From Candidatus Latescibacterota bacterium (GTDB taxonomy: Bacteria; Latescibacterota; UBA2968; UBA8231), in assembly GCA_965248355.1 (NCBI GenBank), contig OZ252098.1:5344001-5408000 (forward strand): DNA of 64,000 nt, given 5' to 3'. Of this stretch, positions 1-64,000 are shown one piece after another. Below the pieces are notes generated by a model that saw only the letters and a program-made list of their open reading frames with translations, made no database searches and had not been told where the DNA came from. The number at the start of each line of letters is the position of its first letter. Positions within the stretch are counted from its first letter, which is position 1. The translations under genes were made by a program, and so were the position numbers.

Positions 1-1241
1 GTCATGTTCTTGCCCTCGCCCGCCTCGCCGAGGCCGTAGCCTTTGATCGTCTTGGCGAGGATGACGGTGGGCGACCCCTCGTGCTCCACCGCCGCCCGGA
101 AGGCGGCGTAGACCTTCTCGGGGTCGTGGCCGCCGCGGCGCATCTTCTGCAGCTGCTCGTCCGACAGGTGGTCCACGAGCCGGGCCAGGCGCTCGTCGGC
201 GCCGAAGAAGTGGCGGCGGATGTAGGCGCCGTCGGAGACCGTGTACTTCTGGAACTCGCCGTCCACGACCTCGGCCATGCGCTGGGCGAGGAGACCGGCG
301 TCGTCGCCCTCGATCAGGGGATCCCAGTCGTCGCCCCAGAGCACCTTGATCACGTTCCAGCCGGCGCCGCGGAAGGCGCCCTCCAGCTCCTGGATGATCT
401 TGCCGTTGCCGCGCACCGGGCCGTCGAGGCGCTGCAGATTGCAGTTGACGACCCAGATCAGGTTGTCGAGGCGCTCCCGGCGGGCCAGGGTGATGGCGCC
501 GAGGGACTCGGGCTCGTCCATCTCTCCGTCGCCGAAGAACCCCCACACCCGCCCGCCGTCCTCCGGCTTGAGCCCGCGGTCCTCCAGGTAGCGGTTGAAG
601 CGGGCCTGGTAGATGGAGAGGATGGGGCCGAGGCCCATGGAGACGGTGGGGAACTGCCAGAAGTCGGGCATCAGCCACGGGTGCGGGTACGAGGACAGGC
701 CGCCCCCCTCGCGCAGCTCGCGCCGGAAGTTCTCGAGGTGGCGCTCGGTGAGCCGGCCCTCGAGGAAGGCCCGCGCGTAGATCCCCGGCGTGGCGTGCCC
801 CTGGAAGTACACCAGGTCGCCGCTGCCGTCTTGCGAAGGGGCGCGGAAGAAGTGGTTGAAGCCGACCTCGTACAGGGTCGCCGAGGAGGCGTAGGTCGAG
901 ATGTGCCCGCCCGGAGACGCGGGGTCCCGATTGGCGCGCACCACCATGGCCATGGCGTTCCAGCGGATCAGGCTCTTGATGCGCCGCTCGATCTCCCGGC
1001 TGCCGGGATAGGGCGGCTGTTGGCCGCGGGGGATGGTGTTGATGTAGGGGGTCTGGGCGGTGACCGGCAGCGCCACCCCCGCCTTCTGGGCCCTCGCGTG
1101 CAGCCGGAGGAGGAGGTCCCGCACCTGCTCCGGACGGCGATGGGCGAGGATGTAGTCCAGGGACTCCAGCCATTCGCGCAGCTCGACCTCGGCCTCGCCG
1201 TTGACGGAGATCAGAGACTCATCCACAGCGGTGGTGGTCAT
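1..1241 (-). CDS. aceE: Pyruvate dehydrogenase E1 component, homodimeric type (5' part only; runs off the window start)
   Basis: Not in the ORF track. Manual translation from ATG 1241 gives [53 protein letters not shown] (ThDP motif), [22 protein letters not shown] and [15 protein letters not shown]. Confidence 0.95.
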
Positions 1242-1380
1242 GGGATTCTCTGGGTGGGGGTGGACGATTCCGGGAGGGAAAGCGAATCGGAACCAGGATG
1301 AGTAAAATAGGGATTGGGGTCGGGAGGGCCAAGTCCGGCCGTCCCGGCCCCCTCGACCAGGGGAGGAGGGCTCCAAGGAC

Positions 1381-3177
1381 GTGAACGAGCGGTCCCGCAA
1401 GCCTCTTGGAGGGCCCGGCCTGCGCCTCCCGGCCAGCCTGCTGCTCTCCCTGCTCCTGCACCTGGCGGCGCTGCTGACCATCGAGGACTGGCGCCGCGGC
1501 GAGCGCGAGGCCGAGGCCTTCCGGGCCCGTTTGCGCCAGGTGCTGCGCTTCGATCCCGAGCGGTTCACGGCGGCCGGGCCGGAGGTGGTCCGGCCCAGGA
1601 CCGAGATGGAGTACCGGCCGGCCGGAGCGCTCCCCCGGCCGCGGCTCGAGGAGCCGGAGGTGCCCCGTCAGCCGGCGCCGCCGGTGGACGCCCCCGTCGC
1701 CCTGCGGCCTTTCGACATCGCGGCGCGGCCCGACACCTTCCGGGCCGGGGCCGAGTCCGACCTCCTCAGGGCCCTGGCCGCGGCTCAGGCTCGCGGCGAC
1801 TCCATTCGCCGTCAGTCCTTCGATCTGATGCGCGTCTTGGACCTGGCGCAGGGCCACGAGCGGGCCGTGGTGCGGTCCGACCCCGACAGCCGCCGGGACC
1901 TGACCGGCTTCGTCAACCTGACGCGGTTCTTCACGGGAGGGGCCGGCGGCGGCCGGTCGAGCCTGGAGGCCCTGGCGCGCTACATGCGGGACCGCACCCC
2001 GCTGCTGGTGCGGGTGCGGCCCGAGCCGGTCCACCGCTTCACCACCCGCGAGCTGCTGCGGGACCCTATCCACTTCCTGGTCGAGGGAGGGGGCCTGCCC
2101 CTGACCGGGGACTGGCCCCTGCTTCAGGTCTCCGCCCGGGAGAAGGAACTCCTCGAGGAGTTCCTGCGAGGCGGCGGCCTGCTCTACATCGAGGGCGGCG
2201 ACTTCTTCCTGGGCGAGGCCGTGCGCCTCCTGCGCGAGCTCCTCCCCGAGGCCCCCGGGATCGACCCGATCCCGGCCGAGCATCCCGTCTACCACTCCTT
2301 CTTCGGCTTTCCCGCCGGCTTTCCCGGCGAGGACAAGCAACGGTGGGACTACCTGAAGGACCTGAAGCCGTCGTGGGACTACCCGAGCCCCGACCTGCAG
2401 CCGACCCAGGTGACGGCGGCCAACGTGAATCCGGAGTTGGTGGAGTCCCCTGACCTCACGAGGAACGGCCTGTGGGGCGTCTCCCTCGGCGACACCCTCG
2501 TGGCCATCGTCAGCGACCTGCCGCTGCACGCCGGCTGGGCGGAGATGAACAGGGAGGAGGTGGTGGAGCCGGGGCAGGAGGAGCAGCTGCAGCCGAGCTG
2601 GGCCGGACCGGCCCTGGTGGCCGGGGTCAATCTGATCGTCCACGCCGTCACCCGCACCGGGACCATCGCCAGCCGCCGGGAACAGCCGGCCTGGTTCCGG
2701 AACCGGCCCCGGGTGGCCGCCGCCGGCGTCATGCCCGTCGGCGATCCGGCCGACCTGGCCGCCCCGTCGTCCGTCGATCCGGCGCTCGAGGACGCCCTGG
2801 ACGGCTCGGTGGCGGTGCTGCGCTCCCCCTTGGGGGAGAGCTTCGGCGCGGGGGGTCTCACGGTGCGCGTCGACGGCCGCTACCGCATCGATCTGCTGCG
2901 CCCGGGGCTGCAGGGGGTCCTGCTCCACAACCTGCCCGCCGGAGCCCACTGGGTGGAGATCGAGTACCGCGGCGCCTCGGAGGGCGTCGAGCTGCGCCTG
3001 CGGGGAGGGCGGGTGGCCACCGTGACCTTCGGCGTCAGCCGCCTCGCCATGTTGTCGAGTGTGCGCCTCCACGTCCAGTCCGACCAAGTGGATCCGGAGG
3101 CGTGGCGGCTCTCGTTCTCCGACCTGCTCCTCGAGGAGGTCTTCCTTCAGGAGGACGGGGTCCCCGCCCTCGATTGA
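1381..3177 (+). CDS. Membrane-anchored DUF4159-like domain protein
   Basis: 598 aa. N-terminal hydrophobic helix ([14 protein letters not shown]). Segments [43 protein letters not shown] and [10 protein letters not shown] resemble DUF4159. Confidence 0.65.
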
Positions 3178-3184
3178 CGGCGGA

Positions 3185-3206
3185 CGGGGCGGCCGCCGCC
3201 GCCCCG
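3185..3206. terminator. GC-rich hairpin between convergent genes
   Basis: CGGGGCGGC-cgcc-GCCGCCCCG forms a perfect 9-bp stem between stop codons at 3177 (+) and 3214 (-). No U-tract. Confidence 0.45.
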
Positions 3207-3213
3207 CGCACCT

Positions 3214-4725
3214 TCAGCGGTAGACCTTCATCTCGCCTCGCTGCAGCCGTCCCCAGTAGTCGTTCAGCGCCGCCTTGATCTGCGGGCTCAGCAGCACCCC
3301 GCCGATGATGTTGGGGAAGGCCATGCCGAGGATCATCATGTCCGAGAAGCCGATGACGTTGTCCAGGGCGGCCACCGATCCGAGGAAGACGAAGAACACG
3401 AAGATCAGCCGGTAGACGAGGACGGAGGCCTGGCCGAAGAGGTACTCCCAGGCCCGCTCTCCGTAGTAGGACCAGGAGATCATGGTCGAGTAGGCGAAGA
3501 GCAGGACCGCCAGGGCCAGCACGTAGCGAGCGCCGGGGATGAAGGAATCGAAGGCGGCCGCGGTCATGCGCACGCCGACGATGCTGCCGCCGCCCGACTG
3601 GAACTCGGGGCGCTCGAAGACGCCGGTGATCGTGCACACCAGCGCCGTCATCAGGCAGATGACGATGGTGTCGATGAAGGGGCCGATCATGGCCACCATG
3701 CCCTCGCGCGCGGGCTCGTCGGTCTTGGCCGCGGCGTGGGCGAAGGCGGCCGAGCCGAGGCCGGCCTCGTTGGAGAAGGCGGCGCGCCGGACGCCCATGA
3801 CGAGGACGCCGAGGAAGCCGCCGTACATGGCCGGCCCGGTGAAGGCGTCGGAGACGATGCGGGCGATGGTGGCTGGCACGGCCTGGATGTTCCACAGGAT
3901 GATCAAGATCGAGAAGGTGAGGTAGAGCAGGCACATGGCGGGCACGATGCGCGAGGTGACCCGGCCGATGCGGCGGATGCCGCCGATGATGACCAGGGAC
4001 ACGAGGCCGGCCATGATCAGGCCCACGGCCCAGTTGTAGCTCTTGAACCACGGCGACACGGTGCCGAGGATCTCGAGGGTCTGGTTGGCCTGGAACATGT
4101 TGCCGCCGCCGAGGGAGCCGCCGATGGTGAGGAAGGCGAACATCACCGCCAGGGTGCGGCCGAACGCGGCCATGCCCTTCGTGGCCAGTCCCTTCTCGAG
4201 GTAGTACATGGGCCCGCCGGAGACGCGGCCGTCGGGGTGGATGTTGCGGTACATCACCGCCAGGGTGCAGGAGGCGAGCTTGGAGGACATGCCCAACAGG
4301 GCGGTGAGGAGCATCCAGAACACGGCCCCGGGCCCGCCGACGCTGACGGCGATGGCCACGCCGGCGATGTTGCCGAGGCCGATGGTCGCCGACAGGGCGC
4401 TGGTGAGGGCCTGGAAGTGGGAGATCTCGCCCGGGTCGTCGGGGTTGTCGTAGCGGCCGCGGATGACGTCGATGGAGTGCCGGAAACCCCGGATCGACAG
4501 CCAGCCGAAGTAGAAGCTGTAGTAGATGCCGCCGGCCACGAGGACGGCCACGACCAGCGGGAGGCCGGTGCCGAAGTCGGCGAAGAGGAAGGTCTCCAGC
4601 AGCTTGACGGTGTCTCCGAAGAGCCCGTCGAGGCGGGTCAAGTGTTGCTGGATCCCGCTGCCCCCGGCCTGGGCCGGCGCCGCCACCGCGGCAAGCAGGA
4701 ACAGGGCTCCCATGGCTCTGCCCAT
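3214..4725 (-). CDS. Alanine/glycine:cation symporter (AGCS family)
   Basis: GEISHFQALTSALSATIGLGNIAGVAIA, GGPGAVFWM, GGPMYYL, RAAFSNEAGLGSA and FAYSTMISWSYYGE motifs. Strong RBS (GAGGAGGAG) upstream. Confidence 0.95.
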   Translation of the reverse strand: MGRAMGALFLLAAVAAPAQAGGSGIQQHLTRLDGLFGDTVKLLETFLFADFGTGLPLVVAVLVAGGIYYSFYFGWLSIRGFRHSIDVIRGRYDNPDDPGEISHFQALTSALSATIGLGNIAGVAIAVSVGGPGAVFWMLLTALLGMSSKLASCTLAVMYRNIHPDGRVSGGPMYYLEKGLATKGMAAFGRTLAVMFAFLTIGGSLGGGNMFQANQTLEILGTVSPWFKSYNWAVGLIMAGLVSLVIIGGIRRIGRVTSRIVPAMCLLYLTFSILIILWNIQAVPATIARIVSDAFTGPAMYGGFLGVLVMGVRRAAFSNEAGLGSAAFAHAAAKTDEPAREGMVAMIGPFIDTIVICLMTALVCTITGVFERPEFQSGGGSIVGVRMTAAAFDSFIPGARYVLALAVLLFAYSTMISWSYYGERAWEYLFGQASVLVYRLIFVFFVFLGSVAALDNVIGFSDMMILGMAFPNIIGGVLLSPQIKAALNDYWGRLQRGEMKVYR

Positions 4726-4798
4726 GGACTCCTCCTCTTTACTAGTTGGGTCAGGTCAGTATAGGCGGCCGGCCGGCGGGCCGGCAAGGCCCCCCGGC

Positions 4799-6712
4799 TC
4801 AGAGACCGACCTGCGTCTCCAGGCCGTACCAGCGCCCCGGCATGGGGACGCCGCGGACCGCCTCGTAGCGGGTGTCGGTGAGATTGCGGATGCGCACCAG
4901 GAGCCGGACCCGCGACAGGGAGCGGCTCACGTGGAGGTCGATCAGGGTGTAGCCCTCCAAGGGGGCCAGCCGTTCGCGGCTCGTGACCTGCCATTCCACC
5001 TTCCCCAGGTGCGGGATCTCATGGCGCAGCCGGCCGTTCAACTGCCGCGTGGGATGGGTGAAGACGTACTTGGACTCCAGGCCCGGGTCGAGGCTCTGCT
5101 CCTTGTCGACCCAGGTGACGGCGGCCTCGGCCGAGGCCAGGCGCCAGCTGTAGGCGGCGCGCAGGCGCAGGCCCAGGGTGCGCATCTCGCCCAGGTTGCG
5201 CGAGGCCCACGGTACCCGGTCCTCTTCGGGGACGTCCCGGCCGCAGGGCGAGTCCGCCGCCCTCACGTAGTCGATCAGGTCGCGCTCCTGCCTCAGGAAG
5301 ACCGCCCCCTCGACACGCCCCCTGGCGATCGGCGGAGCCCCGAGCCGGCGCAGGGGTTTCCACAGCAGCAGGCCGCCGGTCTCGAAGACCCAGGCGCGCT
5401 CGGCGCCGAGGTCCGGGTTGGGCTGGTGACAGGTGTCGGTGTAGTACCTCTCGGTGAAGGAGGGCGCCCGGTAGGCGCGCCCGGCGCTGGCGAAGAGCCG
5501 CCCCGGGCCGGCGGACCGGGCCAGGCTCAGCGTGGGGGCCGCCTCCCAGCCGAAGATCTCGTGGCGGTCCATGCGCAGGCCCGCAGCCACGCGCCAGGGT
5601 CCCGCGAAGGAGCGTCCATACTCCCCGAACAAGCCGGCCCGCACCTGGGCGCGGTCGCCCAGGGCCTCGATGGCGGGATTCTCGTTGCGGCTGTCGATGG
5701 TCTCCCGCACCACCTCGCCGCCCAGCACCACCTGGCCGCCGGCCAGGTTCCGGCGCAGGTGGCCGTTGCCTCCGGCCAGCAGGGAGAGGTGGCGGTTGTC
5801 GTAGGCTCCCGGGTTCTCCTCGATCAGCACGAAGCGGTCGCGGTGCCGGCGGCCGTAGGCGCGCAAGGTCACCCCCCGCTTCCTGTAGGTGGCCGCGGCG
5901 GTGAGGGCCCGGGTCCACTCGCGGGAGGAGAAGGGGGCGTAGAAGTCGCGGGCGCCGAAGTCCTTGTCCTCCAGCCCGCCCTGAAGGGTCAGCGTCCCGC
6001 CCGAAAGGGGCAGGCGCCCCTGCAGGAACCCCCGGTGCTGCTCGAAGCCGGTGCCCTCCCGGTGGCCGTCGGAGCGCCGGGTGCCGGCCGAGACCCACAG
6101 CGAGCCGGATCTCCCGCTCCATCCGTGGCGCAGGGAGAGGTCGGTGTCGATGCCGGTCTCGGACTCGTCCAGGCTCGGGCCGGTGCGCAGGGCCGCCTCG
6201 ATGCGCGGCGCCGCCCGGGGGCGGGGCACCAGATTCACGACCGCGCCGAGGGCGTCGGGACCGTGCACCGCCGAGCCGGCGCCGTAGAGCACCTCCACCC
6301 GCTCCAGGTCGTCCGGAGCGATGGGGAGGTTGAGGTTGTGGTGGCCGGTCTGCGGGTCGTTGGCGCGCACCCCGTCCACCAGGATCAGGACCTGGCCGAA
6401 GGTCGAGCCCTCCACCTCGAGGTCGGTCTGCACGCCCCAGGGACCTCGGTGCCGGGCGTCGAACCCGGGAAGGGAGCCGAGGAGATCGGCGATGGTGGCC
6501 GGAGCCCGGGCGGCGATCTCCGCGGCGTGGAGGACGACCATGTCGCGAGTCGGAGCCGCCAGCTCGCCGCCGAGCCGGGAGGCGCTGACCACGACGGGGG
6601 GCAGCTCGTAGGCGGCCGGGGCGTCCTCGGCGGCTCCGGCCCCCGTCCTCAGGAGGGAGGTGAGAGCGGCCATCCAGGGGTTGAGCAAGAGGCCTCGAAG
6701 CGCTCTTTTCAT
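4799..6712 (-). CDS. TonB-dependent outer membrane receptor (BtuB-like; substrate unknown)
   Basis: TonB-box-like ELPPVVVSASR, plug motifs VLILVDGVR and ERVEVLYGAGSAVHGPDALGAVVNLV, plus RAPSFTERY, NPDL and the C-terminal NLTD..Y......PGR. Confidence 0.9.
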   Translation of the reverse strand: MKRALRGLLLNPWMAALTSLLRTGAGAAEDAPAAYELPPVVVSASRLGGELAAPTRDMVVLHAAEIAARAPATIADLLGSLPGFDARHRGPWGVQTDLEVEGSTFGQVLILVDGVRANDPQTGHHNLNLPIAPDDLERVEVLYGAGSAVHGPDALGAVVNLVPRPRAAPRIEAALRTGPSLDESETGIDTDLSLRHGWSGRSGSLWVSAGTRRSDGHREGTGFEQHRGFLQGRLPLSGGTLTLQGGLEDKDFGARDFYAPFSSREWTRALTAAATYRKRGVTLRAYGRRHRDRFVLIEENPGAYDNRHLSLLAGGNGHLRRNLAGGQVVLGGEVVRETIDSRNENPAIEALGDRAQVRAGLFGEYGRSFAGPWRVAAGLRMDRHEIFGWEAAPTLSLARSAGPGRLFASAGRAYRAPSFTERYYTDTCHQPNPDLGAERAWVFETGGLLLWKPLRRLGAPPIARGRVEGAVFLRQERDLIDYVRAADSPCGRDVPEEDRVPWASRNLGEMRTLGLRLRAAYSWRLASAEAAVTWVDKEQSLDPGLESKYVFTHPTRQLNGRLRHEIPHLGKVEWQVTSRERLAPLEGYTLIDLHVSRSLSRVRLLVRIRNLTDTRYEAVRGVPMPGRWYGLETQVGL

Positions 6713-6738
6713 GACATCTCGACGGGTCTGGAGAATCC

Positions 6739-6767
6739 TTGACAGTCCTCGGAAGCGGCCGTAACCT
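6739..6767 (+). promoter_or_regulatory. Sigma-70-type promoter for the nqr operon
   Basis: TTGACA (6739-6744), 17 nt spacer, TAACCT (6762-6767). Confidence 0.7.
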
Positions 6768-6987
6768 AATTCAACTCCAGCACGATGTCACAGGCGCCGC
6801 TTGCGGTACGCGGCGTCGGAGTTTTCCGGCACGTTCGTTTCCCGTCACGCCTCCACGGATCGCCGACAGCAAGCCTTGTACTTCCACCCGCCGCGTCCGG
6901 GCTGCGCCCTCCCTCCACATCGGGCCCTCCGGGGCGCGTCTCCACACCTCCGGACTCGACCCCGCGCCGCACCCCGGAGCCGCTCCG

Positions 6988-8346
6988 ATGGGTGAGAACC
7001 GCTCCTTCACCATCCGCAAGGGCCTCGATCTGCCGATCACGGGCGAGTGCCGGCAGGTCGTGGAGGACGCGCGGCCCCCGACGCGGGTGGCCCTCGTCGG
7101 TCCGGACTACCACGACCTGCGGCCGACCATGGCCGTGCAGGAGGGTGACAGCGTCCGCGCCGGGCAGCTGCTGTTCGAGGACAAGCGGCGGCCCGGCCTG
7201 CGCTTCACCTCGCCCGGACCCGGCCGGGTCGTCGGCGTGCACCGCGGCGAGAAGCGCCGGCTCTTGTCCGTGATCGTCGAGCTCGACGACCGGGTGGGCG
7301 AGGAGACCTTCGATGTGGGCGGCCGGCGGCCGGAGGACCTGAGCCCCGGGCAGGTCCGCGACGCCCTCGTGCGGTCCGGCCTGTGGACCGGGCTGCGGCA
7401 ACGCCCCTACAGCAAGGTGCCCCTGCCCGAGACGCAGCCCCACTCGATCTTCGTCAACGCCATGGACACCAATCCCCTGAGCGCCGATCCCGCGGTCGCC
7501 CTCGGAGGCCGGGAGAAGGCCTTCCGAGCCGGCCTGGCCGCCCTGGGGCGTCTCGGCGCCGGCGACATCTACCTGTGCAAGGCGCCGGGCGCCGCCATCC
7601 CCGGGGCCGGGACCGAGGTGACCGTGGCCGAGTTCGGCGGTCCCCACCCGGCCGGCCTGGCCGGAACCCACATCCACTTCCTCGACGGCGCCGGCCTGCA
7701 GAAGCAGGTGTTCTGGATCAACTACCAGGATGTGGCCGCCATGGGCGACCTGTTCCTGACGGGGCGCGTCAACCACGAGCGGGTGGTCGCCCTCGGCGGG
7801 CCGGTGGTCGAGCGGCCCCGGCTCCTGCGTACGCGCATGGGCGCCTGCCTCGGCGAGCTCGTCGACGGGGAGCTGACCGCCGGCGTGGAGACGCGCGTCG
7901 TCTCCGGATCGCTGCTGGCCGGGCGTCAGGCCTCCGGGCCCCTCGACTTCCTCGGCCGCTGGCACCTGCAGGTGTCGGCGGTGCGCGAGAACCGTGAGCG
8001 CGAGTTCCTCGGCTGGCAGTCCCCCGGGGCGGACAGGTTCTCGGTCAAGCGAGTCTTCGCCTCGGCCATGTTCCCCGGGCGCCGCTTCGCCTTCGACACC
8101 AGCACCAACGGATCGCCGCGGGCCATGGTGCCGGTGGGCTCCTACGAGAGGGTCATGCCTCTCGATATCCTGCCCACCTTCCTGCTGCGGGCCCTGATCA
8201 CCGGCGACGCCGAGCGCGCCGTCGAGCTCGGAGCCCTCGAGCTCGACGAGGAGGATCTTGGGCTGTGCACCTTCGTCTGCCCGGGCAAGACCGAGTACGG
8301 GCCCCTGCTGCGCCGGAGCCTCGAGCTCATCGAGAGGGAATTCTGA
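6988..8346 (+). CDS. nqrA: Na+-translocating NADH:quinone oxidoreductase subunit A
   Basis: Start reassigned to ATG 6988. [25 protein letters not shown] and [26 protein letters not shown] motifs. Confidence 0.95.
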
Positions 8347-8348
8347 TC

Positions 8349-9557
8349 GTGCTGCGCCAGCTCCTCGACTCCGTGGAGCCCCACTTCGAGCGGGGCGGCC
8401 GGCTCGAGCGCCTCTATCCGCTGTACGAGCTCGTCGACACGTTCCTGTACACCCCCTCCGACGTCACCCGCAACGCCGCCCACGTGCGCGACGGACTCGA
8501 CCTGAAGCGCATGATGATCACCGTCGTCCTGGCCCTGGTGCCGTGCATCCTCATGGCCATGTGGAACACGGGGTACCAGGCGAACCTGGCCCTGGCCGAG
8601 CTCGGCCGGACCGCCGCCGACGGCTGGCGCGGCATCGTGCTCGAGGTCCTCGGCGTCGGCGTCGACCCGGGCAGCCTGGCGGCCAACGTGGTCCACGGCG
8701 CCCTCTGGTTCCTGCCGGTGTTCCTGGTGTGCAACGCCGTGGGCGGCTTCTGGGAGGCCCTGTTCTCGACGATCCGCCGCCACGAGGTGAACGAGGGCTT
8801 CCTGGTGACGGGCATGCTCTTCCCCCTCACCCTGCCGCCGACGATCCCCCTGTGGCAGGTCGCCGTGGGCATCTCCTTCGGCGTCGTCATCGGCAAGGAG
8901 ATCTTCGGCGGCACGGGCAAGAACTTCCTCAACCCCGCCCTGACGGCCCGCGCCTTCCTGTACTTCGCCTACCCGGTGGAGATCACGGGGGACCGCGCCT
9001 GGGTCGCCGTTGACGGCTATTCCCGGGCCACCCCCCTCGGCCAGGTGCCGGCCGACGGCATCGCCCCCATGGAGGCGGGCCTGACCAAGATGCAGGCCTT
9101 CCTCGGCGCCCTGCCCGGGTCGATGGGCGAGACCTCGGTCCTGGCCTGCCTGATCGGCGCCGCCATCCTGATCGCCACCGGCATCGGCTCCTGGCGCATC
9201 ATGGCCAGCATGACCGCCACCACCTTCCTGCTGGCCTGGCTGCTGCACCAGGTGGAGAGCTCCACCAATCACATGTTCGCCATGGACCCCGTCTGGCACC
9301 TGCTCCTCGGCGGCTTCGCCTTCGGCTGCGTGTACATGGCCACCGACCCGGTGTCGGCGGCCTTCACCAACCCGGGGAAGTGGCTCTACGGCGCCCTCAT
9401 CGGGGTCATGACCGTGCTCATCCGGGTCGTCAATCCGGCCTTCCCGGAGGGCGTGATGCTCGCCATCCTCTTCGGCAACATCTTCGCGCCGGTCTTCGAC
9501 TACATCGTGGTGCAGGCCAATATCCGCCGGCGCGCCCTGCGCACCGCCGTAACGTAG
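8349..9557 (+). CDS. nqrB: Na+-NQR subunit B
   Basis: GTG 8349. [38 protein letters not shown], flavinylation site DGYSRAT, MATDPVS and NPAFPEG. Confidence 0.95.
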
Positions 9558-9567
9558 GGGACACGCC

Positions 9568-10338
9568 GTGGCCAGAGAGAGCATCGGCCGGACCTTCACC
9601 GTCGCCTTCTTCCTGTGCGTGGTCTGCTCGGTCCTGGTCTCCGGGGCGGCCGTGGTGCTGCAGCCCATCCAGGAGACCAACGAGCTGAAGGACAAGAAGC
9701 GCAACATCCTGATGGCGGCGGGCCTCGCCGAAGAGGGCCGCACCGTGGACGAGCTCTTCGAGCGCATCGATGTCCGGATCGTCGATCTGGCCACCGGCGG
9801 CTACGTGACCGGCATCGATCCCGGCACCTACGACTACATCGCCGCCGCCTCCGACCAGGGGGTGGCCACCTCCGAGATGGGGCGGCGGGCCGGCATCAAG
9901 CGCCGCGCCCGGCTCATGCCGGCCTACCTGGTCAGCCGCCGCGGTGAGGTGGACAAGGTGATCCTGCCTATCTTCGGGAGGGGGCTGTGGTCGACCCTCT
10001 ACGGCTTCGTCGCCCTCGACCGGGACGACCTGAACACGATCCGCGGCCTCGTCTACTACCAGCACGGCGAGACCCCCGGTCTCGGAGGCGAGGTCGACAA
10101 CCCGCGCTGGAAGGCGCAGTGGAACGGCAAGCGCGCCTTCGGCGACGACGGCCGCGTGGCGATTCGCATCCCGCGCGGCGCCGTCGACGCCGGCTCCCCG
10201 GATGCCGTGCACAGCGTCGACGGGCTGTCGGGGGCCACGATCACCTCGCGAGGCGTGCGTGACATGCTGCACTACTGGCTCGGGGAGGAGGGCTACGGTC
10301 CCTTCCTGGACCGGTTGCGGGACGAAGGAGAGGCTTGA
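9568..10338 (+). CDS. nqrC: Na+-NQR subunit C
   Basis: [30 protein letters not shown] and the FMN attachment motif [11 protein letters not shown]. Confidence 0.95.
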
Positions 10339-10341
10339 ACC

Positions 10342-10965
10342 ATGGGCAAGGCCCGAGAGACCCTGCTGGCCCCCATCTTCGAGGACAACCCCATCGCCCT
10401 GCAGATCGTCGGGATCTGCTCGGCCCTGGCGGTGACCAGCAAGCTCGAGACGTCGGCCACCATGTGCCTGGCGGTGATCTTCGTCCTCGTGTTCTCCAAC
10501 GGCGCCATCAGCCTGATCCGCCGCCACATCCCCACCAACATCCGCATAATCGTGCACATGACGGTCATCGCCTCCCTGGTGATCATCGTCGACCAGTTCC
10601 TGCGCGCCTACGCCTTCGACATCAGCAAGCAGCTGTCGGTCTTCGTGGGGCTCATCATCACCAACTGCATCATCCTGGCCCGGGCCGAGGCCTTCGCCAT
10701 GAAGGAGGGTGTCGGGCTGAGCATGCTCGACGGCCTCGGCAACGCCCTCGGCTACAGCCTGATCCTGCTGGTGGTGGGCTTCGTGCGCGAGCTCTTCGGC
10801 TCGGGCCAGCTCTTCGGCGCCGAGATCCTGGCCCTGGCCTCGGAGGGCGGCTGGTACGTGCCCAACGGCCTGATGCTGCTGCCGCCGAGCGCGTTCTTCA
10901 TCATCGGCGCCTTCATCTGGGTGCTGCGCTGGTTCAAGACCGATCAGATCGAGGAGGAGGGGTGA
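10342..10965 (+). CDS. nqrD: Na+-NQR subunit D
   Basis: [34 protein letters not shown] and [12 protein letters not shown]. Confidence 0.95.
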
Positions 10966-11576
10966 TGTTCGAGGCCGGCCTCAACCTGTTCGTCAAGGCG
11001 GTCTTCGTCGAGAACATCGCCCTCGCCTTCTTCCTCGGCATGTGCACCTTCCTGGCGATCTCCAAGCGCGTCTCCACGGCCTTCGGCCTCGGCGTCGCCG
11101 TCGTCGTCGTGCAGACGATCACCGTGCCCCTGAACAACCTGGTCTACCGCCACCTGCTGCGCGAGGAGGCCCTGTCCGCCCTCGGCCTCGGCGGCGTCGA
11201 CCTGACCTTCGTGGGGCTGATCAGCTACATCGGCGTCATCGCCGCCAGCGTGCAGATCCTGGAGATGTTCCTCGACAAGTACGTGCCGGCCCTGTACAAC
11301 GCCTTGGGCAGCTTCCTGCCGCTGATCACGGTGAACTGCGCCATCCTCGGCGGATCCCTGTTCATGGTCGAGCGCGACTACGCCTTCGGCGAGAGCGTCG
11401 TCTACGGCTTCGGCTCCGGCGTCGGCTGGGCCCTGGCCATCGTCGGCCTGGCCGGCATCCGGGAGAAGCTGCGCTACGCCGACATCCCCCCGGGCCTGCG
11501 CGGCCTGGGCATCACCTTCATGACCGTGGGCCTCATGGCCATGGCCTTCATGGCCTTCTCCGGCATCCAGCTGTAG
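10965..11576 (+). CDS. nqrE: Na+-NQR subunit E
   Basis: ATG overlaps the nqrD stop. [39 protein letters not shown] and C-terminal FSGIQL. Confidence 0.95.
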
Positions 11577-11589
11577 GAAGCGACGACCA

Positions 11590-12828
11590 ATGATCGACAG
11601 CGTCCTCGGCGGCGTGAGCATGTTCACCGGCGTGGTCCTGGCCCTGGTGGCCGTCATCCTCGCGGCGCGCTCGAAGCTGGTGGCCACCGGCGACGTCACC
11701 ATCGAGGTCAACGGCGAGCGCGACGTGGTCACGCCGGCCGGCGGCAAGCTGCTGAACGTGCTGGCCGACAACGGCCTGTTCGTCTCCTCGGCCTGCGGCG
11801 GCGGCGGCACCTGCGCCCAGTGCCGGGTCAAGGTCCAGGAGGGCGGCGGCGAGATCCTGGACACCGAGAAGGAGCACATCAACCGGCGCGAGGAGAAGGA
11901 GGGGGAGCGCCTCTCCTGCCAGGTCACGGTCAAGCAGGACATGAAGATCGAGGTCCCGCCCGAGGTGTTCGGCGTCAAGCGCATGGAGTGCGAGGTCGTC
12001 TCCAACGACAACGTGGCCACCTTCATCAAGGAGCTGGTCCTCAAGCTCCCCGAGGGCGAGCCCCTGGACTTCGAGTCCGGCGGCTTCATCCAGATCGAGG
12101 TGCCGCCCTTCGAGTGCAGCTTCCGCGACTTCGAGGTGGACGAGCGCTTCCGCGAGGACTGGGACCGCTTCGGGGTCTGGGACCTGCGCACGGTGGGCAC
12201 GGAGACGGTGGTGCGGGCCTACTCCATGGCCAGCCACCCGGCCGAGGGCGACATCGTCATGCTCAACATCCGCATCGCCACGCCGCCCTTCGACCGCAAG
12301 GCCGGCGGCTGGGAGAAGGTCAACCCCGGCCTCGCCTCGTCGTACACCTTCGCCTGCAAGCCCGGCGACAAGGTGACGATCTCCGGTCCCTACGGGGAGT
12401 TCTACATCCAGGAGACCGACCGCGAGATGTGCTACATCGGTGGCGGCGCCGGCATGGCGCCCCTGCGCTCGCACCTGTTCCACCTGTTCCACACCGAGAA
12501 CACGCAGCGCAAGGTCTCCTACTGGTACGGGGCTCGGTCCAGCAAGGAGCTGTTCTACGAGGACCACTTCCGCGACCTCGAGGAGAGGTTCCCGAACTTC
12601 TCCTTCCACGTGGCCATGTCCGAGCCCCTCCCCGAGGACAACTGGACCGGGCCCACCGGATTCATCCACCAGGTCGTGCTCGAAGAGTACCTGAGCAAGC
12701 ACCCGTCACCGGAGGACATCGAGTACTACCTGTGCGGCCCCCCCCTGATGCTGCAGGCGGTGCTGGCCATGCTCGACGACCTGGGCGTCGAAGAGGAGAT
12801 GATCCGCTTCGACGACTTCGGCAGCTGA
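11590..12828 (+). CDS. nqrF: Na+-NQR subunit F
   Basis: 2Fe-2S motif [12 protein letters not shown]...RLSCQ, FAD motif [26 protein letters not shown] and C-terminal DDFG. Confidence 0.97.
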
Positions 12829-12856
12829 GGCCTTCCGCCGGGGTTGCACACCGCCC

Positions 12857-13117
12857 GTGACGCTCTTTCTATCAGCCCTCGTCGTCTTCGCGCTGGTGAT
12901 GGCCGGCATGGCCGTGGGCGTGATCCTCGGCAACCGGAGGATCACCGGCTCCTGCGGCGGGCTGGCCAACCTGCAGGCCGGGGACGGCGAGCCCATGTGC
13001 GAGTGCGGGGCCCGGCCCGGCCAGTCGTGCGGCGCCGACCCCGAGCGGCGCTTCGAATCGGCCGCGGCACCCGCCGGGGAGCGACTCCAGGAGGGCCGCG
13101 AGAGGGCAACCTTCTGA
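12857..13117 (+). CDS. nqrM: Na+-NQR maturation factor NqrM (DUF539)
   Basis: One TM helix ending MAVGVILG, followed by ITGSCGGLA and further Cys (CEC...C). Lies directly after nqrF. Confidence 0.8.
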   Translation: MTLFLSALVVFALVMAGMAVGVILGNRRITGSCGGLANLQAGDGEPMCECGARPGQSCGADPERRFESAAAPAGERLQEGRERATF

Positions 13118-13131
13118 AGCTGGCCGGGTCG

Positions 13132-13476
13132 TTGACCGCTTACCTGCCTGTTCTCGCCTACCTCGGTCTCTGGCTCCTGCTCGGCGCCTGTCTGGGCCTG
13201 CTGCGCCGAGCCCTCGCCGGCCCATCGCGGGAGCCCGCATCCTCCGTGCCCGGCGGCGTCGAAGTCGAGTCCGGCGATCCATGCCTGCCCCTGGCTCGAC
13301 TCGCCCCGGCCGTGTCGGGAGCCGTCCTGCTGCTGGTCCTCGGGGCGGTCGAGCTGGAGGCGGAGCCGGTCGCCGACGCTCTCCTTCCATTCCTGCTTCT
13401 CGTCCTCGTCGTCGCCATCGCCCTGATCCACGCCGGCCGTCGAAGGACGCGGTCCGACCCGGCGGAGCCTCCGTGA
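13132..13476 (+). CDS. Highly divergent NuoA-like membrane protein
   Basis: TTG start giving LTAYLPVLAYLGLWLLLG (typical NuoA N-terminus), three hydrophobic segments, and first position in the nuo-like run. The conserved YECG loop is absent. Confidence 0.55.
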   Translation: MTAYLPVLAYLGLWLLLGACLGLLRRALAGPSREPASSVPGGVEVESGDPCLPLARLAPAVSGAVLLLVLGAVELEAEPVADALLPFLLLVLVVAIALIHAGRRRTRSDPAEPP

Positions 13477-14999
13477 TCGGCCCGGTCCTGCCGCCTCCGG
13501 CCGGGCCGGCGGCCATCGAGGTCGCCGGCGGCGACCTCGAGAGGGAGGTGAGGGGCCTGCTGGACGAGGATCCGACGCTCCATCTCGTCGACTTCACCGC
13601 CGCGGGCGGCCACCGGACCGATCCCCCGCTCCGCGGGGTGTATCAACTTCGTTCCGCCGCCGGAGACCGGATCCACCTGACGGCCGCCGGTGGCGGGGAG
13701 CTGCCGGGACTGGCCCACATCTGGGCCGCCGCCGACTGGCCTGAGCGCGAGGCGGCGGAGCGCTTCGGGATCCGCTTCACCGGCCGTGAGGACCTGCGGC
13801 CCTTGATGCTCGCGGCGCCGGCCACGGCCCCTGGAGAGGGGTCTCCGCGGTCCGAAGGGGAGGTGCCGATCCACGATCCGGCCCTGGGCACCCCCTTCCG
13901 GCTCGACTTGGGGGCCCGCCTGCGGGGCGGCCGGATCATATCGGCCGAGGCCCGCCCGGGACGCCTGCACAGCGGCTTCGAGAAGCTCGCCGAGGGCCGC
14001 ACCTACGCCCAGTTGCCGGTGCTGGCCGAGAGCCTGAACGAGCAGGCGCCGTTCACGGCCGGGCTGGCGGCGGTCCTCGCCGCCGAGGCCCTGCTGGAGA
14101 TCGAGCCGCCGCCCCGGTGCACCTGGGTGCGCACCCTGCTGGCCGAGGTCAGCCGCATCGCCGCCCACTGCGCCTGGCTGGCCAATCTGGCGGGACCGGA
14201 TGCGCCTCTGTGGGGTCAGTCCCTGGCGGCCCGGGAGTCGGCGGCCCGTTTCCTGGCCGCGGCCAGCGGCCGCCGCTGGGCCACGGGGGCGCAGCGCATC
14301 GGCGGCATCGCCGCCGACGTGCCGGCCGCAGCCGACCGGCTGCTGGGGGAGCTGCGGTCCTCCGTCGACCGGCTGCGCTCGGAGGCCGAGCGCAGCACCG
14401 TCGACCACCGCGGCTGGCGCCGCCGCTTCACCGGCGTCGCGGTCCTGGACGCCGCCGGGGCCCTTTCCGCCGGAGCCTCGGGGCCGGTGGCCCGCGCCTC
14501 GGGCCTCGACCTCGACGTACGGCGCACCGATCCCTATCTCGCCTACGGCGAGGTCCGGTTCCGCGTGCCCACGGCGGATTCGGGCGACGTCGTCGACCGG
14601 ACGCGGGTTCGCCTCGAGGAGATGGGGGAGAGCCTCGCCGTCGCCCGGCAGTGCCTGGCCGCCGTCCCCGCCGGGTCGACCCTCGCCCACGAGACCCCGC
14701 AGCCGACGGTGCGTCCCACGGAGCCCGCCGAGTTGATCCGCCACTTCGAGCGCTGGATGGATGGCCACGGCCATCGTCCCCGCCCCTCCGAGGTCTACGT
14801 GCCCATCGAGTCCCCCGACGGGGAGCTCGCCTTCTACCTGGTCTCCGACGGCAGCGGCAGTCCGGCCCGGGTCCACCTGCGCTCGCCCTCCCTGTTCCAC
14901 TTCCAGGCGCTGCCGCCGCTGCTGGCGGGGCTCCGGTACAACCGCGCTCCCCAGGTGGTGGCCAGCCTCAACGTCATCGCTTCCGAGATGGACCGGTGA
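13473..14999 (+). CDS. Divergent fused NuoC/NuoD-like protein
   Basis: GTGA overlap with the upstream stop. NuoC motif AADWPEREAAERFGIRFTG; NuoD motifs GRLHSGFEKLAE, EVSRIAAH, SGPVARASG..DVRRTDPY, ESPDGEL, RSPS and C-terminal SEMDR. Confidence 0.85.
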   Translation: MIGPVLPPPAGPAAIEVAGGDLEREVRGLLDEDPTLHLVDFTAAGGHRTDPPLRGVYQLRSAAGDRIHLTAAGGGELPGLAHIWAAADWPEREAAERFGIRFTGREDLRPLMLAAPATAPGEGSPRSEGEVPIHDPALGTPFRLDLGARLRGGRIISAEARPGRLHSGFEKLAEGRTYAQLPVLAESLNEQAPFTAGLAAVLAAEALLEIEPPPRCTWVRTLLAEVSRIAAHCAWLANLAGPDAPLWGQSLAARESAARFLAAASGRRWATGAQRIGGIAADVPAAADRLLGELRSSVDRLRSEAERSTVDHRGWRRRFTGVAVLDAAGALSAGASGPVARASGLDLDVRRTDPYLAYGEVRFRVPTADSGDVVDRTRVRLEEMGESLAVARQCLAAVPAGSTLAHETPQPTVRPTEPAELIRHFERWMDGHGHRPRPSEVYVPIESPDGELAFYLVSDGSGSPARVHLRSPSLFHFQALPPLLAGLRYNRAPQVVASLNVIASEMDR

Positions 15000-15412
15000 A
15001 CGAGGCCCTGGAGGTCCATGCCCGCCGGCTGCTGGCCCGCTACCCCCGGCCCGCCGGGGCCCTCATGCCCCTCATCGACCTGGTGCTGGCCGACCGCGGC
15101 GTCTGCGACCTCGGGGCGGCGCGCTGGATCGCCGGGCTCACGGGGCTGTCGGCCGCCGCCGTGGCCGGGATCGCCTCGAGCCGCGGCGCCTCGCCGGGCG
15201 GGCGAGTACGCGTGTGCACGGGGTTGAGTTGCCGGCTCATGGGGGGTGACGAGGTCGCCCGGCGGCTGCGGGAACGCCTCGGCGACCAGGTGATCCCGGC
15301 GGCCTGCCTCGGGGTCTGCTCGGCGGCGCCCGCCTTCGAGCGGGGAGGCCGCCTCTTCGAGGGTCTGACCCCGGGGCGCCTCGACGCCCTCCTCGCCGGA
15401 GGGCGTCCGTGA
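14996..15412 (+). CDS. Divergent NuoE-like 2Fe-2S protein
   Basis: GTGA overlap. RYP...ALMPL N-terminus; VCTGLSC and CLGVC..AP give four N1a-type Cys ligands. Confidence 0.85.
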   Translation: MNEALEVHARRLLARYPRPAGALMPLIDLVLADRGVCDLGAARWIAGLTGLSAAAVAGIASSRGASPGGRVRVCTGLSCRLMGGDEVARRLRERLGDQVIPAACLGVCSAAPAFERGGRLFEGLTPGRLDALLAGGRP

Positions 15413-16725
15413 ACGAGCACCGGCTCCTGTTCGAGGGTATCGACGCCCCGGACATCGACCGGCTCCACGTCTACCACCGGCGCGGCGGCGGGGAGGGAAT
15501 CGCCCGGGCTCTGGCCATGGGATCCGAGGGCGTGGCCGGAGAGGTGACCGACTCCGGTCTGCGGGGGCGCGGCGGAGCCTGGCGGCCGGTGGGGGAGCGC
15601 TGGCAGGCGTTGCGAGAGCGCGGCGGCGCCCGCTACGTCGTCGCCGACCTGCTCGAGGCGGAACCGGGCCGCTTCCGGGACCGCAAGCTGGCCGAGCGCC
15701 AGCCCCACCGTCTGCTGGAGGGTGTGCGCATCGCCGCCCACGCCACCGGCGCCTCGGCGGCCTTCCTCTGCATCCGCGCCGACGCGGCCCGGGCGCGGAA
15801 GGCGCTGGCCGGGGCCCTGGCCGAGCTGCGCGACGCGGGTGAGATCGGCGGCCACGGCCTGCGCGTCCACGAGCACGCCGTGCCCGGACCCCTTCCGGTC
15901 GCCGCCGGCGACAGCCTGACGCTCAACCTGATCGAGGGCGGCCGCCCCGAGCCGCGGCCCCCGGACGGCACCCCGGATCCAGCCACGACTCTCTTCGGTG
16001 AGCCCGCCGCCGTGCACTCGGCCTCCACCCTGGGCTACCTGCCGCTGGTGATGGCCGGGGGGAGCACCGCCTTCCGGGCCGTGGGCAGCGCCGCGGCCCC
16101 CGGGACCCAGGCCTTCTGCCTCAGCGGTCACGTGCGCCGCCCGGGTCTCTACGAGGTGGCCCTGGGATCGGGCACCTTCCGCGATCTCGTCGAGGGGCTG
16201 GCTGGAGGGGTGCCCGGGGGCCGGCTCCTGAAGTTCGTTCTCCATTCGGGGTACGGCTCGACGCCGGTCCTCGGCGAGGCCGATCTCGACCGACCCCTCG
16301 ATCCCGCCGCCTGGGCGCGACCCGGCGGCGGCGGCCTGGACGGCGACTTCGGCGCCGGAGTCGTCATCGCCGCTGACGAGACCGTCTGCGCCGTGGACAC
16401 GGCACGGCTGGTGGCGCGCGCCCTGGCGGACGCGTCCTGCGCCCAGTGCCCGCCATGCCGGGAGGGTCTCGCCTGGGCCGCCGGGGCCCTGGAACGGCTG
16501 GAGGCGGGGACCTCCCACGCCGGGGAGCTGGAGCGGCTGCGCGCCCGGGCCGCGGCGCTCACCCCGTCCGTGGCCCTGTGCGGGCACGGCCCCCTGGCGG
16601 CCTCCGCGGTGAGCGCCCTGGCCGCGGCCTTCGACGAGGAGTTCGAGGCCCACCTGGACGGCGGCTGCCCGGTCGCCAAGGACCTGTCCATGAGAACCCC
16701 CGAGAGCATCCACGTGCGGTTCTGA
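15409..16725 (+). CDS. Divergent NuoF-like protein
   Basis: SGLRGRGGA, EAEPGRFRDR, SGHVRRPGLYEV and SCAQCPPCREG...LCGHG (N3 ligands). Confidence 0.9.
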   Translation: MNEHRLLFEGIDAPDIDRLHVYHRRGGGEGIARALAMGSEGVAGEVTDSGLRGRGGAWRPVGERWQALRERGGARYVVADLLEAEPGRFRDRKLAERQPHRLLEGVRIAAHATGASAAFLCIRADAARARKALAGALAELRDAGEIGGHGLRVHEHAVPGPLPVAAGDSLTLNLIEGGRPEPRPPDGTPDPATTLFGEPAAVHSASTLGYLPLVMAGGSTAFRAVGSAAAPGTQAFCLSGHVRRPGLYEVALGSGTFRDLVEGLAGGVPGGRLLKFVLHSGYGSTPVLGEADLDRPLDPAAWARPGGGGLDGDFGAGVVIAADETVCAVDTARLVARALADASCAQCPPCREGLAWAAGALERLEAGTSHAGELERLRARAAALTPSVALCGHGPLAASAVSALAAAFDEEFEAHLDGGCPVAKDLSMRTPESIHVRF

Positions 16726-16726
16726 G

Positions 16727-18334
16727 ATGCCCGCGGCGATCATCCACGTGGACGGGGAGGCCGTGGAGGCGCCCGAGGGGGCGAACCTGCTGACGACGCT
16801 GTTGTCCGCGGGCCGGTGGCTGCCGCACCCGTGCTTCCATCCGGCCCTGTCGGCGCCGGCCTCCTGCCGGTTGTGCGTGGCGGCTCTCGACGGACCCCGG
16901 GGGCGGGAGCTGATCACCCCCTGCAACCGCGAGGTCCGGGACGGGATGTCCCTGTTTCTCGATACGTCCGAGGTGGCGGAGGCCCGCGAGGGCCTGCTGG
17001 ACGACCTGCTCTGGCGCCATCCGGCCGACTGCGCGGTCTGCGAACGCTCCGGGGAGTGCGAGCTCCAGGAGGCGGTCCGCTCCGCCGGGGGCGGCCGGAC
17101 GCCGCCCGCGCCGGAGAGCGAGCCGGAGCGCCTCCTGTTGGGCCCCCGGCTGGTGCTCGACCGCCGCCGCTGCATCCTGTGCACCCGCTGTGTCCGCTTT
17201 GGAGAGGAGGTCGCGGAGGCTCCGGCCCTGGCCGTCGAAGGCAGCGGATCCGGCGCCCGTATCGCCGCCTGCGCCGGCGAGGAGGTCGCCGGTCCCATGT
17301 CGGGCAATCTCCTGGACCTGTGCCCGGCGGGAGCCCTGAGCGACCCCGACGAGCGCGGCGCCCCGCCGCCGTGGCGGCTGACGGGGGTCTCCAGTGTGTG
17401 CGCCGGCTGCGCCAGCGGCTGCGCCACCCGGGTGGACGTGCACGACGGCCGCGTATGGAGGGTCAAGCCGCGTCCGGAGGGCGCCGAGGGCGGCTACTGG
17501 CTGTGCGATCGCGGCCGCTACGGCTGGCAGCCCCAGGGCCCGCGCCTGCAGGCGCCGCGCCGGGACGGGCGCGACACCGGTTGGGACACGGCCCTGGCCG
17601 GCGTGGCCGAGGAGATGGAGCAGGCCCGCCGGGCCGCGGTGATGCTGAGCCCCTACCTGACCAACGAGGAGACCTTCCTGCTGATCCAGCTCGCCCGCCG
17701 GTGGAGGGCGGAGCTGTACCTGTGGGAGGAGGAGGCCGCCGAGGGCGATCGCACCTTCCCCGGCGGCTTCACGATCCGCGCCTCCCGGGGTCCGAACGCG
17801 GCCGGCGCCAAGGCCGTGGCCCAGGCGGCCGGATCCCGTCTCCTTGCCGCCGGGGACCTGGGCGCCGGCGTCGAGGTCCTGTATGTGGTGGGAGGGTCGC
17901 TGTGCGGAGAGGGCCCGCCGCCGGTCCCGTCCGGAGGCGCGCGGCTGATCGCCCAGGACGTCACCCCGTCGGCGCTGGTGGACGGCGCCGCCATCACTCT
18001 GGCCGGCGGCAGCGCCTGGACCGAGAAGGAGGGCACCTTCGTGGACGCCCTCGGACGGGTCCGGAGGGTCCGCGCCGCCGCCGACCCACCCGGCGACGCG
18101 AGACCGGATCTGTGGATCCTCAGCGCCCTCTGGCACGGCGGTCCGAACCGCGACTCGGCGGACCGGGTCTTCGCCCGGCTGGCGCGCACCCTGCGCGAGC
18201 CCTTCGCCCGCCTCGACTACGGGGTTCTCGACGCCCGCTCTCCGGCAAGGGGCGTCGCCTTCGGCGGCGGATGGTCGACCTGGCTGCAGCGCCACGGGCT
18301 CGTCCCGGTCGGAGACCACGGAGGCCCGCCGTGA
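16727..18334 (+). CDS. Divergent NuoG-like multi Fe-S protein
   Basis: PCFHPALS..SCRLC..PC, HPADCAVCERSGECELQ, RCILCTRCVRF..DLCPAGAL, CAGCASGC..LCDRGRY and WTEKEGTF. Confidence 0.9.
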   Translation: MPAAIIHVDGEAVEAPEGANLLTTLLSAGRWLPHPCFHPALSAPASCRLCVAALDGPRGRELITPCNREVRDGMSLFLDTSEVAEAREGLLDDLLWRHPADCAVCERSGECELQEAVRSAGGGRTPPAPESEPERLLLGPRLVLDRRRCILCTRCVRFGEEVAEAPALAVEGSGSGARIAACAGEEVAGPMSGNLLDLCPAGALSDPDERGAPPPWRLTGVSSVCAGCASGCATRVDVHDGRVWRVKPRPEGAEGGYWLCDRGRYGWQPQGPRLQAPRRDGRDTGWDTALAGVAEEMEQARRAAVMLSPYLTNEETFLLIQLARRWRAELYLWEEEAAEGDRTFPGGFTIRASRGPNAAGAKAVAQAAGSRLLAAGDLGAGVEVLYVVGGSLCGEGPPPVPSGGARLIAQDVTPSALVDGAAITLAGGSAWTEKEGTFVDALGRVRRVRAAADPPGDARPDLWILSALWHGGPNRDSADRVFARLARTLREPFARLDYGVLDARSPARGVAFGGGWSTWLQRHGLVPVGDHGGPP

Positions 18335-19266
18335 CCTCACCTTCCGACACCCCCCTCGGCTGCGCTTCCATCGCCTTCGTCGCCACCCTCGGTCTGGTCC
18401 TCGCCAGCGCCGTCGTCGAGCGGACGGCGATGGCCCGCGCCTCCGGTCTTCGCCGACCGGCACCGCTGGGTCCGGTGGCCGACGTCGTCAAGATGATGGC
18501 CAGATCGCGGAGGGCCGCCCCCGGTTCGGGTGTCTCGGCCTTCGTCGCCCTGCTGCCGGCCCTCGGCCTGGTCGCCTTCCTGCCCCCGGGTGCGGCCGTC
18601 GGCGGTCTGCTGCCCTCCGGGGCGGCGGTCTCCGGCGGGGCGATCCACGCGCTGCTGCTGCTGGCCCTGCTGGCGGTCTCCGCCCACGCGTGGCTGCTGC
18701 CGGCGGCCTTCGTCGATCCCAGTCGGCGGCGGGAGCTGATCGATTCCGCGGGCTGCCTTCTGGCTTGCCATCTGGCCGCGCTCCTGGTGGTGGCGGGACT
18801 CCTGATCGACTGCTCGGGGCCGGTCCTGGCGGGGTCGTCTCGAGCACCGGCCGCCTGGCCTCTCTGGACCCATCCCGCCGGTGCTGCGGCCTGGATCGGG
18901 ATCCTGGTGGTCCTCTCCCGTTGCACCGGATCGGTTCTCGGCGGTCGTCGGGCCGGCCTGGGCCCGGGCTCCGGTCCGGCCGCGCTCTGGCTGCCCCTGT
19001 CCCGGCACCTTCAGCGGGGGGCCGTAGCGCTGCTCGCCTTCCATCTCTTCTGCGGCGGGCTGCCGTGGGCCGCCGGCTGGGTCGAGGTCCTGCCAGGCCT
19101 GACCGCGGCCGCCGTGCTGGCCACGGCCGGGATTCTCGGCGTCAGCCTCTCCGACGCCACGGCCGAGGGGCTGACACGGGTGGCCTGGGCGCGCATCGTG
19201 CCCCTGGCCCTGGTCGACGTCTCCGTCTCCGTCCTTCGCTCCGGGGGCTGGATGCCGTGGAGCTGA
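18331..19266 (+). CDS. Highly divergent NuoH-like membrane protein
   Basis: GTGA overlap. VVERTAMAR...LGPVADVVKMM matches NuoH ERK...QPxADxxKL; also WPLWTHP, LFCGG and WARIVPLALV. Confidence 0.7.
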   Translation: MTSPSDTPLGCASIAFVATLGLVLASAVVERTAMARASGLRRPAPLGPVADVVKMMARSRRAAPGSGVSAFVALLPALGLVAFLPPGAAVGGLLPSGAAVSGGAIHALLLLALLAVSAHAWLLPAAFVDPSRRRELIDSAGCLLACHLAALLVVAGLLIDCSGPVLAGSSRAPAAWPLWTHPAGAAAWIGILVVLSRCTGSVLGGRRAGLGPGSGPAALWLPLSRHLQRGAVALLAFHLFCGGLPWAAGWVEVLPGLTAAAVLATAGILGVSLSDATAEGLTRVAWARIVPLALVDVSVSVLRSGGWMPWS

Positions 19267-19715
19267 TCCTCCTCGCCGCGTCCGCCGTCGCCGGTGGCGC
19301 CGGCCTCGCCGCCGCGTACTGGCGGTCGGCCCACGGTGCCTGCGTCTGCATCGGCCTCGCTGCTGCGGCTGTGGCCGTCCTCGCCGCCATGCACGACGCC
19401 TTCACCGCTGCCGCCGTGCTCCTCGTGCAGGCAGCGGTCGGACTGGCGGTCCTGCCCATGGCGGTGCCCGCCGGCACGAGTCCATGCCGCCCCCGGCGGG
19501 TGCTGCCTGCCGTGGTGGTCCTGGGGCTGGGAACGATCCTGGCCATGGTGCTGACCGCAGGCGTTGCCACAGGCCCGTTTCCGCCGGCCTACCCCCCGCG
19601 CAGCGGCACTCTGGTCTTCGCCCTGGGCGGTCTGTTCCTGCTCTCCGCCGTGGTCGGCATCAGCGCCCTCTCCCGCCGGGCTCCCGCCGGCCCGGCCCCC
19701 GGGGAGGCATCGTGA
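19257..19715 (+). CDS. Highly divergent NuoJ-like membrane protein
   Basis: GTG 19257, ~152 aa, five hydrophobic segments. C-terminal FALGGLFLLSAVVGISALSRR resembles NuoJ LLLxAxxGAxxL. Position between H-like and K-like genes. Confidence 0.6.
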   Translation: MELILLAASAVAGGAGLAAAYWRSAHGACVCIGLAAAAVAVLAAMHDAFTAAAVLLVQAAVGLAVLPMAVPAGTSPCRPRRVLPAVVVLGLGTILAMVLTAGVATGPFPPAYPPRSGTLVFALGGLFLLSAVVGISALSRRAPAGPAPGEAS

Positions 19716-19984
19716 CCATCACGGCCTGGGTCCTGGCTGTGGCCGCGCTGCTCCTGGCCGCCGGCGTGGCCGCCGGTCTGGTCCGGTCTCACGTCCTCAC
19801 ACCCCTGGTGGGCGGGCAGCTCGGAATCCTCGGGGCCGTGCTCGCCGTGGTCGTGTTGCTGGGCGAGCCGGGTCGCGTGCTGGCCGTCGCGGCCCTTGCG
19901 GTGGCGGGCGCGCAGGCCGGCCTGGTGCTGGCGCTGATCCGCCGCGCCCACCCCGAGGGGCCCGAAGAGACTCCCCACTCGTGA
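19712..19984 (+). CDS. Highly divergent NuoK-like membrane protein
   Basis: GTGA overlap, 90 aa, three TM segments. GRVLAVAALAVAGAQAGLVLALI matches NuoK GQxFAxFxxxVAAAEAAVGLAI. Confidence 0.7.
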   Translation: MTITAWVLAVAALLLAAGVAAGLVRSHVLTPLVGGQLGILGAVLAVVVLLGEPGRVLAVAALAVAGAQAGLVLALIRRAHPEGPEETPHS

Positions 19985-21687
19985 CGGCCACGGTTCAGGC
20001 CGCTGCGGCCCTCGCGGCCGTCCTCTTCGGGCTCGCGGGCGCAGCCGCCGCCGACTTGGCGGGGCGTCGGGGGCCGGCCCATGCCCTCCGGCTCCTTTCC
20101 GGGCTCGCATCGGCCGTGTTCGCCGCGGGCGTGGCCAGCGCCGGACCCTTCGACATGTCCTTGGGTTCGTGGATGGAAGTAGGCGGCGCCAGCGTCGGAT
20201 TCCGCCTGCGAGGCGACGGGACCGCGGCGGCGGCGGTGGGCTCCGCCGCCGTCCTCGGCCTGCTGTATCCGCTCGCGCAGCCCGGCCTCGACGGCCCCCG
20301 GCGCGCGCTGATCACGGCGACCACCGCCGGGGTCGTCCTGCTCTCGTGCGCCGCGGACTGGTTCCCCCTGCTGCTGGGATGGGAGATCGCCGCGGCCGCC
20401 CTGCTGGTGACGGCGGCGACGTCCACGGCCGTCTCCGGGGCCGGGGCCCGCCGGCTCCTGTGGCTGACCCGCATCGGTTCGGTAGCCTTGGTGGCCGCCG
20501 CCGTGACCACCCTGGCGGCGGGCGGCGCCCAGGGCGGCATCGACTGGACCGCGGCGCCCACGGCCCGGCTCCTGGCCCTGGCCGCCGTCATCGCCCTCGG
20601 CGCCTGGCCTCTCCACCAGTGGATCCTGGAGGTGTCGCCGTGCCCGGCGGCCGGTGCCGCGGCGGCCGCCCTCACCGTGGCCGGCGCCGCCCTCCTGGCC
20701 CGGGTCGGTCCCGGCCCGGGGCCGCTGCAGGAGGCGGTCTTCGGGTTCGGTCTGGTCGCCGCCGCCGCCGCCTCGGCCGCGGCCCTGGCCAGCCGCGGCC
20801 TCCGCCGGACTCCGGCGTGGATCGCGGTCGCCCAGGCCGGCCTGATCGCGGCGGCCATGGCTGCCGGTCCACCATCGGGCTGGCTGTTGCTGGCGGCGGC
20901 CCTGTGCGCCCGCCTCTGCCTGTCCACGGGGATAGGACGCCTGCGGGCCGCTCTGCCGGCCGCGGAACGGCTGGACGAACTCGGCGGGCTGGCCGCCTCC
21001 CTGCCGGCGGCCCGGTGGTTGTGCCTGGCCGGAGCCCTGACCCCCGTTCTCTCCCTAACCGGCCTGTGGGGCCAGGCCCTTCTGCTGCAGCATGCCTGGG
21101 GCGGCTACGGACCCGCCGGGCTCGGTGTCGCCCTGCTGGTCCTGGCCCTGGCCGTGTTCCCCTTGGTCAGGCTCGCCCTTCCACCCTTTGCCGGGTCGGC
21201 TTCCCAGGCCTCCCTGGGGAAGCTGGATCGGCCGGCCCTTCCGGTCGTGGCCGGCCTGGTCCCGGCCGGGCTGGCGTTTACGGCTCTTCCCGGTCTTTCC
21301 TGGTGGTGGCTGACGCCGCCCCCGGCGCAGGGACTCGCCCTGGCCGCCACGGCCAATGCCGCGGCCCTGGGGATCTCCGTCCTGATCTGGCGCGGAGGAT
21401 TGAAACCGGCCCCGGCGCCCGCCTCGGCCACTCGCCGGCTCGCCGCCGCCGGGTTTGGCGCCGCAGCCGCCCTGCAGGCGGTCTCGGGCGCGGCCACTTC
21501 CCTGGGCCGCGGCCTGTGGACCTTCGTCGACAGCGCCGTCATCGGCGGAGCCTGGGGCGCCATGGACCTGATCCTGCGTGGCGCGGGCTGGCTGCTGGCG
21601 CGGGTGGAGGACGACCACAGGCCGGTATGGGCCGCGGCCCTGGCCGCGGGCACGGCGCTCGCGGTCCTGTGGTCCCTGGGAGGCTGA
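19981..21687 (+). CDS. Highly divergent NuoL-like antiporter-like subunit
   Basis: GTGA overlap. SWMEVGGASVGFRLRGD, LLLGWE, TRIG, WPLHQW, LDELGGL and LWTFVDSAVI. Confidence 0.75.
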   Translation: MTATVQAAAALAAVLFGLAGAAAADLAGRRGPAHALRLLSGLASAVFAAGVASAGPFDMSLGSWMEVGGASVGFRLRGDGTAAAAVGSAAVLGLLYPLAQPGLDGPRRALITATTAGVVLLSCAADWFPLLLGWEIAAAALLVTAATSTAVSGAGARRLLWLTRIGSVALVAAAVTTLAAGGAQGGIDWTAAPTARLLALAAVIALGAWPLHQWILEVSPCPAAGAAAAALTVAGAALLARVGPGPGPLQEAVFGFGLVAAAAASAAALASRGLRRTPAWIAVAQAGLIAAAMAAGPPSGWLLLAAALCARLCLSTGIGRLRAALPAAERLDELGGLAASLPAARWLCLAGALTPVLSLTGLWGQALLLQHAWGGYGPAGLGVALLVLALAVFPLVRLALPPFAGSASQASLGKLDRPALPVVAGLVPAGLAFTALPGLSWWWLTPPPAQGLALAATANAAALGISVLIWRGGLKPAPAPASATRRLAAAGFGAAAALQAVSGAATSLGRGLWTFVDSAVIGGAWGAMDLILRGAGWLLARVEDDHRPVWAAALAAGTALAVLWSLGG

Positions 21688-21703
21688 GGTGGACGCCGTC
21701 TCC

Positions 21704-23146
21704 ATGACCCTGGGCCTCGTGATGCTGCCTCTCGGGACGGCGCTGGTACTCGCTCTGGCGCCGCTGCAGGGGATCGCCGCACGGAGGGTCTCGACGGGCG
21801 CCGCAGCAGGCCTGCTGGTTCTCGCCTCCTTCTTCTGTTTCTCATCCGGCGGCCCGGCGCCCCCGGCCCAAGGGCTCTCCCTGTCGTGGCCACCGGCGGC
21901 GGGCTCGGGGTTGTCACTGGCCGTCGACGGCCTCAACCGGTACGCCCTGCTGGCCCTGGCGGCGGTGGTGCTGGTGGCGGTGAGCGTCGAGGGCCGCTTC
22001 GGAGGGAGCGCCAGCCGGGCCCGGCTGGCCCTGGCCCTGACCTGCGCCGCGGGCCTGGCACTCGTCCTCACCTCCCGCGACCTGATGCTGGCTGCCGCTG
22101 GCCACGGCCTGGCCGGACTGGCCCTGGGGGCGGTCCTCGGTCTGGGCACCGAGGCCGGCAGCGAGCGCGCCGGCCGCCGCTTCGCCCGCTGGGCCGTGAG
22201 CGGCTCACTCCTGCTGGCCGCCGCCGCGGCCCTGTGCGGCGCCGGGGCCGGCACGACCCTCGTCGACGAGCTCGCCGTCATGGGGGTCTCGAACGGGGGA
22301 GCCGCGGCGGCCCTGGGGGCAGCGGCCCTGGCCATGCAGATCCCCCTCGTGCCCTTCCACACCTGGCTTGTTCCGGTGTGCACGAGCGGCGCCCTCTCCG
22401 GGAGAATCCTCGTGGCCGGCGCCTGGTGCGTGGTGGGGGTCTTCGGCCTGTTGAGATTCGGGCTGGCCCTGTTTCCGGCCGAGGCGCTGGCGGCCTCGCC
22501 GTGGCCCGTCCTGTGGGCGGGCTCGAGCGCTGCCTGGACGGCCGTGCTGGCCCTTGTCCAGGCGCGCCCCGGCCTGGTGCGCCGCGTGGCGCTGGCCGTG
22601 GCCTCCACCGGCGGCCTGATGGCCGCGGGAGCCCTGGAACCGGGCGGCCTCCAGGCCGTGGGGGCCGCCGCCCTGGCTGCCGGCATCGCCCTGCCGCGCG
22701 CCGGCCTGCTGGTGCTCGCCGTGTGGATCGAGGACCGGCGCGCCGGCGGTCTGCGCACCGCGAGCGCCTGGGTCGTCCTGAGCCTGATCGTGGCCGCGGC
22801 CCCGGGGGGCGGCGCCCTGCCCGGGTGGCTGACGCTGCTTGTGGGGGCCCTGGCCGCGCACCCGGGGATCGGCTGGCTCCTGGTTCTTTCCACGGGAGCC
22901 CTCGGGTTGGCCCTGCTGGAGCCGGCGGTGGACCTGGCGAGGAGACCGGCTTCAGCCTCCCGGGCGGCTCTGCGCCTGGTCCTGGCCCTCGCCATCGTCT
23001 CCGCCGGGGTCGTGGGCCTGCGGCCCGAGCCCCTTCTTTCGGGAGCCCGCCCCGTCGTCCAGGGAATGCTGTCGCGCTCCCCGGCCGACCTGGATCGAGC
23101 CGGGGATGCGGCCCGGGCCTGGCCGTCGGCCGAGGTCCTCCCATGA
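21704..23146 (+). CDS. Highly divergent NuoM-like antiporter-like subunit
   Basis: Start ATG 21704 or GTG 21689. LAVDGLN, SRDL, IPLVPFHTWL, GVFGLLRF and GLRPEPLL. Confidence 0.75.
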   Translation: MTLGLVMLPLGTALVLALAPLQGIAARRVSTGAAAGLLVLASFFCFSSGGPAPPAQGLSLSWPPAAGSGLSLAVDGLNRYALLALAAVVLVAVSVEGRFGGSASRARLALALTCAAGLALVLTSRDLMLAAAGHGLAGLALGAVLGLGTEAGSERAGRRFARWAVSGSLLLAAAAALCGAGAGTTLVDELAVMGVSNGGAAAALGAAALAMQIPLVPFHTWLVPVCTSGALSGRILVAGAWCVVGVFGLLRFGLALFPAEALAASPWPVLWAGSSAAWTAVLALVQARPGLVRRVALAVASTGGLMAAGALEPGGLQAVGAAALAAGIALPRAGLLVLAVWIEDRRAGGLRTASAWVVLSLIVAAAPGGGALPGWLTLLVGALAAHPGIGWLLVLSTGALGLALLEPAVDLARRPASASRAALRLVLALAIVSAGVVGLRPEPLLSGARPVVQGMLSRSPADLDRAGDAARAWPSAEVLP

Positions 23147-24549
23147 AATGGACCGACCTGGTCCGCCCGGACCTGGCGCCGGAGGCGAGCCTGGGCCTGC
23201 TGGCCATCGGCCTGGCGCTGCTCGACGCACTGCTCTGGCCGCGCCGCTCCAGCCGGGCCCCGTCGTACCTCACGTTGGGCGGCCTGCTCGTGGCGGTATC
23301 TCTCTCCCTGCAGACCTGGGACCCCGTCTTCCACCGGCGGCACGGCTGGCTCTACGCCGACCCGGCGGCCACCCTCGCCGACCTTCTGATCCTCGGCGGG
23401 GCCGTGCTCGCGGCCCTGCTGGCGGCCGGCGAGCCCTCCCGGGCCGGTGACCGGACCGCGGCGGGGGTCCTGACCGCCCTGAGCGCCCTGGGCGCCATGG
23501 TCGCCGTCTCCGCCCGGGATCTCATGGTGCTGTTCGTCGGTCTCGAGCTCAGCACCCTGAGCCTGCTCGCCTACAACGCCCTGGGTCCGGCCGCCGCCGC
23601 TCGCGCCGCCCTGCGCCAGGCCGGGCCCTGGGCCGCGGCCACGGGGCTGATCCTGGTGGGCATCGCCTGCCTGTGGGCCGGGGCCGGCACCTCCGACTGG
23701 GATCTGGCCCGGGACATGCGTCCCTGGTCTGCCGGGCTGACGGTCACCGGGGGGGCGCTCCTGCTGGCCGGCCTCGCCGTGCGCGCCGGGGCCGTGCCCT
23801 TCCACTTCTGGGTGAGCGAGGTCACAGCCGGCTGCGCTCCCTCGGCGGTGCTGCTGACCGTGGCCACCGCCGTGGTGCCGGCCCTCCTGGTCGCCGGCCG
23901 GCTGGCGGAGGTCCTGGCCGCCGTCCGCCCGGACCTGCGCTCTCTGCTGCTGGCCGCGGCGATCCTGACGGTGACGGCCGGCAACCTCCTGGCCCTGCCC
24001 CGGCGGAGGCTCGCACGGCTGCTCTCGTACGGCGTGGTGATCCAGGCGGGCTATGCCCTGGCGGCCCTGGCCGCCGTCCCGGTGGGGTCCTCGCCCGCCC
24101 TGTGGCTGCAACTGGCCGCGATGATCCTCGCCATCGCCGGCGGACTGTCGGTGAGCGGCCTCATCGGCCGCGGAGGGACGGCGGCCGGCCTGGCCCGCCG
24201 GAAACCGCTTGCCGGCGCCGCCCTGTGCGTTTGCCTGATCGCCCTGGCCGGCCTGCCGCCAACGGCCGCCTTCGCCGCACGTGCGGTTCTGTTCTCGGGT
24301 CTCGCGGAACCTCTGTCGGCGGCCTCGGTGCTGGTGCTGGCCAACGCCCTGCTCACCGCCTGGGTCTTCCTCCGCTTCGCCGCCCGTGTGGCCTGGGGGC
24401 GGGAGGAGGCCCCAGGGGACCTGTCGCCGGATGCCGGGAGCCTGTCGGCGGCGCTCCTGAGCGCCGGTCTGCTGCTGATGCTGGGCCTGTGGCCGGCGCC
24501 GCTGGCCCGGGCCGCGGAGGCCGCCGGGCTGGCGGCCGGGCTGAGATGA
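23143..24549 (+). CDS. Divergent NuoN-like antiporter-like subunit
   Basis: ATGA overlap. LAPE, DLMVLFVGLELS, AVPFHFW, GNLLAL..RLARLLSY, LAGLPPTAAF and LGLWPAPL. Confidence 0.85.
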   Translation: MKWTDLVRPDLAPEASLGLLAIGLALLDALLWPRRSSRAPSYLTLGGLLVAVSLSLQTWDPVFHRRHGWLYADPAATLADLLILGGAVLAALLAAGEPSRAGDRTAAGVLTALSALGAMVAVSARDLMVLFVGLELSTLSLLAYNALGPAAAARAALRQAGPWAAATGLILVGIACLWAGAGTSDWDLARDMRPWSAGLTVTGGALLLAGLAVRAGAVPFHFWVSEVTAGCAPSAVLLTVATAVVPALLVAGRLAEVLAAVRPDLRSLLLAAAILTVTAGNLLALPRRRLARLLSYGVVIQAGYALAALAAVPVGSSPALWLQLAAMILAIAGGLSVSGLIGRGGTAAGLARRKPLAGAALCVCLIALAGLPPTAAFAARAVLFSGLAEPLSAASVLVLANALLTAWVFLRFAARVAWGREEAPGDLSPDAGSLSAALLSAGLLLMLGLWPAPLARAAEAAGLAAGLR

Positions 24550-24794
24550 GCTCGCGCGGGGGCCGTCCGCCCGGGGCGCTGGGCGAGATCGGCCGCCTCG
24601 GCGGCCTCGGGGCGCAGTTCGCGGTGACCGTGGCCTTGTGCGCCGCCGCCGGCTGGTGGGCCGACGGCGAGTTGGGAACGTCGCCGTGGCTGCTGCTGGC
24701 CGGGGCCTTCGCCGGCGCCGTGGCCGCCTTCTACCAGGTCTGCCGGGCCCTGACCTCCGGCGACCGCCCGAAGGACCTCGAGGAAGGAGAATGA
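24546..24794 (+). CDS. AtpZ/AtpI-family ATP synthase accessory protein
   Basis: ATGA overlap with the NuoN-like stop. GWWADGELGTSPWLLLAG is the typical GxxLDxxxxTxPW signature. Confidence 0.8.
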   Translation: MSSRGGRPPGALGEIGRLGGLGAQFAVTVALCAAAGWWADGELGTSPWLLLAGAFAGAVAAFYQVCRALTSGDRPKDLEEGE

Positions 24795-25093
24795 TCATGC
24801 AGGATCCATGGATCGCCGCCGCGGCCGGCGCGGTGGTGGCCGCGGTCAGCGCCGCCATCGCCTGGGCGGGTCTGCGCCTGGGAGCGCGCCACCCGCGGGC
24901 CCTGGTGGCGGCCATCCTCGGCGGCACGGCAATCAGGCTGCTGCTGGTGGCCGCCGTCTCCATTCTGCTGCTGTGGTTCACCGATACTCACCGCACCGGC
25001 TACGCCGCCGGCCTGGGGGTGGCCTACCTGGTCTTCCTCGCTCTGGAGGTGGTACTCGTCGCCCGCGGCGCCGGCCGGAGGCAGCCGCCCTGA
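24791..25093 (+). CDS. ATP synthase protein I-like membrane protein
   Basis: ATG 24791 after AGGAAGGAG. Hydrophobic, with GGTAIRLLL and YLVFLALEV. Directly precedes atpB. Confidence 0.65.
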   Translation: MIMQDPWIAAAAGAVVAAVSAAIAWAGLRLGARHPRALVAAILGGTAIRLLLVAAVSILLLWFTDTHRTGYAAGLGVAYLVFLALEVVLVARGAGRRQPP

Positions 25094-25099
25094 GGCCTG

Positions 25100-25128
25100 T
25101 TGACAAGAACCTGGAGCACACTCATTTT
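25100..25128 (+). promoter_or_regulatory. Possible internal sigma-70 promoter upstream of atpB
   Basis: TTGACA (25100-25105), 17 nt, CATTTT, inside an AT-richer 120-bp intergenic gap. Confidence 0.45.
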
Positions 25129-25213
25129 TGCACCGGCCCGCAACGGCCAACCACCAAGTTTTACAATTCCTTAGTCTTTTCCAGCACCCCTGGCCACCTC
25201 CTGGGGGGAGTCG

Positions 25214-26065
25214 ATGGCAGGAGAGGCGTCCGCCGGCGGCGCAGACAATCAGGTAGACGTCATCGGGCACGTCCTGGACCACGATTCCCTGGAGGTGCCC
25301 TTCGTCAACGCCCAACACATCTTCGACGGCCACATCGATCTGCGGGGCCTGTCCGAGGCGCTCGGGCTGTCCGAGCCGATCTTCGGCATCGACATGTCCA
25401 TCACCCGCCACGTGGTGATGATGTGGCTGGCCAGTGGACTCCTCGTCCTCACCATGCTGGCCTGCTTCCGCCGCCCCGCCCTGGTGCCGTCGGGTCTGGC
25501 CAACCTCCTGGAGACGATCGTCCTGTTCCTGCGGGACGAGGTGGTCCTGCCCGTCATGGGAGAGGGGGGCCGCGCCTACCTGCCGTTCCTGCTCACCGTG
25601 TTCTTCTTCATCCTGTACTGCAACCTCTTCGGCCTGCTGCCGTACAGCGCCACGGCGACCGGGAACATCAGCGTCACCGCCGCCCTCGCCCTGATCTCCT
25701 TCGCCGTCACCCAGGGGGCGGGCATCCTCAACAACGGCTTCTTCGGCCACTGGAGGAACCTGGTGCCGTCGGGCCTGCCGGCGCCGCTGCTGATCATCCT
25801 CGTCCCCATCGAGATCATCGGCATGCTGGCCAAGCCCTTCGCCCTGTGCATCCGCCTGTTCGCCAACATGATCGCCGGCCACATCGCCATCCTCGTCTTC
25901 CTCGGCATGATCATCATGCTGAAGAGCTACCTGGTGGCCCCGGCCTCGGTGGTCCTGGCGGCCGCGCTCTACCTGCTGGAGATCTTCATCGCCTTCATCC
26001 AGGCCTTCATCTTCACGCTGCTCACGGCCCTGTTCGTGAACATGGCCGCCCACCCGGAACACTGA
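25214..26065 (+). CDS. atpB: F0F1 ATP synthase subunit a
   Basis: NLFGLLP, TATGNISVT, KPFALCIRLFANMIAGH and LEIFIAFIQAFIF. Confidence 0.97.
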   Translation: MAGEASAGGADNQVDVIGHVLDHDSLEVPFVNAQHIFDGHIDLRGLSEALGLSEPIFGIDMSITRHVVMMWLASGLLVLTMLACFRRPALVPSGLANLLETIVLFLRDEVVLPVMGEGGRAYLPFLLTVFFFILYCNLFGLLPYSATATGNISVTAALALISFAVTQGAGILNNGFFGHWRNLVPSGLPAPLLIILVPIEIIGMLAKPFALCIRLFANMIAGHIAILVFLGMIIMLKSYLVAPASVVLAAALYLLEIFIAFIQAFIFTLLTALFVNMAAHPEH

Positions 26066-26302
<237 letters not shown>

Positions 26303-26303
26303 C

Positions 26304-26807
26304 ATGGACCTGCTCAGCCCCCATCCCGGCCTCATCCTGTGGACGATCATCACCTTCGTGGTCGTGCTCCTCATCCTCAGGGCGAAGGTGTGGGGTCCGC
26401 TGCTGGCGGCCCTGGACGAGCGCGAGAAGCGCATCCGCGAGTCTCTCGAGAGCGCCGACCGGGCCCGCCAGGAAGCCCAGGCCCGGCTGGCGGAGCACGA
26501 GGAGAGGCTGGCCCGGGCCGAGTCCGAGGCGCGCCGCATCGTGGCCGAGGCACGGGAGGCCGCCGAGCAGGTCGGGGCCCGCATCGTCGAGGAGGCCCGC
26601 CAGGAGGCGCAGCGCACGGCCGAGCGTGCCTCCGAGAGCATCGAAGCGGAGAAGCGCGCCGCCCTCGTGGAGCTGCGCGAAGCGGCGGCCGACATGGCCG
26701 TGCAGGCCGCCGGCGCCATCCTCGACGCCGAGCTCGACGCCGGGCGCAACCGCAAGCTCGCCGACGACTTCATCGGACGTCTGCCGCAGGCGCAGGGGTT
26801 GGGCTAG
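26304..26807 (+). CDS. atpF: F0F1 ATP synthase subunit b
   Basis: [26 protein letters not shown], coiled coil. Confidence 0.95.
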
Positions 26808-26824
26808 GGGGACGGGACCGCCCG

Positions 26825-27367
26825 ATGGCGAAGGCAACCGAGCTGGTCCGGCGCTACGCCGTGACCCTCCTCGAGGCGGCGGAGGAAACCGGCGCCAACG
26901 GTGACGTGCGCCGCGACCTGGAGGGCCTGGCCGCCACCCTGCGCGCTTCCGCGGAGTTGCGGGAGTTCCTCGGCAACCGCCTCGTCGACGGGGCCACCGC
27001 CTCGACAGCGCTGGAGGCGCTGCTGGCCGGGAAGGTGCAGCCCCTCACCCTCAACTTCGCCCGCCTCGTCGCCGGCCGGCGGCGCGGACACGCCCTGGCC
27101 GACATGGTCGACGCGGCCCTGGCCATGCTCGACGAGCGCGCCGGGATCGATACGGCCGAGGTGCGCAGCGCCGCGCCCCTCACGCCCGGGCAGATCGAAG
27201 CTCTGGAGGGCCGCCTGTCCCGCTACACCGGCCGGGCGGTGAGCGTGCAGGTCCAGGTGGACGAGTCGCTCCGCGGCGGCCTCATCGCCCGCATCGGCGA
27301 CACCGTCTTCGACGCCTCCGTCGACACCCAGCTGCGCCGTCTCCGGCACCAGCTCGTTACCGCCTGA
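26825..27367 (+). CDS. atpH: F1 delta subunit
   Basis: ATG 26825. RRYAVTLL and VDESLRGGLIARIGDTVFDASV. Confidence 0.93.
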   Translation: MAKATELVRRYAVTLLEAAEETGANGDVRRDLEGLAATLRASAELREFLGNRLVDGATASTALEALLAGKVQPLTLNFARLVAGRRRGHALADMVDAALAMLDERAGIDTAEVRSAAPLTPGQIEALEGRLSRYTGRAVSVQVQVDESLRGGLIARIGDTVFDASVDTQLRRLRHQLVTA

Positions 27368-27391
27368 CCACTTTTCCAACGAGAGACCGAC

Positions 27392-28917
<1,526 letters not shown>

Positions 28918-28918
<1 letters not shown>

Positions 28919-29772
28919 TGGCGACGCTTCGGCAACTCCGCACGCGGGTCGCGTCGATCACCAACATCCAGCGGGTGACGAACGCCATGTACATGGTGGC
29001 CGCCGCCAAGATGCGCCGCGCCCAGGATGCGATCGAGTCCGCCCGCCCCTACGCCGAGCAGATCGACCAGACCCTGGGGCGCATCCAGGGCAGCGTCGAA
29101 TCCGATCATCCCCTCTTCCGGCAGCGTCCGGCCCGGCGTCTGTCGGTGGTCCTGGTCAGCGCCGACCGCGGTCTGTGCGGCGGCTTCAACAGCAACATCG
29201 GACGCCAGGCCCGCCTCGAGCTGGAGTCCCACGCCGGCGTCGACATCGAGCTGATCACCGTGGGCCGCAAGGGGCGCGACTTCCTGGCCAGGCGGGGATT
29301 CGCGGCCGCCCGGCATCACGCCGACGTCTTCCGGCAGCTCCAGTTCGTCACCGCCGCGCAGATCGCCAGGAGGCTGACCGCCGAGTACGCCGAGGAGCGC
29401 ACCGACCGGGCCCTGCTGATCTTCTCCGAGTTCCGGTCCGTAGCCAGGCAGGTGCCGGTGGTACGCCAGCTGTTGCCTATCGCGCCCCCGGAGGACCCGG
29501 CCTCGGCGGCGGGCGGCTGCATCTTCGAGCCCGGTCCGGAGCGGTTGCTGGAAGCGCTCGTGCCGCGCCACGTGAGCTTCCAGGTCTGGCGGGCCCTGCT
29601 GGAGACGAACGCCGGGTTCTTCGCCGCCCAGATGGCGGCCATGGACAACGCCACCAGGAATGCCGGAGACCTGGTTACGGAGCTGACCCGCGAGGTCAAC
29701 AAGGAGCGCCAGAGCTCGATCACCCTGGAACTGATGGACATCATCGGCGGCGCCGAAGCCGTCGCCCAGTAA
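28918..29772 (+). CDS. atpG: F1 gamma subunit
   Basis: VTNAMYMVAAAK, DRGLCGGFN, MAAMDNAT.NA and RQSSITLELMDI. Confidence 0.97.
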
Positions 29773-31188
<1,416 letters not shown>

Positions 31189-31191
31189 CCC

Positions 31192-31593
31192 ATGGCCGAC
31201 TATCCCCTGCGCGTCGTCACCCCGGAGCGCGTCCTGTTCTCGGGGCCGGTGTCGAGCCTGCGGGCGCCCGGCAGCGAGGGGTCCTTCGGCGTGCTGGCGC
31301 GCCACGCCCCCATGGTGGCGGCCCTGAAGACGGGTACCCTGTCCTTCGTGGAGGAGGGCGGGCGCCGGTCCCTCGCGGTCAGCGGCGGCTTCGTCGAGGT
31401 CTCCGGCGAGGGGGTCGCGGTGCTGGCCGAGACGGCCGAGTACGACTCCGAGATCGACGTGCCTCGCGCCGAGACCGCCCGCGAGCGGGCCCGGCAACGG
31501 CTGAGCTCGCAGATCGACATCGACGTCGAGCGCGCCCGGGCGGCGCTGCTGCGGGCCCTGACCCGCCTTCGGGTCGCCGACGCGAGTCCCTGA
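31192..31593 (+). CDS. atpC: F1 epsilon subunit
   Basis: VVTPER, GSFGVLARHAP and VSGGFVEV. Confidence 0.95.
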   Translation: MADYPLRVVTPERVLFSGPVSSLRAPGSEGSFGVLARHAPMVAALKTGTLSFVEEGGRRSLAVSGGFVEVSGEGVAVLAETAEYDSEIDVPRAETARERARQRLSSQIDIDVERARAALLRALTRLRVADASP

Positions 31594-31603
31594 GGGGGGA
31601 TCG

Positions 31604-32656
31604 ATGGCTGACGTCTCCCCCCGCCTGCGCGACTTCCTCGAGACCCACATCCCCCTGATCGAGGAGGAGCTGTTCTCCTTTCTCCCCGTGCAGGACCCCG
31701 AGGAGTACCTCTACGGCCCGATGCGCGTCTACCCGGAGCGCGGCGGCAAGCGCTCCCGGCCGGCCCTGGTGCTGCTGTCGTGCGGCGCCCTCGGCGGAGA
31801 CCTGCGCCGGGCCATGCGCACCGCCGCCGCCTTCGAGATGTTCCAGTCCTTCGCCCTGCTCCACGACGACATCGAGGACGACTCCGAGATGCGCCGCGGC
31901 GAGCCCTGCATTCACCGTCTTCACGGCGTGCCGCTGAGCATCAACGTGGGCGACGCCCTGTACGCCCAGGTCTTCGAGATGCTCGCCGCCAACGGCTCGC
32001 TCCTCGGATGCGAGATGACCCTGACCCTGATCCGGGAGATGCTCCGCGGCTCCCGGGAGACCTTCGAGGGGCAGGCCTACGACATCGGCTGGATCCGCAG
32101 CCGCACGGTCCCGGACGAGGAGGAGTTCATGACCATGCTGCGGAAGAAGACCGGCTGGTACACCGGCCGGGGACCGTGCACGGCGGGGGCCATCATCGCC
32201 GGGGCGCCGGAGTCGCAGCAGCGCGCTATCGGCGACTTCGGCGAGGCCATGGCCATCGCCTTCCAGATCCGCGACGACCTGCTGAACCTGATGTCGACGG
32301 AGGACGACGCGGCGCAGGCGCCGGGCCTGACGGCGGGGGCCTACGGCAAGGAGCGGGGCGGCGACATCGCCGAGGGCAAGCGCACCCTGATCATCATCGA
32401 CCTGCTGAGAAAGTGCGACGGCGCAGACCGCTGCCGCGTCCTCGAGATCCTGCACACCGGGCGCGACGAGACGACGCCCGAGCAGACCGAGACCGTGATC
32501 GGCATGGCCACCGAGCGCGGTTCGATCGCCTACGCCTCCGAAGTGGCGGACCGGCGCGGCCAGGAAGCCCATCAACTGCTGGAAGAGCTACCGGCGACGG
32601 AAGAGCGGGAACTGCTGCGGGAGATGCTGGAGTTCTTCGTCCACAGGGCTTACTGA
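31604..32656 (+). CDS. Polyprenyl diphosphate synthase (type I GGPP synthase-like)
   Basis: GGKRSRP, FARM FALLHDDIEDDSEMRRG, GQAYDI, KKTG, SARM FQIRDDLL and DIAEGKRT. Confidence 0.92.
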   Translation: MADVSPRLRDFLETHIPLIEEELFSFLPVQDPEEYLYGPMRVYPERGGKRSRPALVLLSCGALGGDLRRAMRTAAAFEMFQSFALLHDDIEDDSEMRRGEPCIHRLHGVPLSINVGDALYAQVFEMLAANGSLLGCEMTLTLIREMLRGSRETFEGQAYDIGWIRSRTVPDEEEFMTMLRKKTGWYTGRGPCTAGAIIAGAPESQQRAIGDFGEAMAIAFQIRDDLLNLMSTEDDAAQAPGLTAGAYGKERGGDIAEGKRTLIIIDLLRKCDGADRCRVLEILHTGRDETTPEQTETVIGMATERGSIAYASEVADRRGQEAHQLLEELPATEERELLREMLEFFVHRAY

Positions 32657-32690
32657 GCCGCGAGGCGGGCCTCCCGGCGGGGTTCCGCGC

Positions 32691-33743
32691 TCAGTCCCCC
32701 GGGTCGTACAGGTAAGCCAGCAGCAGCCGCGCGCAGTTGACGATGGCGCCGGCGTGGCAGATCTCGAGACCGTGGGTGTTGTCGCCCGGGTAGGCGATCA
32801 GGGAGGCGCGGCCGGCGGAGCCGGCGGCCCTGGCCAGGGTGGCATCGCTGGCGTAGCTGCTGAGGACGGCGGTCTGCACGCCGAAACCGAGATCCCCGGC
32901 CAGCACCGTCATGTGATCGATCATGGGCTCGTGGTAGAGCCCGGAGACATCCTTTGAGGGCAGGACCGGGTCGGCGGTGTTGGCGATCTGGTACTCCTCG
33001 GCCACGGGGGCCAGGTCGAGGGCGATGACGGTCTCGGCCGGCAACTGACCCACCGACCAGACGGCGCCGAGACCGCCGATCTCCTCCTCGGCGCTGGCCA
33101 CGAGGTAGACGTCCCGGGCCGGCGGCTCCCGGTGCAACTGGCGGGCGGCGGCCACCAGCACGGCGAGTCCCGCCCGGCAGTCGAGGTTGTAGCCGCACAG
33201 GAACTCCTCTCCCAGCCACCACGGGGTCTTCCGCCCCCGCGCCAGCACCACGCGCCGCCCCGGCCGCACGCCGTGGCGCTTCAGGCTGTCCGCATCGAGC
33301 TTCGTCTCCACGTACATCTTCTCCCACGTCAGGGCGGCGCCGGACTTCAGGGCGCCGGCCGGGCTCTCGCCCGTGACGTGCTTGGAGCCGATGGAGAGCA
33401 CGCCGGGAACGGACTCGGAGCCGAGCACCTCCACCGGGGTCTCGCCCACGGCCCAGGGGTGCAGTCCGCCCACGGGCTGAACGCGCAGACGGCCCCCGGC
33501 CTCGACGCGCTTGACGATCATGCAGATCTCGTCCTTGTGGGCGGTCACCGCCGTGGCGCTGTCGCTCCGGCGGCCCTTGAAGCGGAGGACGAGGCTGCCG
33601 GCGGCGTCCTGACGGATCCCTTCGGCGCAGAAGGCCAGCATCTCGAGCAGCAGAGCATCGACCTCCCCTTCGACCCCGGAGGGTCCGTGGGCTACCAGCA
33701 GGCGTTCCAGGTCGGCGACCAGGAGGGAGCGGTCGACGTTCAC
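32691..33743 (-). CDS. M42 family metallopeptidase/hydrolase
   Basis: GPSGVE, AHKDEI, LDCRAG, EEEIGGLGA, LDLA, SDA and NTHGLE. Confidence 0.88.
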   Translation of the reverse strand: MNVDRSLLVADLERLLVAHGPSGVEGEVDALLLEMLAFCAEGIRQDAAGSLVLRFKGRRSDSATAVTAHKDEICMIVKRVEAGGRLRVQPVGGLHPWAVGETPVEVLGSESVPGVLSIGSKHVTGESPAGALKSGAALTWEKMYVETKLDADSLKRHGVRPGRRVVLARGRKTPWWLGEEFLCGYNLDCRAGLAVLVAAARQLHREPPARDVYLVASAEEEIGGLGAVWSVGQLPAETVIALDLAPVAEEYQIANTADPVLPSKDVSGLYHEPMIDHMTVLAGDLGFGVQTAVLSSYASDATLARAAGSAGRASLIAYPGDNTHGLEICHAGAIVNCARLLLAYLYDPGD

Positions 33744-33762
33744 GGCGGGTCCTTTCGCCGGC

Positions 33763-34401
33763 TCAGTTTCCCATGGCGGCGGCTGCCGGCATCAGCTCGC
33801 CGAGGAATTCGTCGGCCAGGGAGCGCAGACGCTTCTGCAGGCGCAGGCGGCCCCGGTTGACCCGGGACTTCACCGTGCCCACCGGGCAGTCGATGATCTT
33901 GGCGATCTCCTCGTAGGACAAGCCGTCGAGATCGCGCAACTCCACCGCTTCCCGGAACTCCACCGGCAACTCCTCGATGGCGCGGGTGACCGAGGAATGC
34001 ACCTTGCGCGCATCCGTATATTCGCCAGGAAGCGGGTCGGAGTCCACCGGCTCGAAGCAGGAGATACGCTCCTCCTCCTCCGGGGGGGGACCGATGGGGA
34101 CCCAGTGCCAGCGCTTGCGCCGGCGCAGCTCGGTCTTGGCCAGGTTCCCGGCGATGGTGTAGAGCCAGGTCGAGACCTGCTCGATGGCGGGGTACTGGTG
34201 CTTGTGGCGCAGGCAGCGCAGGAAAGTCTCCTGCACGATGTCCTCGGCGGTCTCGCGGTCGCCCACGAAGCGATAGGCGAAGCTGTACAGGGGCGCGCGG
34301 TAGCGCCGCACGAGGACGGCGAGCTTGTTCGTGTCGTGGGCGGCCTGCCGCAGGACGTTGCGATCGGAGTGCGCTTGGGTGGCATCCATGACTGCCTCCA
34401 T
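33763..34401 (-). CDS. ECF RNA polymerase sigma factor (RpoE/SigW-like)
   Basis: Start ATG 34401 or 34389. AEDIVQETFLR, STWLYTIAGN and LSYEEIAKIIDCPVGTVKSRVNRGR. Confidence 0.93.
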   Translation of the reverse strand: MEAVMDATQAHSDRNVLRQAAHDTNKLAVLVRRYRAPLYSFAYRFVGDRETAEDIVQETFLRCLRHKHQYPAIEQVSTWLYTIAGNLAKTELRRRKRWHWVPIGPPPEEEERISCFEPVDSDPLPGEYTDARKVHSSVTRAIEELPVEFREAVELRDLDGLSYEEIAKIIDCPVGTVKSRVNRGRLRLQKRLRSLADEFLGELMPAAAAMGN

Positions 34402-34440
34402 CTCTTGCGAGGGCTTGGCTGTAGGTCTCGTGGTCTGGAA

Positions 34441-34457
34441 CGCAATCTGCGTGCCAG
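34441..34457 (-). promoter_or_regulatory. Sigma-54 (-24/-12) promoter of the ECF sigma gene
   Basis: Minus strand reads CTGGCAC-GCAGA-TTGCG, an exact TGGCAC-N5-TTGC consensus about 40 nt upstream of the start codon. Confidence 0.85.
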
Positions 34458-34519
34458 ACCATGAATATTCTCGCAACCACCTGTTTACAATGATGTTGTG
34501 GAGTATTCCCCCGATCCTG

Positions 34520-34581
34520 TCCGAGACTCTGAGGACCGGCTGGCGGCTCAGGATTCTGAGGATTCGCTCCAGAGTTCTGAG
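34520..34581. promoter_or_regulatory. Three related 14-bp sites, candidate enhancer-binding-protein UAS
   Basis: TCCGAGACTCTGAG (34520-34533), CTCAGGATTCTGAG (34547-34560; inverted CTCAG/CTGAG) and TCCAGAGTTCTGAG (34568-34581), about 90-150 bp upstream of the sigma-54 start site. Confidence 0.55.
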
Positions 34582-34593
34582 CCTTGGGCGGCT

Positions 34594-34623
34594 TTGACCC
34601 GCTTCGGATGCGGCCCTTAGATT
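34594..34623 (+). promoter_or_regulatory. Sigma-70-type promoter for the SEC-C/rmlC/PRTase genes
   Basis: TTGACC, 18 nt, TAGATT. Confidence 0.5.
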
Positions 34624-34648
34624 CGGCGCCATCCCAGCGGAAAGAAGA

Positions 34649-35263
34649 ATGGACGCGGACGTCACCCGGACCCTCCAGAAGTTCTGCGAGACCAACGACC
34701 TCCGGCGGCTCGAGGCGGAGGAGATCCTGGAGTTGCTGGCCGACGGGGAGGATCCCGAGTGGATCGCCTCCCAGGCGGCTCAGGACCGGCCCGGGTCGGC
34801 GGAGCCCCTCGCCGCCCTGCTCGAGGAACTGGCTCCTCAAGTGCGGCCGGCCCCGGTCGAAGAGGCGGAGCCGGAGATAGCGGCCGAGAGTCCCGGGATC
34901 GACATCGAGTCGAGGCTGGGCGCCCTCGGTCAAGCCCTGCCCCCCGGGGTCGATGCCGGGCAGCTGCGGCAGGTGCTGGACTCGCCGCAGGGCGGGCTGA
35001 TGGCCGACTTCGGTCTGTTCTGCCAGGAGCGCGGTTACGAGTCTCCCGGGGAGGAGGAGCTGCAACGGATCCACGAAGAATGGCTGCAGACCCCGCGGGA
35101 CAGCCTCGGCGGCCGGCGCCCGGCGGAGATGCTGCAGGGAGGGCGGCTGCTGCCGGAGAGGGTGGTCACCTTCCGCCGCCAGCAGCCGAAGGTGGGGCGC
35201 AACGACCCCTGTCCGTGCGGCAGCGGCAGGAAGCACAAGAAGTGCTGCGGGCGAGGAGGCTGA
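34649..35263 (+). CDS. SEC-C motif domain protein
   Basis: C-terminal [21 protein letters not shown]; also W..TP...LGGRRP. Confidence 0.85.
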
Positions 35264-35267
35264 GGGA

Positions 35268-35807
35268 TTGGAGCGGAAGGAGGGCCGGATCGCCGGCGTC
35301 TTCACCCTGGAGCTGGACGTGTTCGGCGACCACCGCGGGAGGTTCGCCGAGATCTTCCGCCGCGAGTGGTTCCCCGGGCGCGCCTGGGATCGGTTTCAGG
35401 TCAACCGCTCCCACTCGGTGCCCGGCGTCCTGCGCGGCCTGCACTTCCACCACCTCCAGGCCGACTGCTGGCACTGCGTGGCCGGGTCGTTGCGCGTAGG
35501 TCTGTACGACCTGCGGCGGAGATCCCCGACCCGCGGCGTGGGGGAGGTCCTGCAACTCGACGGCGAGTCCTTCCGGTCTCTCTTCATCCCGCCGGGAGTG
35601 GCACACGGCTATCACACCCTCACCGAGGCGACCTTCCTGTACGTGGTCGACCAGTACTACACGGGAGGGGACGAGCGCGGCCTGGCCTGGGACGATCCGG
35701 AGGTCGGCCTCGACTGGGGCGTCAAGCCCGGCACGAGCCCCTCGATCTCCGAGCGGGACGCCGCCAACCCCCGGCTGTGCGAGCTCGGAGAGGCCGACCT
35801 GCCCTGA
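35268..35807 (+). CDS. rmlC: dTDP-4-dehydrorhamnose 3,5-epimerase
   Basis: FGDHRGRFAE, QVNRSHS..GVLRGLHFH, DLRRRSPT, LFIPPGVAHGY and WDDP. Confidence 0.9.
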   Translation: MERKEGRIAGVFTLELDVFGDHRGRFAEIFRREWFPGRAWDRFQVNRSHSVPGVLRGLHFHHLQADCWHCVAGSLRVGLYDLRRRSPTRGVGEVLQLDGESFRSLFIPPGVAHGYHTLTEATFLYVVDQYYTGGDERGLAWDDPEVGLDWGVKPGTSPSISERDAANPRLCELGEADLP

Positions 35808-36661
35808 TGGTCCTGCTCGAGTCCCTCGTGCGCTCCGGAGCGTTGCGCATCGCGCCTCCGGGGCAGGTGTTCTGGTACACCTCCGGCACGGTGGGGCCCT
35901 ACTACATCAACACCCACTACCTCTTTGGCGGCCCCGAAGGCGCCGGGGAGCTGCTCGCCTTCATCGATGCCGAGTCGAGGTTCGCCGATTTCCACGCACG
36001 CCTGGTGGAGCGCGTCTCGGCGCAGCTGGCATCGGACCGGGACTATGCCGCCGTGATCGACGCCCTGGTCGCCTCGATCGGCAGGCGTGAGCCGGCGGGC
36101 GGGGTCGACTGGATCTCGGGAGGAGAGCGCCGCGACTGGTTCTTCTCCGCCGCCGTCGCCCTGAGGACGGGGCGTCCGCACCTCTACCTCTACAAGGACG
36201 GAGCCGCCCTGCGGCCGGAGGGGGATGTCCTGAAGGAGGCCGGCGATCTCCGTGGCCGGACCACGGCTCACGTGGCCGACCTGGTGACCGAGGCCTCCTC
36301 CTACACCCGCGCCTGGATCCCGGCGTTGCGCGGGCGGGGCGGTGAGATGGCGGTCAGCGCCAACGTCGTCGACCGCGGACAGGGGGGGGTGGAGGTGATC
36401 GCCGCGGCCGGCGTCGACGCCGGGGCCTGTCTGCGCATCGACGAGGTCATGTTCGCCGATCTGCGCCATCGCCGCCTGATCAGCGAGGTCCAGCATTCGC
36501 TGCTGGTCGACTACTTCGGCGACCCCGCCGGCGCCATGCGCCGTTTCCTCTTGGAGCACCCGGCCTTCCTCCAGGGCGCTCTGGCCTCCGGCGAGGCGCG
36601 CATCGCCGAGCGGGCCCGGCTGCTGGTGGAGCGGGATCCGTACGGGTTGAGGGACGGCTGA
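35807..36661 (+). CDS. Atypical orotate phosphoribosyltransferase-like protein
   Basis: ATG overlaps the rmlC stop. FWYTSGTVGPYYIN (compare FxLxSGxxSxYY), ISGGERRDWFFS, HVADLVTEASS and VVDR. Confidence 0.6.
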   Translation: MVLLESLVRSGALRIAPPGQVFWYTSGTVGPYYINTHYLFGGPEGAGELLAFIDAESRFADFHARLVERVSAQLASDRDYAAVIDALVASIGRREPAGGVDWISGGERRDWFFSAAVALRTGRPHLYLYKDGAALRPEGDVLKEAGDLRGRTTAHVADLVTEASSYTRAWIPALRGRGGEMAVSANVVDRGQGGVEVIAAAGVDAGACLRIDEVMFADLRHRRLISEVQHSLLVDYFGDPAGAMRRFLLEHPAFLQGALASGEARIAERARLLVERDPYGLRDG

Positions 36662-36670
36662 GGCCGCCGC

Positions 36671-39600
36671 CTATCCGGCCGCCTCGAGCATCTCCTCCAC
36701 CACCTGCACCGACACCAGCTGGGACACACCCTCCTCCGGCATGGTCACGCCGTGGAGGGCGTCGGCCGACGCCATGGACAGCTTGTTGTGCGTCACCGCG
36801 ATGAACTGGGTGGTGCGCGCGAACTCGCGCAGCACGTGCAGGAAGCGCTCGGTGTTGGTGTCGTCCAGGGGGGCGTCGACCTCGTCGAGGATGCACCAGG
36901 GGCTCGGCTTGACCTGGTAGATGGCGAAGAGCAGGGCGATCGCCGTCAGGGCGCGCTCGCCCCCGGAGAGCAGGCCGATGCTCTGCAGGCGCTTGCCCCG
37001 GGGCCGGGCGGTGATCTCGATGTTGGACTCCAGGGGATCCGCGTCGGCCTCCAGTTGCAGATCGGCCTCGCCGCCGGGAAAGAACCGGGCGAAGGTCTCG
37101 CGGAACCTCTCGCGGATCTCGGTGAAGGTCTCGCGGAAGAGGCGCCGGGCGACGCGGTCGATGTGCTGAAGGCTCTTGCGCAGGTCCTCGGCGGCGGCCT
37201 GCAGGTCGTCGCGCTGTCCGCAGAGGAAATCGTGGCGCTCCTTCTGCTCCTCGAAATCCTCCAGGACCGCCACGTCCACCGCGCCCAGCCGCCCGATGGA
37301 GCGGCGGATCTGCTCCAGCCGATGACCGGCGGCTTCAGCGTCGAAGTCGGCCTCCTCGAGGGGACCGAGACCCGCCACATCGACCTCGTATTCCTCGGTG
37401 AGCCGCTCCTGGACCCGCCGGGACTCGGCGCCCATCTCCGCGAGCCGCAGCTCCAACTGGTGCCGGCGGTCCCTCTCGGCCACCAGGTCCCGCTGCAGGC
37501 GGCGGATCTCCTCCTCGAGCCGTTGGACCCCGGCCGTCCCCTCCTGCCACTGGCGGTGGCGGTCCTGACGCTCGCCTTCCAGACGCTCCCGCTCCCCGTG
37601 GCTGGCGGCCAGTTGCGCCGTGATCTCCTTCTCTTCCTCCTCCAGCCGGGCACGGTCCCGATCGGCCTGGGTCACCTCCTTCTGCAGCCGTTCGATCGTG
37701 GTCTCGTGACTCTGGCGGACCCGTTCCAGGCGCTCGGACTCGTCCCGCAGACCCCTGGTCTGCGCCTCGATCCGAACCTTCTCCATGCGCAGGCCTCCGA
37801 GGGCCTCCTGCTGCTCGCGCCGGAAGTGCTCGGCGGCCTCGAGCCGCTCCTCCCGGGACTGGATCCGGGCCTCCAGCTCCGCCGCCTCCCCCTCGATCCG
37901 GGTCAGGCGCTCCTCTTCCAGAGGGCCGCCGTCGGCCAGCCGGCGGAGCCTCTCCGCGATCTCGGTGAGCCTTTTCTGCTGTTGCTCGCGTCGAGCCGTC
38001 AGCCGGTCCCGCTCGTCGCGGGCCGAGCGAAGCTGCAGGCGCTCCTCCCCCTCGGCCTGGCGTTCGCTCTCCAGCCGCCCGGTCAGGCTTCCCATGCGGG
38101 CCTCGAGGACGTCCCGGCGCCTCACCTCCGCTCCGGTGACCGCCTCGGCGGCGGCCAGGCGCGCCTGCCGGCGCGACAGGGCGAAGCGCAGCTCTCCGAT
38201 CTCCCGTCGCCGCCGGAGGAGGCCTTCCTCGGATGCCTCGGCGCCGCCGGCCAGGCGACCATCGGTGCCGACCCCCTCGCCGACCGCGGTCACGAGGCGC
38301 ATGGGCAAGCCGCGGTGCCGGCGGGCCAGGGCGACCGCCGTGGGCAGATCGTCCACGAGAAAGGCGTTGTGCAGAAGCCGGTTCAGCAGCGGCGCCAGGT
38401 GGTCGCCGGCCCGGACCCGCTCCACCAGGGGGCCCGAGACCCCGGCGACACCGCTCAGGTCCACCGGCGGCTCCCGGGGGCCGTCCTGCCAGGAGAGGGG
38501 GTAGATCCCCGCCCGGCCGGAGCGTCGGCGCAGGTATTCGAGGGCTTCCAGCAAACCGTCGTCACGGCGGGCCACCAGGGCCTCGAGGGCGTCGCCCAGA
38601 ACGGTTTCCACGGCGCGTTCCAGACCCGGTTCGACCGCGACCAGATCCCCGAGGACGCCTTCGAAGAGTTCGGAGCAGGGGGAATCGACCAACAGCTCGC
38701 GGACCCCGCCGGCATAGCCTTCGTACCCGGAGCGCAGCTTCTCCAGGCCCTGGACGCGGGCGCTCTCCGACTCGATCTCGCGGCGCAGCTCGGCCAGGCG
38801 GCCGATGCTCGCCGAGACGACGGCTTCGGCCACCGCCCTCCTCTGCCTGGCCTGGTCGAGAACTTCGGCGATCGCCGCGATCCGCCCCCGGCGCACCTCC
38901 AACCGGGATTCGACGGCCGCCACCGAGGTGCGCGCCCGGTCCAGGCCGCCGTCGTCCTCCTCGACCTCGGCGCGCAGGTGCGCCGCCATCTGCTCGAGGC
39001 CGTGGCCCTCCGTCCGCAGCCGGACCATGGATTCGCTGCGCTCGCTCCTCTCGCGCATCAGCTCGCGCAAACGGCGGTTCTCGCCTTCCAGTCCAGACCG
39101 GATCGACTCGTAGTCCGCGAAGGCTGCAGAGGTCTTGTCCTCCTGCGATCGCAACCGGTCCGCCACGCCCGCCGCCTTGGCCTCGGTCCGCTCGAGATTC
39201 GACCGGGTCTCCTCGAGCTGGCCGGCGGTCTCGCGCAGCTGGGTGCGCGAGTCCTCCCGCAGGCCCGAGGCGCGCTCCATGGACCGCTCCTGGGCCTGGC
39301 GCCGCTCCCGCGACGAGACCAGCCGGGTGTCGAGGGTGTGGATCTCCTCCTGACATCTGGACAGGCGAAGGCCCGCCTCCTGCAGGGCGCCCTCGGACTC
39401 GGTGAAGGCGAGGCGCTGCGTCTCCAGCTCGGCCTCGAGGGCCGTGAACCTGGTCAGTCCCGCCTCAACCGTCCTGGACAGCTCGTCGAACTCCTGCTGC
39501 AGGGGCTGCAGCCGCTCCTGCAGGGAGAAGAACTGGTGCCGGCCGAAGCGCACGTCGAGGTCGTCGAGCTCGGACCTCAACTCCTGGTAGCGTCGGGCCC

Positions 39601-40231
39601 GGCCCACCTGGCGGCCGAGGAGGTCGACGTTCCGCTTGATCTCGCCGATGCGATCCTCGAGGCGCAACAGGTCCGCCCGGGTCGACTCGAGCTTGTTCCA
39701 GGTCGACCGCCTGCGGGCCTTGTACTTGGTGATCCCCGCCGCTTCCTCGAGGAGGCGGCGGCGGTTCTCGGTCTTGTCGCTGATGATCTCGTCGACCATC
39801 CCCTGCTCCATCACCGAGTAGGCCCCCGGACCCAGTCCCGTATCCATCAGCAGGTTCTGGATGTCGAGGAGCCGGCACGGAACCTTGTTCAGCAGATAGT
39901 CGCTGTCGCCGGAGCGGAACAGGCGGCGGGTGATGGTCACCTCCGTGTAGTCGATGGCCAGTCCCTGCTCGGTGTTGTCGATGGTCAGCGATACCTCGCA
40001 CATGCCCAGAGGCTTGCGGCTGCGGGTGCCGGCGAAGATCACGTCCTCCATGCGGTGGCCGCGAACGGCGCCGGCGCGCTGCTCGCCGAGGACCCACCGG
40101 ATCGCTTCCACGATGTTGGACTTGCCGCAGCCATTGGGCCCGACGATACCCGTGATCCCGGAACCGAAGGGGATCTCCGTCTTGTTGAGGAAGGACTTGA
40201 AGCCGAAGACGTCGAGATGGGTCAGACGCAA
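36671..40231 (-). CDS. smc: Chromosome segregation protein SMC
   Basis: GFKSF, GPNGCGKSN, long coiled coils with hinge, LSGGE and ILDEVDAPLD; 1186 aa. Confidence 0.97.
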   Translation of the reverse strand: MRLTHLDVFGFKSFLNKTEIPFGSGITGIVGPNGCGKSNIVEAIRWVLGEQRAGAVRGHRMEDVIFAGTRSRKPLGMCEVSLTIDNTEQGLAIDYTEVTITRRLFRSGDSDYLLNKVPCRLLDIQNLLMDTGLGPGAYSVMEQGMVDEIISDKTENRRRLLEEAAGITKYKARRRSTWNKLESTRADLLRLEDRIGEIKRNVDLLGRQVGRARRYQELRSELDDLDVRFGRHQFFSLQERLQPLQQEFDELSRTVEAGLTRFTALEAELETQRLAFTESEGALQEAGLRLSRCQEEIHTLDTRLVSSRERRQAQERSMERASGLREDSRTQLRETAGQLEETRSNLERTEAKAAGVADRLRSQEDKTSAAFADYESIRSGLEGENRRLRELMRERSERSESMVRLRTEGHGLEQMAAHLRAEVEEDDGGLDRARTSVAAVESRLEVRRGRIAAIAEVLDQARQRRAVAEAVVSASIGRLAELRREIESESARVQGLEKLRSGYEGYAGGVRELLVDSPCSELFEGVLGDLVAVEPGLERAVETVLGDALEALVARRDDGLLEALEYLRRRSGRAGIYPLSWQDGPREPPVDLSGVAGVSGPLVERVRAGDHLAPLLNRLLHNAFLVDDLPTAVALARRHRGLPMRLVTAVGEGVGTDGRLAGGAEASEEGLLRRRREIGELRFALSRRQARLAAAEAVTGAEVRRRDVLEARMGSLTGRLESERQAEGEERLQLRSARDERDRLTARREQQQKRLTEIAERLRRLADGGPLEEERLTRIEGEAAELEARIQSREERLEAAEHFRREQQEALGGLRMEKVRIEAQTRGLRDESERLERVRQSHETTIERLQKEVTQADRDRARLEEEEKEITAQLAASHGERERLEGERQDRHRQWQEGTAGVQRLEEEIRRLQRDLVAERDRRHQLELRLAEMGAESRRVQERLTEEYEVDVAGLGPLEEADFDAEAAGHRLEQIRRSIGRLGAVDVAVLEDFEEQKERHDFLCGQRDDLQAAAEDLRKSLQHIDRVARRLFRETFTEIRERFRETFARFFPGGEADLQLEADADPLESNIEITARPRGKRLQSIGLLSGGERALTAIALLFAIYQVKPSPWCILDEVDAPLDDTNTERFLHVLREFARTTQFIAVTHNKLSMASADALHGVTMPEEGVSQLVSVQVVEEMLEAAG

Positions 40232-40322
40232 GCCGAAATCTCCTCGCCGGAGGCGCGACCGGCGGGAACGGGCGGATGCGGGGAGAGAGGCGAACCACTA
40301 CCGGGTGGGGAGCGACACAGGA

Positions 40323-40352
40323 ACGATACCATCATGTAGGTTACCCGGTCAA
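40323..40352 (-). promoter_or_regulatory. Sigma-70-type promoter for smc
   Basis: Minus strand TTGACC, 18 nt, TATCGT, with TG preceding the -10 (extended -10). Confidence 0.5.
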
Positions 40353-40386
40353 GGCGGAGACCGGCGGGCCGGGTGCCCTGGGCGCC

Positions 40387-40872
40387 TCAGAAATCGAGCG
40401 TCGAGTCGTCGGGAAGCTCGTCGTCGAGGCCCATGGAGATGGCGTGCTCGGCGGTGATCTCCCGGCGTCCGCCGAAGCCGCCGTCCACCTCGTGCCAGTA
40501 GCCGATGCCGGCTTCGCCCCGGCGCCAGCACAGGTAGACCCAGCGTCCCTCGTAGGTGGTGGGGAAATCGACGATACCCTGTTCCAGGCCCCCGGCGGGA
40601 AAGCGCAGGCCAAGGGCGAGGATGTCCTTGTGCACGATCCCCTCCACGGCCGCCGCGGCCTCCTCCATGCCGCGGCGGTGGTCGAGGAGCTCGGCGTGGT
40701 CCGGGTTGTCCGCCGATTCGACGTCGTCCCCCCAGAGGGTCTGAAGGATCTGGAGGCCTTCGTAGTGCCGGACCCAGCTCTGGCGGTGCTCGTCCAGGCG
40801 GGCGAAGACCGACTCCAGCCAGGGGATCATGCCCTTGGCCTGGTCGATGGTGAAGGGGCGGTGGGAAGCCAT
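40387..40872 (-). CDS. DUF2203 domain protein
   Basis: FTIDQA...IP, GIVDFP, VYLCWRRGE and YWHEVDGGFGGRR. Confidence 0.85.
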   Translation of the reverse strand: MASHRPFTIDQAKGMIPWLESVFARLDEHRQSWVRHYEGLQILQTLWGDDVESADNPDHAELLDHRRGMEEAAAAVEGIVHKDILALGLRFPAGGLEQGIVDFPTTYEGRWVYLCWRRGEAGIGYWHEVDGGFGGRREITAEHAISMGLDDELPDDSTLDF

Positions 40873-41018
40873 GTCGTTACAGGAAGATATGCAGAGTGGC
40901 CTGCCGCGGGTGGCGGAAGGGCCTTCGATGTGGAATTCTTGCGCAGCATGGGGGGCGGCGTCATATTTGCTCGGCGCCCGGGCTCGCCCCCGGGCCTTCT
41001 TCGTTGAGGCTCTCCGTA

Positions 41019-43140
<2,122 letters not shown>

Positions 43141-43186
43141 GGCCCCGCTCTCGCCCGATATCGCCGGACCGCGCCTCGCCGGCGCC

Positions 43187-45007
43187 GTGACCGCCCTTTC
43201 GTTGCTCGGTCTCCTCGGCTGCGGTTTTGCCGACAGGCCCCCGTCCCCGGAGCCTGAAGCCCCGGAGGGGATCGAGCGCGAGTCGTGGGACGTGCAGCTT
43301 GAGCTGCGCGGCAATGCCTCCTCGGTCGCCGTGGAGGCCGCCTACGTGGCCGACCTGCCGGACGGCATCACACGCGCCGACGGCGGCGTGACAGTGACCT
43401 TCATCGACTCCCAGGGCGGACCTGCGACCCGGATCAGGGCCGAACACCTGCTCATCGACCACGGCCAGGACGTTGTCGGCTTCTCGGGCGATGTGGTCGC
43501 CGAGGCCGGCGGTCCCGGGGTCACGGCCCGCGCCGACTCCCTCACCTGGGACCGCCGCACCGACCGCCTGGACGCCGCCGCCGCCGACCTCATCCTGCCG
43601 GACGGCCGGCTGCGGGCCGGCCGGCTCGACGGCGGCAGCGACCTGGCGTCCTGGTCGGCCACCGATGTGGCCGGCGCTTTCTCTGGATCCCGCGACCGTG
43701 CGGAAGATCCCGCGGCCCTCGTCCACATCGAGGCCGCCAGCGCCGCCCTGCAGGTTCACGGCGGCCAGGTCGCGGCCTCCTTCGACCAGGTGCGGTCGCG
43801 CTGGCGCGACCGCCGGTTCGCGGCTCTGCGCGCCCGCTACGAAGGCCGCAGCCGCCGGATGGTTCTGGAGGGTTCGGCCTCCATGGTGGACAGTGGACGC
43901 GGACGACGCCTGCTGGCCGATGTCATCGACATCGAGCTCAGCCGGTCCCGCTTCGCGGCGGCCGGCAACGTGCGCGTCGAGGGCGAGGCCCGCCTGTGGG
44001 CGGAGACGATCGAGGAAGACGGGGATCGCTGGCGAGTCCAGGGGGACCCGGCGCGGGCCGAGGTGGACGGGCGCACGCTGCGGGCGCGCAGGCTCTACGT
44101 CAGCGAGGGCACCGACACGGTCATGGCGGCCGGGGAAGTGTCGGCCTGGGAGGGGGGGCGGCGCATCACCGCCGACTCCCTGTGCCTGGCCCGGCCCGAG
44201 GACGAGGTGGAGGCCTTCGGCGCCGTGAGGGTGGCCGCAGACGACCTCGAGGGCGACCTGCGTTCCCGGCGGCTCCGGTCCGGCGCCGCCGGCGACCGGC
44301 TCGTCATGTGGAGGGAAGCCCGCCTGACGCGCAGCCGCGAGTACGGCGGCGACCTGACCCTGCGCGCCGATTCCCTGATCCTCGACCGCTCGCAGCAGCA
44401 CCTGGACGCGATCGGGGCCTTCCTCCTCGAGTCGCCGCCCGCCGTCGAGTTGAGGGCCCGCCGCGGCGTCTACGACACCCAGGGAGGGGCGGCGGCCCTG
44501 TTCGGCGAGGTCGAGTTCCTCCACCACACCGAGGCCGGCACCAGCCGCCTGGTCTCGGACAGCAGCCGCCTCGAGCTGGCGGACGGCGGGCCGGTGGCCC
44601 TGACCTGGCCCGACGACCTGCGGGGGCGTCTGAGGGGGAGCGGGGAGACCTGGCTCAGCGCCGGTTCAGGGCGCGCTGCGCTGGTCTCCGGCAGGCTGAG
44701 CAGCCTGGCTCTGGAGGGCCGCGTCGAGGCCGTTCACCGCGGCCCCTCGGAGGAGCGCCTCAGCCGGTTCACGGCCGAGCGGATGGAGCTGAGCTTCGAC
44801 GACGCGGGGAGCCTGAGACAGGTCCTGGCCAGCGGGGCCGCCCAGGTCCGCCTGCGGCTGTCCGAAGGCGGACGTGAAGAGGAGGTCTCGCTCAACGAGA
44901 TAGAGGGAGAGGGGCTGGAGATCGACCTGCAGGAGGGAGTCGTGCAAACGGTGCGGGTCCTCGATGAAGTCGAGGGCCGCTTCGAGCCCGCCGGGCGGGG
45001 CGACTGA
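43187..45007 (+). CDS. Long LptC/LptA(OstA)-like beta-jellyroll protein, probable lipoprotein
   Basis: Start uncertain (43118 or GTG 43187). Lipobox-like LLGLLGC, LptC-like ESWDV...GGVTVTFID, repeated jellyroll motifs (ADSL, GNVRV, ITADSL), directly upstream of lptB. Confidence 0.65.
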   Translation: MTALSLLGLLGCGFADRPPSPEPEAPEGIERESWDVQLELRGNASSVAVEAAYVADLPDGITRADGGVTVTFIDSQGGPATRIRAEHLLIDHGQDVVGFSGDVVAEAGGPGVTARADSLTWDRRTDRLDAAAADLILPDGRLRAGRLDGGSDLASWSATDVAGAFSGSRDRAEDPAALVHIEAASAALQVHGGQVAASFDQVRSRWRDRRFAALRARYEGRSRRMVLEGSASMVDSGRGRRLLADVIDIELSRSRFAAAGNVRVEGEARLWAETIEEDGDRWRVQGDPARAEVDGRTLRARRLYVSEGTDTVMAAGEVSAWEGGRRITADSLCLARPEDEVEAFGAVRVAADDLEGDLRSRRLRSGAAGDRLVMWREARLTRSREYGGDLTLRADSLILDRSQQHLDAIGAFLLESPPAVELRARRGVYDTQGGAAALFGEVEFLHHTEAGTSRLVSDSSRLELADGGPVALTWPDDLRGRLRGSGETWLSAGSGRAALVSGRLSSLALEGRVEAVHRGPSEERLSRFTAERMELSFDDAGSLRQVLASGAAQVRLRLSEGGREEEVSLNEIEGEGLEIDLQEGVVQTVRVLDEVEGRFEPAGRGD

Positions 45008-45020
45008 GCAGGGCCCGCGG

Positions 45021-45740
45021 ATGCTGCGCGTCGAGGAGATCGTCAAGACCTACGGCCGGCGGCGGGTCGTGGACGGCGTCTCCGTGCACCTCGGTCCTGG
45101 CGAGGTCGTGGGCCTCCTGGGGCCGAACGGAGCCGGCAAGACGACCACCTTCCACAGCATCACCGGCTTCGTGCGCCCCGATGGCGGACGGGTGCTGCTC
45201 GACGACGAGGACCTGACCTGCCTGCCCATGTACCAACGGGCCCGACGGGGGATCGGCTACCTGCCGCAGGAGACCTCGATCTTCCGTGGTCTGTCGGTGG
45301 CGCAGAACGTCTCCGCCGTGCTCGAGGCGCGCGGCGTCGGCCGCCGGCAGAGGGAGGAACGCGTGGCCGGCCTGCTGGCCGAGCTGAACCTCGAGGCCCG
45401 CGCCGGCCAGCGCGCGGACAGCCTCTCCGGAGGCGAGACCCGCCGCGTCGAGATCGCCCGGGCCCTGGCCACGGAGCCGCGCTACATGCTCCTGGACGAA
45501 CCCTTCACCGGCATCGACCCGCGCACGGTGGACGACATCCAGTCGATCGTCGGTGAGCTGCGCGCCAAGGGGCTGAGCATCCTCATCACCGACCACAACG
45601 CTCATGAAACCCTGGAGATCGCGGACCGGGCCTACGTAATGGTCGACGGAGTGATCCTGACCTCCGGCACCGCTCCCGACCTCGCCCGCGACCGGGACGT
45701 GCGCAGGCTCTACCTCGGCGACCGTTTTCGTCTCTCCTGA
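45021..45740 (+). CDS. lptB: LPS export ABC transporter ATPase
   Basis: GLLGPNGAGKTT, LPMYQRAR.GIGYLPQE, LDEPFTGIDP, ITDHN and YLG. Confidence 0.95.
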   Translation: MLRVEEIVKTYGRRRVVDGVSVHLGPGEVVGLLGPNGAGKTTTFHSITGFVRPDGGRVLLDDEDLTCLPMYQRARRGIGYLPQETSIFRGLSVAQNVSAVLEARGVGRRQREERVAGLLAELNLEARAGQRADSLSGGETRRVEIARALATEPRYMLLDEPFTGIDPRTVDDIQSIVGELRAKGLSILITDHNAHETLEIADRAYVMVDGVILTSGTAPDLARDRDVRRLYLGDRFRLS

Positions 45741-45797
45741 CCGGCACCGGCGGTGGTCGGCCGAGAAACGCTTGCAGCAAATGTTGTGCCTCGATCC

Positions 45798-45827
45798 TTG
45801 ACAGGCTCCGGGGCCCCGGGGTATATT
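45798..45827 (+). promoter_or_regulatory. Sigma-70-type promoter for rpoN
   Basis: TTGACA, 18 nt, TATATT. The spacer contains the palindrome CCGGGGCCCCGG. Confidence 0.7.
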
Positions 45828-45888
45828 CACCCCAGAAACTCTCGGCCGTACGGCCTCAAGTCATTACAAGAGTGAAGGTTACGCTACC

Positions 45889-47409
45889 GTGACGATGCTC
45901 CGTCTGTCACAGAGTCTCAGCCTGCAGCAGCGCATGGCGCCGCAGTTGATACAATCGCTGCAGCTGTTGCAGATGTCGACGCTTGAGCTGGAGCTGGAGA
46001 TCAAGCAGCAGATGGAGATCAACCCCCTCCTGGAGGAGGCGGCGGAGCTGGACGAGGAGGATCTCGAGCCCGAGCCGGAGCCGGAGGAGCTCGAGACGCC
46101 CGAGCAGGAAGCGGCCCTCGAGGAGCAGGAGTTGAAGGAGGAGGAGGTTCCCGAGGATCTCGACGAGATCGACTGGGATGCCCTGCTCGACGACCAGCTC
46201 GACCAGAACTCCTACAACGAGGAGATCACCGAGTACGACCCGGACTGGGAGCAGGACCGCGAGCCCCGGGAGAACCGCATCACCACCGTCGCTCCCCTGA
46301 TCGAGCTGCTGAAGGAGCAGTTGCTGATGAGCGACCTGCAGGGCGCGGATGTGGAGACGGCGGAGTTCATCATCGGCAGCATCGACGACCGCGGGTTCCT
46401 GACCTGCACCGCCGAGGAGATCGCCGAGGCGGTCGACGTGCCCGTGGAAGACGTGGAGCGCGTCCTGGCCGTCATCCATACCTTCGAACCGCCCGGCATC
46501 GGGGCCCGCGATCTGGTCGAATGCCTGCTGATCCAGCTCGAGTTGAAGGAGGGCCGGGAGAACTACTATGACTTGGAGCTGGCCAGGAAGGTGGTGCGCC
46601 ACCACATGGAGGATCTCACCCGGCGCCGGTTCTCACAGATCACCCGCGCCCTCGGCGTCGAGAACGAGGAGTTGAGGGGGGCCATGGAGGTGATCGAGCG
46701 ATTGCACCCGAACGCCGCCGCCGCCGTGGAGGCCGGGTTCAGCAGCCCCGGCATGCTCACCCTCGACACCAGCGTCGCCTACATCACGCCCGACCTGATC
46801 GTCGAAAAGGTGGGAGAGGACTGGGTCGTCAGCCTCACCGACGGCCACCTGCCGTCGTTGACCATCAACCGCTCCTACGCCCAGCTGGTGAGGGGCCGTC
46901 GAGGCCGCAGGGACGAAGTCAGGACCTACGTGTCGAAGAAGCTCAACGACGCGCGCTGGCTGCTCAACGCCATCAACCAGCGTCGGGCGACGATGCTCAA
47001 GGTCTCCAACTACCTGGTGCGGGCGCAGATGAACTGGTTCGAGCACGGCCCCGCCCATCTCAGGCCGATGATCCTTCAGGACGCGGCCGATGCCGTGGGC
47101 ATGCACGTGTCGACCATCAGCCGGGTCAGCAACGGCAAGTACATGCAGACGCCCCACGGCGTGTTCGAGCTCAAGTATTTCTTCGACAGCAAGGTTCAGC
47201 GCGACGATGGCGAGGAGGTATCGTCGCGCAGCGTCAAGGAGAGCATCTCCGCCCTGATCGAGGGCGAGGACAAGCAGGAGCCCCTCAGCGATCAGGCCAT
47301 CGCCGACGAGCTCGGCAAGGAGGGCATCAAGATCGCCCGCCGCACGGTGGCAAAGTACCGCGTGCAGCTCGGTATCAACTCCCAGCGCTATCGCAAGCAG
47401 GTGTTCTGA
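45889..47409 (+). CDS. rpoN: RNA polymerase sigma-54 factor
   Basis: PQLIQSLQLLQ, GIGARDL.ECLLIQL, HVSTISR, LSDQAI and RpoN box ARRTVAKYR. Confidence 0.98.
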   Translation: MTMLRLSQSLSLQQRMAPQLIQSLQLLQMSTLELELEIKQQMEINPLLEEAAELDEEDLEPEPEPEELETPEQEAALEEQELKEEEVPEDLDEIDWDALLDDQLDQNSYNEEITEYDPDWEQDREPRENRITTVAPLIELLKEQLLMSDLQGADVETAEFIIGSIDDRGFLTCTAEEIAEAVDVPVEDVERVLAVIHTFEPPGIGARDLVECLLIQLELKEGRENYYDLELARKVVRHHMEDLTRRRFSQITRALGVENEELRGAMEVIERLHPNAAAAVEAGFSSPGMLTLDTSVAYITPDLIVEKVGEDWVVSLTDGHLPSLTINRSYAQLVRGRRGRRDEVRTYVSKKLNDARWLLNAINQRRATMLKVSNYLVRAQMNWFEHGPAHLRPMILQDAADAVGMHVSTISRVSNGKYMQTPHGVFELKYFFDSKVQRDDGEEVSSRSVKESISALIEGEDKQEPLSDQAIADELGKEGIKIARRTVAKYRVQLGINSQRYRKQVF

Positions 47410-47425
47410 GGCCGGCCCCGCACCC

Positions 47426-47455
47426 TTGACAACGCCCACGGCGGCGCCGTAGCCT
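47426..47455 (+). promoter_or_regulatory. Sigma-70-type promoter for the lipoprotein/secreted protein genes
   Basis: TTGACA, 18 nt, TAGCCT. Confidence 0.55.
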
Positions 47456-47489
47456 AGCCGGTCAGCCCATGCAGACGGAGAGATCGACC

Positions 47490-48218
47490 ATGAGACTCCT
47501 GCCGGTCGCCGCCAGCCTCCTCCTTCTCGGTAGCGGGTGTGGATACAGCTACTACTCCAGTCCCCTGCGCCCCGCAGGCGGGCAGGAGGAGGCCATGACC
47601 GTGGCCGACGACGGTTCGGTGACCTACGCGCAGGGTCGGCTCGAAGTCCGGCTTCGCCCTCTCACCGACGAGGAGCTCAACCGCCAGTTCGCCTCCCACT
47701 CCCGCTCGGGGCCCGCGTCGACCAATCCCTTCACCTTCGGCGACACCGAGCTCGGGGAGGGCGGGGAGGGACAGCCCCGCTTCACGGTCTTTCATCTCAA
47801 CGTCAAGAACTACGCCTTCCCCAAGGTACAGATCGACCCGACCCAGGTGGAGCTGGCGGCGGACAACGGCCGCCGGTACTGGAGCCTCGACGTACGGCAG
47901 CTGGAAAACTACTACCGGGCCTACGTCCTCGGTTACCGGGGCAACGAATACGACCGCTTTCAGGAGCGCATCGACCTGGCCAGGCGCAACATGTTCCGCA
48001 AAGAGGTCATCTTCAGCGGTCAGGAATCGGAGGGCTACCTCGTCTTTCCGGTGCTCCACCCGGACGTCGCGCAGATCGAGGTGACGATCTTCGACACGGT
48101 GCTCCGGTTCGACTATCGCAACGAGCCGATGGAGACGGTGAACATCCGCTACCGGTTCGAGCGCGACGTGGGCCGCCTCTACCCGGACGGCACCCGGACG
48201 CTCTCCGCCAGGGACTGA
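47490..48218 (+). CDS. Uncharacterised lipoprotein (paralog of 56944-57702)
   Basis: ATG 47490 after GGAG; lipobox LLLGSGC; clear similarity to the 252-aa minus-strand protein. Confidence 0.8.
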   Translation: MRLLPVAASLLLLGSGCGYSYYSSPLRPAGGQEEAMTVADDGSVTYAQGRLEVRLRPLTDEELNRQFASHSRSGPASTNPFTFGDTELGEGGEGQPRFTVFHLNVKNYAFPKVQIDPTQVELAADNGRRYWSLDVRQLENYYRAYVLGYRGNEYDRFQERIDLARRNMFRKEVIFSGQESEGYLVFPVLHPDVAQIEVTIFDTVLRFDYRNEPMETVNIRYRFERDVGRLYPDGTRTLSARD

Positions 48219-48308
48219 CCCTTGGCCGCCACCGGAGGGGGTCAGCCGCCCCCGACCGGGAGCCCCCATGGTTACGCGGCCCCGAAACGAAATCTTGGGA
48301 GAAACGCG

Positions 48309-50960
48309 ATGATCAGGATATCGACCCTGGCGCTGCTGGGCGCCCTGTTCCTGGCCAGCGACGGCTGGGCCGAGATCAAGAGCTGGCGCGTCGGTGACGA
48401 CACCCATCCATGGGTCCTGCGGCCGGTGACCGGCCGCCTCGACCTGGGACGCAGCTGGGCCGTGGAGTTGCTCGCCGACGACGACGGCGACGGCCTGATC
48501 GACGAGGATCCCGTCGAGCTCATGGACAACGATGACGACGGGTCGATCAACGAAGATCCCGAGGATCCGCAGGTCGACAACGACGGCGATGGGCGCCTCA
48601 ACGAAGACGAGGACAACAACGTCGACGACGATGGCGACGGGCTCATCGACGAGGATCCGTCCGAGTTGATCGACAACGATATCGACGGGCTGATCAACGA
48701 GGACGGCCCCGACCCGCAGGTCGACAACGACGGCGACGGCCTGCTCAACGAGGACGGCCTGTACTCCCGGTACGACGACGACTGGGACGGCCGGCTCAAC
48801 GAGGATCCCGTCAACGGTGTGGACGACGATGGCGACGGGCTGGTGGACGAGGATCCCACCATGCCCGAGCACGGGGGCGGCGTGACCACCTGGATCCGGC
48901 CGATCCGCCTCGACAGCCTGCGCAACCTCGCCTACATGCTCAACCAGCGCTACAAGGCCGGCGAGTTCGGCGGCGTCATCCCCGGAAAGGATACCCAGCG
49001 GCCCTACATGGTGGTGCCGAGCGACCACGGCTACCGCCGCGAGGTCTCCGACCCCGTCTCCGGCGACTACTGGGCGGCGGCGGGGGTGATCCGCCGGGAG
49101 GATGCCGAGAGGTCGGTGGACGGCAACCTCTTCACGGAGTTCAACAGCACCAAGTACCATCGCGGGGGCATCGCGATGAACCTGATGGGCTACTACTACC
49201 TCAACCGCATCACCTTCCGCCCCCACCCGACCCTGCCGGGAGGCACTATCGCCAACTACTACATCCGCTACGGCGATCAGAACTCGATCAACGTCCGTTC
49301 CGAGTCCATCCAGGCCAACAGGACGTTGGTCTCCACCACCCGCGATCAACTCACCCCGGTGATCAAGAACCTCCGCTTCCCCACCTATGTCGCCGGCCGC
49401 GTCGACATCTTTTCCATCGATCCCGAGGGCGAGCTCAGCCAGATCGCCGAGCTCGGCCACTTTGGCGACGGTTTCGCCATCGACGGCCAGTACACCTCCG
49501 CCGTCATCGACGTGGGCGTCCCCACGCCGCGCGCCCGCCGCTACGACCGCGAGATCGAGCAGTTCTCTGCCGGGGAGCAGGACGCGTACGAGAGCCAGTT
49601 CGATCTGGACGCGCCCGGCGACCAGGTCAACTGGGGCAAGGTGCGCTGGAGGGGCCGCCGCGACGGCCTCGGAGGCGACGTGCGCATCCAGTTCCGGGTC
49701 GGCAACTCCCTGGACACCCACATCTATGCCCGCCGCCTGGGCCCCGGCTTCGAGGATGACCGGGACGCCAACGGCGATCCCCTGGACCTGTTCTCCTGGA
49801 TCAAGCTCACCGACGGCCGCATCCCCGAACGCGAGTTGCGGTACAACGAGCTGGGCGCCGACGTGGGCGAGGACGGGGTCCGGGGTTGGAGCTTCTGGTC
49901 GGCGCCCTTCAAGCTGGAGGACGGCCTCATCGACGAGAGTCTGCCCGAGTCCGAATGGAGCGACGGCGGCGTCCAGTTGCCCCTGCCCGGAGGGACCCGC
50001 TACATCCAGTTCCGCGTCTATTTCGACGGCCCCCAGCACGGCGGCGCCCTCCTGGACTTCATCGAGTTCGACTACGACGCGCCCCTCGTCTCCGGGGGAG
50101 TGGTGGCCGAGATCTTCCCGTCGGGCGTTCCCCTGGGGGAGGAAACCCTCTTCCGCTACTACCTACGGCCGCTCTTCGAGCCGGGGGATCCCCTGGTCTT
50201 CAACCGGATCGAGATCGACGTTCCCAGCGTCGACACCCGCATCGACACCCTGCGCGTCGACGGCCAGGACTGGATCGAAATCGCCGCCGGCGCCGGCGGC
50301 GACCCCCTCCTGGACATCCATCCCGTCCGCCTCGCGCCCGCTCCGGGCAGCGCCGACAGCCTGGGGCAATTCGCCCAGTCCCTCGTGACCGACCCGAGGA
50401 CCGGACTGCCCAGGCTGTCGATCAAGCTGCCCTCCATGGGCGCCGAGCACTTCCGGTTCGACCAGAACATCGAGGTCGTCTTTCGCTCCCGGCTCTTCCA
50501 GGGCTCCAAGCAGTTCCTCAGTACCTTGTGGAATGACGAGGTGGGCGCGGGCGAGGCGATCCCCCAGCCCACCGAAGACGGGGACGCCACTCCCGACGTG
50601 GGCACCAACTCCCGGCTGGTCGTCGTCGATGACATCGGCCGCGTCGTCGAGGCGCCCCGCGTCACTCCCAATCCCTTCACCCCCAACGGCGACGGAATCA
50701 ACGACGAGGTGGTCTTCTCCTTCGACCTCTTCCTCCTCATGGAGGAGGTGGAGGTGCAGTTCGAGATCTACGACCTGTCCGGGCGCCGCCTGGTCCGGTT
50801 CGAGGCCGGCGACACGGCGGCGGGAGCCCTCGAGTTCACCTGGGACGGCCGCGACCAGAACGGCCAGCAGGTCCCGCCGGGGATCTATCTCTACCGTTTC
50901 GCCGTCGACTCCGACGACACCTCCGCCCTGAACTCCGGTGTCCTGTCCGTAGCCTATTGA
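48309..50960 (+). CDS. Large secreted protein with acidic Ca-binding-type repeats and C-terminal FlgD-Ig/CHU_C-like domain
   Basis: ATG 48309 with signal peptide; 8 DxDGDG..xED repeats; PNPFTPNGDGIND...YDLSGR...WDGRD..G..VPPGIY...VLSVAY. Confidence 0.85.
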   Translation: MIRISTLALLGALFLASDGWAEIKSWRVGDDTHPWVLRPVTGRLDLGRSWAVELLADDDGDGLIDEDPVELMDNDDDGSINEDPEDPQVDNDGDGRLNEDEDNNVDDDGDGLIDEDPSELIDNDIDGLINEDGPDPQVDNDGDGLLNEDGLYSRYDDDWDGRLNEDPVNGVDDDGDGLVDEDPTMPEHGGGVTTWIRPIRLDSLRNLAYMLNQRYKAGEFGGVIPGKDTQRPYMVVPSDHGYRREVSDPVSGDYWAAAGVIRREDAERSVDGNLFTEFNSTKYHRGGIAMNLMGYYYLNRITFRPHPTLPGGTIANYYIRYGDQNSINVRSESIQANRTLVSTTRDQLTPVIKNLRFPTYVAGRVDIFSIDPEGELSQIAELGHFGDGFAIDGQYTSAVIDVGVPTPRARRYDREIEQFSAGEQDAYESQFDLDAPGDQVNWGKVRWRGRRDGLGGDVRIQFRVGNSLDTHIYARRLGPGFEDDRDANGDPLDLFSWIKLTDGRIPERELRYNELGADVGEDGVRGWSFWSAPFKLEDGLIDESLPESEWSDGGVQLPLPGGTRYIQFRVYFDGPQHGGALLDFIEFDYDAPLVSGGVVAEIFPSGVPLGEETLFRYYLRPLFEPGDPLVFNRIEIDVPSVDTRIDTLRVDGQDWIEIAAGAGGDPLLDIHPVRLAPAPGSADSLGQFAQSLVTDPRTGLPRLSIKLPSMGAEHFRFDQNIEVVFRSRLFQGSKQFLSTLWNDEVGAGEAIPQPTEDGDATPDVGTNSRLVVVDDIGRVVEAPRVTPNPFTPNGDGINDEVVFSFDLFLLMEEVEVQFEIYDLSGRRLVRFEAGDTAAGALEFTWDGRDQNGQQVPPGIYLYRFAVDSDDTSALNSGVLSVAY
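48477..48857 (+). repeat. Eight tandem D(D/N)DxDGx(I/L/V)(D/N)ED coding repeats
   Basis: DDDGDGLIDEDP, DNDDDGSINEDP, DNDGDGRLNEDE, DDDGDGLIDEDP, DNDIDGLINEDG, DNDGDGLLNEDG, DDDWDGRLNEDP and DDDGDGLVDEDP. Confidence 0.9.
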
Positions 50961-50992
50961 GGTGCTGATCCCGAGTTCATAGGGCGCCGGCA

Positions 50993-53104
50993 GTGAGGCG
51001 CCTCCCGGTCATGGGTCACAGGTCCCGCCTCCTTGCGGGCGCCCTCATGCTGTCGGCCCTCGCCCTGCGCCTGGGATACATCCACCAGCACAGCGCCAGT
51101 CCGTTCTTCGACGCGCCCGTCGTCGATGCCCGGACCTTCCTCGAGCAGGCCCGGGCCATCGCCGGCGGTGATCTCCTCGGCGGCCCCGAACCCTACTGGC
51201 AGCCCCCGCTCTACATCTACCTGCTGGCCTTTGTCTGCTGGCTCCTGCCGGGCTCGTACTTCGTCGGCATCCGGCTCCTGCACGTCCTCCTAGGGGCCCT
51301 CTCCTGTCTCCTGGTCTACGGCCTCGCCCGCCGCGCCTTCGGCGAGCCGGCCGGCCGAATCGCCGGCTGTGCCGCCGCCGTGTGCGGCACCTTCCTCTAT
51401 TTCGAGGGTGAGCTGCTGGCGGTGCCGGTGGAGGTCTTCCTCAACCTCCTGCTCCTTCACCTCCTCCTGCGGGCCCTCGACCGCAACCGAGGCCGCGACT
51501 GGGGGCTGGCCGGGGTGACGGCCGGGTTGGCGGCCCTCGCCCGGCCCAACATCCTGCTATTCGCGGCGCTCTACTGCGCCTGGCACCTGTGGCGGCGGCG
51601 CCCCGTGCGCGCTCTCCTCCCTTTCGTGGGCTGCGGCCTCCTGGTGATCCTGCCCGTCACCGTGCGCAACTGGGCCGCCGAGCCGGGGTTGGTCCTCGTC
51701 TCCGCCAACGGGGGCGTCAACTTCCATATCGGCAACAACGCCGACTACGAACGCACCGTCGCCCTGCGTCCGGGCGTGGAATGGGAGGAGATGGTCTCGG
51801 AGCCGGCCAGGGCAGGCCACGTGACGGCCGCCGCCAAGTCCTCCTACTTCCTGGGCAAGGGGCTGGCCTGGATCGCCGGCCATCCCATCGACTATCTCGG
51901 CCTGCTCGGCAGGAAGACCCTGCACTTCTGGAGCGGCCCCGAGACGAAGCGCAACCAGGATGTCTACTACGCCCGCCGGTACTCCTGGATCCTGAGCCTC
52001 CTGCTCTGGGACCGGTATCTCTCGGTGCCTTTCGGCCTGGTCGGACCCCTGAGCCTTCTCGGCCTGGGGTTGAGCCTCCGGATCCGGGGCGATCCCGCGG
52101 CCCTGCTGCGGCTCTACGCCCTCGGCTATACCGCGTCGGTCCTGTTGTTCTTCCCCGCCGCCCGTTACCGCATGCCGGTCCTTCCCGTGCTGATCGCCTT
52201 TGCCGCCCTCGCGGCCTGGCGCCTGTTCTCGAGCCTGCGCCGGGGAGCCTGGCCGGAGGTCTCGAGGCTGGGGGTGCCCCTGGCGGTCCTCCTGATCCTG
52301 TGCAACCTGACCCGCGCCGCCCCCGCCGACGAGGACGCCCAACTCCACTTCGACCTGGGCGAGGTCTATCTGCGCAAGGGGGAGTACGTCCTGTCCGAGG
52401 GCCACTCGCGCCGGGCGCTGGAGCTGGATCCGGAGTACAACTACGCCCGCCACAACCTGGCCGTGGCCTGTTTCCACCAGGGCCGCTACGGCGAAAGCGC
52501 GCGGACGGCGCGGGCCACCCTGGAGGAGAACCCCCGGAGGGTGGACACCCATGTGCTGCTCGCCAAGGTCCACCTGGCCCTGCAGGAGCCGCGGCAGGCC
52601 CTGACGAGCCTGCGCAGGGCCCTGGAGATCGATCCGGGCTCCGGCATGGCCAACTACGAGTACGGCCGCCTGCTCTATGGCCAGGGGCACTACGCCGAGG
52701 CCGCGGAGCACTTCCGGCGGGCCCTGCCCGCCCGGCCGCACGACTTCAGGCTCCACTACCAGCTCGGACGGGCCCTGCACCAGGCCGGGAAGGCCGAGGC
52801 CGCCATCGCCCGGTATCAGCAGGCCCTGGCCCTGGAGAGACGGCCCGAGGCCCTGGTCGCCATCGGCGCCCTGCATCTGGTCGAGGGACGCACGCAGAGA
52901 GCCAGGAGCCATTTCCTGCAAGCCCTGGAGCTGGACCCGGACAACGCGGAGGCCCACGTGAACCTGGCCCTCATCGATGTCGAGGAGGGACGGCTCGCCG
53001 CGGCCGTCGAGCGGTTGCGCCAGGTCCTGGCGAGGGGCTCCTCACCCCAGGCCCGGGGCCTGCTCGATGAGGCCCGGCGACGGATGCGCGCCGGCCGGGA
53101 CTGA
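50993..53104 (+). CDS. GT-C (PMT/ArnT-like) membrane glycosyltransferase with C-terminal TPRs
   Basis: VDARTF, YWQPPLYIY, LARPNILLF, NGGVNFHIGNN and ARYRMP, then multiple TPRs (ALELDP..A..NL). Confidence 0.8.
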   Translation: MRRLPVMGHRSRLLAGALMLSALALRLGYIHQHSASPFFDAPVVDARTFLEQARAIAGGDLLGGPEPYWQPPLYIYLLAFVCWLLPGSYFVGIRLLHVLLGALSCLLVYGLARRAFGEPAGRIAGCAAAVCGTFLYFEGELLAVPVEVFLNLLLLHLLLRALDRNRGRDWGLAGVTAGLAALARPNILLFAALYCAWHLWRRRPVRALLPFVGCGLLVILPVTVRNWAAEPGLVLVSANGGVNFHIGNNADYERTVALRPGVEWEEMVSEPARAGHVTAAAKSSYFLGKGLAWIAGHPIDYLGLLGRKTLHFWSGPETKRNQDVYYARRYSWILSLLLWDRYLSVPFGLVGPLSLLGLGLSLRIRGDPAALLRLYALGYTASVLLFFPAARYRMPVLPVLIAFAALAAWRLFSSLRRGAWPEVSRLGVPLAVLLILCNLTRAAPADEDAQLHFDLGEVYLRKGEYVLSEGHSRRALELDPEYNYARHNLAVACFHQGRYGESARTARATLEENPRRVDTHVLLAKVHLALQEPRQALTSLRRALEIDPGSGMANYEYGRLLYGQGHYAEAAEHFRRALPARPHDFRLHYQLGRALHQAGKAEAAIARYQQALALERRPEALVAIGALHLVEGRTQRARSHFLQALELDPDNAEAHVNLALIDVEEGRLAAAVERLRQVLARGSSPQARGLLDEARRRMRAGRD

Positions 53105-53147
53105 CCCGCTCGAGAGATCCGTCCCCGGGGAGAAGCGGTTCAGGCCC

Positions 53148-55166
53148 TCAGCGGGTCGCCCCGGCCCGGATGCGTTCCACGAGGGCGCGCCCTACGGCCT
53201 CCCGGCCCTGCTCCGCGGCGACCTGAAGCGCATAGCGCTCGGCGTCCTCGGAGCGGCCAGCCGCCATCAGCTCGAGAACCAGCAGGTCGAGAAGCTCGGC
53301 GAAGAACCTGCGCCGGATCTTTCCGTCCTGCACGGCGCCTTCCAGGGCAGCCAGGGCCCCGTCCCTCTCCCCCAGGAGATGGAGGGCATACCCCTCGATG
53401 AACGCCTGCAGCCCCGGGGAGAAGTCCGGCGCCCGGCCCAGGAAGCGCAGGCGGTCCAGGAGGGTGCCCAAGGCGGCTCTCTCCGTCTCCTCCAGGGGGT
53501 GCCCCATGAGCTGACCGCAGCGCACCCAGCGCAGGGTGGCCCACAGGTCGCCCCATATGGTGAAGGGCCGCTCGAGGCGGGAGGCGCGGTAGTAGTCCCG
53601 GGCCCGCGGGAAGTCCCGCGCGGCAAAGAGCGATTCAGCCACGTTCAGGGCCAGGAGGTTCGGCCCCTTCCCCTCCAGCCAGCTCTCGACCCCGCGCCGC
53701 TCCCCCGGGCTCAGTCCCTTCAGGAGTACCTCTCCCTGCCGCCGAAGGTCCTCCGCCCGCTCCTCGTTGCCGCGGTCCAAGGGGGGTGCGGTGAAAAGGC
53801 TGGCCATGGCCCTGGCCACGGCCAGGTCCTCGACGGGCAGGTCGCCGAGGCGGCGGCGGTAGCGGTCGTCGGCCTGGAGCCGCTTGAGCTCGCGGACGGA
53901 GAACCCCCAGGGGGGAGGTGCCTCCCGCAGCGCCGCGGTCACCGCGCGGGCGATCAGGGTCTGGCCGGGAGCGGTGGGATGCAGGTGATCGGCCATGAGC
54001 TCCCAGCCCACTCCGGCGGCCGGGCTGCGCTCCAGGAACCCGGCCTCCACCTCGGCCAGCAGCGCCCCTTCCTCGGCCGCCACCTGGCGCACGACCTCGT
54101 TCAGCCGGGCCGTGGCCCGCCAGGGCCGGGTATCCAGCTCGCGGGCCTGCACGTAGGCGGACCTCGCCGCGGCCCCGTCCCCCAGGCGCTCCAGGTGATG
54201 GCCGCGCAGGAAGTGCAGGTAGGCGTCGTCCTCCTTCAGCTCCCGAGCCTCTTCCAGGGCCGCCAGGGCGGCGGGCGAGGCCTGATGCCGGCCGCCGGCC
54301 GCCAGCAGATCGAGGTAGGCCGCGCCATCCTCCCCGGGAGAGGGCTCGCCGCGGGCCGGCGCGAAGCCCCGTTCGTTGCTGGTGAGGGTGCAGAGGACCA
54401 GGGGGATGCCCCGCTTCCGGCAGAAGGCGGCCACTTCCCGCAGGTTCCCCTCCAGGTTGGCCGCGGCCCTCTCCCGCCGCGGATCACCCACCGGGACGGC
54501 TCCCGTCCGGGACATGACCTCCAGAAGGTCGGCGCTCCGATCCTGCCCCGTGTCGAAGGCCCCGAGCAGCCGGCCCACGAGTCTGGTCATCCGCCACTGC
54601 ATCGCCGCGTAGTGGATTCCCTTGGCCCACACGCCCCGGCCGCCCTGGGAAAGGGAGGCGGCTCCGTACACTCCATGGAACTCGTTGTGTCCGGTGTAGA
54701 CCACCACGAGGTCGACCGCCAGAGCCCGGACACCGTCCTCCACGGCGCGGGCGACGGCGAAGCTCGAGGCCGCCGTGATCCCGGCGTTGAAGACCTCGAC
54801 AGGGCGGCCGAGATGGAGATCCCGGAGCATCTCCTGGAGGTAGGACGGCGCCGAGAGGCGCCTGGGATGGGGGAAGCCCTGCACCGTCGAACCGCCAGCG
54901 AAGAGCACCCGCAGGGCCTCCTGCGGGGCGGGTTCGATGTAGGGCCGGGGGGTCATGCGGATGCCGCCCAGGGGGAAGTCCCCCGCGACGCCGGCGAAGA
55001 ACCGGCGGGGGTAGTCCGGATTGACGGCGTGGAGGGTCCGGTCCTTGACCCTGGCGAGCTGGAGGGTGAAGGACGGGGGGGCCAGGGCCGGGATCAGCCG
55101 CAGCGCCCCTTCCAGGAGCAGCATCAGAACCAGGCCGAGGAACAGCGCCGCGAGGCGCATGCTCAT
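53148..55166 (-). CDS. SGNH/GDSL-like hydrolase domain protein with TPR-like C-terminus
   Basis: N-terminal anchor LLLEGALRL; GGSTVQG (block I), VFNAGITA, VYTGHNEF and DHLHPT (block V). Confidence 0.8.
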   Translation of the reverse strand: MSMRLAALFLGLVLMLLLEGALRLIPALAPPSFTLQLARVKDRTLHAVNPDYPRRFFAGVAGDFPLGGIRMTPRPYIEPAPQEALRVLFAGGSTVQGFPHPRRLSAPSYLQEMLRDLHLGRPVEVFNAGITAASSFAVARAVEDGVRALAVDLVVVYTGHNEFHGVYGAASLSQGGRGVWAKGIHYAAMQWRMTRLVGRLLGAFDTGQDRSADLLEVMSRTGAVPVGDPRRERAAANLEGNLREVAAFCRKRGIPLVLCTLTSNERGFAPARGEPSPGEDGAAYLDLLAAGGRHQASPAALAALEEARELKEDDAYLHFLRGHHLERLGDGAAARSAYVQARELDTRPWRATARLNEVVRQVAAEEGALLAEVEAGFLERSPAAGVGWELMADHLHPTAPGQTLIARAVTAALREAPPPWGFSVRELKRLQADDRYRRRLGDLPVEDLAVARAMASLFTAPPLDRGNEERAEDLRRQGEVLLKGLSPGERRGVESWLEGKGPNLLALNVAESLFAARDFPRARDYYRASRLERPFTIWGDLWATLRWVRCGQLMGHPLEETERAALGTLLDRLRFLGRAPDFSPGLQAFIEGYALHLLGERDGALAALEGAVQDGKIRRRFFAELLDLLVLELMAAGRSEDAERYALQVAAEQGREAVGRALVERIRAGATR

Positions 55167-55179
55167 GGCCCCCCGCCTC

Positions 55180-56865
55180 TTACCGGGAATCGCGGTCCTG
55201 GCGGGCGGCGGCGTAACCGGAGAGCGCCTCCTCGCGGATCTGCACCTCCTGGGCGTGGACACGACGCAGCGAATCGAGGAAGGTCTCGAAGAGCGCGGCT
55301 TCCCGCCCCCTGCGGATCTGCCCGCCGATGCGCCGCCGGATCCGCCAGAAAGGCACAGCCTCCTTCTCGAAGGGCTGGTCCAGGCGGAAGACGCTGTATC
55401 TCTCCTGGACCTCCAGCGGACCTTGCAGCAGGCCCACGTCCTCGGTGTTGCGGTCTCCGAAGACGGTGCGGTACGGCGACTGGTAGAGGGGCTGGATGGT
55501 GACCCTGCCGCTGTCGCCGAAAGTGTGGCCGCCCACGGGCTTCATGCCGGGACGCACCGAGTGGAGGGCCGCGAGTACCTCCAGCCGTTCTCCGGACCGC
55601 GCCCGAGCGAGGATCGAGTCGGCCAAGGCGCGGGTTTCGCAGAGCACCTCGGTCATGTGGATGAAGCCGGGAAGGGATGTGTAGGATTCCAGGTTCTGCT
55701 CGTAGTGAGCCTTCACCTCTTCTTCGGTCACCTCGACCCGGCCCTCCACCACGTCCTGTCGCAGTCGGGCCGCCATCAGCGCCAGGCGCTCCCTCTCCCT
55801 CCACTCCACCAGGCCCGGCCGCTCGGGCCACCCCCGGGCCCGGGCCTCGAGGACCAGCAGGGCGTCGGGGAGTATCCTCACATCGAGGGCCCGGAGGACG
55901 GCCGCGCTGTCCGGGGGCGCGGCGTTTCTCTCCAGGTCGCGCAGCCCCTCCAAGGCGTCGAGCACCGTGATGGCACCACCCTCGTACTCGATCAGGGGCG
56001 CCTGCTCCTGGGCCGGGTCGATCCCCCGGCCGTGCAACCCGTCGAGAACGGCCTGCACGAGGCGGTGGTGATAGCGCACGCCGCGCGCCTCCTTGAGCGA
56101 ATCGATGACCGCCGTGCGCCGCTCCCAGCCCTTGCGCGTTACCAGGCGCTGGAAGATCTCCAGGCGCAACTGCTCGAAGGGAAGGCGCCGCTTCCGGAGC
56201 ACCTTGACCACCTCGTAGCCCTCGAAGGTGCGGATCGGCTCGCTGACCTGCCCTTCCTCCAGGTGGAAGGCCCCCTCGCGCAGGCTGGGAACGGCATCCG
56301 AGGGCCCGAAGAAGGCCTGCAGGTCGCCGCCCTTGTCCGCGTCGCCGGCCAGGGATCGCTCCCGGGCCAGCCCGGAGAAGCCGGCTCCTTCCGACAGCAG
56401 GCGGATGATCTCGCGGGCCTCTTCCTCGCGGGCGGAGAGGATGTGGGCGGGCCAGATCTCCCAACCCAGCGACTGCTCCTCGTAGAAGGCGCGCAGCTCT
56501 TCCTCCGTGACCGAGACGCGGGCGTCGACCAGCTCCCTGGACAGTTCCCCGGCGGCGCGTTCATCGACCATCGCCGAGAGGGTCCTCTCCAGGTCCGGGA
56601 GCCGGTCCAGCCCCCGCCGGCCGGCCTCGCCCAGTACCAGCTCCCTGTCCACGAGGCTCTGAAGGTGGGCGCGATGGGCCGCTGCGTCCTCCTTCTTCGA
56701 TCGCAGGTAGTCGGGCAGGGTCCGCTCGTACTCGTCCAGGTCCAGGGCGGTGATCGCCCGCCCGTCGACCGTGGCCAGGACCGCGGCGGGATCGCCGGGT
56801 CCGGCCTGGGGGGCGCACGCCGGGAGGACGGCGCAAAGACCCACTGCGATAGATCTCCACAACAT
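55180..56865 (-). CDS. Parvulin-type peptidyl-prolyl isomerase / SurA-PrsA-like lipoprotein chaperone
   Basis: Lipobox-like VLPAC; VLATVDGRAIT, VTEEELRAFY, AHIL and FSGLARERS...KGGDL..GQVSEPI; a second degenerate PpiC domain. Confidence 0.85.
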   Translation of the reverse strand: MLWRSIAVGLCAVLPACAPQAGPGDPAAVLATVDGRAITALDLDEYERTLPDYLRSKKEDAAAHRAHLQSLVDRELVLGEAGRRGLDRLPDLERTLSAMVDERAAGELSRELVDARVSVTEEELRAFYEEQSLGWEIWPAHILSAREEEAREIIRLLSEGAGFSGLARERSLAGDADKGGDLQAFFGPSDAVPSLREGAFHLEEGQVSEPIRTFEGYEVVKVLRKRRLPFEQLRLEIFQRLVTRKGWERRTAVIDSLKEARGVRYHHRLVQAVLDGLHGRGIDPAQEQAPLIEYEGGAITVLDALEGLRDLERNAAPPDSAAVLRALDVRILPDALLVLEARARGWPERPGLVEWRERERLALMAARLRQDVVEGRVEVTEEEVKAHYEQNLESYTSLPGFIHMTEVLCETRALADSILARARSGERLEVLAALHSVRPGMKPVGGHTFGDSGRVTIQPLYQSPYRTVFGDRNTEDVGLLQGPLEVQERYSVFRLDQPFEKEAVPFWRIRRRIGGQIRRGREAALFETFLDSLRRVHAQEVQIREEALSGYAAARQDRDSR

Positions 56866-56881
56866 CGATGGTCGTCCTGTC

Positions 56882-56923
56882 AAAGAAACTGCGCGGCGCC
56901 CCCTTGCGGCGGGACCGCGCAGT
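56882..56923 (-). terminator. Intrinsic terminator after the lipoprotein gene
   Basis: Minus strand ACTGCGCGG-tcccgcc-GCAA-gggggcg-CCGCGCAGT followed by TTCTTT. Confidence 0.7.
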
Positions 56924-56943
56924 CAGGTGATATCGAGGACCTG

Positions 56944-57702
56944 CTAGTCGCTGGTGGCCACCCTGCTTCCGTCCGGGTAGATGCGGCCGATCTCCCGTTC
57001 GAAGCGCATGGCCACGTCCACCGCCTCCACCGGATCCCCCTTGAAGTCGAAGCGCACCACCACGCCGGGGATATGGACCGTCAGTGCCTCCACGTCCGGG
57101 GCCAGGGGCCTGAAGACCAGGTACCCCTCGCTCTCCTGGGCGCTGAAGATCGGCCTGCCGGAGAGCATCGTGCCGCGCAGGATGGAGTCCCGCTCGTTCC
57201 AGGTGGAGTAGGCGTTGCCGCTCACCCCCGGGGCGTTGCCGCCGGTTCCCCCTCCCACGTAGCGGTGGTAGTAGATCCAGAGCTGTTCGTGGGTCAGGGC
57301 GTGGTACTTGCGGCCGTTGGAGGTGGTGATATGGACCCTCTCGGGGTCCAGGAGGACCTTGGGGTACTGGTAGTTGGAGATGAAGACCCGGAAGACGGTG
57401 AAGCGTTGGGGGGTGTCCCCGGTGCGGAAGTAGGTGGAGTTGCCGAAGGTGTAGGGGTTGCGCGAGTCGGCCCCGTCCCCGGAGAAGGAGCTGAACTGGC
57501 GGTTCAGCTCCTCGTCGGTCATGGGCCGCAGGCTGATCTCGAGACGGCCCTGGGTATAGGTGACGGTGCCGTCGTCGGCCACCGTCTTGTTCTCTCCCTG
57601 CTCGGCCTCGCTCATGGGCTGGAGGGCCTCCGCGTAATAGCGGTATGAGCAGCCGGGAAGAAGCAGCAGGGCCGGAAGCAGCGGAATGAGGCACTTGATC
57701 AT
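56944..57702 (-). CDS. Uncharacterised lipoprotein (paralog of 47490-48218)
   Basis: Lipobox LLLPGC; TVADDG.VTY.QGRLE..LRP.TDEELNRQF shared with the paralog. Confidence 0.8.
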   Translation of the reverse strand: MIKCLIPLLPALLLLPGCSYRYYAEALQPMSEAEQGENKTVADDGTVTYTQGRLEISLRPMTDEELNRQFSSFSGDGADSRNPYTFGNSTYFRTGDTPQRFTVFRVFISNYQYPKVLLDPERVHITTSNGRKYHALTHEQLWIYYHRYVGGGTGGNAPGVSGNAYSTWNERDSILRGTMLSGRPIFSAQESEGYLVFRPLAPDVEALTVHIPGVVVRFDFKGDPVEAVDVAMRFEREIGRIYPDGSRVATSD

Positions 57703-57711
57703 GATCCCCTC

Positions 57712-60462
57712 CTACTCTACGCCGGCGAAGATGGTTACGAACATGGTCGTCTCCGTCCTCGCCTTCTCCGCCGAGGCGCGGTCGATGCGGGAGACGCGGA
57801 ACCCGGCCTGGGTCCACACGTTGAAGCCTTGGTACTCCGCACTGTTGGTGACCTGAAGGGCATAGACCATCTCGTCGCGGTCCGAGCGCAGCTGGTGGTT
57901 CTTCAACTCCTCGCGGAACTGCTTGACGAGCAGGTACTCGAGGCCGGTCTGCAACTCGGTGTGGGACAGGATCGGCAGGCGCAGGACCAGGGACCCGAGC
58001 TCGCGCAACTCCGTCGTGGCCACGCGCACCAGGGTGTTCTCCCGGCGCGAGGGGCGCTGGCGCATGTACTCGCTCTTCCACCGGGGCTGGATCTTGAAGG
58101 GGCCGAGGTCGAGGGTGTAGTCGATCTTGTTGAGGATGCCGACGAAGGAGGCCGTCTCGCGGATGTCCTGCTGCTCCACGGGCCGCTCGGAGTAGTTCGA
58201 CTGGCCCAGGACCTCCCACTTGACCCGGTTGCGGAAGTGCAGGCGGTCGCCCCGGTACAGGTAGCCCAGGTACAGGGTGTTGGCCCATCCGTCGCGCAGG
58301 GGCAGGGGATCGGCGTAGTCCACGAAGTCTCCGCGCGAGCCTTCGAGGACGACCCACTCGATCACGTTGTCGCGGATGTCGTCCTGGGCCCGCCGGTAGT
58401 TGTTGTAGACCTGCACGCGCCCCAGGCCCGCGTAGTCCTTGTCGAGGGTGAGCAGGACGTAGTTGGTGGCGTTCCTCCGGTCGTCGGCCAACTGGCGCTC
58501 GTCGAGGCGGCCCACGGTGAGGCGCGCCTCCGGCCCCAGGTGGGAACCGACGTAGAAGTTGTACCCGCGCCGGTCCCGCTTGTAAAGGTAGTCGGGGAAG
58601 TCGTCGTTCTCGAAGCGGTCGACGATGCCGTTGTTGTTCATGTCGATCCCGAAGAGGAACTCGGGCCGGTCCGAGGAGAAGCGCAGGAAGGGCTCCTCGT
58701 AGTCGGGCTGCTGGTTGCGGCGGTACTCGGTGTCGTTCTGGTTGTAATCGTTGATGAAGTCGTTGTTCTCGTCGTACCCGGGAAAGACCCTGAGGTCGTG
58801 GCCGAAGTTGGCCCGCCGCCAGTCGGGATTGCGGTCCTGGTCGTCGTTGTCGTCGACGAACTCGTAGACGAAACGGCTCTCGTCGTCGTAGTGGATGTCG
58901 GCGGCGTCGTTCAGAACGCCCGCCAGGTAGGAGCTGGTGCCGTAGCCGGCGTCGACGTTGTAGAGCTCGCCGAATCCGAAGTAGGGGTAGGCCCGCTTGT
59001 AGAGGTTGACGAACCAGGCGTCGGCCGAGGTGTTGTGGGAACGGTGGTTGGTCACGTCCACCTCGGTCCGCCGCGGGTAGCGGAAATGCTGGCGGTTCCG
59101 GTCGTACTCGGCGGAGAGAAAGAACCCGCCCACGTCGGTGATGTCGATGGTGCCGCCGAAGATCTCATTGGCCACGGGCAGGCCGTACTTGACGCTCACG
59201 AAGCCCTGGTTCGAGCCGTCCCGCACGTTGCCCGGCGCCCGCAGGGTGCGCTCCGGGATGCCCTCGGAGAGCAGGACCGGCTGATCGTTGGCGTTGAGCT
59301 GGCGGTTGGAGGTGAGGTCGATGCGGTAGTCGTTGGCCAGGAGAAAGCGGAACTCGATGCTCCGGATCTGCTCGGGCTGGGGGCCGAAGGAAGCCTGGTA
59401 CTGGGGTCCCTCGAGGTCGTAGATCAGCACGATGATCTCGCGGCCGTCGGCGGAGAGGAAGCCCTGGGGGTTGAGGAAGCCTCCCTGCTCGGAGGGATGG
59501 AAGGCGAGGATGTTGCTGTCGCCGATGCGGCGGCGGTTGCTGATGCGCTCGCCGTCGATGGTGGTGATGATCATCTCTTCCTGGTAGTAGGCGGCGCCGG
59601 CGATGTCGTCCTCGGGCGAATCGTCGCTCAGGCGCACCTCGATGCGCGTGATGTCGGCGCTGTTCTGGCCCTCGGTCAGGGTTCCCTTGAAGGGGTTGCC
59701 CTGGAAGGCCTGCCCCTTGGTGGAGGAGTTGAAGGCGTTCACGTAGGTCCCGCCCAGCTTGACGAAGTCGCCCACCTGGACGGTGCCGCGGCCCCCGAGC
59801 AGGTTGGTGTCGTTCGAGCGGAACCGGCCTGTGCTGGTCGCCTCCGGCCCCTCGATGCTGCCGGGCGCGCTGGGACGGGAGACGAGCAGGGTCGCCTCGT
59901 ACTTGTCGGTGGCCATGTCCAGCTGAATGCCGGCGAAGGACGGCTTGGAGAAGGTCATCGGCGTCAGGGTGGAACGGATGCGGTCGCCGACGGTCATGGC
60001 ATAGGAGTACTGGCCCTTCTGGTCGGAGGCGACGATCAGGTTGGAGAACCAGCCGTAGGAGTTGGTCTTGAAGAGGCTGCTGCCCGATGTCTGCGGGGCC
60101 GCGACGATCCAGTCGTAGACGAGCCGGCCGCGGGTGACGTAGTTCCCGTAGAGGTCGTAGAAGTACTCTCCCTCCAGGGAGGTGTTCACGAAGCGCTGAT
60201 AGTGCCGGCGGGCGTAGTTGGTGTACTCCTGTTGGCGCCATTGGTACTCGTTGAACAACTCCTGCGGCACGTACCACTTCTTGACCGCCGGGTCCAGGGC
60301 GTCGAAGAGTACGCCCGGCCCCGTTGGCGCGTAATGGACTTCGCCGCCTCGGCGCACGCCCAGCCGGGCTCCGAAGTCCTCCTGCGCCGCCAGGTCCTGC
60401 GCGATCGCCCCCAGCATCAGCACTGCCAGAGCACAGGGGTGCCACCTCCTCGCTGTGTTCAC
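57712..60462 (-). CDS. Large exported protein, putative outer-membrane beta-barrel with acidic loops
   Basis: Signal peptide ending AAQ; alternating aromatic/hydrophobic strands in the C-terminal third; ends TMFVTIFAGVE; DxxD-rich loops. Confidence 0.6.
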   Translation of the reverse strand: MNTARRWHPCALAVLMLGAIAQDLAAQEDFGARLGVRRGGEVHYAPTGPGVLFDALDPAVKKWYVPQELFNEYQWRQQEYTNYARRHYQRFVNTSLEGEYFYDLYGNYVTRGRLVYDWIVAAPQTSGSSLFKTNSYGWFSNLIVASDQKGQYSYAMTVGDRIRSTLTPMTFSKPSFAGIQLDMATDKYEATLLVSRPSAPGSIEGPEATSTGRFRSNDTNLLGGRGTVQVGDFVKLGGTYVNAFNSSTKGQAFQGNPFKGTLTEGQNSADITRIEVRLSDDSPEDDIAGAAYYQEEMIITTIDGERISNRRRIGDSNILAFHPSEQGGFLNPQGFLSADGREIIVLIYDLEGPQYQASFGPQPEQIRSIEFRFLLANDYRIDLTSNRQLNANDQPVLLSEGIPERTLRAPGNVRDGSNQGFVSVKYGLPVANEIFGGTIDITDVGGFFLSAEYDRNRQHFRYPRRTEVDVTNHRSHNTSADAWFVNLYKRAYPYFGFGELYNVDAGYGTSSYLAGVLNDAADIHYDDESRFVYEFVDDNDDQDRNPDWRRANFGHDLRVFPGYDENNDFINDYNQNDTEYRRNQQPDYEEPFLRFSSDRPEFLFGIDMNNNGIVDRFENDDFPDYLYKRDRRGYNFYVGSHLGPEARLTVGRLDERQLADDRRNATNYVLLTLDKDYAGLGRVQVYNNYRRAQDDIRDNVIEWVVLEGSRGDFVDYADPLPLRDGWANTLYLGYLYRGDRLHFRNRVKWEVLGQSNYSERPVEQQDIRETASFVGILNKIDYTLDLGPFKIQPRWKSEYMRQRPSRRENTLVRVATTELRELGSLVLRLPILSHTELQTGLEYLLVKQFREELKNHQLRSDRDEMVYALQVTNSAEYQGFNVWTQAGFRVSRIDRASAEKARTETTMFVTIFAGVE

Positions 60463-60520
60463 AGATACCTCCCTTGTTGTCCTGCTCTCCGGTCCCGGTT
60501 GCCCAGGGTATCGTGATTCT

Positions 60521-63500
60521 TCAATAGGCCACGTGGACGAGCCGCATGAACTGGCTGTCCTCGAAATCGGCCTCGACCTTGATCCGGCAGAGATAGATCC
60601 CCGGCGGCACCAGCCGTCCGCCCGGGTCGCGCCCGTCCCAGGTGAAGGTGTTGTACCCCGCCTTGGGACTCGCCGCGGCGCTTTGCCCGCGGCCGACCAG
60701 GCGGCCTCCCAGGTCGAAGAACTCCACCTCCAGGGGCCGCTCCTCCAGCACCTTCAGCAGGACGAAGCGCACCGGCAGCTCGTCGTTGACGCCGTCGCCG
60801 TTGGGCGTGAAGACCGGGGCCAGCGCCACGTCCTGGATCAGGGGGCCCTCCAGCTCCGTCAGGCTCACCCTCGTGGTGGAGGACGCCACCAGCTCCGTGG
60901 CGTCCCTGGCGTCGGTGTCCACCCGCTGGAAGACGAGCTCATCGGAGTCGGAAGCGCGCACGAAGGAGGTGAACTCGATGCCTTCGCGGAAGCTCTGCGA
61001 CTCGAACTGCACCTCCACGAGGGCGTGTTCCCCGGCGGGCAGGCCGGTGTTGATCGAGAAGGGAAAGCGCACCCAGATCGAGTCCGGGCCGGCCATCACC
61101 TGCTCGAGGAGCTGCCCTTCCGAATCGCGGAAGACGCCGTCGCCGCCGGGGGCGAAGACGTTGTCGAAACGGGTGGCCACCGCCGAGGTCTCCTCCTGAT
61201 CCGGGTCGAGGGCAGAGGCCCTGCTGGCCACCTCCACCCGGCCGATGCGGACCCCGGTGAGGCGGGCGGCGCGGGGTGTGGTGATCAGCACCTCGTCGAA
61301 GCCGCCGCGCACGGTCGGGTCGGGCCCGGCGGAGCGGATGAAGTAGGAGAACCGCTGGGGCTCGAGGGGGTCGATGCCGCTGGGCGGGGTGTAGTCCGTG
61401 GACAGGACGTCCAGATCGGTCAACGCCCGCCCCGCCCCCTCGCCGCTCAGAAGCGCCAGCTCCCCGACCAGCTCCAGGGCCAGGGGAGGCGCCAGGTCGA
61501 TGCGCAGGCTGCGGAGCCGCGCCGTCTTGAAGGGGTCCTCCGACCGGAGGTTGACGCGGACCTGGATGAACTTGCGCGGGTTGGGAGAGGTGACGGCCGC
61601 CTCGTTGACGCCGTTGGTGGGCAGGTAGCTCTCGCTCCAGTTGCTCCAGCCGACGAAGGCCAGCTCGCCGTCCTTGGCGAAGGTCGAGCGCGGCGCCCGG
61701 CGCAGCTTCTTGCCGTCCTCGTCGACGAGGCCGTCGCCGTCGTTGTCCTTGAAGTCGATGGGGTCCTCGTCCTCCAGGCCGTCGCCGTCGTCGTCGGCGC
61801 GGGAGGCGTGCCTCTGGTCGCTGGGCAGGGTCTGCCAGTATTCCCAGGCGGCCCACTCCAGGGCGATCTGGTCATGGCGCTCCCTGGGGACCTCCGCGCG
61901 CTCCTCGCTGCCGGCCACGGTGACGACCTCGTAGTAGGTGAAGTTGCTGTCGGTCTGGTCGGAGGTGCGGGTCTGCACCTGGAGGCGGACGTCGGGATCG
62001 CTGCCGAGGGGCTCGATGCGCTCCACGGGCTGGCCGGTGAGGGGGTCGGTCTCGCGGACGATGATGTCGCCCTCCCAGACGATGCGGGGCAGGGTCTTGC
62101 GGATGAAGTCGCCCCGCGAGTCGGTCAGCGCGATGGGGGGCGAGTAGGCCCAGACGCTGACCGGGTAACCCTCGCCGTAGAGCTGGAACTCGGCCAGGGT
62201 CGCCAGCGCGCCATACCTGCCGGAAGACGACCCGGTAATGTCGAGGTCGCGGATCTGCAGGAAGCGGATCTTGCGGAAGGGGAAGTCCTCCTGGAAGATG
62301 CGCACCTTCGACGTGCGGTTGGTGAGCTTCTCCTCGCCGATGATGTTGTGCCACTGGAGCCCGTCCTCGAGCTGGGGGAAGTCGCTGCGGTCCTTCATGG
62401 CCACCGGCTTGAGCAGGGTGCCGTCGGAGACCAGGATGCCCGGGCCTATGAAGGCGCCATGGTTGCTCTGGTTGATGCGCTTGTTGACCACGGAGAGGTT
62501 GTCGACCCAGAACACGGCGCCCAGGTCGTACCAGGCCGTGCCCTTGACGTAGACGGGGGACCAGGTATTGGCCGCCCACTCCGTGTCGTAGTTCCCGTCG
62601 GTGGCCAGCTCGGGGGCGCCCAGTTCGCCGTGCTCGAGGGAGGCGCCGGCTCGGCTCTCGGGCCGGAAGGCGTAGTTGTCGCCCCTGGCCCAGACCAGGA
62701 CCTCGGCGAGGCGGGGGACCTCCTTGACGTAGTAGAGGATCGGCCCGCGCTTTGCCTCGGGCAGGTCCTGGTACTTGTCACTGGCGGTCTGATTGCGGTT
62801 GTCCAGGAGGTCGACGAGCAGGCCGCCGGCCGTCCGCCGCTGATGGATGATGGCGCCGCGGCGCTCCCTCGGCAGCGCCTCGTAGGCGAGGCGGGCCTCT
62901 TCACCCGATCCCAGGAAGGCATCGCGCCAGAAATCGGAGCCCGTGGCCTTGAAGCGGACGTACTGGAGAAAGGTCCCGCTGATGTCGGGGATGCCGTCCT
63001 GGTCCCAGTCGGCCCGGTCCAGGGGAGAGAGAGGGAAGGTCATCTGCCCGTAGCGGCCGTCCGTGCCGGGCACGGGCACGAGCGCCACGCCGTCCACCCC
63101 GACCACCCCCGACGCCGCCTGGGCGACGAGGCTGAAGCGCAGATTGCTGCCCAGGGGGAAGGGGAAGCGCTCGCCCATGGAGGCGAAGATCGCGAAGGCT
63201 TTGACGGGTTGGCCGGGGAACTCTCCCTCGAACTGGTCGGAGGGAAAGATGAAGGTCAGGCTGTCGGCGAAGACCAGCCGGCCGAGGTCGATCTCCACCT
63301 CCCACTCGCGCAGGCCGTCGAGATGGAAGTCGCCCGGGGCGCCCAGGCGGCTGGCGTGATCGGCGGGCGTGTCCGGCTCCCAGAACGTGGTCAGGTCGCC
63401 GTCGATGATGTTGCCGGCCAGGCCGTCGTTGGTCTTGGCGGTGGCCCCGCCCCGGGTCGGCGAGCCCTGGGCCCGGACCTGGTCCTTGTAGGTGTAGTCC

Positions 63501-63766
63501 GTGGCCGTGGGCGCCACGTTGACGTTGCGCCGGAAGAAGACCGGTCTCAGGCCGTCGGGGCCGACCTCGAGGATGTCCACCTCGCCCACGGGCACGTTGA
63601 GACTGGTGACCAGGTCGTTCTGGTAGATCCAGTTCTCCCAGTGGGAGACCCGGTCCACGCGGATCGAGCCGCCCTGCAGGCGGTAGGCGAGGTTGGCCTG
63701 GGCCAAGGAGCCATCCGGCAGGGAAACCAGGGCGATGGACGCCCCCAACGTCAGCAGCCGTTTCAT
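60521..63766 (-). CDS. Large secreted protein with discoidin-like segments and C-terminal FlgD-Ig/CHU_C-like domain
   Basis: Signal peptide; IDGDLTTFW and TDGNYDTEW motifs; two DxDGDGLxDED repeats; FTPNGDGVND...FDLGGR...WDGRD..G..VPPGIY...LVHVAY. Confidence 0.85.
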   Translation of the reverse strand: MKRLLTLGASIALVSLPDGSLAQANLAYRLQGGSIRVDRVSHWENWIYQNDLVTSLNVPVGEVDILEVGPDGLRPVFFRRNVNVAPTATDYTYKDQVRAQGSPTRGGATAKTNDGLAGNIIDGDLTTFWEPDTPADHASRLGAPGDFHLDGLREWEVEIDLGRLVFADSLTFIFPSDQFEGEFPGQPVKAFAIFASMGERFPFPLGSNLRFSLVAQAASGVVGVDGVALVPVPGTDGRYGQMTFPLSPLDRADWDQDGIPDISGTFLQYVRFKATGSDFWRDAFLGSGEEARLAYEALPRERRGAIIHQRRTAGGLLVDLLDNRNQTASDKYQDLPEAKRGPILYYVKEVPRLAEVLVWARGDNYAFRPESRAGASLEHGELGAPELATDGNYDTEWAANTWSPVYVKGTAWYDLGAVFWVDNLSVVNKRINQSNHGAFIGPGILVSDGTLLKPVAMKDRSDFPQLEDGLQWHNIIGEEKLTNRTSKVRIFQEDFPFRKIRFLQIRDLDITGSSSGRYGALATLAEFQLYGEGYPVSVWAYSPPIALTDSRGDFIRKTLPRIVWEGDIIVRETDPLTGQPVERIEPLGSDPDVRLQVQTRTSDQTDSNFTYYEVVTVAGSEERAEVPRERHDQIALEWAAWEYWQTLPSDQRHASRADDDGDGLEDEDPIDFKDNDGDGLVDEDGKKLRRAPRSTFAKDGELAFVGWSNWSESYLPTNGVNEAAVTSPNPRKFIQVRVNLRSEDPFKTARLRSLRIDLAPPLALELVGELALLSGEGAGRALTDLDVLSTDYTPPSGIDPLEPQRFSYFIRSAGPDPTVRGGFDEVLITTPRAARLTGVRIGRVEVASRASALDPDQEETSAVATRFDNVFAPGGDGVFRDSEGQLLEQVMAGPDSIWVRFPFSINTGLPAGEHALVEVQFESQSFREGIEFTSFVRASDSDELVFQRVDTDARDATELVASSTTRVSLTELEGPLIQDVALAPVFTPNGDGVNDELPVRFVLLKVLEERPLEVEFFDLGGRLVGRGQSAAASPKAGYNTFTWDGRDPGGRLVPPGIYLCRIKVEADFEDSQFMRLVHVAY

Positions 63767-63798
63767 GGCGGATCCCTCTCTTTCCGTGTCCGGGCAGC

Positions 63799-64000
63799 CT
63801 AGTAGGCTACGGAGACGATGCGGGTCTGGGCTTGGCCTGCGTCATCGGCATCGGTGGAGATGCTGAGAATGTAGATCCCGGGCGGGACCACCTGCCCATG
63901 GTCGTCGCGGCCGTCCCACTGCTGGGAATACCCTCCCGAGGACAGCTCGCGCTCGATGAGGCGCAGGCGCCGGCCGCCCAGATCGAAGACCTCCAGGCGC
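63799..64000 (-). CDS. 3' end of a third FlgD-Ig/CHU_C-like C-terminal-domain protein (truncated by the window end)
   Basis: Not in the ORF track. Manual translation gives RLEVFDLGGRRLRLIERELSSGGYSQQWDGRDDHGQVVPPGIYILSISTDADDAGQAQTRIVSVAY*. Confidence 0.85.
   Translation of the reverse strand, partial: RLEVFDLGGRRLRLIERELSSGGYSQQWDGRDDHGQVVPPGIYILSISTDADDAGQAQTRIVSVAY

Follow-up and report, generated by a model that had tools for sequence, protein, structure and literature searches.

A fast-evolving complex I operon between nqr and atp keeps its Fe-S ligands where canonical quinone and proton-pump residues are replaced

The nuo-like operon located between the nqr and atp genes of this Gemmatimonadota genome (here nuo') is the local form of a NuoEFG-containing complex I that occurs class-wide in the Gemmatimonadetes and whose genes form a 12-gene operon (11 where C is fused to D), with nuoB and nuoI unlinked from it. 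In the family studied here, evolution of the operon has been far more rapid than in sister families. Few energy converters are as conserved as complex I, whose Lys/Glu chain and quinone ligands are regarded as essential; this lineage has replaced nearly all of these residues and kept, across several genera, every Fe-S ligand and all reading frames under purifying selection. The explanation that we favor, with slightly better than even confidence, is that nuo' specifies a derivative of complex I that is maintained by selection, retains its electron wire, probably does not pump, and was made redundant by Na+-NQR.

The window (the whole 64,000-nucleotide stretch of DNA analyzed) carries at 13132–24549, on the plus strand, 11 ORFs in the order A-CD-E-F-G-H-J-K-L-M-N, flanked by nqrA-F and nqrM on one side and atpZ on the other. 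GC3 periodicity agrees with the reading frames of all 11. Upstream are nqrA, which precedes nqrB and ends at 8346, and nqrB, C, D, E, and F (8265–12828, plus strand; Pfam NQR2_RnfD_RnfE, FMN_bind, Rnf-Nqr, and Fer2/FAD_binding_6/NAD_binding_1), with nqrE named from position alone. The NQR maturation factor gene nqrM (12857–13117, plus strand; Pfam NqrM, 27.7 bits) lies 14 nt upstream of nuoA' and is conserved in every related locus compared. Downstream, an atpZ/atpI-like gene (24546–24794, plus strand; Pfam ATPase_gene1, 56.9 bits) overlaps the nuoN' stop codon (ATGA), and atpB, encoding the a subunit (25214–26065, plus strand; Pfam ATP-synt_A, 197.5 bits), follows after a 420-nt gap. Including the junction into atpZ, 8 of the 11 junctions are 4-nt stop/start overlaps; H'/J' overlap by 10 nt, and F'/G' and L'/M' are separated by 1-nt spacers. 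These coordinates, together with GC3, bear out the original prediction of 11 consecutive ORFs in canonical order joined mostly by stop-start overlaps, atpZ included. The overlaps at A'/CD' and H'/J' likewise close the slots for nuoB and nuoI, as it had described; both genes are absent from the locus, which has no room for them.

The peripheral-arm genes are readily assigned: nuoCD' (13473–14999, 508 aa; Pfam 49kDa, 214.9 bits, and 30kDa, 47.9 bits), nuoE' (14996–15412, 138 aa; 2Fe-2S_thioredx, 53.1 bits), nuoF' (15409–16725, 438 aa; Complex1_51K, 72.4 bits, and NADH_4Fe-4S, 60.9 bits), and nuoG' (16727–18334, 535 aa; Fer2_4, NADH-G_4Fe-4S_3, Fer4_Nqo3, and Molybdop_Fe4S4), all on the plus strand, as is the rest of the operon. 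CD' aligns with solved NuoD/49-kDa chains in the PDB at E values from 4e-58 to 1e-39. Among the membrane subunits, nuoL' (19981–21687, 568 aa) matches PF00361 at 37.2 bits in a genome scan and has an hhalign probability of 98.4%; nuoM' (21689–23146, 485 aa) reaches 29.9 bits in Pfam and 99.1%, and nuoN' (23143–24549, 468 aa) 77 bits and 99.8%. For nuoH' (18331–19266, 311 aa), homology to canonical NuoH is detected only by hhalign, with 88% probability over 240 columns (E = 2.8e-6). The remaining three, which profile comparison does not recognize, are identified from position and intermediates: nuoA'-like (13132–13476, 114 aa, three hydrophobic segments), named by position and size; nuoJ'-like (19257–19715, 152 aa), named by position; and nuoK' (19712–19984, 90 aa), with a sub-threshold Oxidored_q2 match of 20 bits. 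Neither A' nor J' matches any Pfam or NCBIfam family, and hhalign was not significant for either, in the case of A' against canonical NuoA. In the locus-level Pfam search, A', H', J', and L' had no match, and K' had just the sub-threshold one; NCBIfam equivalog scores are below cut-off or absent for all 11 genes.

The original prediction proposed a whole-genome search for nuoB, nuoI, and a second nuo operon, and all three were found. The genome contains two NuoB and two strong NuoI matches, one of each within a canonical 11-subunit operon at ~4.544–4.555 Mb and one of each as an orphan outside the window. The orphan nuoB' (G000:C1:1787654–1788049, minus strand, 132 aa) stands in the order apbC-nuoB'-prmA, and its product scores 132.7 bits against NCBIfam NF005012 (cut-off, 116); nuoI' (G000:C1:931589–932023, plus strand, 144 aa) precedes dxr. 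With these two, the 11 locus genes (C and D fused) complete the 14 core complex I subunits. The synteny is preserved in 11 of 11 family loci for apbC-nuoB'-prmA (two with an incomplete flank) and in 3 of 3 for nuoI'-dxr. Family orphans fall inside the orphan-type clade of the NuoI tree (100/100), and the operon-type clade of the NuoB tree (100/98) excludes them. Over the same groups, identity falls in parallel for B' (83%, 59–62%, and 37–51%) and F' (84%, 58–61%, and 42–48%). Copy numbers also track operon number: G079, G030, and G023 have two NuoB and two NuoI with two operons, and G006 has two of each. The operon at ~4.544–4.555 Mb has its own B and I but no E, F, or G and fits the 11-subunit class lacking NuoEFG, to which nuo', with E', F', and G' present, does not belong.

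Three sister families have canonical-looking operons with the same gene order (L124–L127 and L035; A-C/D-E-F-G-H-J-K-L-M(-N)), without nuoI and with nuoB only in G055; their orphan B and I fall in the same clades as those of the nuo' family. Clean local deletion of nuoB and nuoI, as originally proposed, is therefore not what happened here, given this shared order and the diverged copies elsewhere in the genome. Operons without nuoI, and mostly without nuoB, are normal in the class, and the unusual part is the family-wide degeneration. Since nuoB and nuoI are routinely unlinked in this class, an "incomplete" nuo operon should not be taken to imply an incomplete enzyme. Unlike nuo', the sister operons encode canonical subunits (Pfam NuoH, 423.7 bits; NuoA, 133.6 bits) with all key residues, in genomes that lack an NqrA match.

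Fe-S ligands are retained in all family members: 4/4 Cys in E' (2Fe-2S), 4/4 at N3 in F', 15 of 16 outgroup-invariant Cys in G', and, by eye, the CC...C...C ligands of NuoB' (4/4) and both CxxCxxCxxxCP motifs of NuoI' (8/8). Ligands for N1a, N3, N1b, N4, N5, N6a/b, and N2 are thus present across E', F', G', B', and I', whose motifs we take to correspond to these named clusters. The nucleotide site is less clear. NuoF' keeps the GRGGAW loop and E.EPG.F.DR, but residues invariant in outgroups have changed in this genus, namely CGEET to AAGDS, NNVxT to HTAST, and NxDESEPG to DLLEAEPG; because these surround what we presume to be the NADH/FMN site (GRGGAW, CGEET, NNVxT, and NxDESEPG), NADH oxidation by nuo' is uncertain.

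Conservation is lower in the membrane arm. In the closest species group, the fraction of outgroup-invariant residues retained is 0.49 for CD, 0.45 for E, 0.48 for F, and 0.51 for G, against 0.20 for A, 0.23 for H, 0.25 for J, 0.22 for K, 0.24 for L, 0.30 for M, and 0.29 for N. Two papers (PMC4758237, PMC5938582) describe Tyr87 and His38 of Thermus NuoD as quinone head-group ligands. In CD', Glu takes the place of the Tyr ("LNEQAP") and DPxxxTP[FWY]RLDL that of the HPxxHG loop, and both new motifs at the former quinone site are conserved genus-wide. Columns of L', M', N', and K' were mapped to Thermus numbers via motif context for the Lys/Glu chain of NuoL/M/N and NuoK, as described in PMC5938582. 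By alignment, both membrane Glu of NuoK' are Gln. NuoL' retains the TM5 Glu and has lost the ion-pair Lys, bridging His, and terminal Lys; NuoM' has lost all four residues (Glu/Lys/Lys/Glu to Gly/Gln/Ala-Val/Trp); NuoN' retains the TM5 Glu, with its Lys residues changed to Arg, Val, and Arg. The canonical NuoH signatures are erased in H', which has no Pfam or NCBIfam match, and a genome scan with PF00146 finds only the canonical NuoH copy.

With the quinone His and Tyr, both NuoK Glu, and most of the L/M/N Lys/Glu replaced, it is very unlikely that nuo' acts as a canonical proton-pumping NADH:quinone oxidoreductase. The original prediction reached the same view, and these replacements support it, not the missing B and I. 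Its further statement that catalytic residues are erased is correct where the quinone site and membrane arm are concerned; the Fe-S ligands, by contrast, are all present. The outcome it had set against its own reading was likewise found in part: B and I lie elsewhere and the Fe-S ligands are kept, but the quinone and pump residues are replaced. Compared with bacterial complex I (Nuo/Nqo, 14 core subunits; Thermus thermophilus and Escherichia coli structures), nuo' shares the subunit set and order, the Fe-S ligand motifs, and homologous L', M', and N', with C and D fused; it differs in its unlinked nuoB and nuoI and in the replaced residues and NuoH signatures.

As predicted, the nuo' proteins are Ala/Gly/Leu/Pro/Arg-rich (Val is also abundant; L' is 27% Ala, and M' has no Lys) and diverged beyond the flanking Nqr and Atp proteins. 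Identity to the nearest species is 63–84% for nuo' genes versus 93–96% for nqrF and atpB, and between genera of the family it is 17–42% versus 59–79% between the EFG-type operons of sister families. GC content is 75–77% versus ~70% in the flanks. The ORFs are intact in the window, as the original prediction noted, but at 76% GC, with an antisense ORF of 1308 aa spanning 21055–24981, the absence of stops is weak evidence, and the argument is carried by indels and dN/dS.

In three DNA alignments, 15, 17, and 14 of 20 indels inside 13132–24549 are divisible by 3; the others lie at gene junctions or are cancelled within 28 nt, except for one 1-nt insertion in G007 that appears to shift the F' frame 41 codons upstream of its stop. 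Frames are intact in eight genomes of the genus where assembled, the exceptions being this F' indel and a 10-N scaffold gap in G' of G009. Metagenome strains ~97.5% identical (at least four runs) show, among the matches listed, in-gene indels of 3, 3, 3, and 30 nt and one of 2 nt at the F'/G' junction. YN00 omega is 0.05–0.15 for CD', E', F', and G' and 0.18–0.53 for A', H', J', K', L', M', and N', compared with 0.01–0.08 for nqr and atpB; NG86 gives 0.12–0.46. Given the frame-preserving indels and omega values of 0.05–0.53, well below 1, sequence comparison indicates that all 11 genes are under purifying selection and not neutral decay, in agreement with the original view that this is no neutral pseudo-operon. 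Omega in the membrane subunits reaches 0.5, and the Fe-S Cys could serve folding only. None of the RNA runs searched for the stretch contained it.

Outside the family, 29 sampled genomes have an EFG-type operon and no NqrA match and 24 have NqrA and no such operon; the two never occur together. Na+-NQR plausibly took over from complex I, as had been suggested. Under our preferred explanation, the nuo' proteins would still be made and would form a complex anchored in the membrane, its Fe-S wire functional but its canonical proton pumping and quinone binding gone. Na+-NQR would carry out coupled NADH:quinone oxidation, and nuo' would persist as a non-energy-conserving electron-transfer complex. 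If it were a non-pumping NADH oxidizer, type II NADH dehydrogenase (NDH-2), an unrelated single-subunit flavoprotein, might be a functional analogue, balancing redox without charge translocation. Since sister lineages offer either an intact enzyme or a clean deletion, these operons provide graded natural intermediates, which could help to separate the parts of complex I needed for assembly and electron transfer from those needed for coupling.

Alternatively, nuo' may be an expressed relic awaiting deletion, functionless and made inside an nqr-atp transcription unit, with selection acting only against toxic misfolding of Fe-S or membrane products and against polarity on atp; we regard this as unlikely, though of appreciable probability. 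Many genomes of the family lack the block, with nqrM followed directly by atpZ in 4 of 4 examined and an F'-type match in only 18 of 64 other family genomes, so the complex is dispensable. Very fast evolution, GC-rich genes with Ala/Gly/Pro/Arg-enriched products, and stop/start overlaps continuing into atpZ also fit a relic. However, omega in CD', E', F', and G' approaches that of working respiratory genes, and values near 0.1 do not suit the original proposal that translation is kept only against polarity on atp. The new motifs at the former quinone site are conserved, the state has persisted through family-level divergence, and the unlinked B' and I', to which no polarity argument applies, keep all ligands and intact frames in at least seven genera. 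The 420-nt gap before atpB could also house a separate atp promoter, although none was detectable there.

These same conserved motifs are compatible with a conversion after the arrival of NQR, which we consider fairly improbable. Here a full NADH-to-N2 wire, a rebuilt former quinone pocket, and an electrically silent membrane arm would reduce a non-quinone acceptor, or the complex would function in redox sensing or as a partner of NQR or ATP synthase. If so, nuo' would be no relic but a "pump-dead" complex I that has a new activity and is maintained by selection.

It is quite improbable that E'F'G', perhaps together with CD', B', and I', are retained for use by the canonical 11-subunit complex and that the nuo' membrane genes are leftovers. 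That operon does lack E, F, and G, the peripheral arm is conserved far better than the membrane arm, and apart from E' and F' the genome has NuoE/F solely as an E-F fusion adjoining a 950-aa molybdopterin protein, a pair that looks like a formate dehydrogenase. Yet G017 has the nuo' operon and both orphans with a single NuoB and NuoI, and no further PF01058 or TIGR01971 match gives evidence of a second operon. Moreover, the membrane genes have omega below 1 and only frame-preserving indels, and CD', B', and I' would duplicate subunits of the canonical operon. A structural role, the scaffold or assembly platform of the original prediction, for example in organizing Na+-NQR and/or ATP synthase with clusters kept for stability only, is highly improbable: the position between nqr and atp is fixed in at least five genera, and fold-critical Cys outlast catalytic residues, but same-family genomes run nqr and atp without nuo', and sister-family operons adjoin atp without nqr (as in family f3) or neither. 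That the complex truly lacks NuoB and NuoI, as the original prediction inferred from their absence at the locus, with a broken wire ending at N5, is extremely improbable, since intact, co-evolving orphans of matching phylogenetic type carry all cluster Cys and the split arrangement also serves canonical-looking sister-family operons.

The pairing of an EFG-type operon with a second nuo operon in one genome has a parallel. The passages available from a survey of isozymes that scored presence and clade contain neither unlinked B and I nor loss of pump residues, and they list Gemmatimonas aurantiaca T-27 with two complex I isozymes (Spero et al. 2015, PMC4453560).

The diverged complex I operon (nuo', the prime marking its genes and proteins) lies in a genome assembled as a single contig of 5.5 Mb with a GC content of about 70%. 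It comprises 11 plus-strand ORFs in the order A-CD-E-F-G-H-J-K-L-M-N across window positions 13132 to 24549, with frames that agree with the third-position GC signal. Adjacent genes overlap by 4 nt at 8 of 11 junctions, and 6 of the 11 genes carry GGAG or GAGG no more than 15 nt upstream of the start, as scored by eye. Pfam recognizes CD', E', F', G', M', and N'; K' falls below the cutoff, and A', H', J', and L' have no Pfam match. NCBIfam matches to the operon genes, where there are any, all lie under the curated cutoffs (e.g., NuoF, 248 versus 558.65). Genus alignments compared with canonical subunits by hhalign gave nonsignificant probabilities for A' (1.5%), J' (2.5%), and K' (12%), and the names of these three rest on position and intermediates only. 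A [NiFe]-hydrogenase-like identity of CD' was set aside, as the whole 508-aa protein has only three cysteines.

Upstream of the operon lie nqrA-F and nqrM; downstream, atpZ is followed by a 420-nt gap and then, among the slots inspected, by atpB, E, F, A, G, D, and C. The noncoding gap (window 24795 to 25213) is also present in relatives without nuo' and may hold an atp promoter or regulatory leader, although a consensus scan found none: across window 6000 to 25999, it returned no promoter-like sites and three terminator-like sites, against 3.5 expected. A Gln/Ser-Thr motif in the c subunit is a mark of Na+ coupling, and the idea of a Na+-coupled ATP synthase within a "Na+ island" was discarded because the c subunit, inspected by eye, lacks it.

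NuoB and NuoI had been taken to be missing. A genome-wide profile search found both, with two genomic sites for PF01058 (NuoB) and two strong sites for TIGR01971 (NuoI). One copy of each belongs to a second, canonical nuo operon on the minus strand at ~4.544 to 4.555 Mb, which has A, B, C (by spacing), D, H, I, J, K, L, M, and N and is without E, F, and G. The other copies are unlinked orphans, rich in Ala, Arg, and Pro, as are the nuo' proteins. Orphan nuoB' (132 aa; NF005012, 132.7 bits against a cutoff of 116) has the CC, C, and C ligands, with an apbC/mrp-like ATPase gene on one side and a prmA-like gene on the other, an order kept in 11 of 11 loci of the family (two with a truncated flank). 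Orphan nuoI' (144 aa) has two CxxCxxCxxxCP motifs, and its stop overlaps the start of dxr, an order kept in all three loci. We regard as settled both what the locus is and where B and I lie.

Several other features, all outside the window, deserve mention. The gene immediately upstream of orphan nuoB' encodes an ApbC/Mrp-type P-loop ATPase in 11 of 11 family loci (contig C1, 1788046 to 1788855, minus strand, in the source genome; loci L130 to L137, L140, L150, and L163). Ind1/NUBPL, a relative of ApbC/Mrp, aids Fe-S cluster insertion into mitochondrial complex I; an assembly pairing of this ATPase with NuoB' is possible. Within the canonical operon, nuoD and nuoH are separated by a gene for an IS630-like transposase with Pfam DDE_3 and HTH domains (362 aa; C1, 4550994 to 4552082, minus strand; 2496 to 3584 of the extracted locus L006). 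The insertion could be polar on nuoH-N, and it looks strain or species specific, since the NuoD-to-NuoI spacing of a related genome (G006) has space for nuoH only. Finally, the sole NuoE/F besides E' and F' is a 580-aa NuoE-NuoF fusion adjoining a 950-aa protein with a NuoG-like N terminus and a full molybdopterin domain (C1, 3807068 to 3811681, minus strand); judged from sequence, the pair looks like an NAD-linked formate dehydrogenase.

The empty nuoB and nuoI slots had also been read as local clean deletions, which comparison across the class Gemmatimonadetes contradicts. The order nqr-nqrM-A-CD-E-F-G-H-J-K-L-M-N-atpZ-atpB recurs in other genera of the family (G023, G014, and G017). Sister family f3 (G030 and G028) has A-C/D-E-F-G-H-J-K-L-M-N-atp, with nqr absent, and family f4 (G079 and G095) and one genus of family f2 (G055) have A-CD-E-F-G-H-J-K-L-M, then an mrp cluster. 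None of these related operons has nuoI between H and J, and nuoB is present in G055 only; the outgroup subunits are canonical (Pfam NuoH, 423.7 bits; NuoA, 133.6 bits). Copies of NuoB and NuoI equal the number of operons, with two of each in G079, G030, G023, and G006; G017 has one of each with one nuo' operon and no additional B or I match pointing to a second. In the NuoB tree, the family's orphans fall outside the operon-type clade (support, 100/98), and in the NuoI tree, operon-type and orphan-type sequences split with 100/100 support, the family's orphans being orphan type on long branches; long-branch warnings apply. Unlinked nuoB and nuoI are thus the ancestral arrangement. Main-text passages returned by a full-text literature search (including PMC9426454, PMC4453560, PMC3150298, and PMC4758237) hold no account of unlinked nuoB/nuoI or of a degenerate complex I in Gemmatimonadota. 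The EFG-type operon of G079 stops at nuoM and runs directly into MnhE, MrpF, MnhG, MnhB, MrpC-like, MrpD-like, and the start of MrpA-like genes (L124, 14872 to 18980; likewise L125 and L127). A separate nuoN is not recognizable in the nuo-mrp loci of f4 and the f2 genus, and their layout may be a hybrid arrangement.

What is unusual about nuo' is its degeneration throughout the family, not the split gene arrangement. With gene models built by tblastn and ORF extension, subunit identity is 59 to 79% between sister families versus 17 to 42% between genera of the family. In the genus itself, identity is 75 to 87% in the closest species group and 33 to 60% between the two species groups, with nqrF at 80 to 93%. 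Residues invariant in up to six canonical-like sequences, scored in the closest species group, are retained at 0.45 to 0.51 in the peripheral arm (CD', E', F', and G') and at 0.20 to 0.30 in the membrane arm. Passages of PMC5938582 and PMC4758237 describe the functional roles of the pump and quinone-site residues, whose equivalence to Thermus numbering was set by motif context. In each of the four family genera examined, Gln or Gly replaces both NuoK Glu residues; the NuoH signatures are lost in the genus of the source genome. NuoM shows Glu to Gly, Lys to Gln, Lys to Ala/Val, and Glu to Trp; NuoL has lost the ion-pair Lys, bridging His, and terminal Lys; and the NuoN Lys residues are Arg, Val, and Arg. 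NuoD has a rebuilt HPxxHG loop, and in place of the "DRxNY" Tyr it carries Glu in two genera (conserved motif "LNEQAP") and Asp in one; G017 retains the Tyr. In F', the GRGGAW loop and N3 cysteines remain, with changes in three motifs close to the nucleotide site that are invariant in the outgroups. The predicted erasure of catalytic residues thus holds for the NuoD quinone loop and Tyr, the NuoK Glu residues, and most NuoL/M/N Lys and Glu residues but not for the Fe-S clusters, whose cysteines are all kept in every family member.

Intact frames, offered as evidence of selection, are confirmed but carry little weight, since open frames are cheap at 76% GC. An antisense ORF of 1,308 aa (window 21055 to 24981, minus strand) spans nuoL'-N' with no GC3 signal in its frame; it is a by-product of this composition and warns against ORF length as evidence here. 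Relative to three congeners, 15, 17, and 14 of 20 operon indels are multiples of 3, and the remainder fall where two genes meet or compensate one another within 28 nt, the sole exception being a 1-nt insertion in F' of G007; indels in the atpZ-atpB spacer are of 1, 2, 3, and 1 nt. Strains ~97.5% identical, on contigs from four public runs, show in-gene indels of 3, 3, 3, and 30 nt and one of 2 nt at the F'/G' junction among the matches listed. A search of sequencing runs for this stretch of DNA listed none from RNA. YN00 omega is 0.01 to 0.08 for nqr and atpB, 0.05 to 0.15 for CD', E', F', and G', and 0.18 to 0.53 for membrane genes, ranges that omit 13 error cells and 16 cells without a comparable gene model. 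NG86 ranks the genes likewise, with atpB of the second species group (dN of 1.24 at 86% identity) excluded as a gene-model artifact. The counts exclude the models for F' of G007, which carries a frameshift, and for G' of G009, which contains 10 N. In G007 (L031), the insertion, equivalent to window position 16603, falls 41 codons before the nuoF' stop, which shifts the last part of F' into another frame and joins the ORF with nuoG'. Beyond the insertion, the original frame is still 69% identical to the query; the assembly may be at fault, or else the lesion is very recent.

Together, the frame-preserving indels and omega values (0.05 to 0.53 across the operon) exclude neutral decay, as predicted, and in our view ongoing purifying selection on nuo' is settled. 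They also exclude, for the peripheral arm at least, a constraint acting only on translation; the low omega of that arm argues against the proposal that the operon is kept just for translation or polarity. We infer that the nuo' complex would still carry electrons but would no longer pump, and that NQR may have made the loss of pumping possible. The rivals to this reading are a relic, retained through expression cost and toxicity; a module donor; and a scaffold.

The proposed link to NQR draws on one 121-genome class sample, read from tables, in which related genomes do not count as independent and few transitions underlie the pattern. Outside the family, an F'-type gene (unfused; best E value of ≤2.2e-63) occurs in 29 genomes, all from groups without an NqrA match (f4, 0/22; f3, 0/3; g25, 0/3; g26, 0/2; g29, 0/1). 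Conversely, 24 genomes outside the family have NqrA (g17, 21/21; g28, 2/3; g23, 1/1), and none of them has an F' match better than 3.4e-51, the class of the E-F fusion. Within the family, NqrA is present in 56 of 64 genomes and an F'-type gene in only 18 of 64; in four family genomes without this gene, nqrM is followed directly by atpZ.
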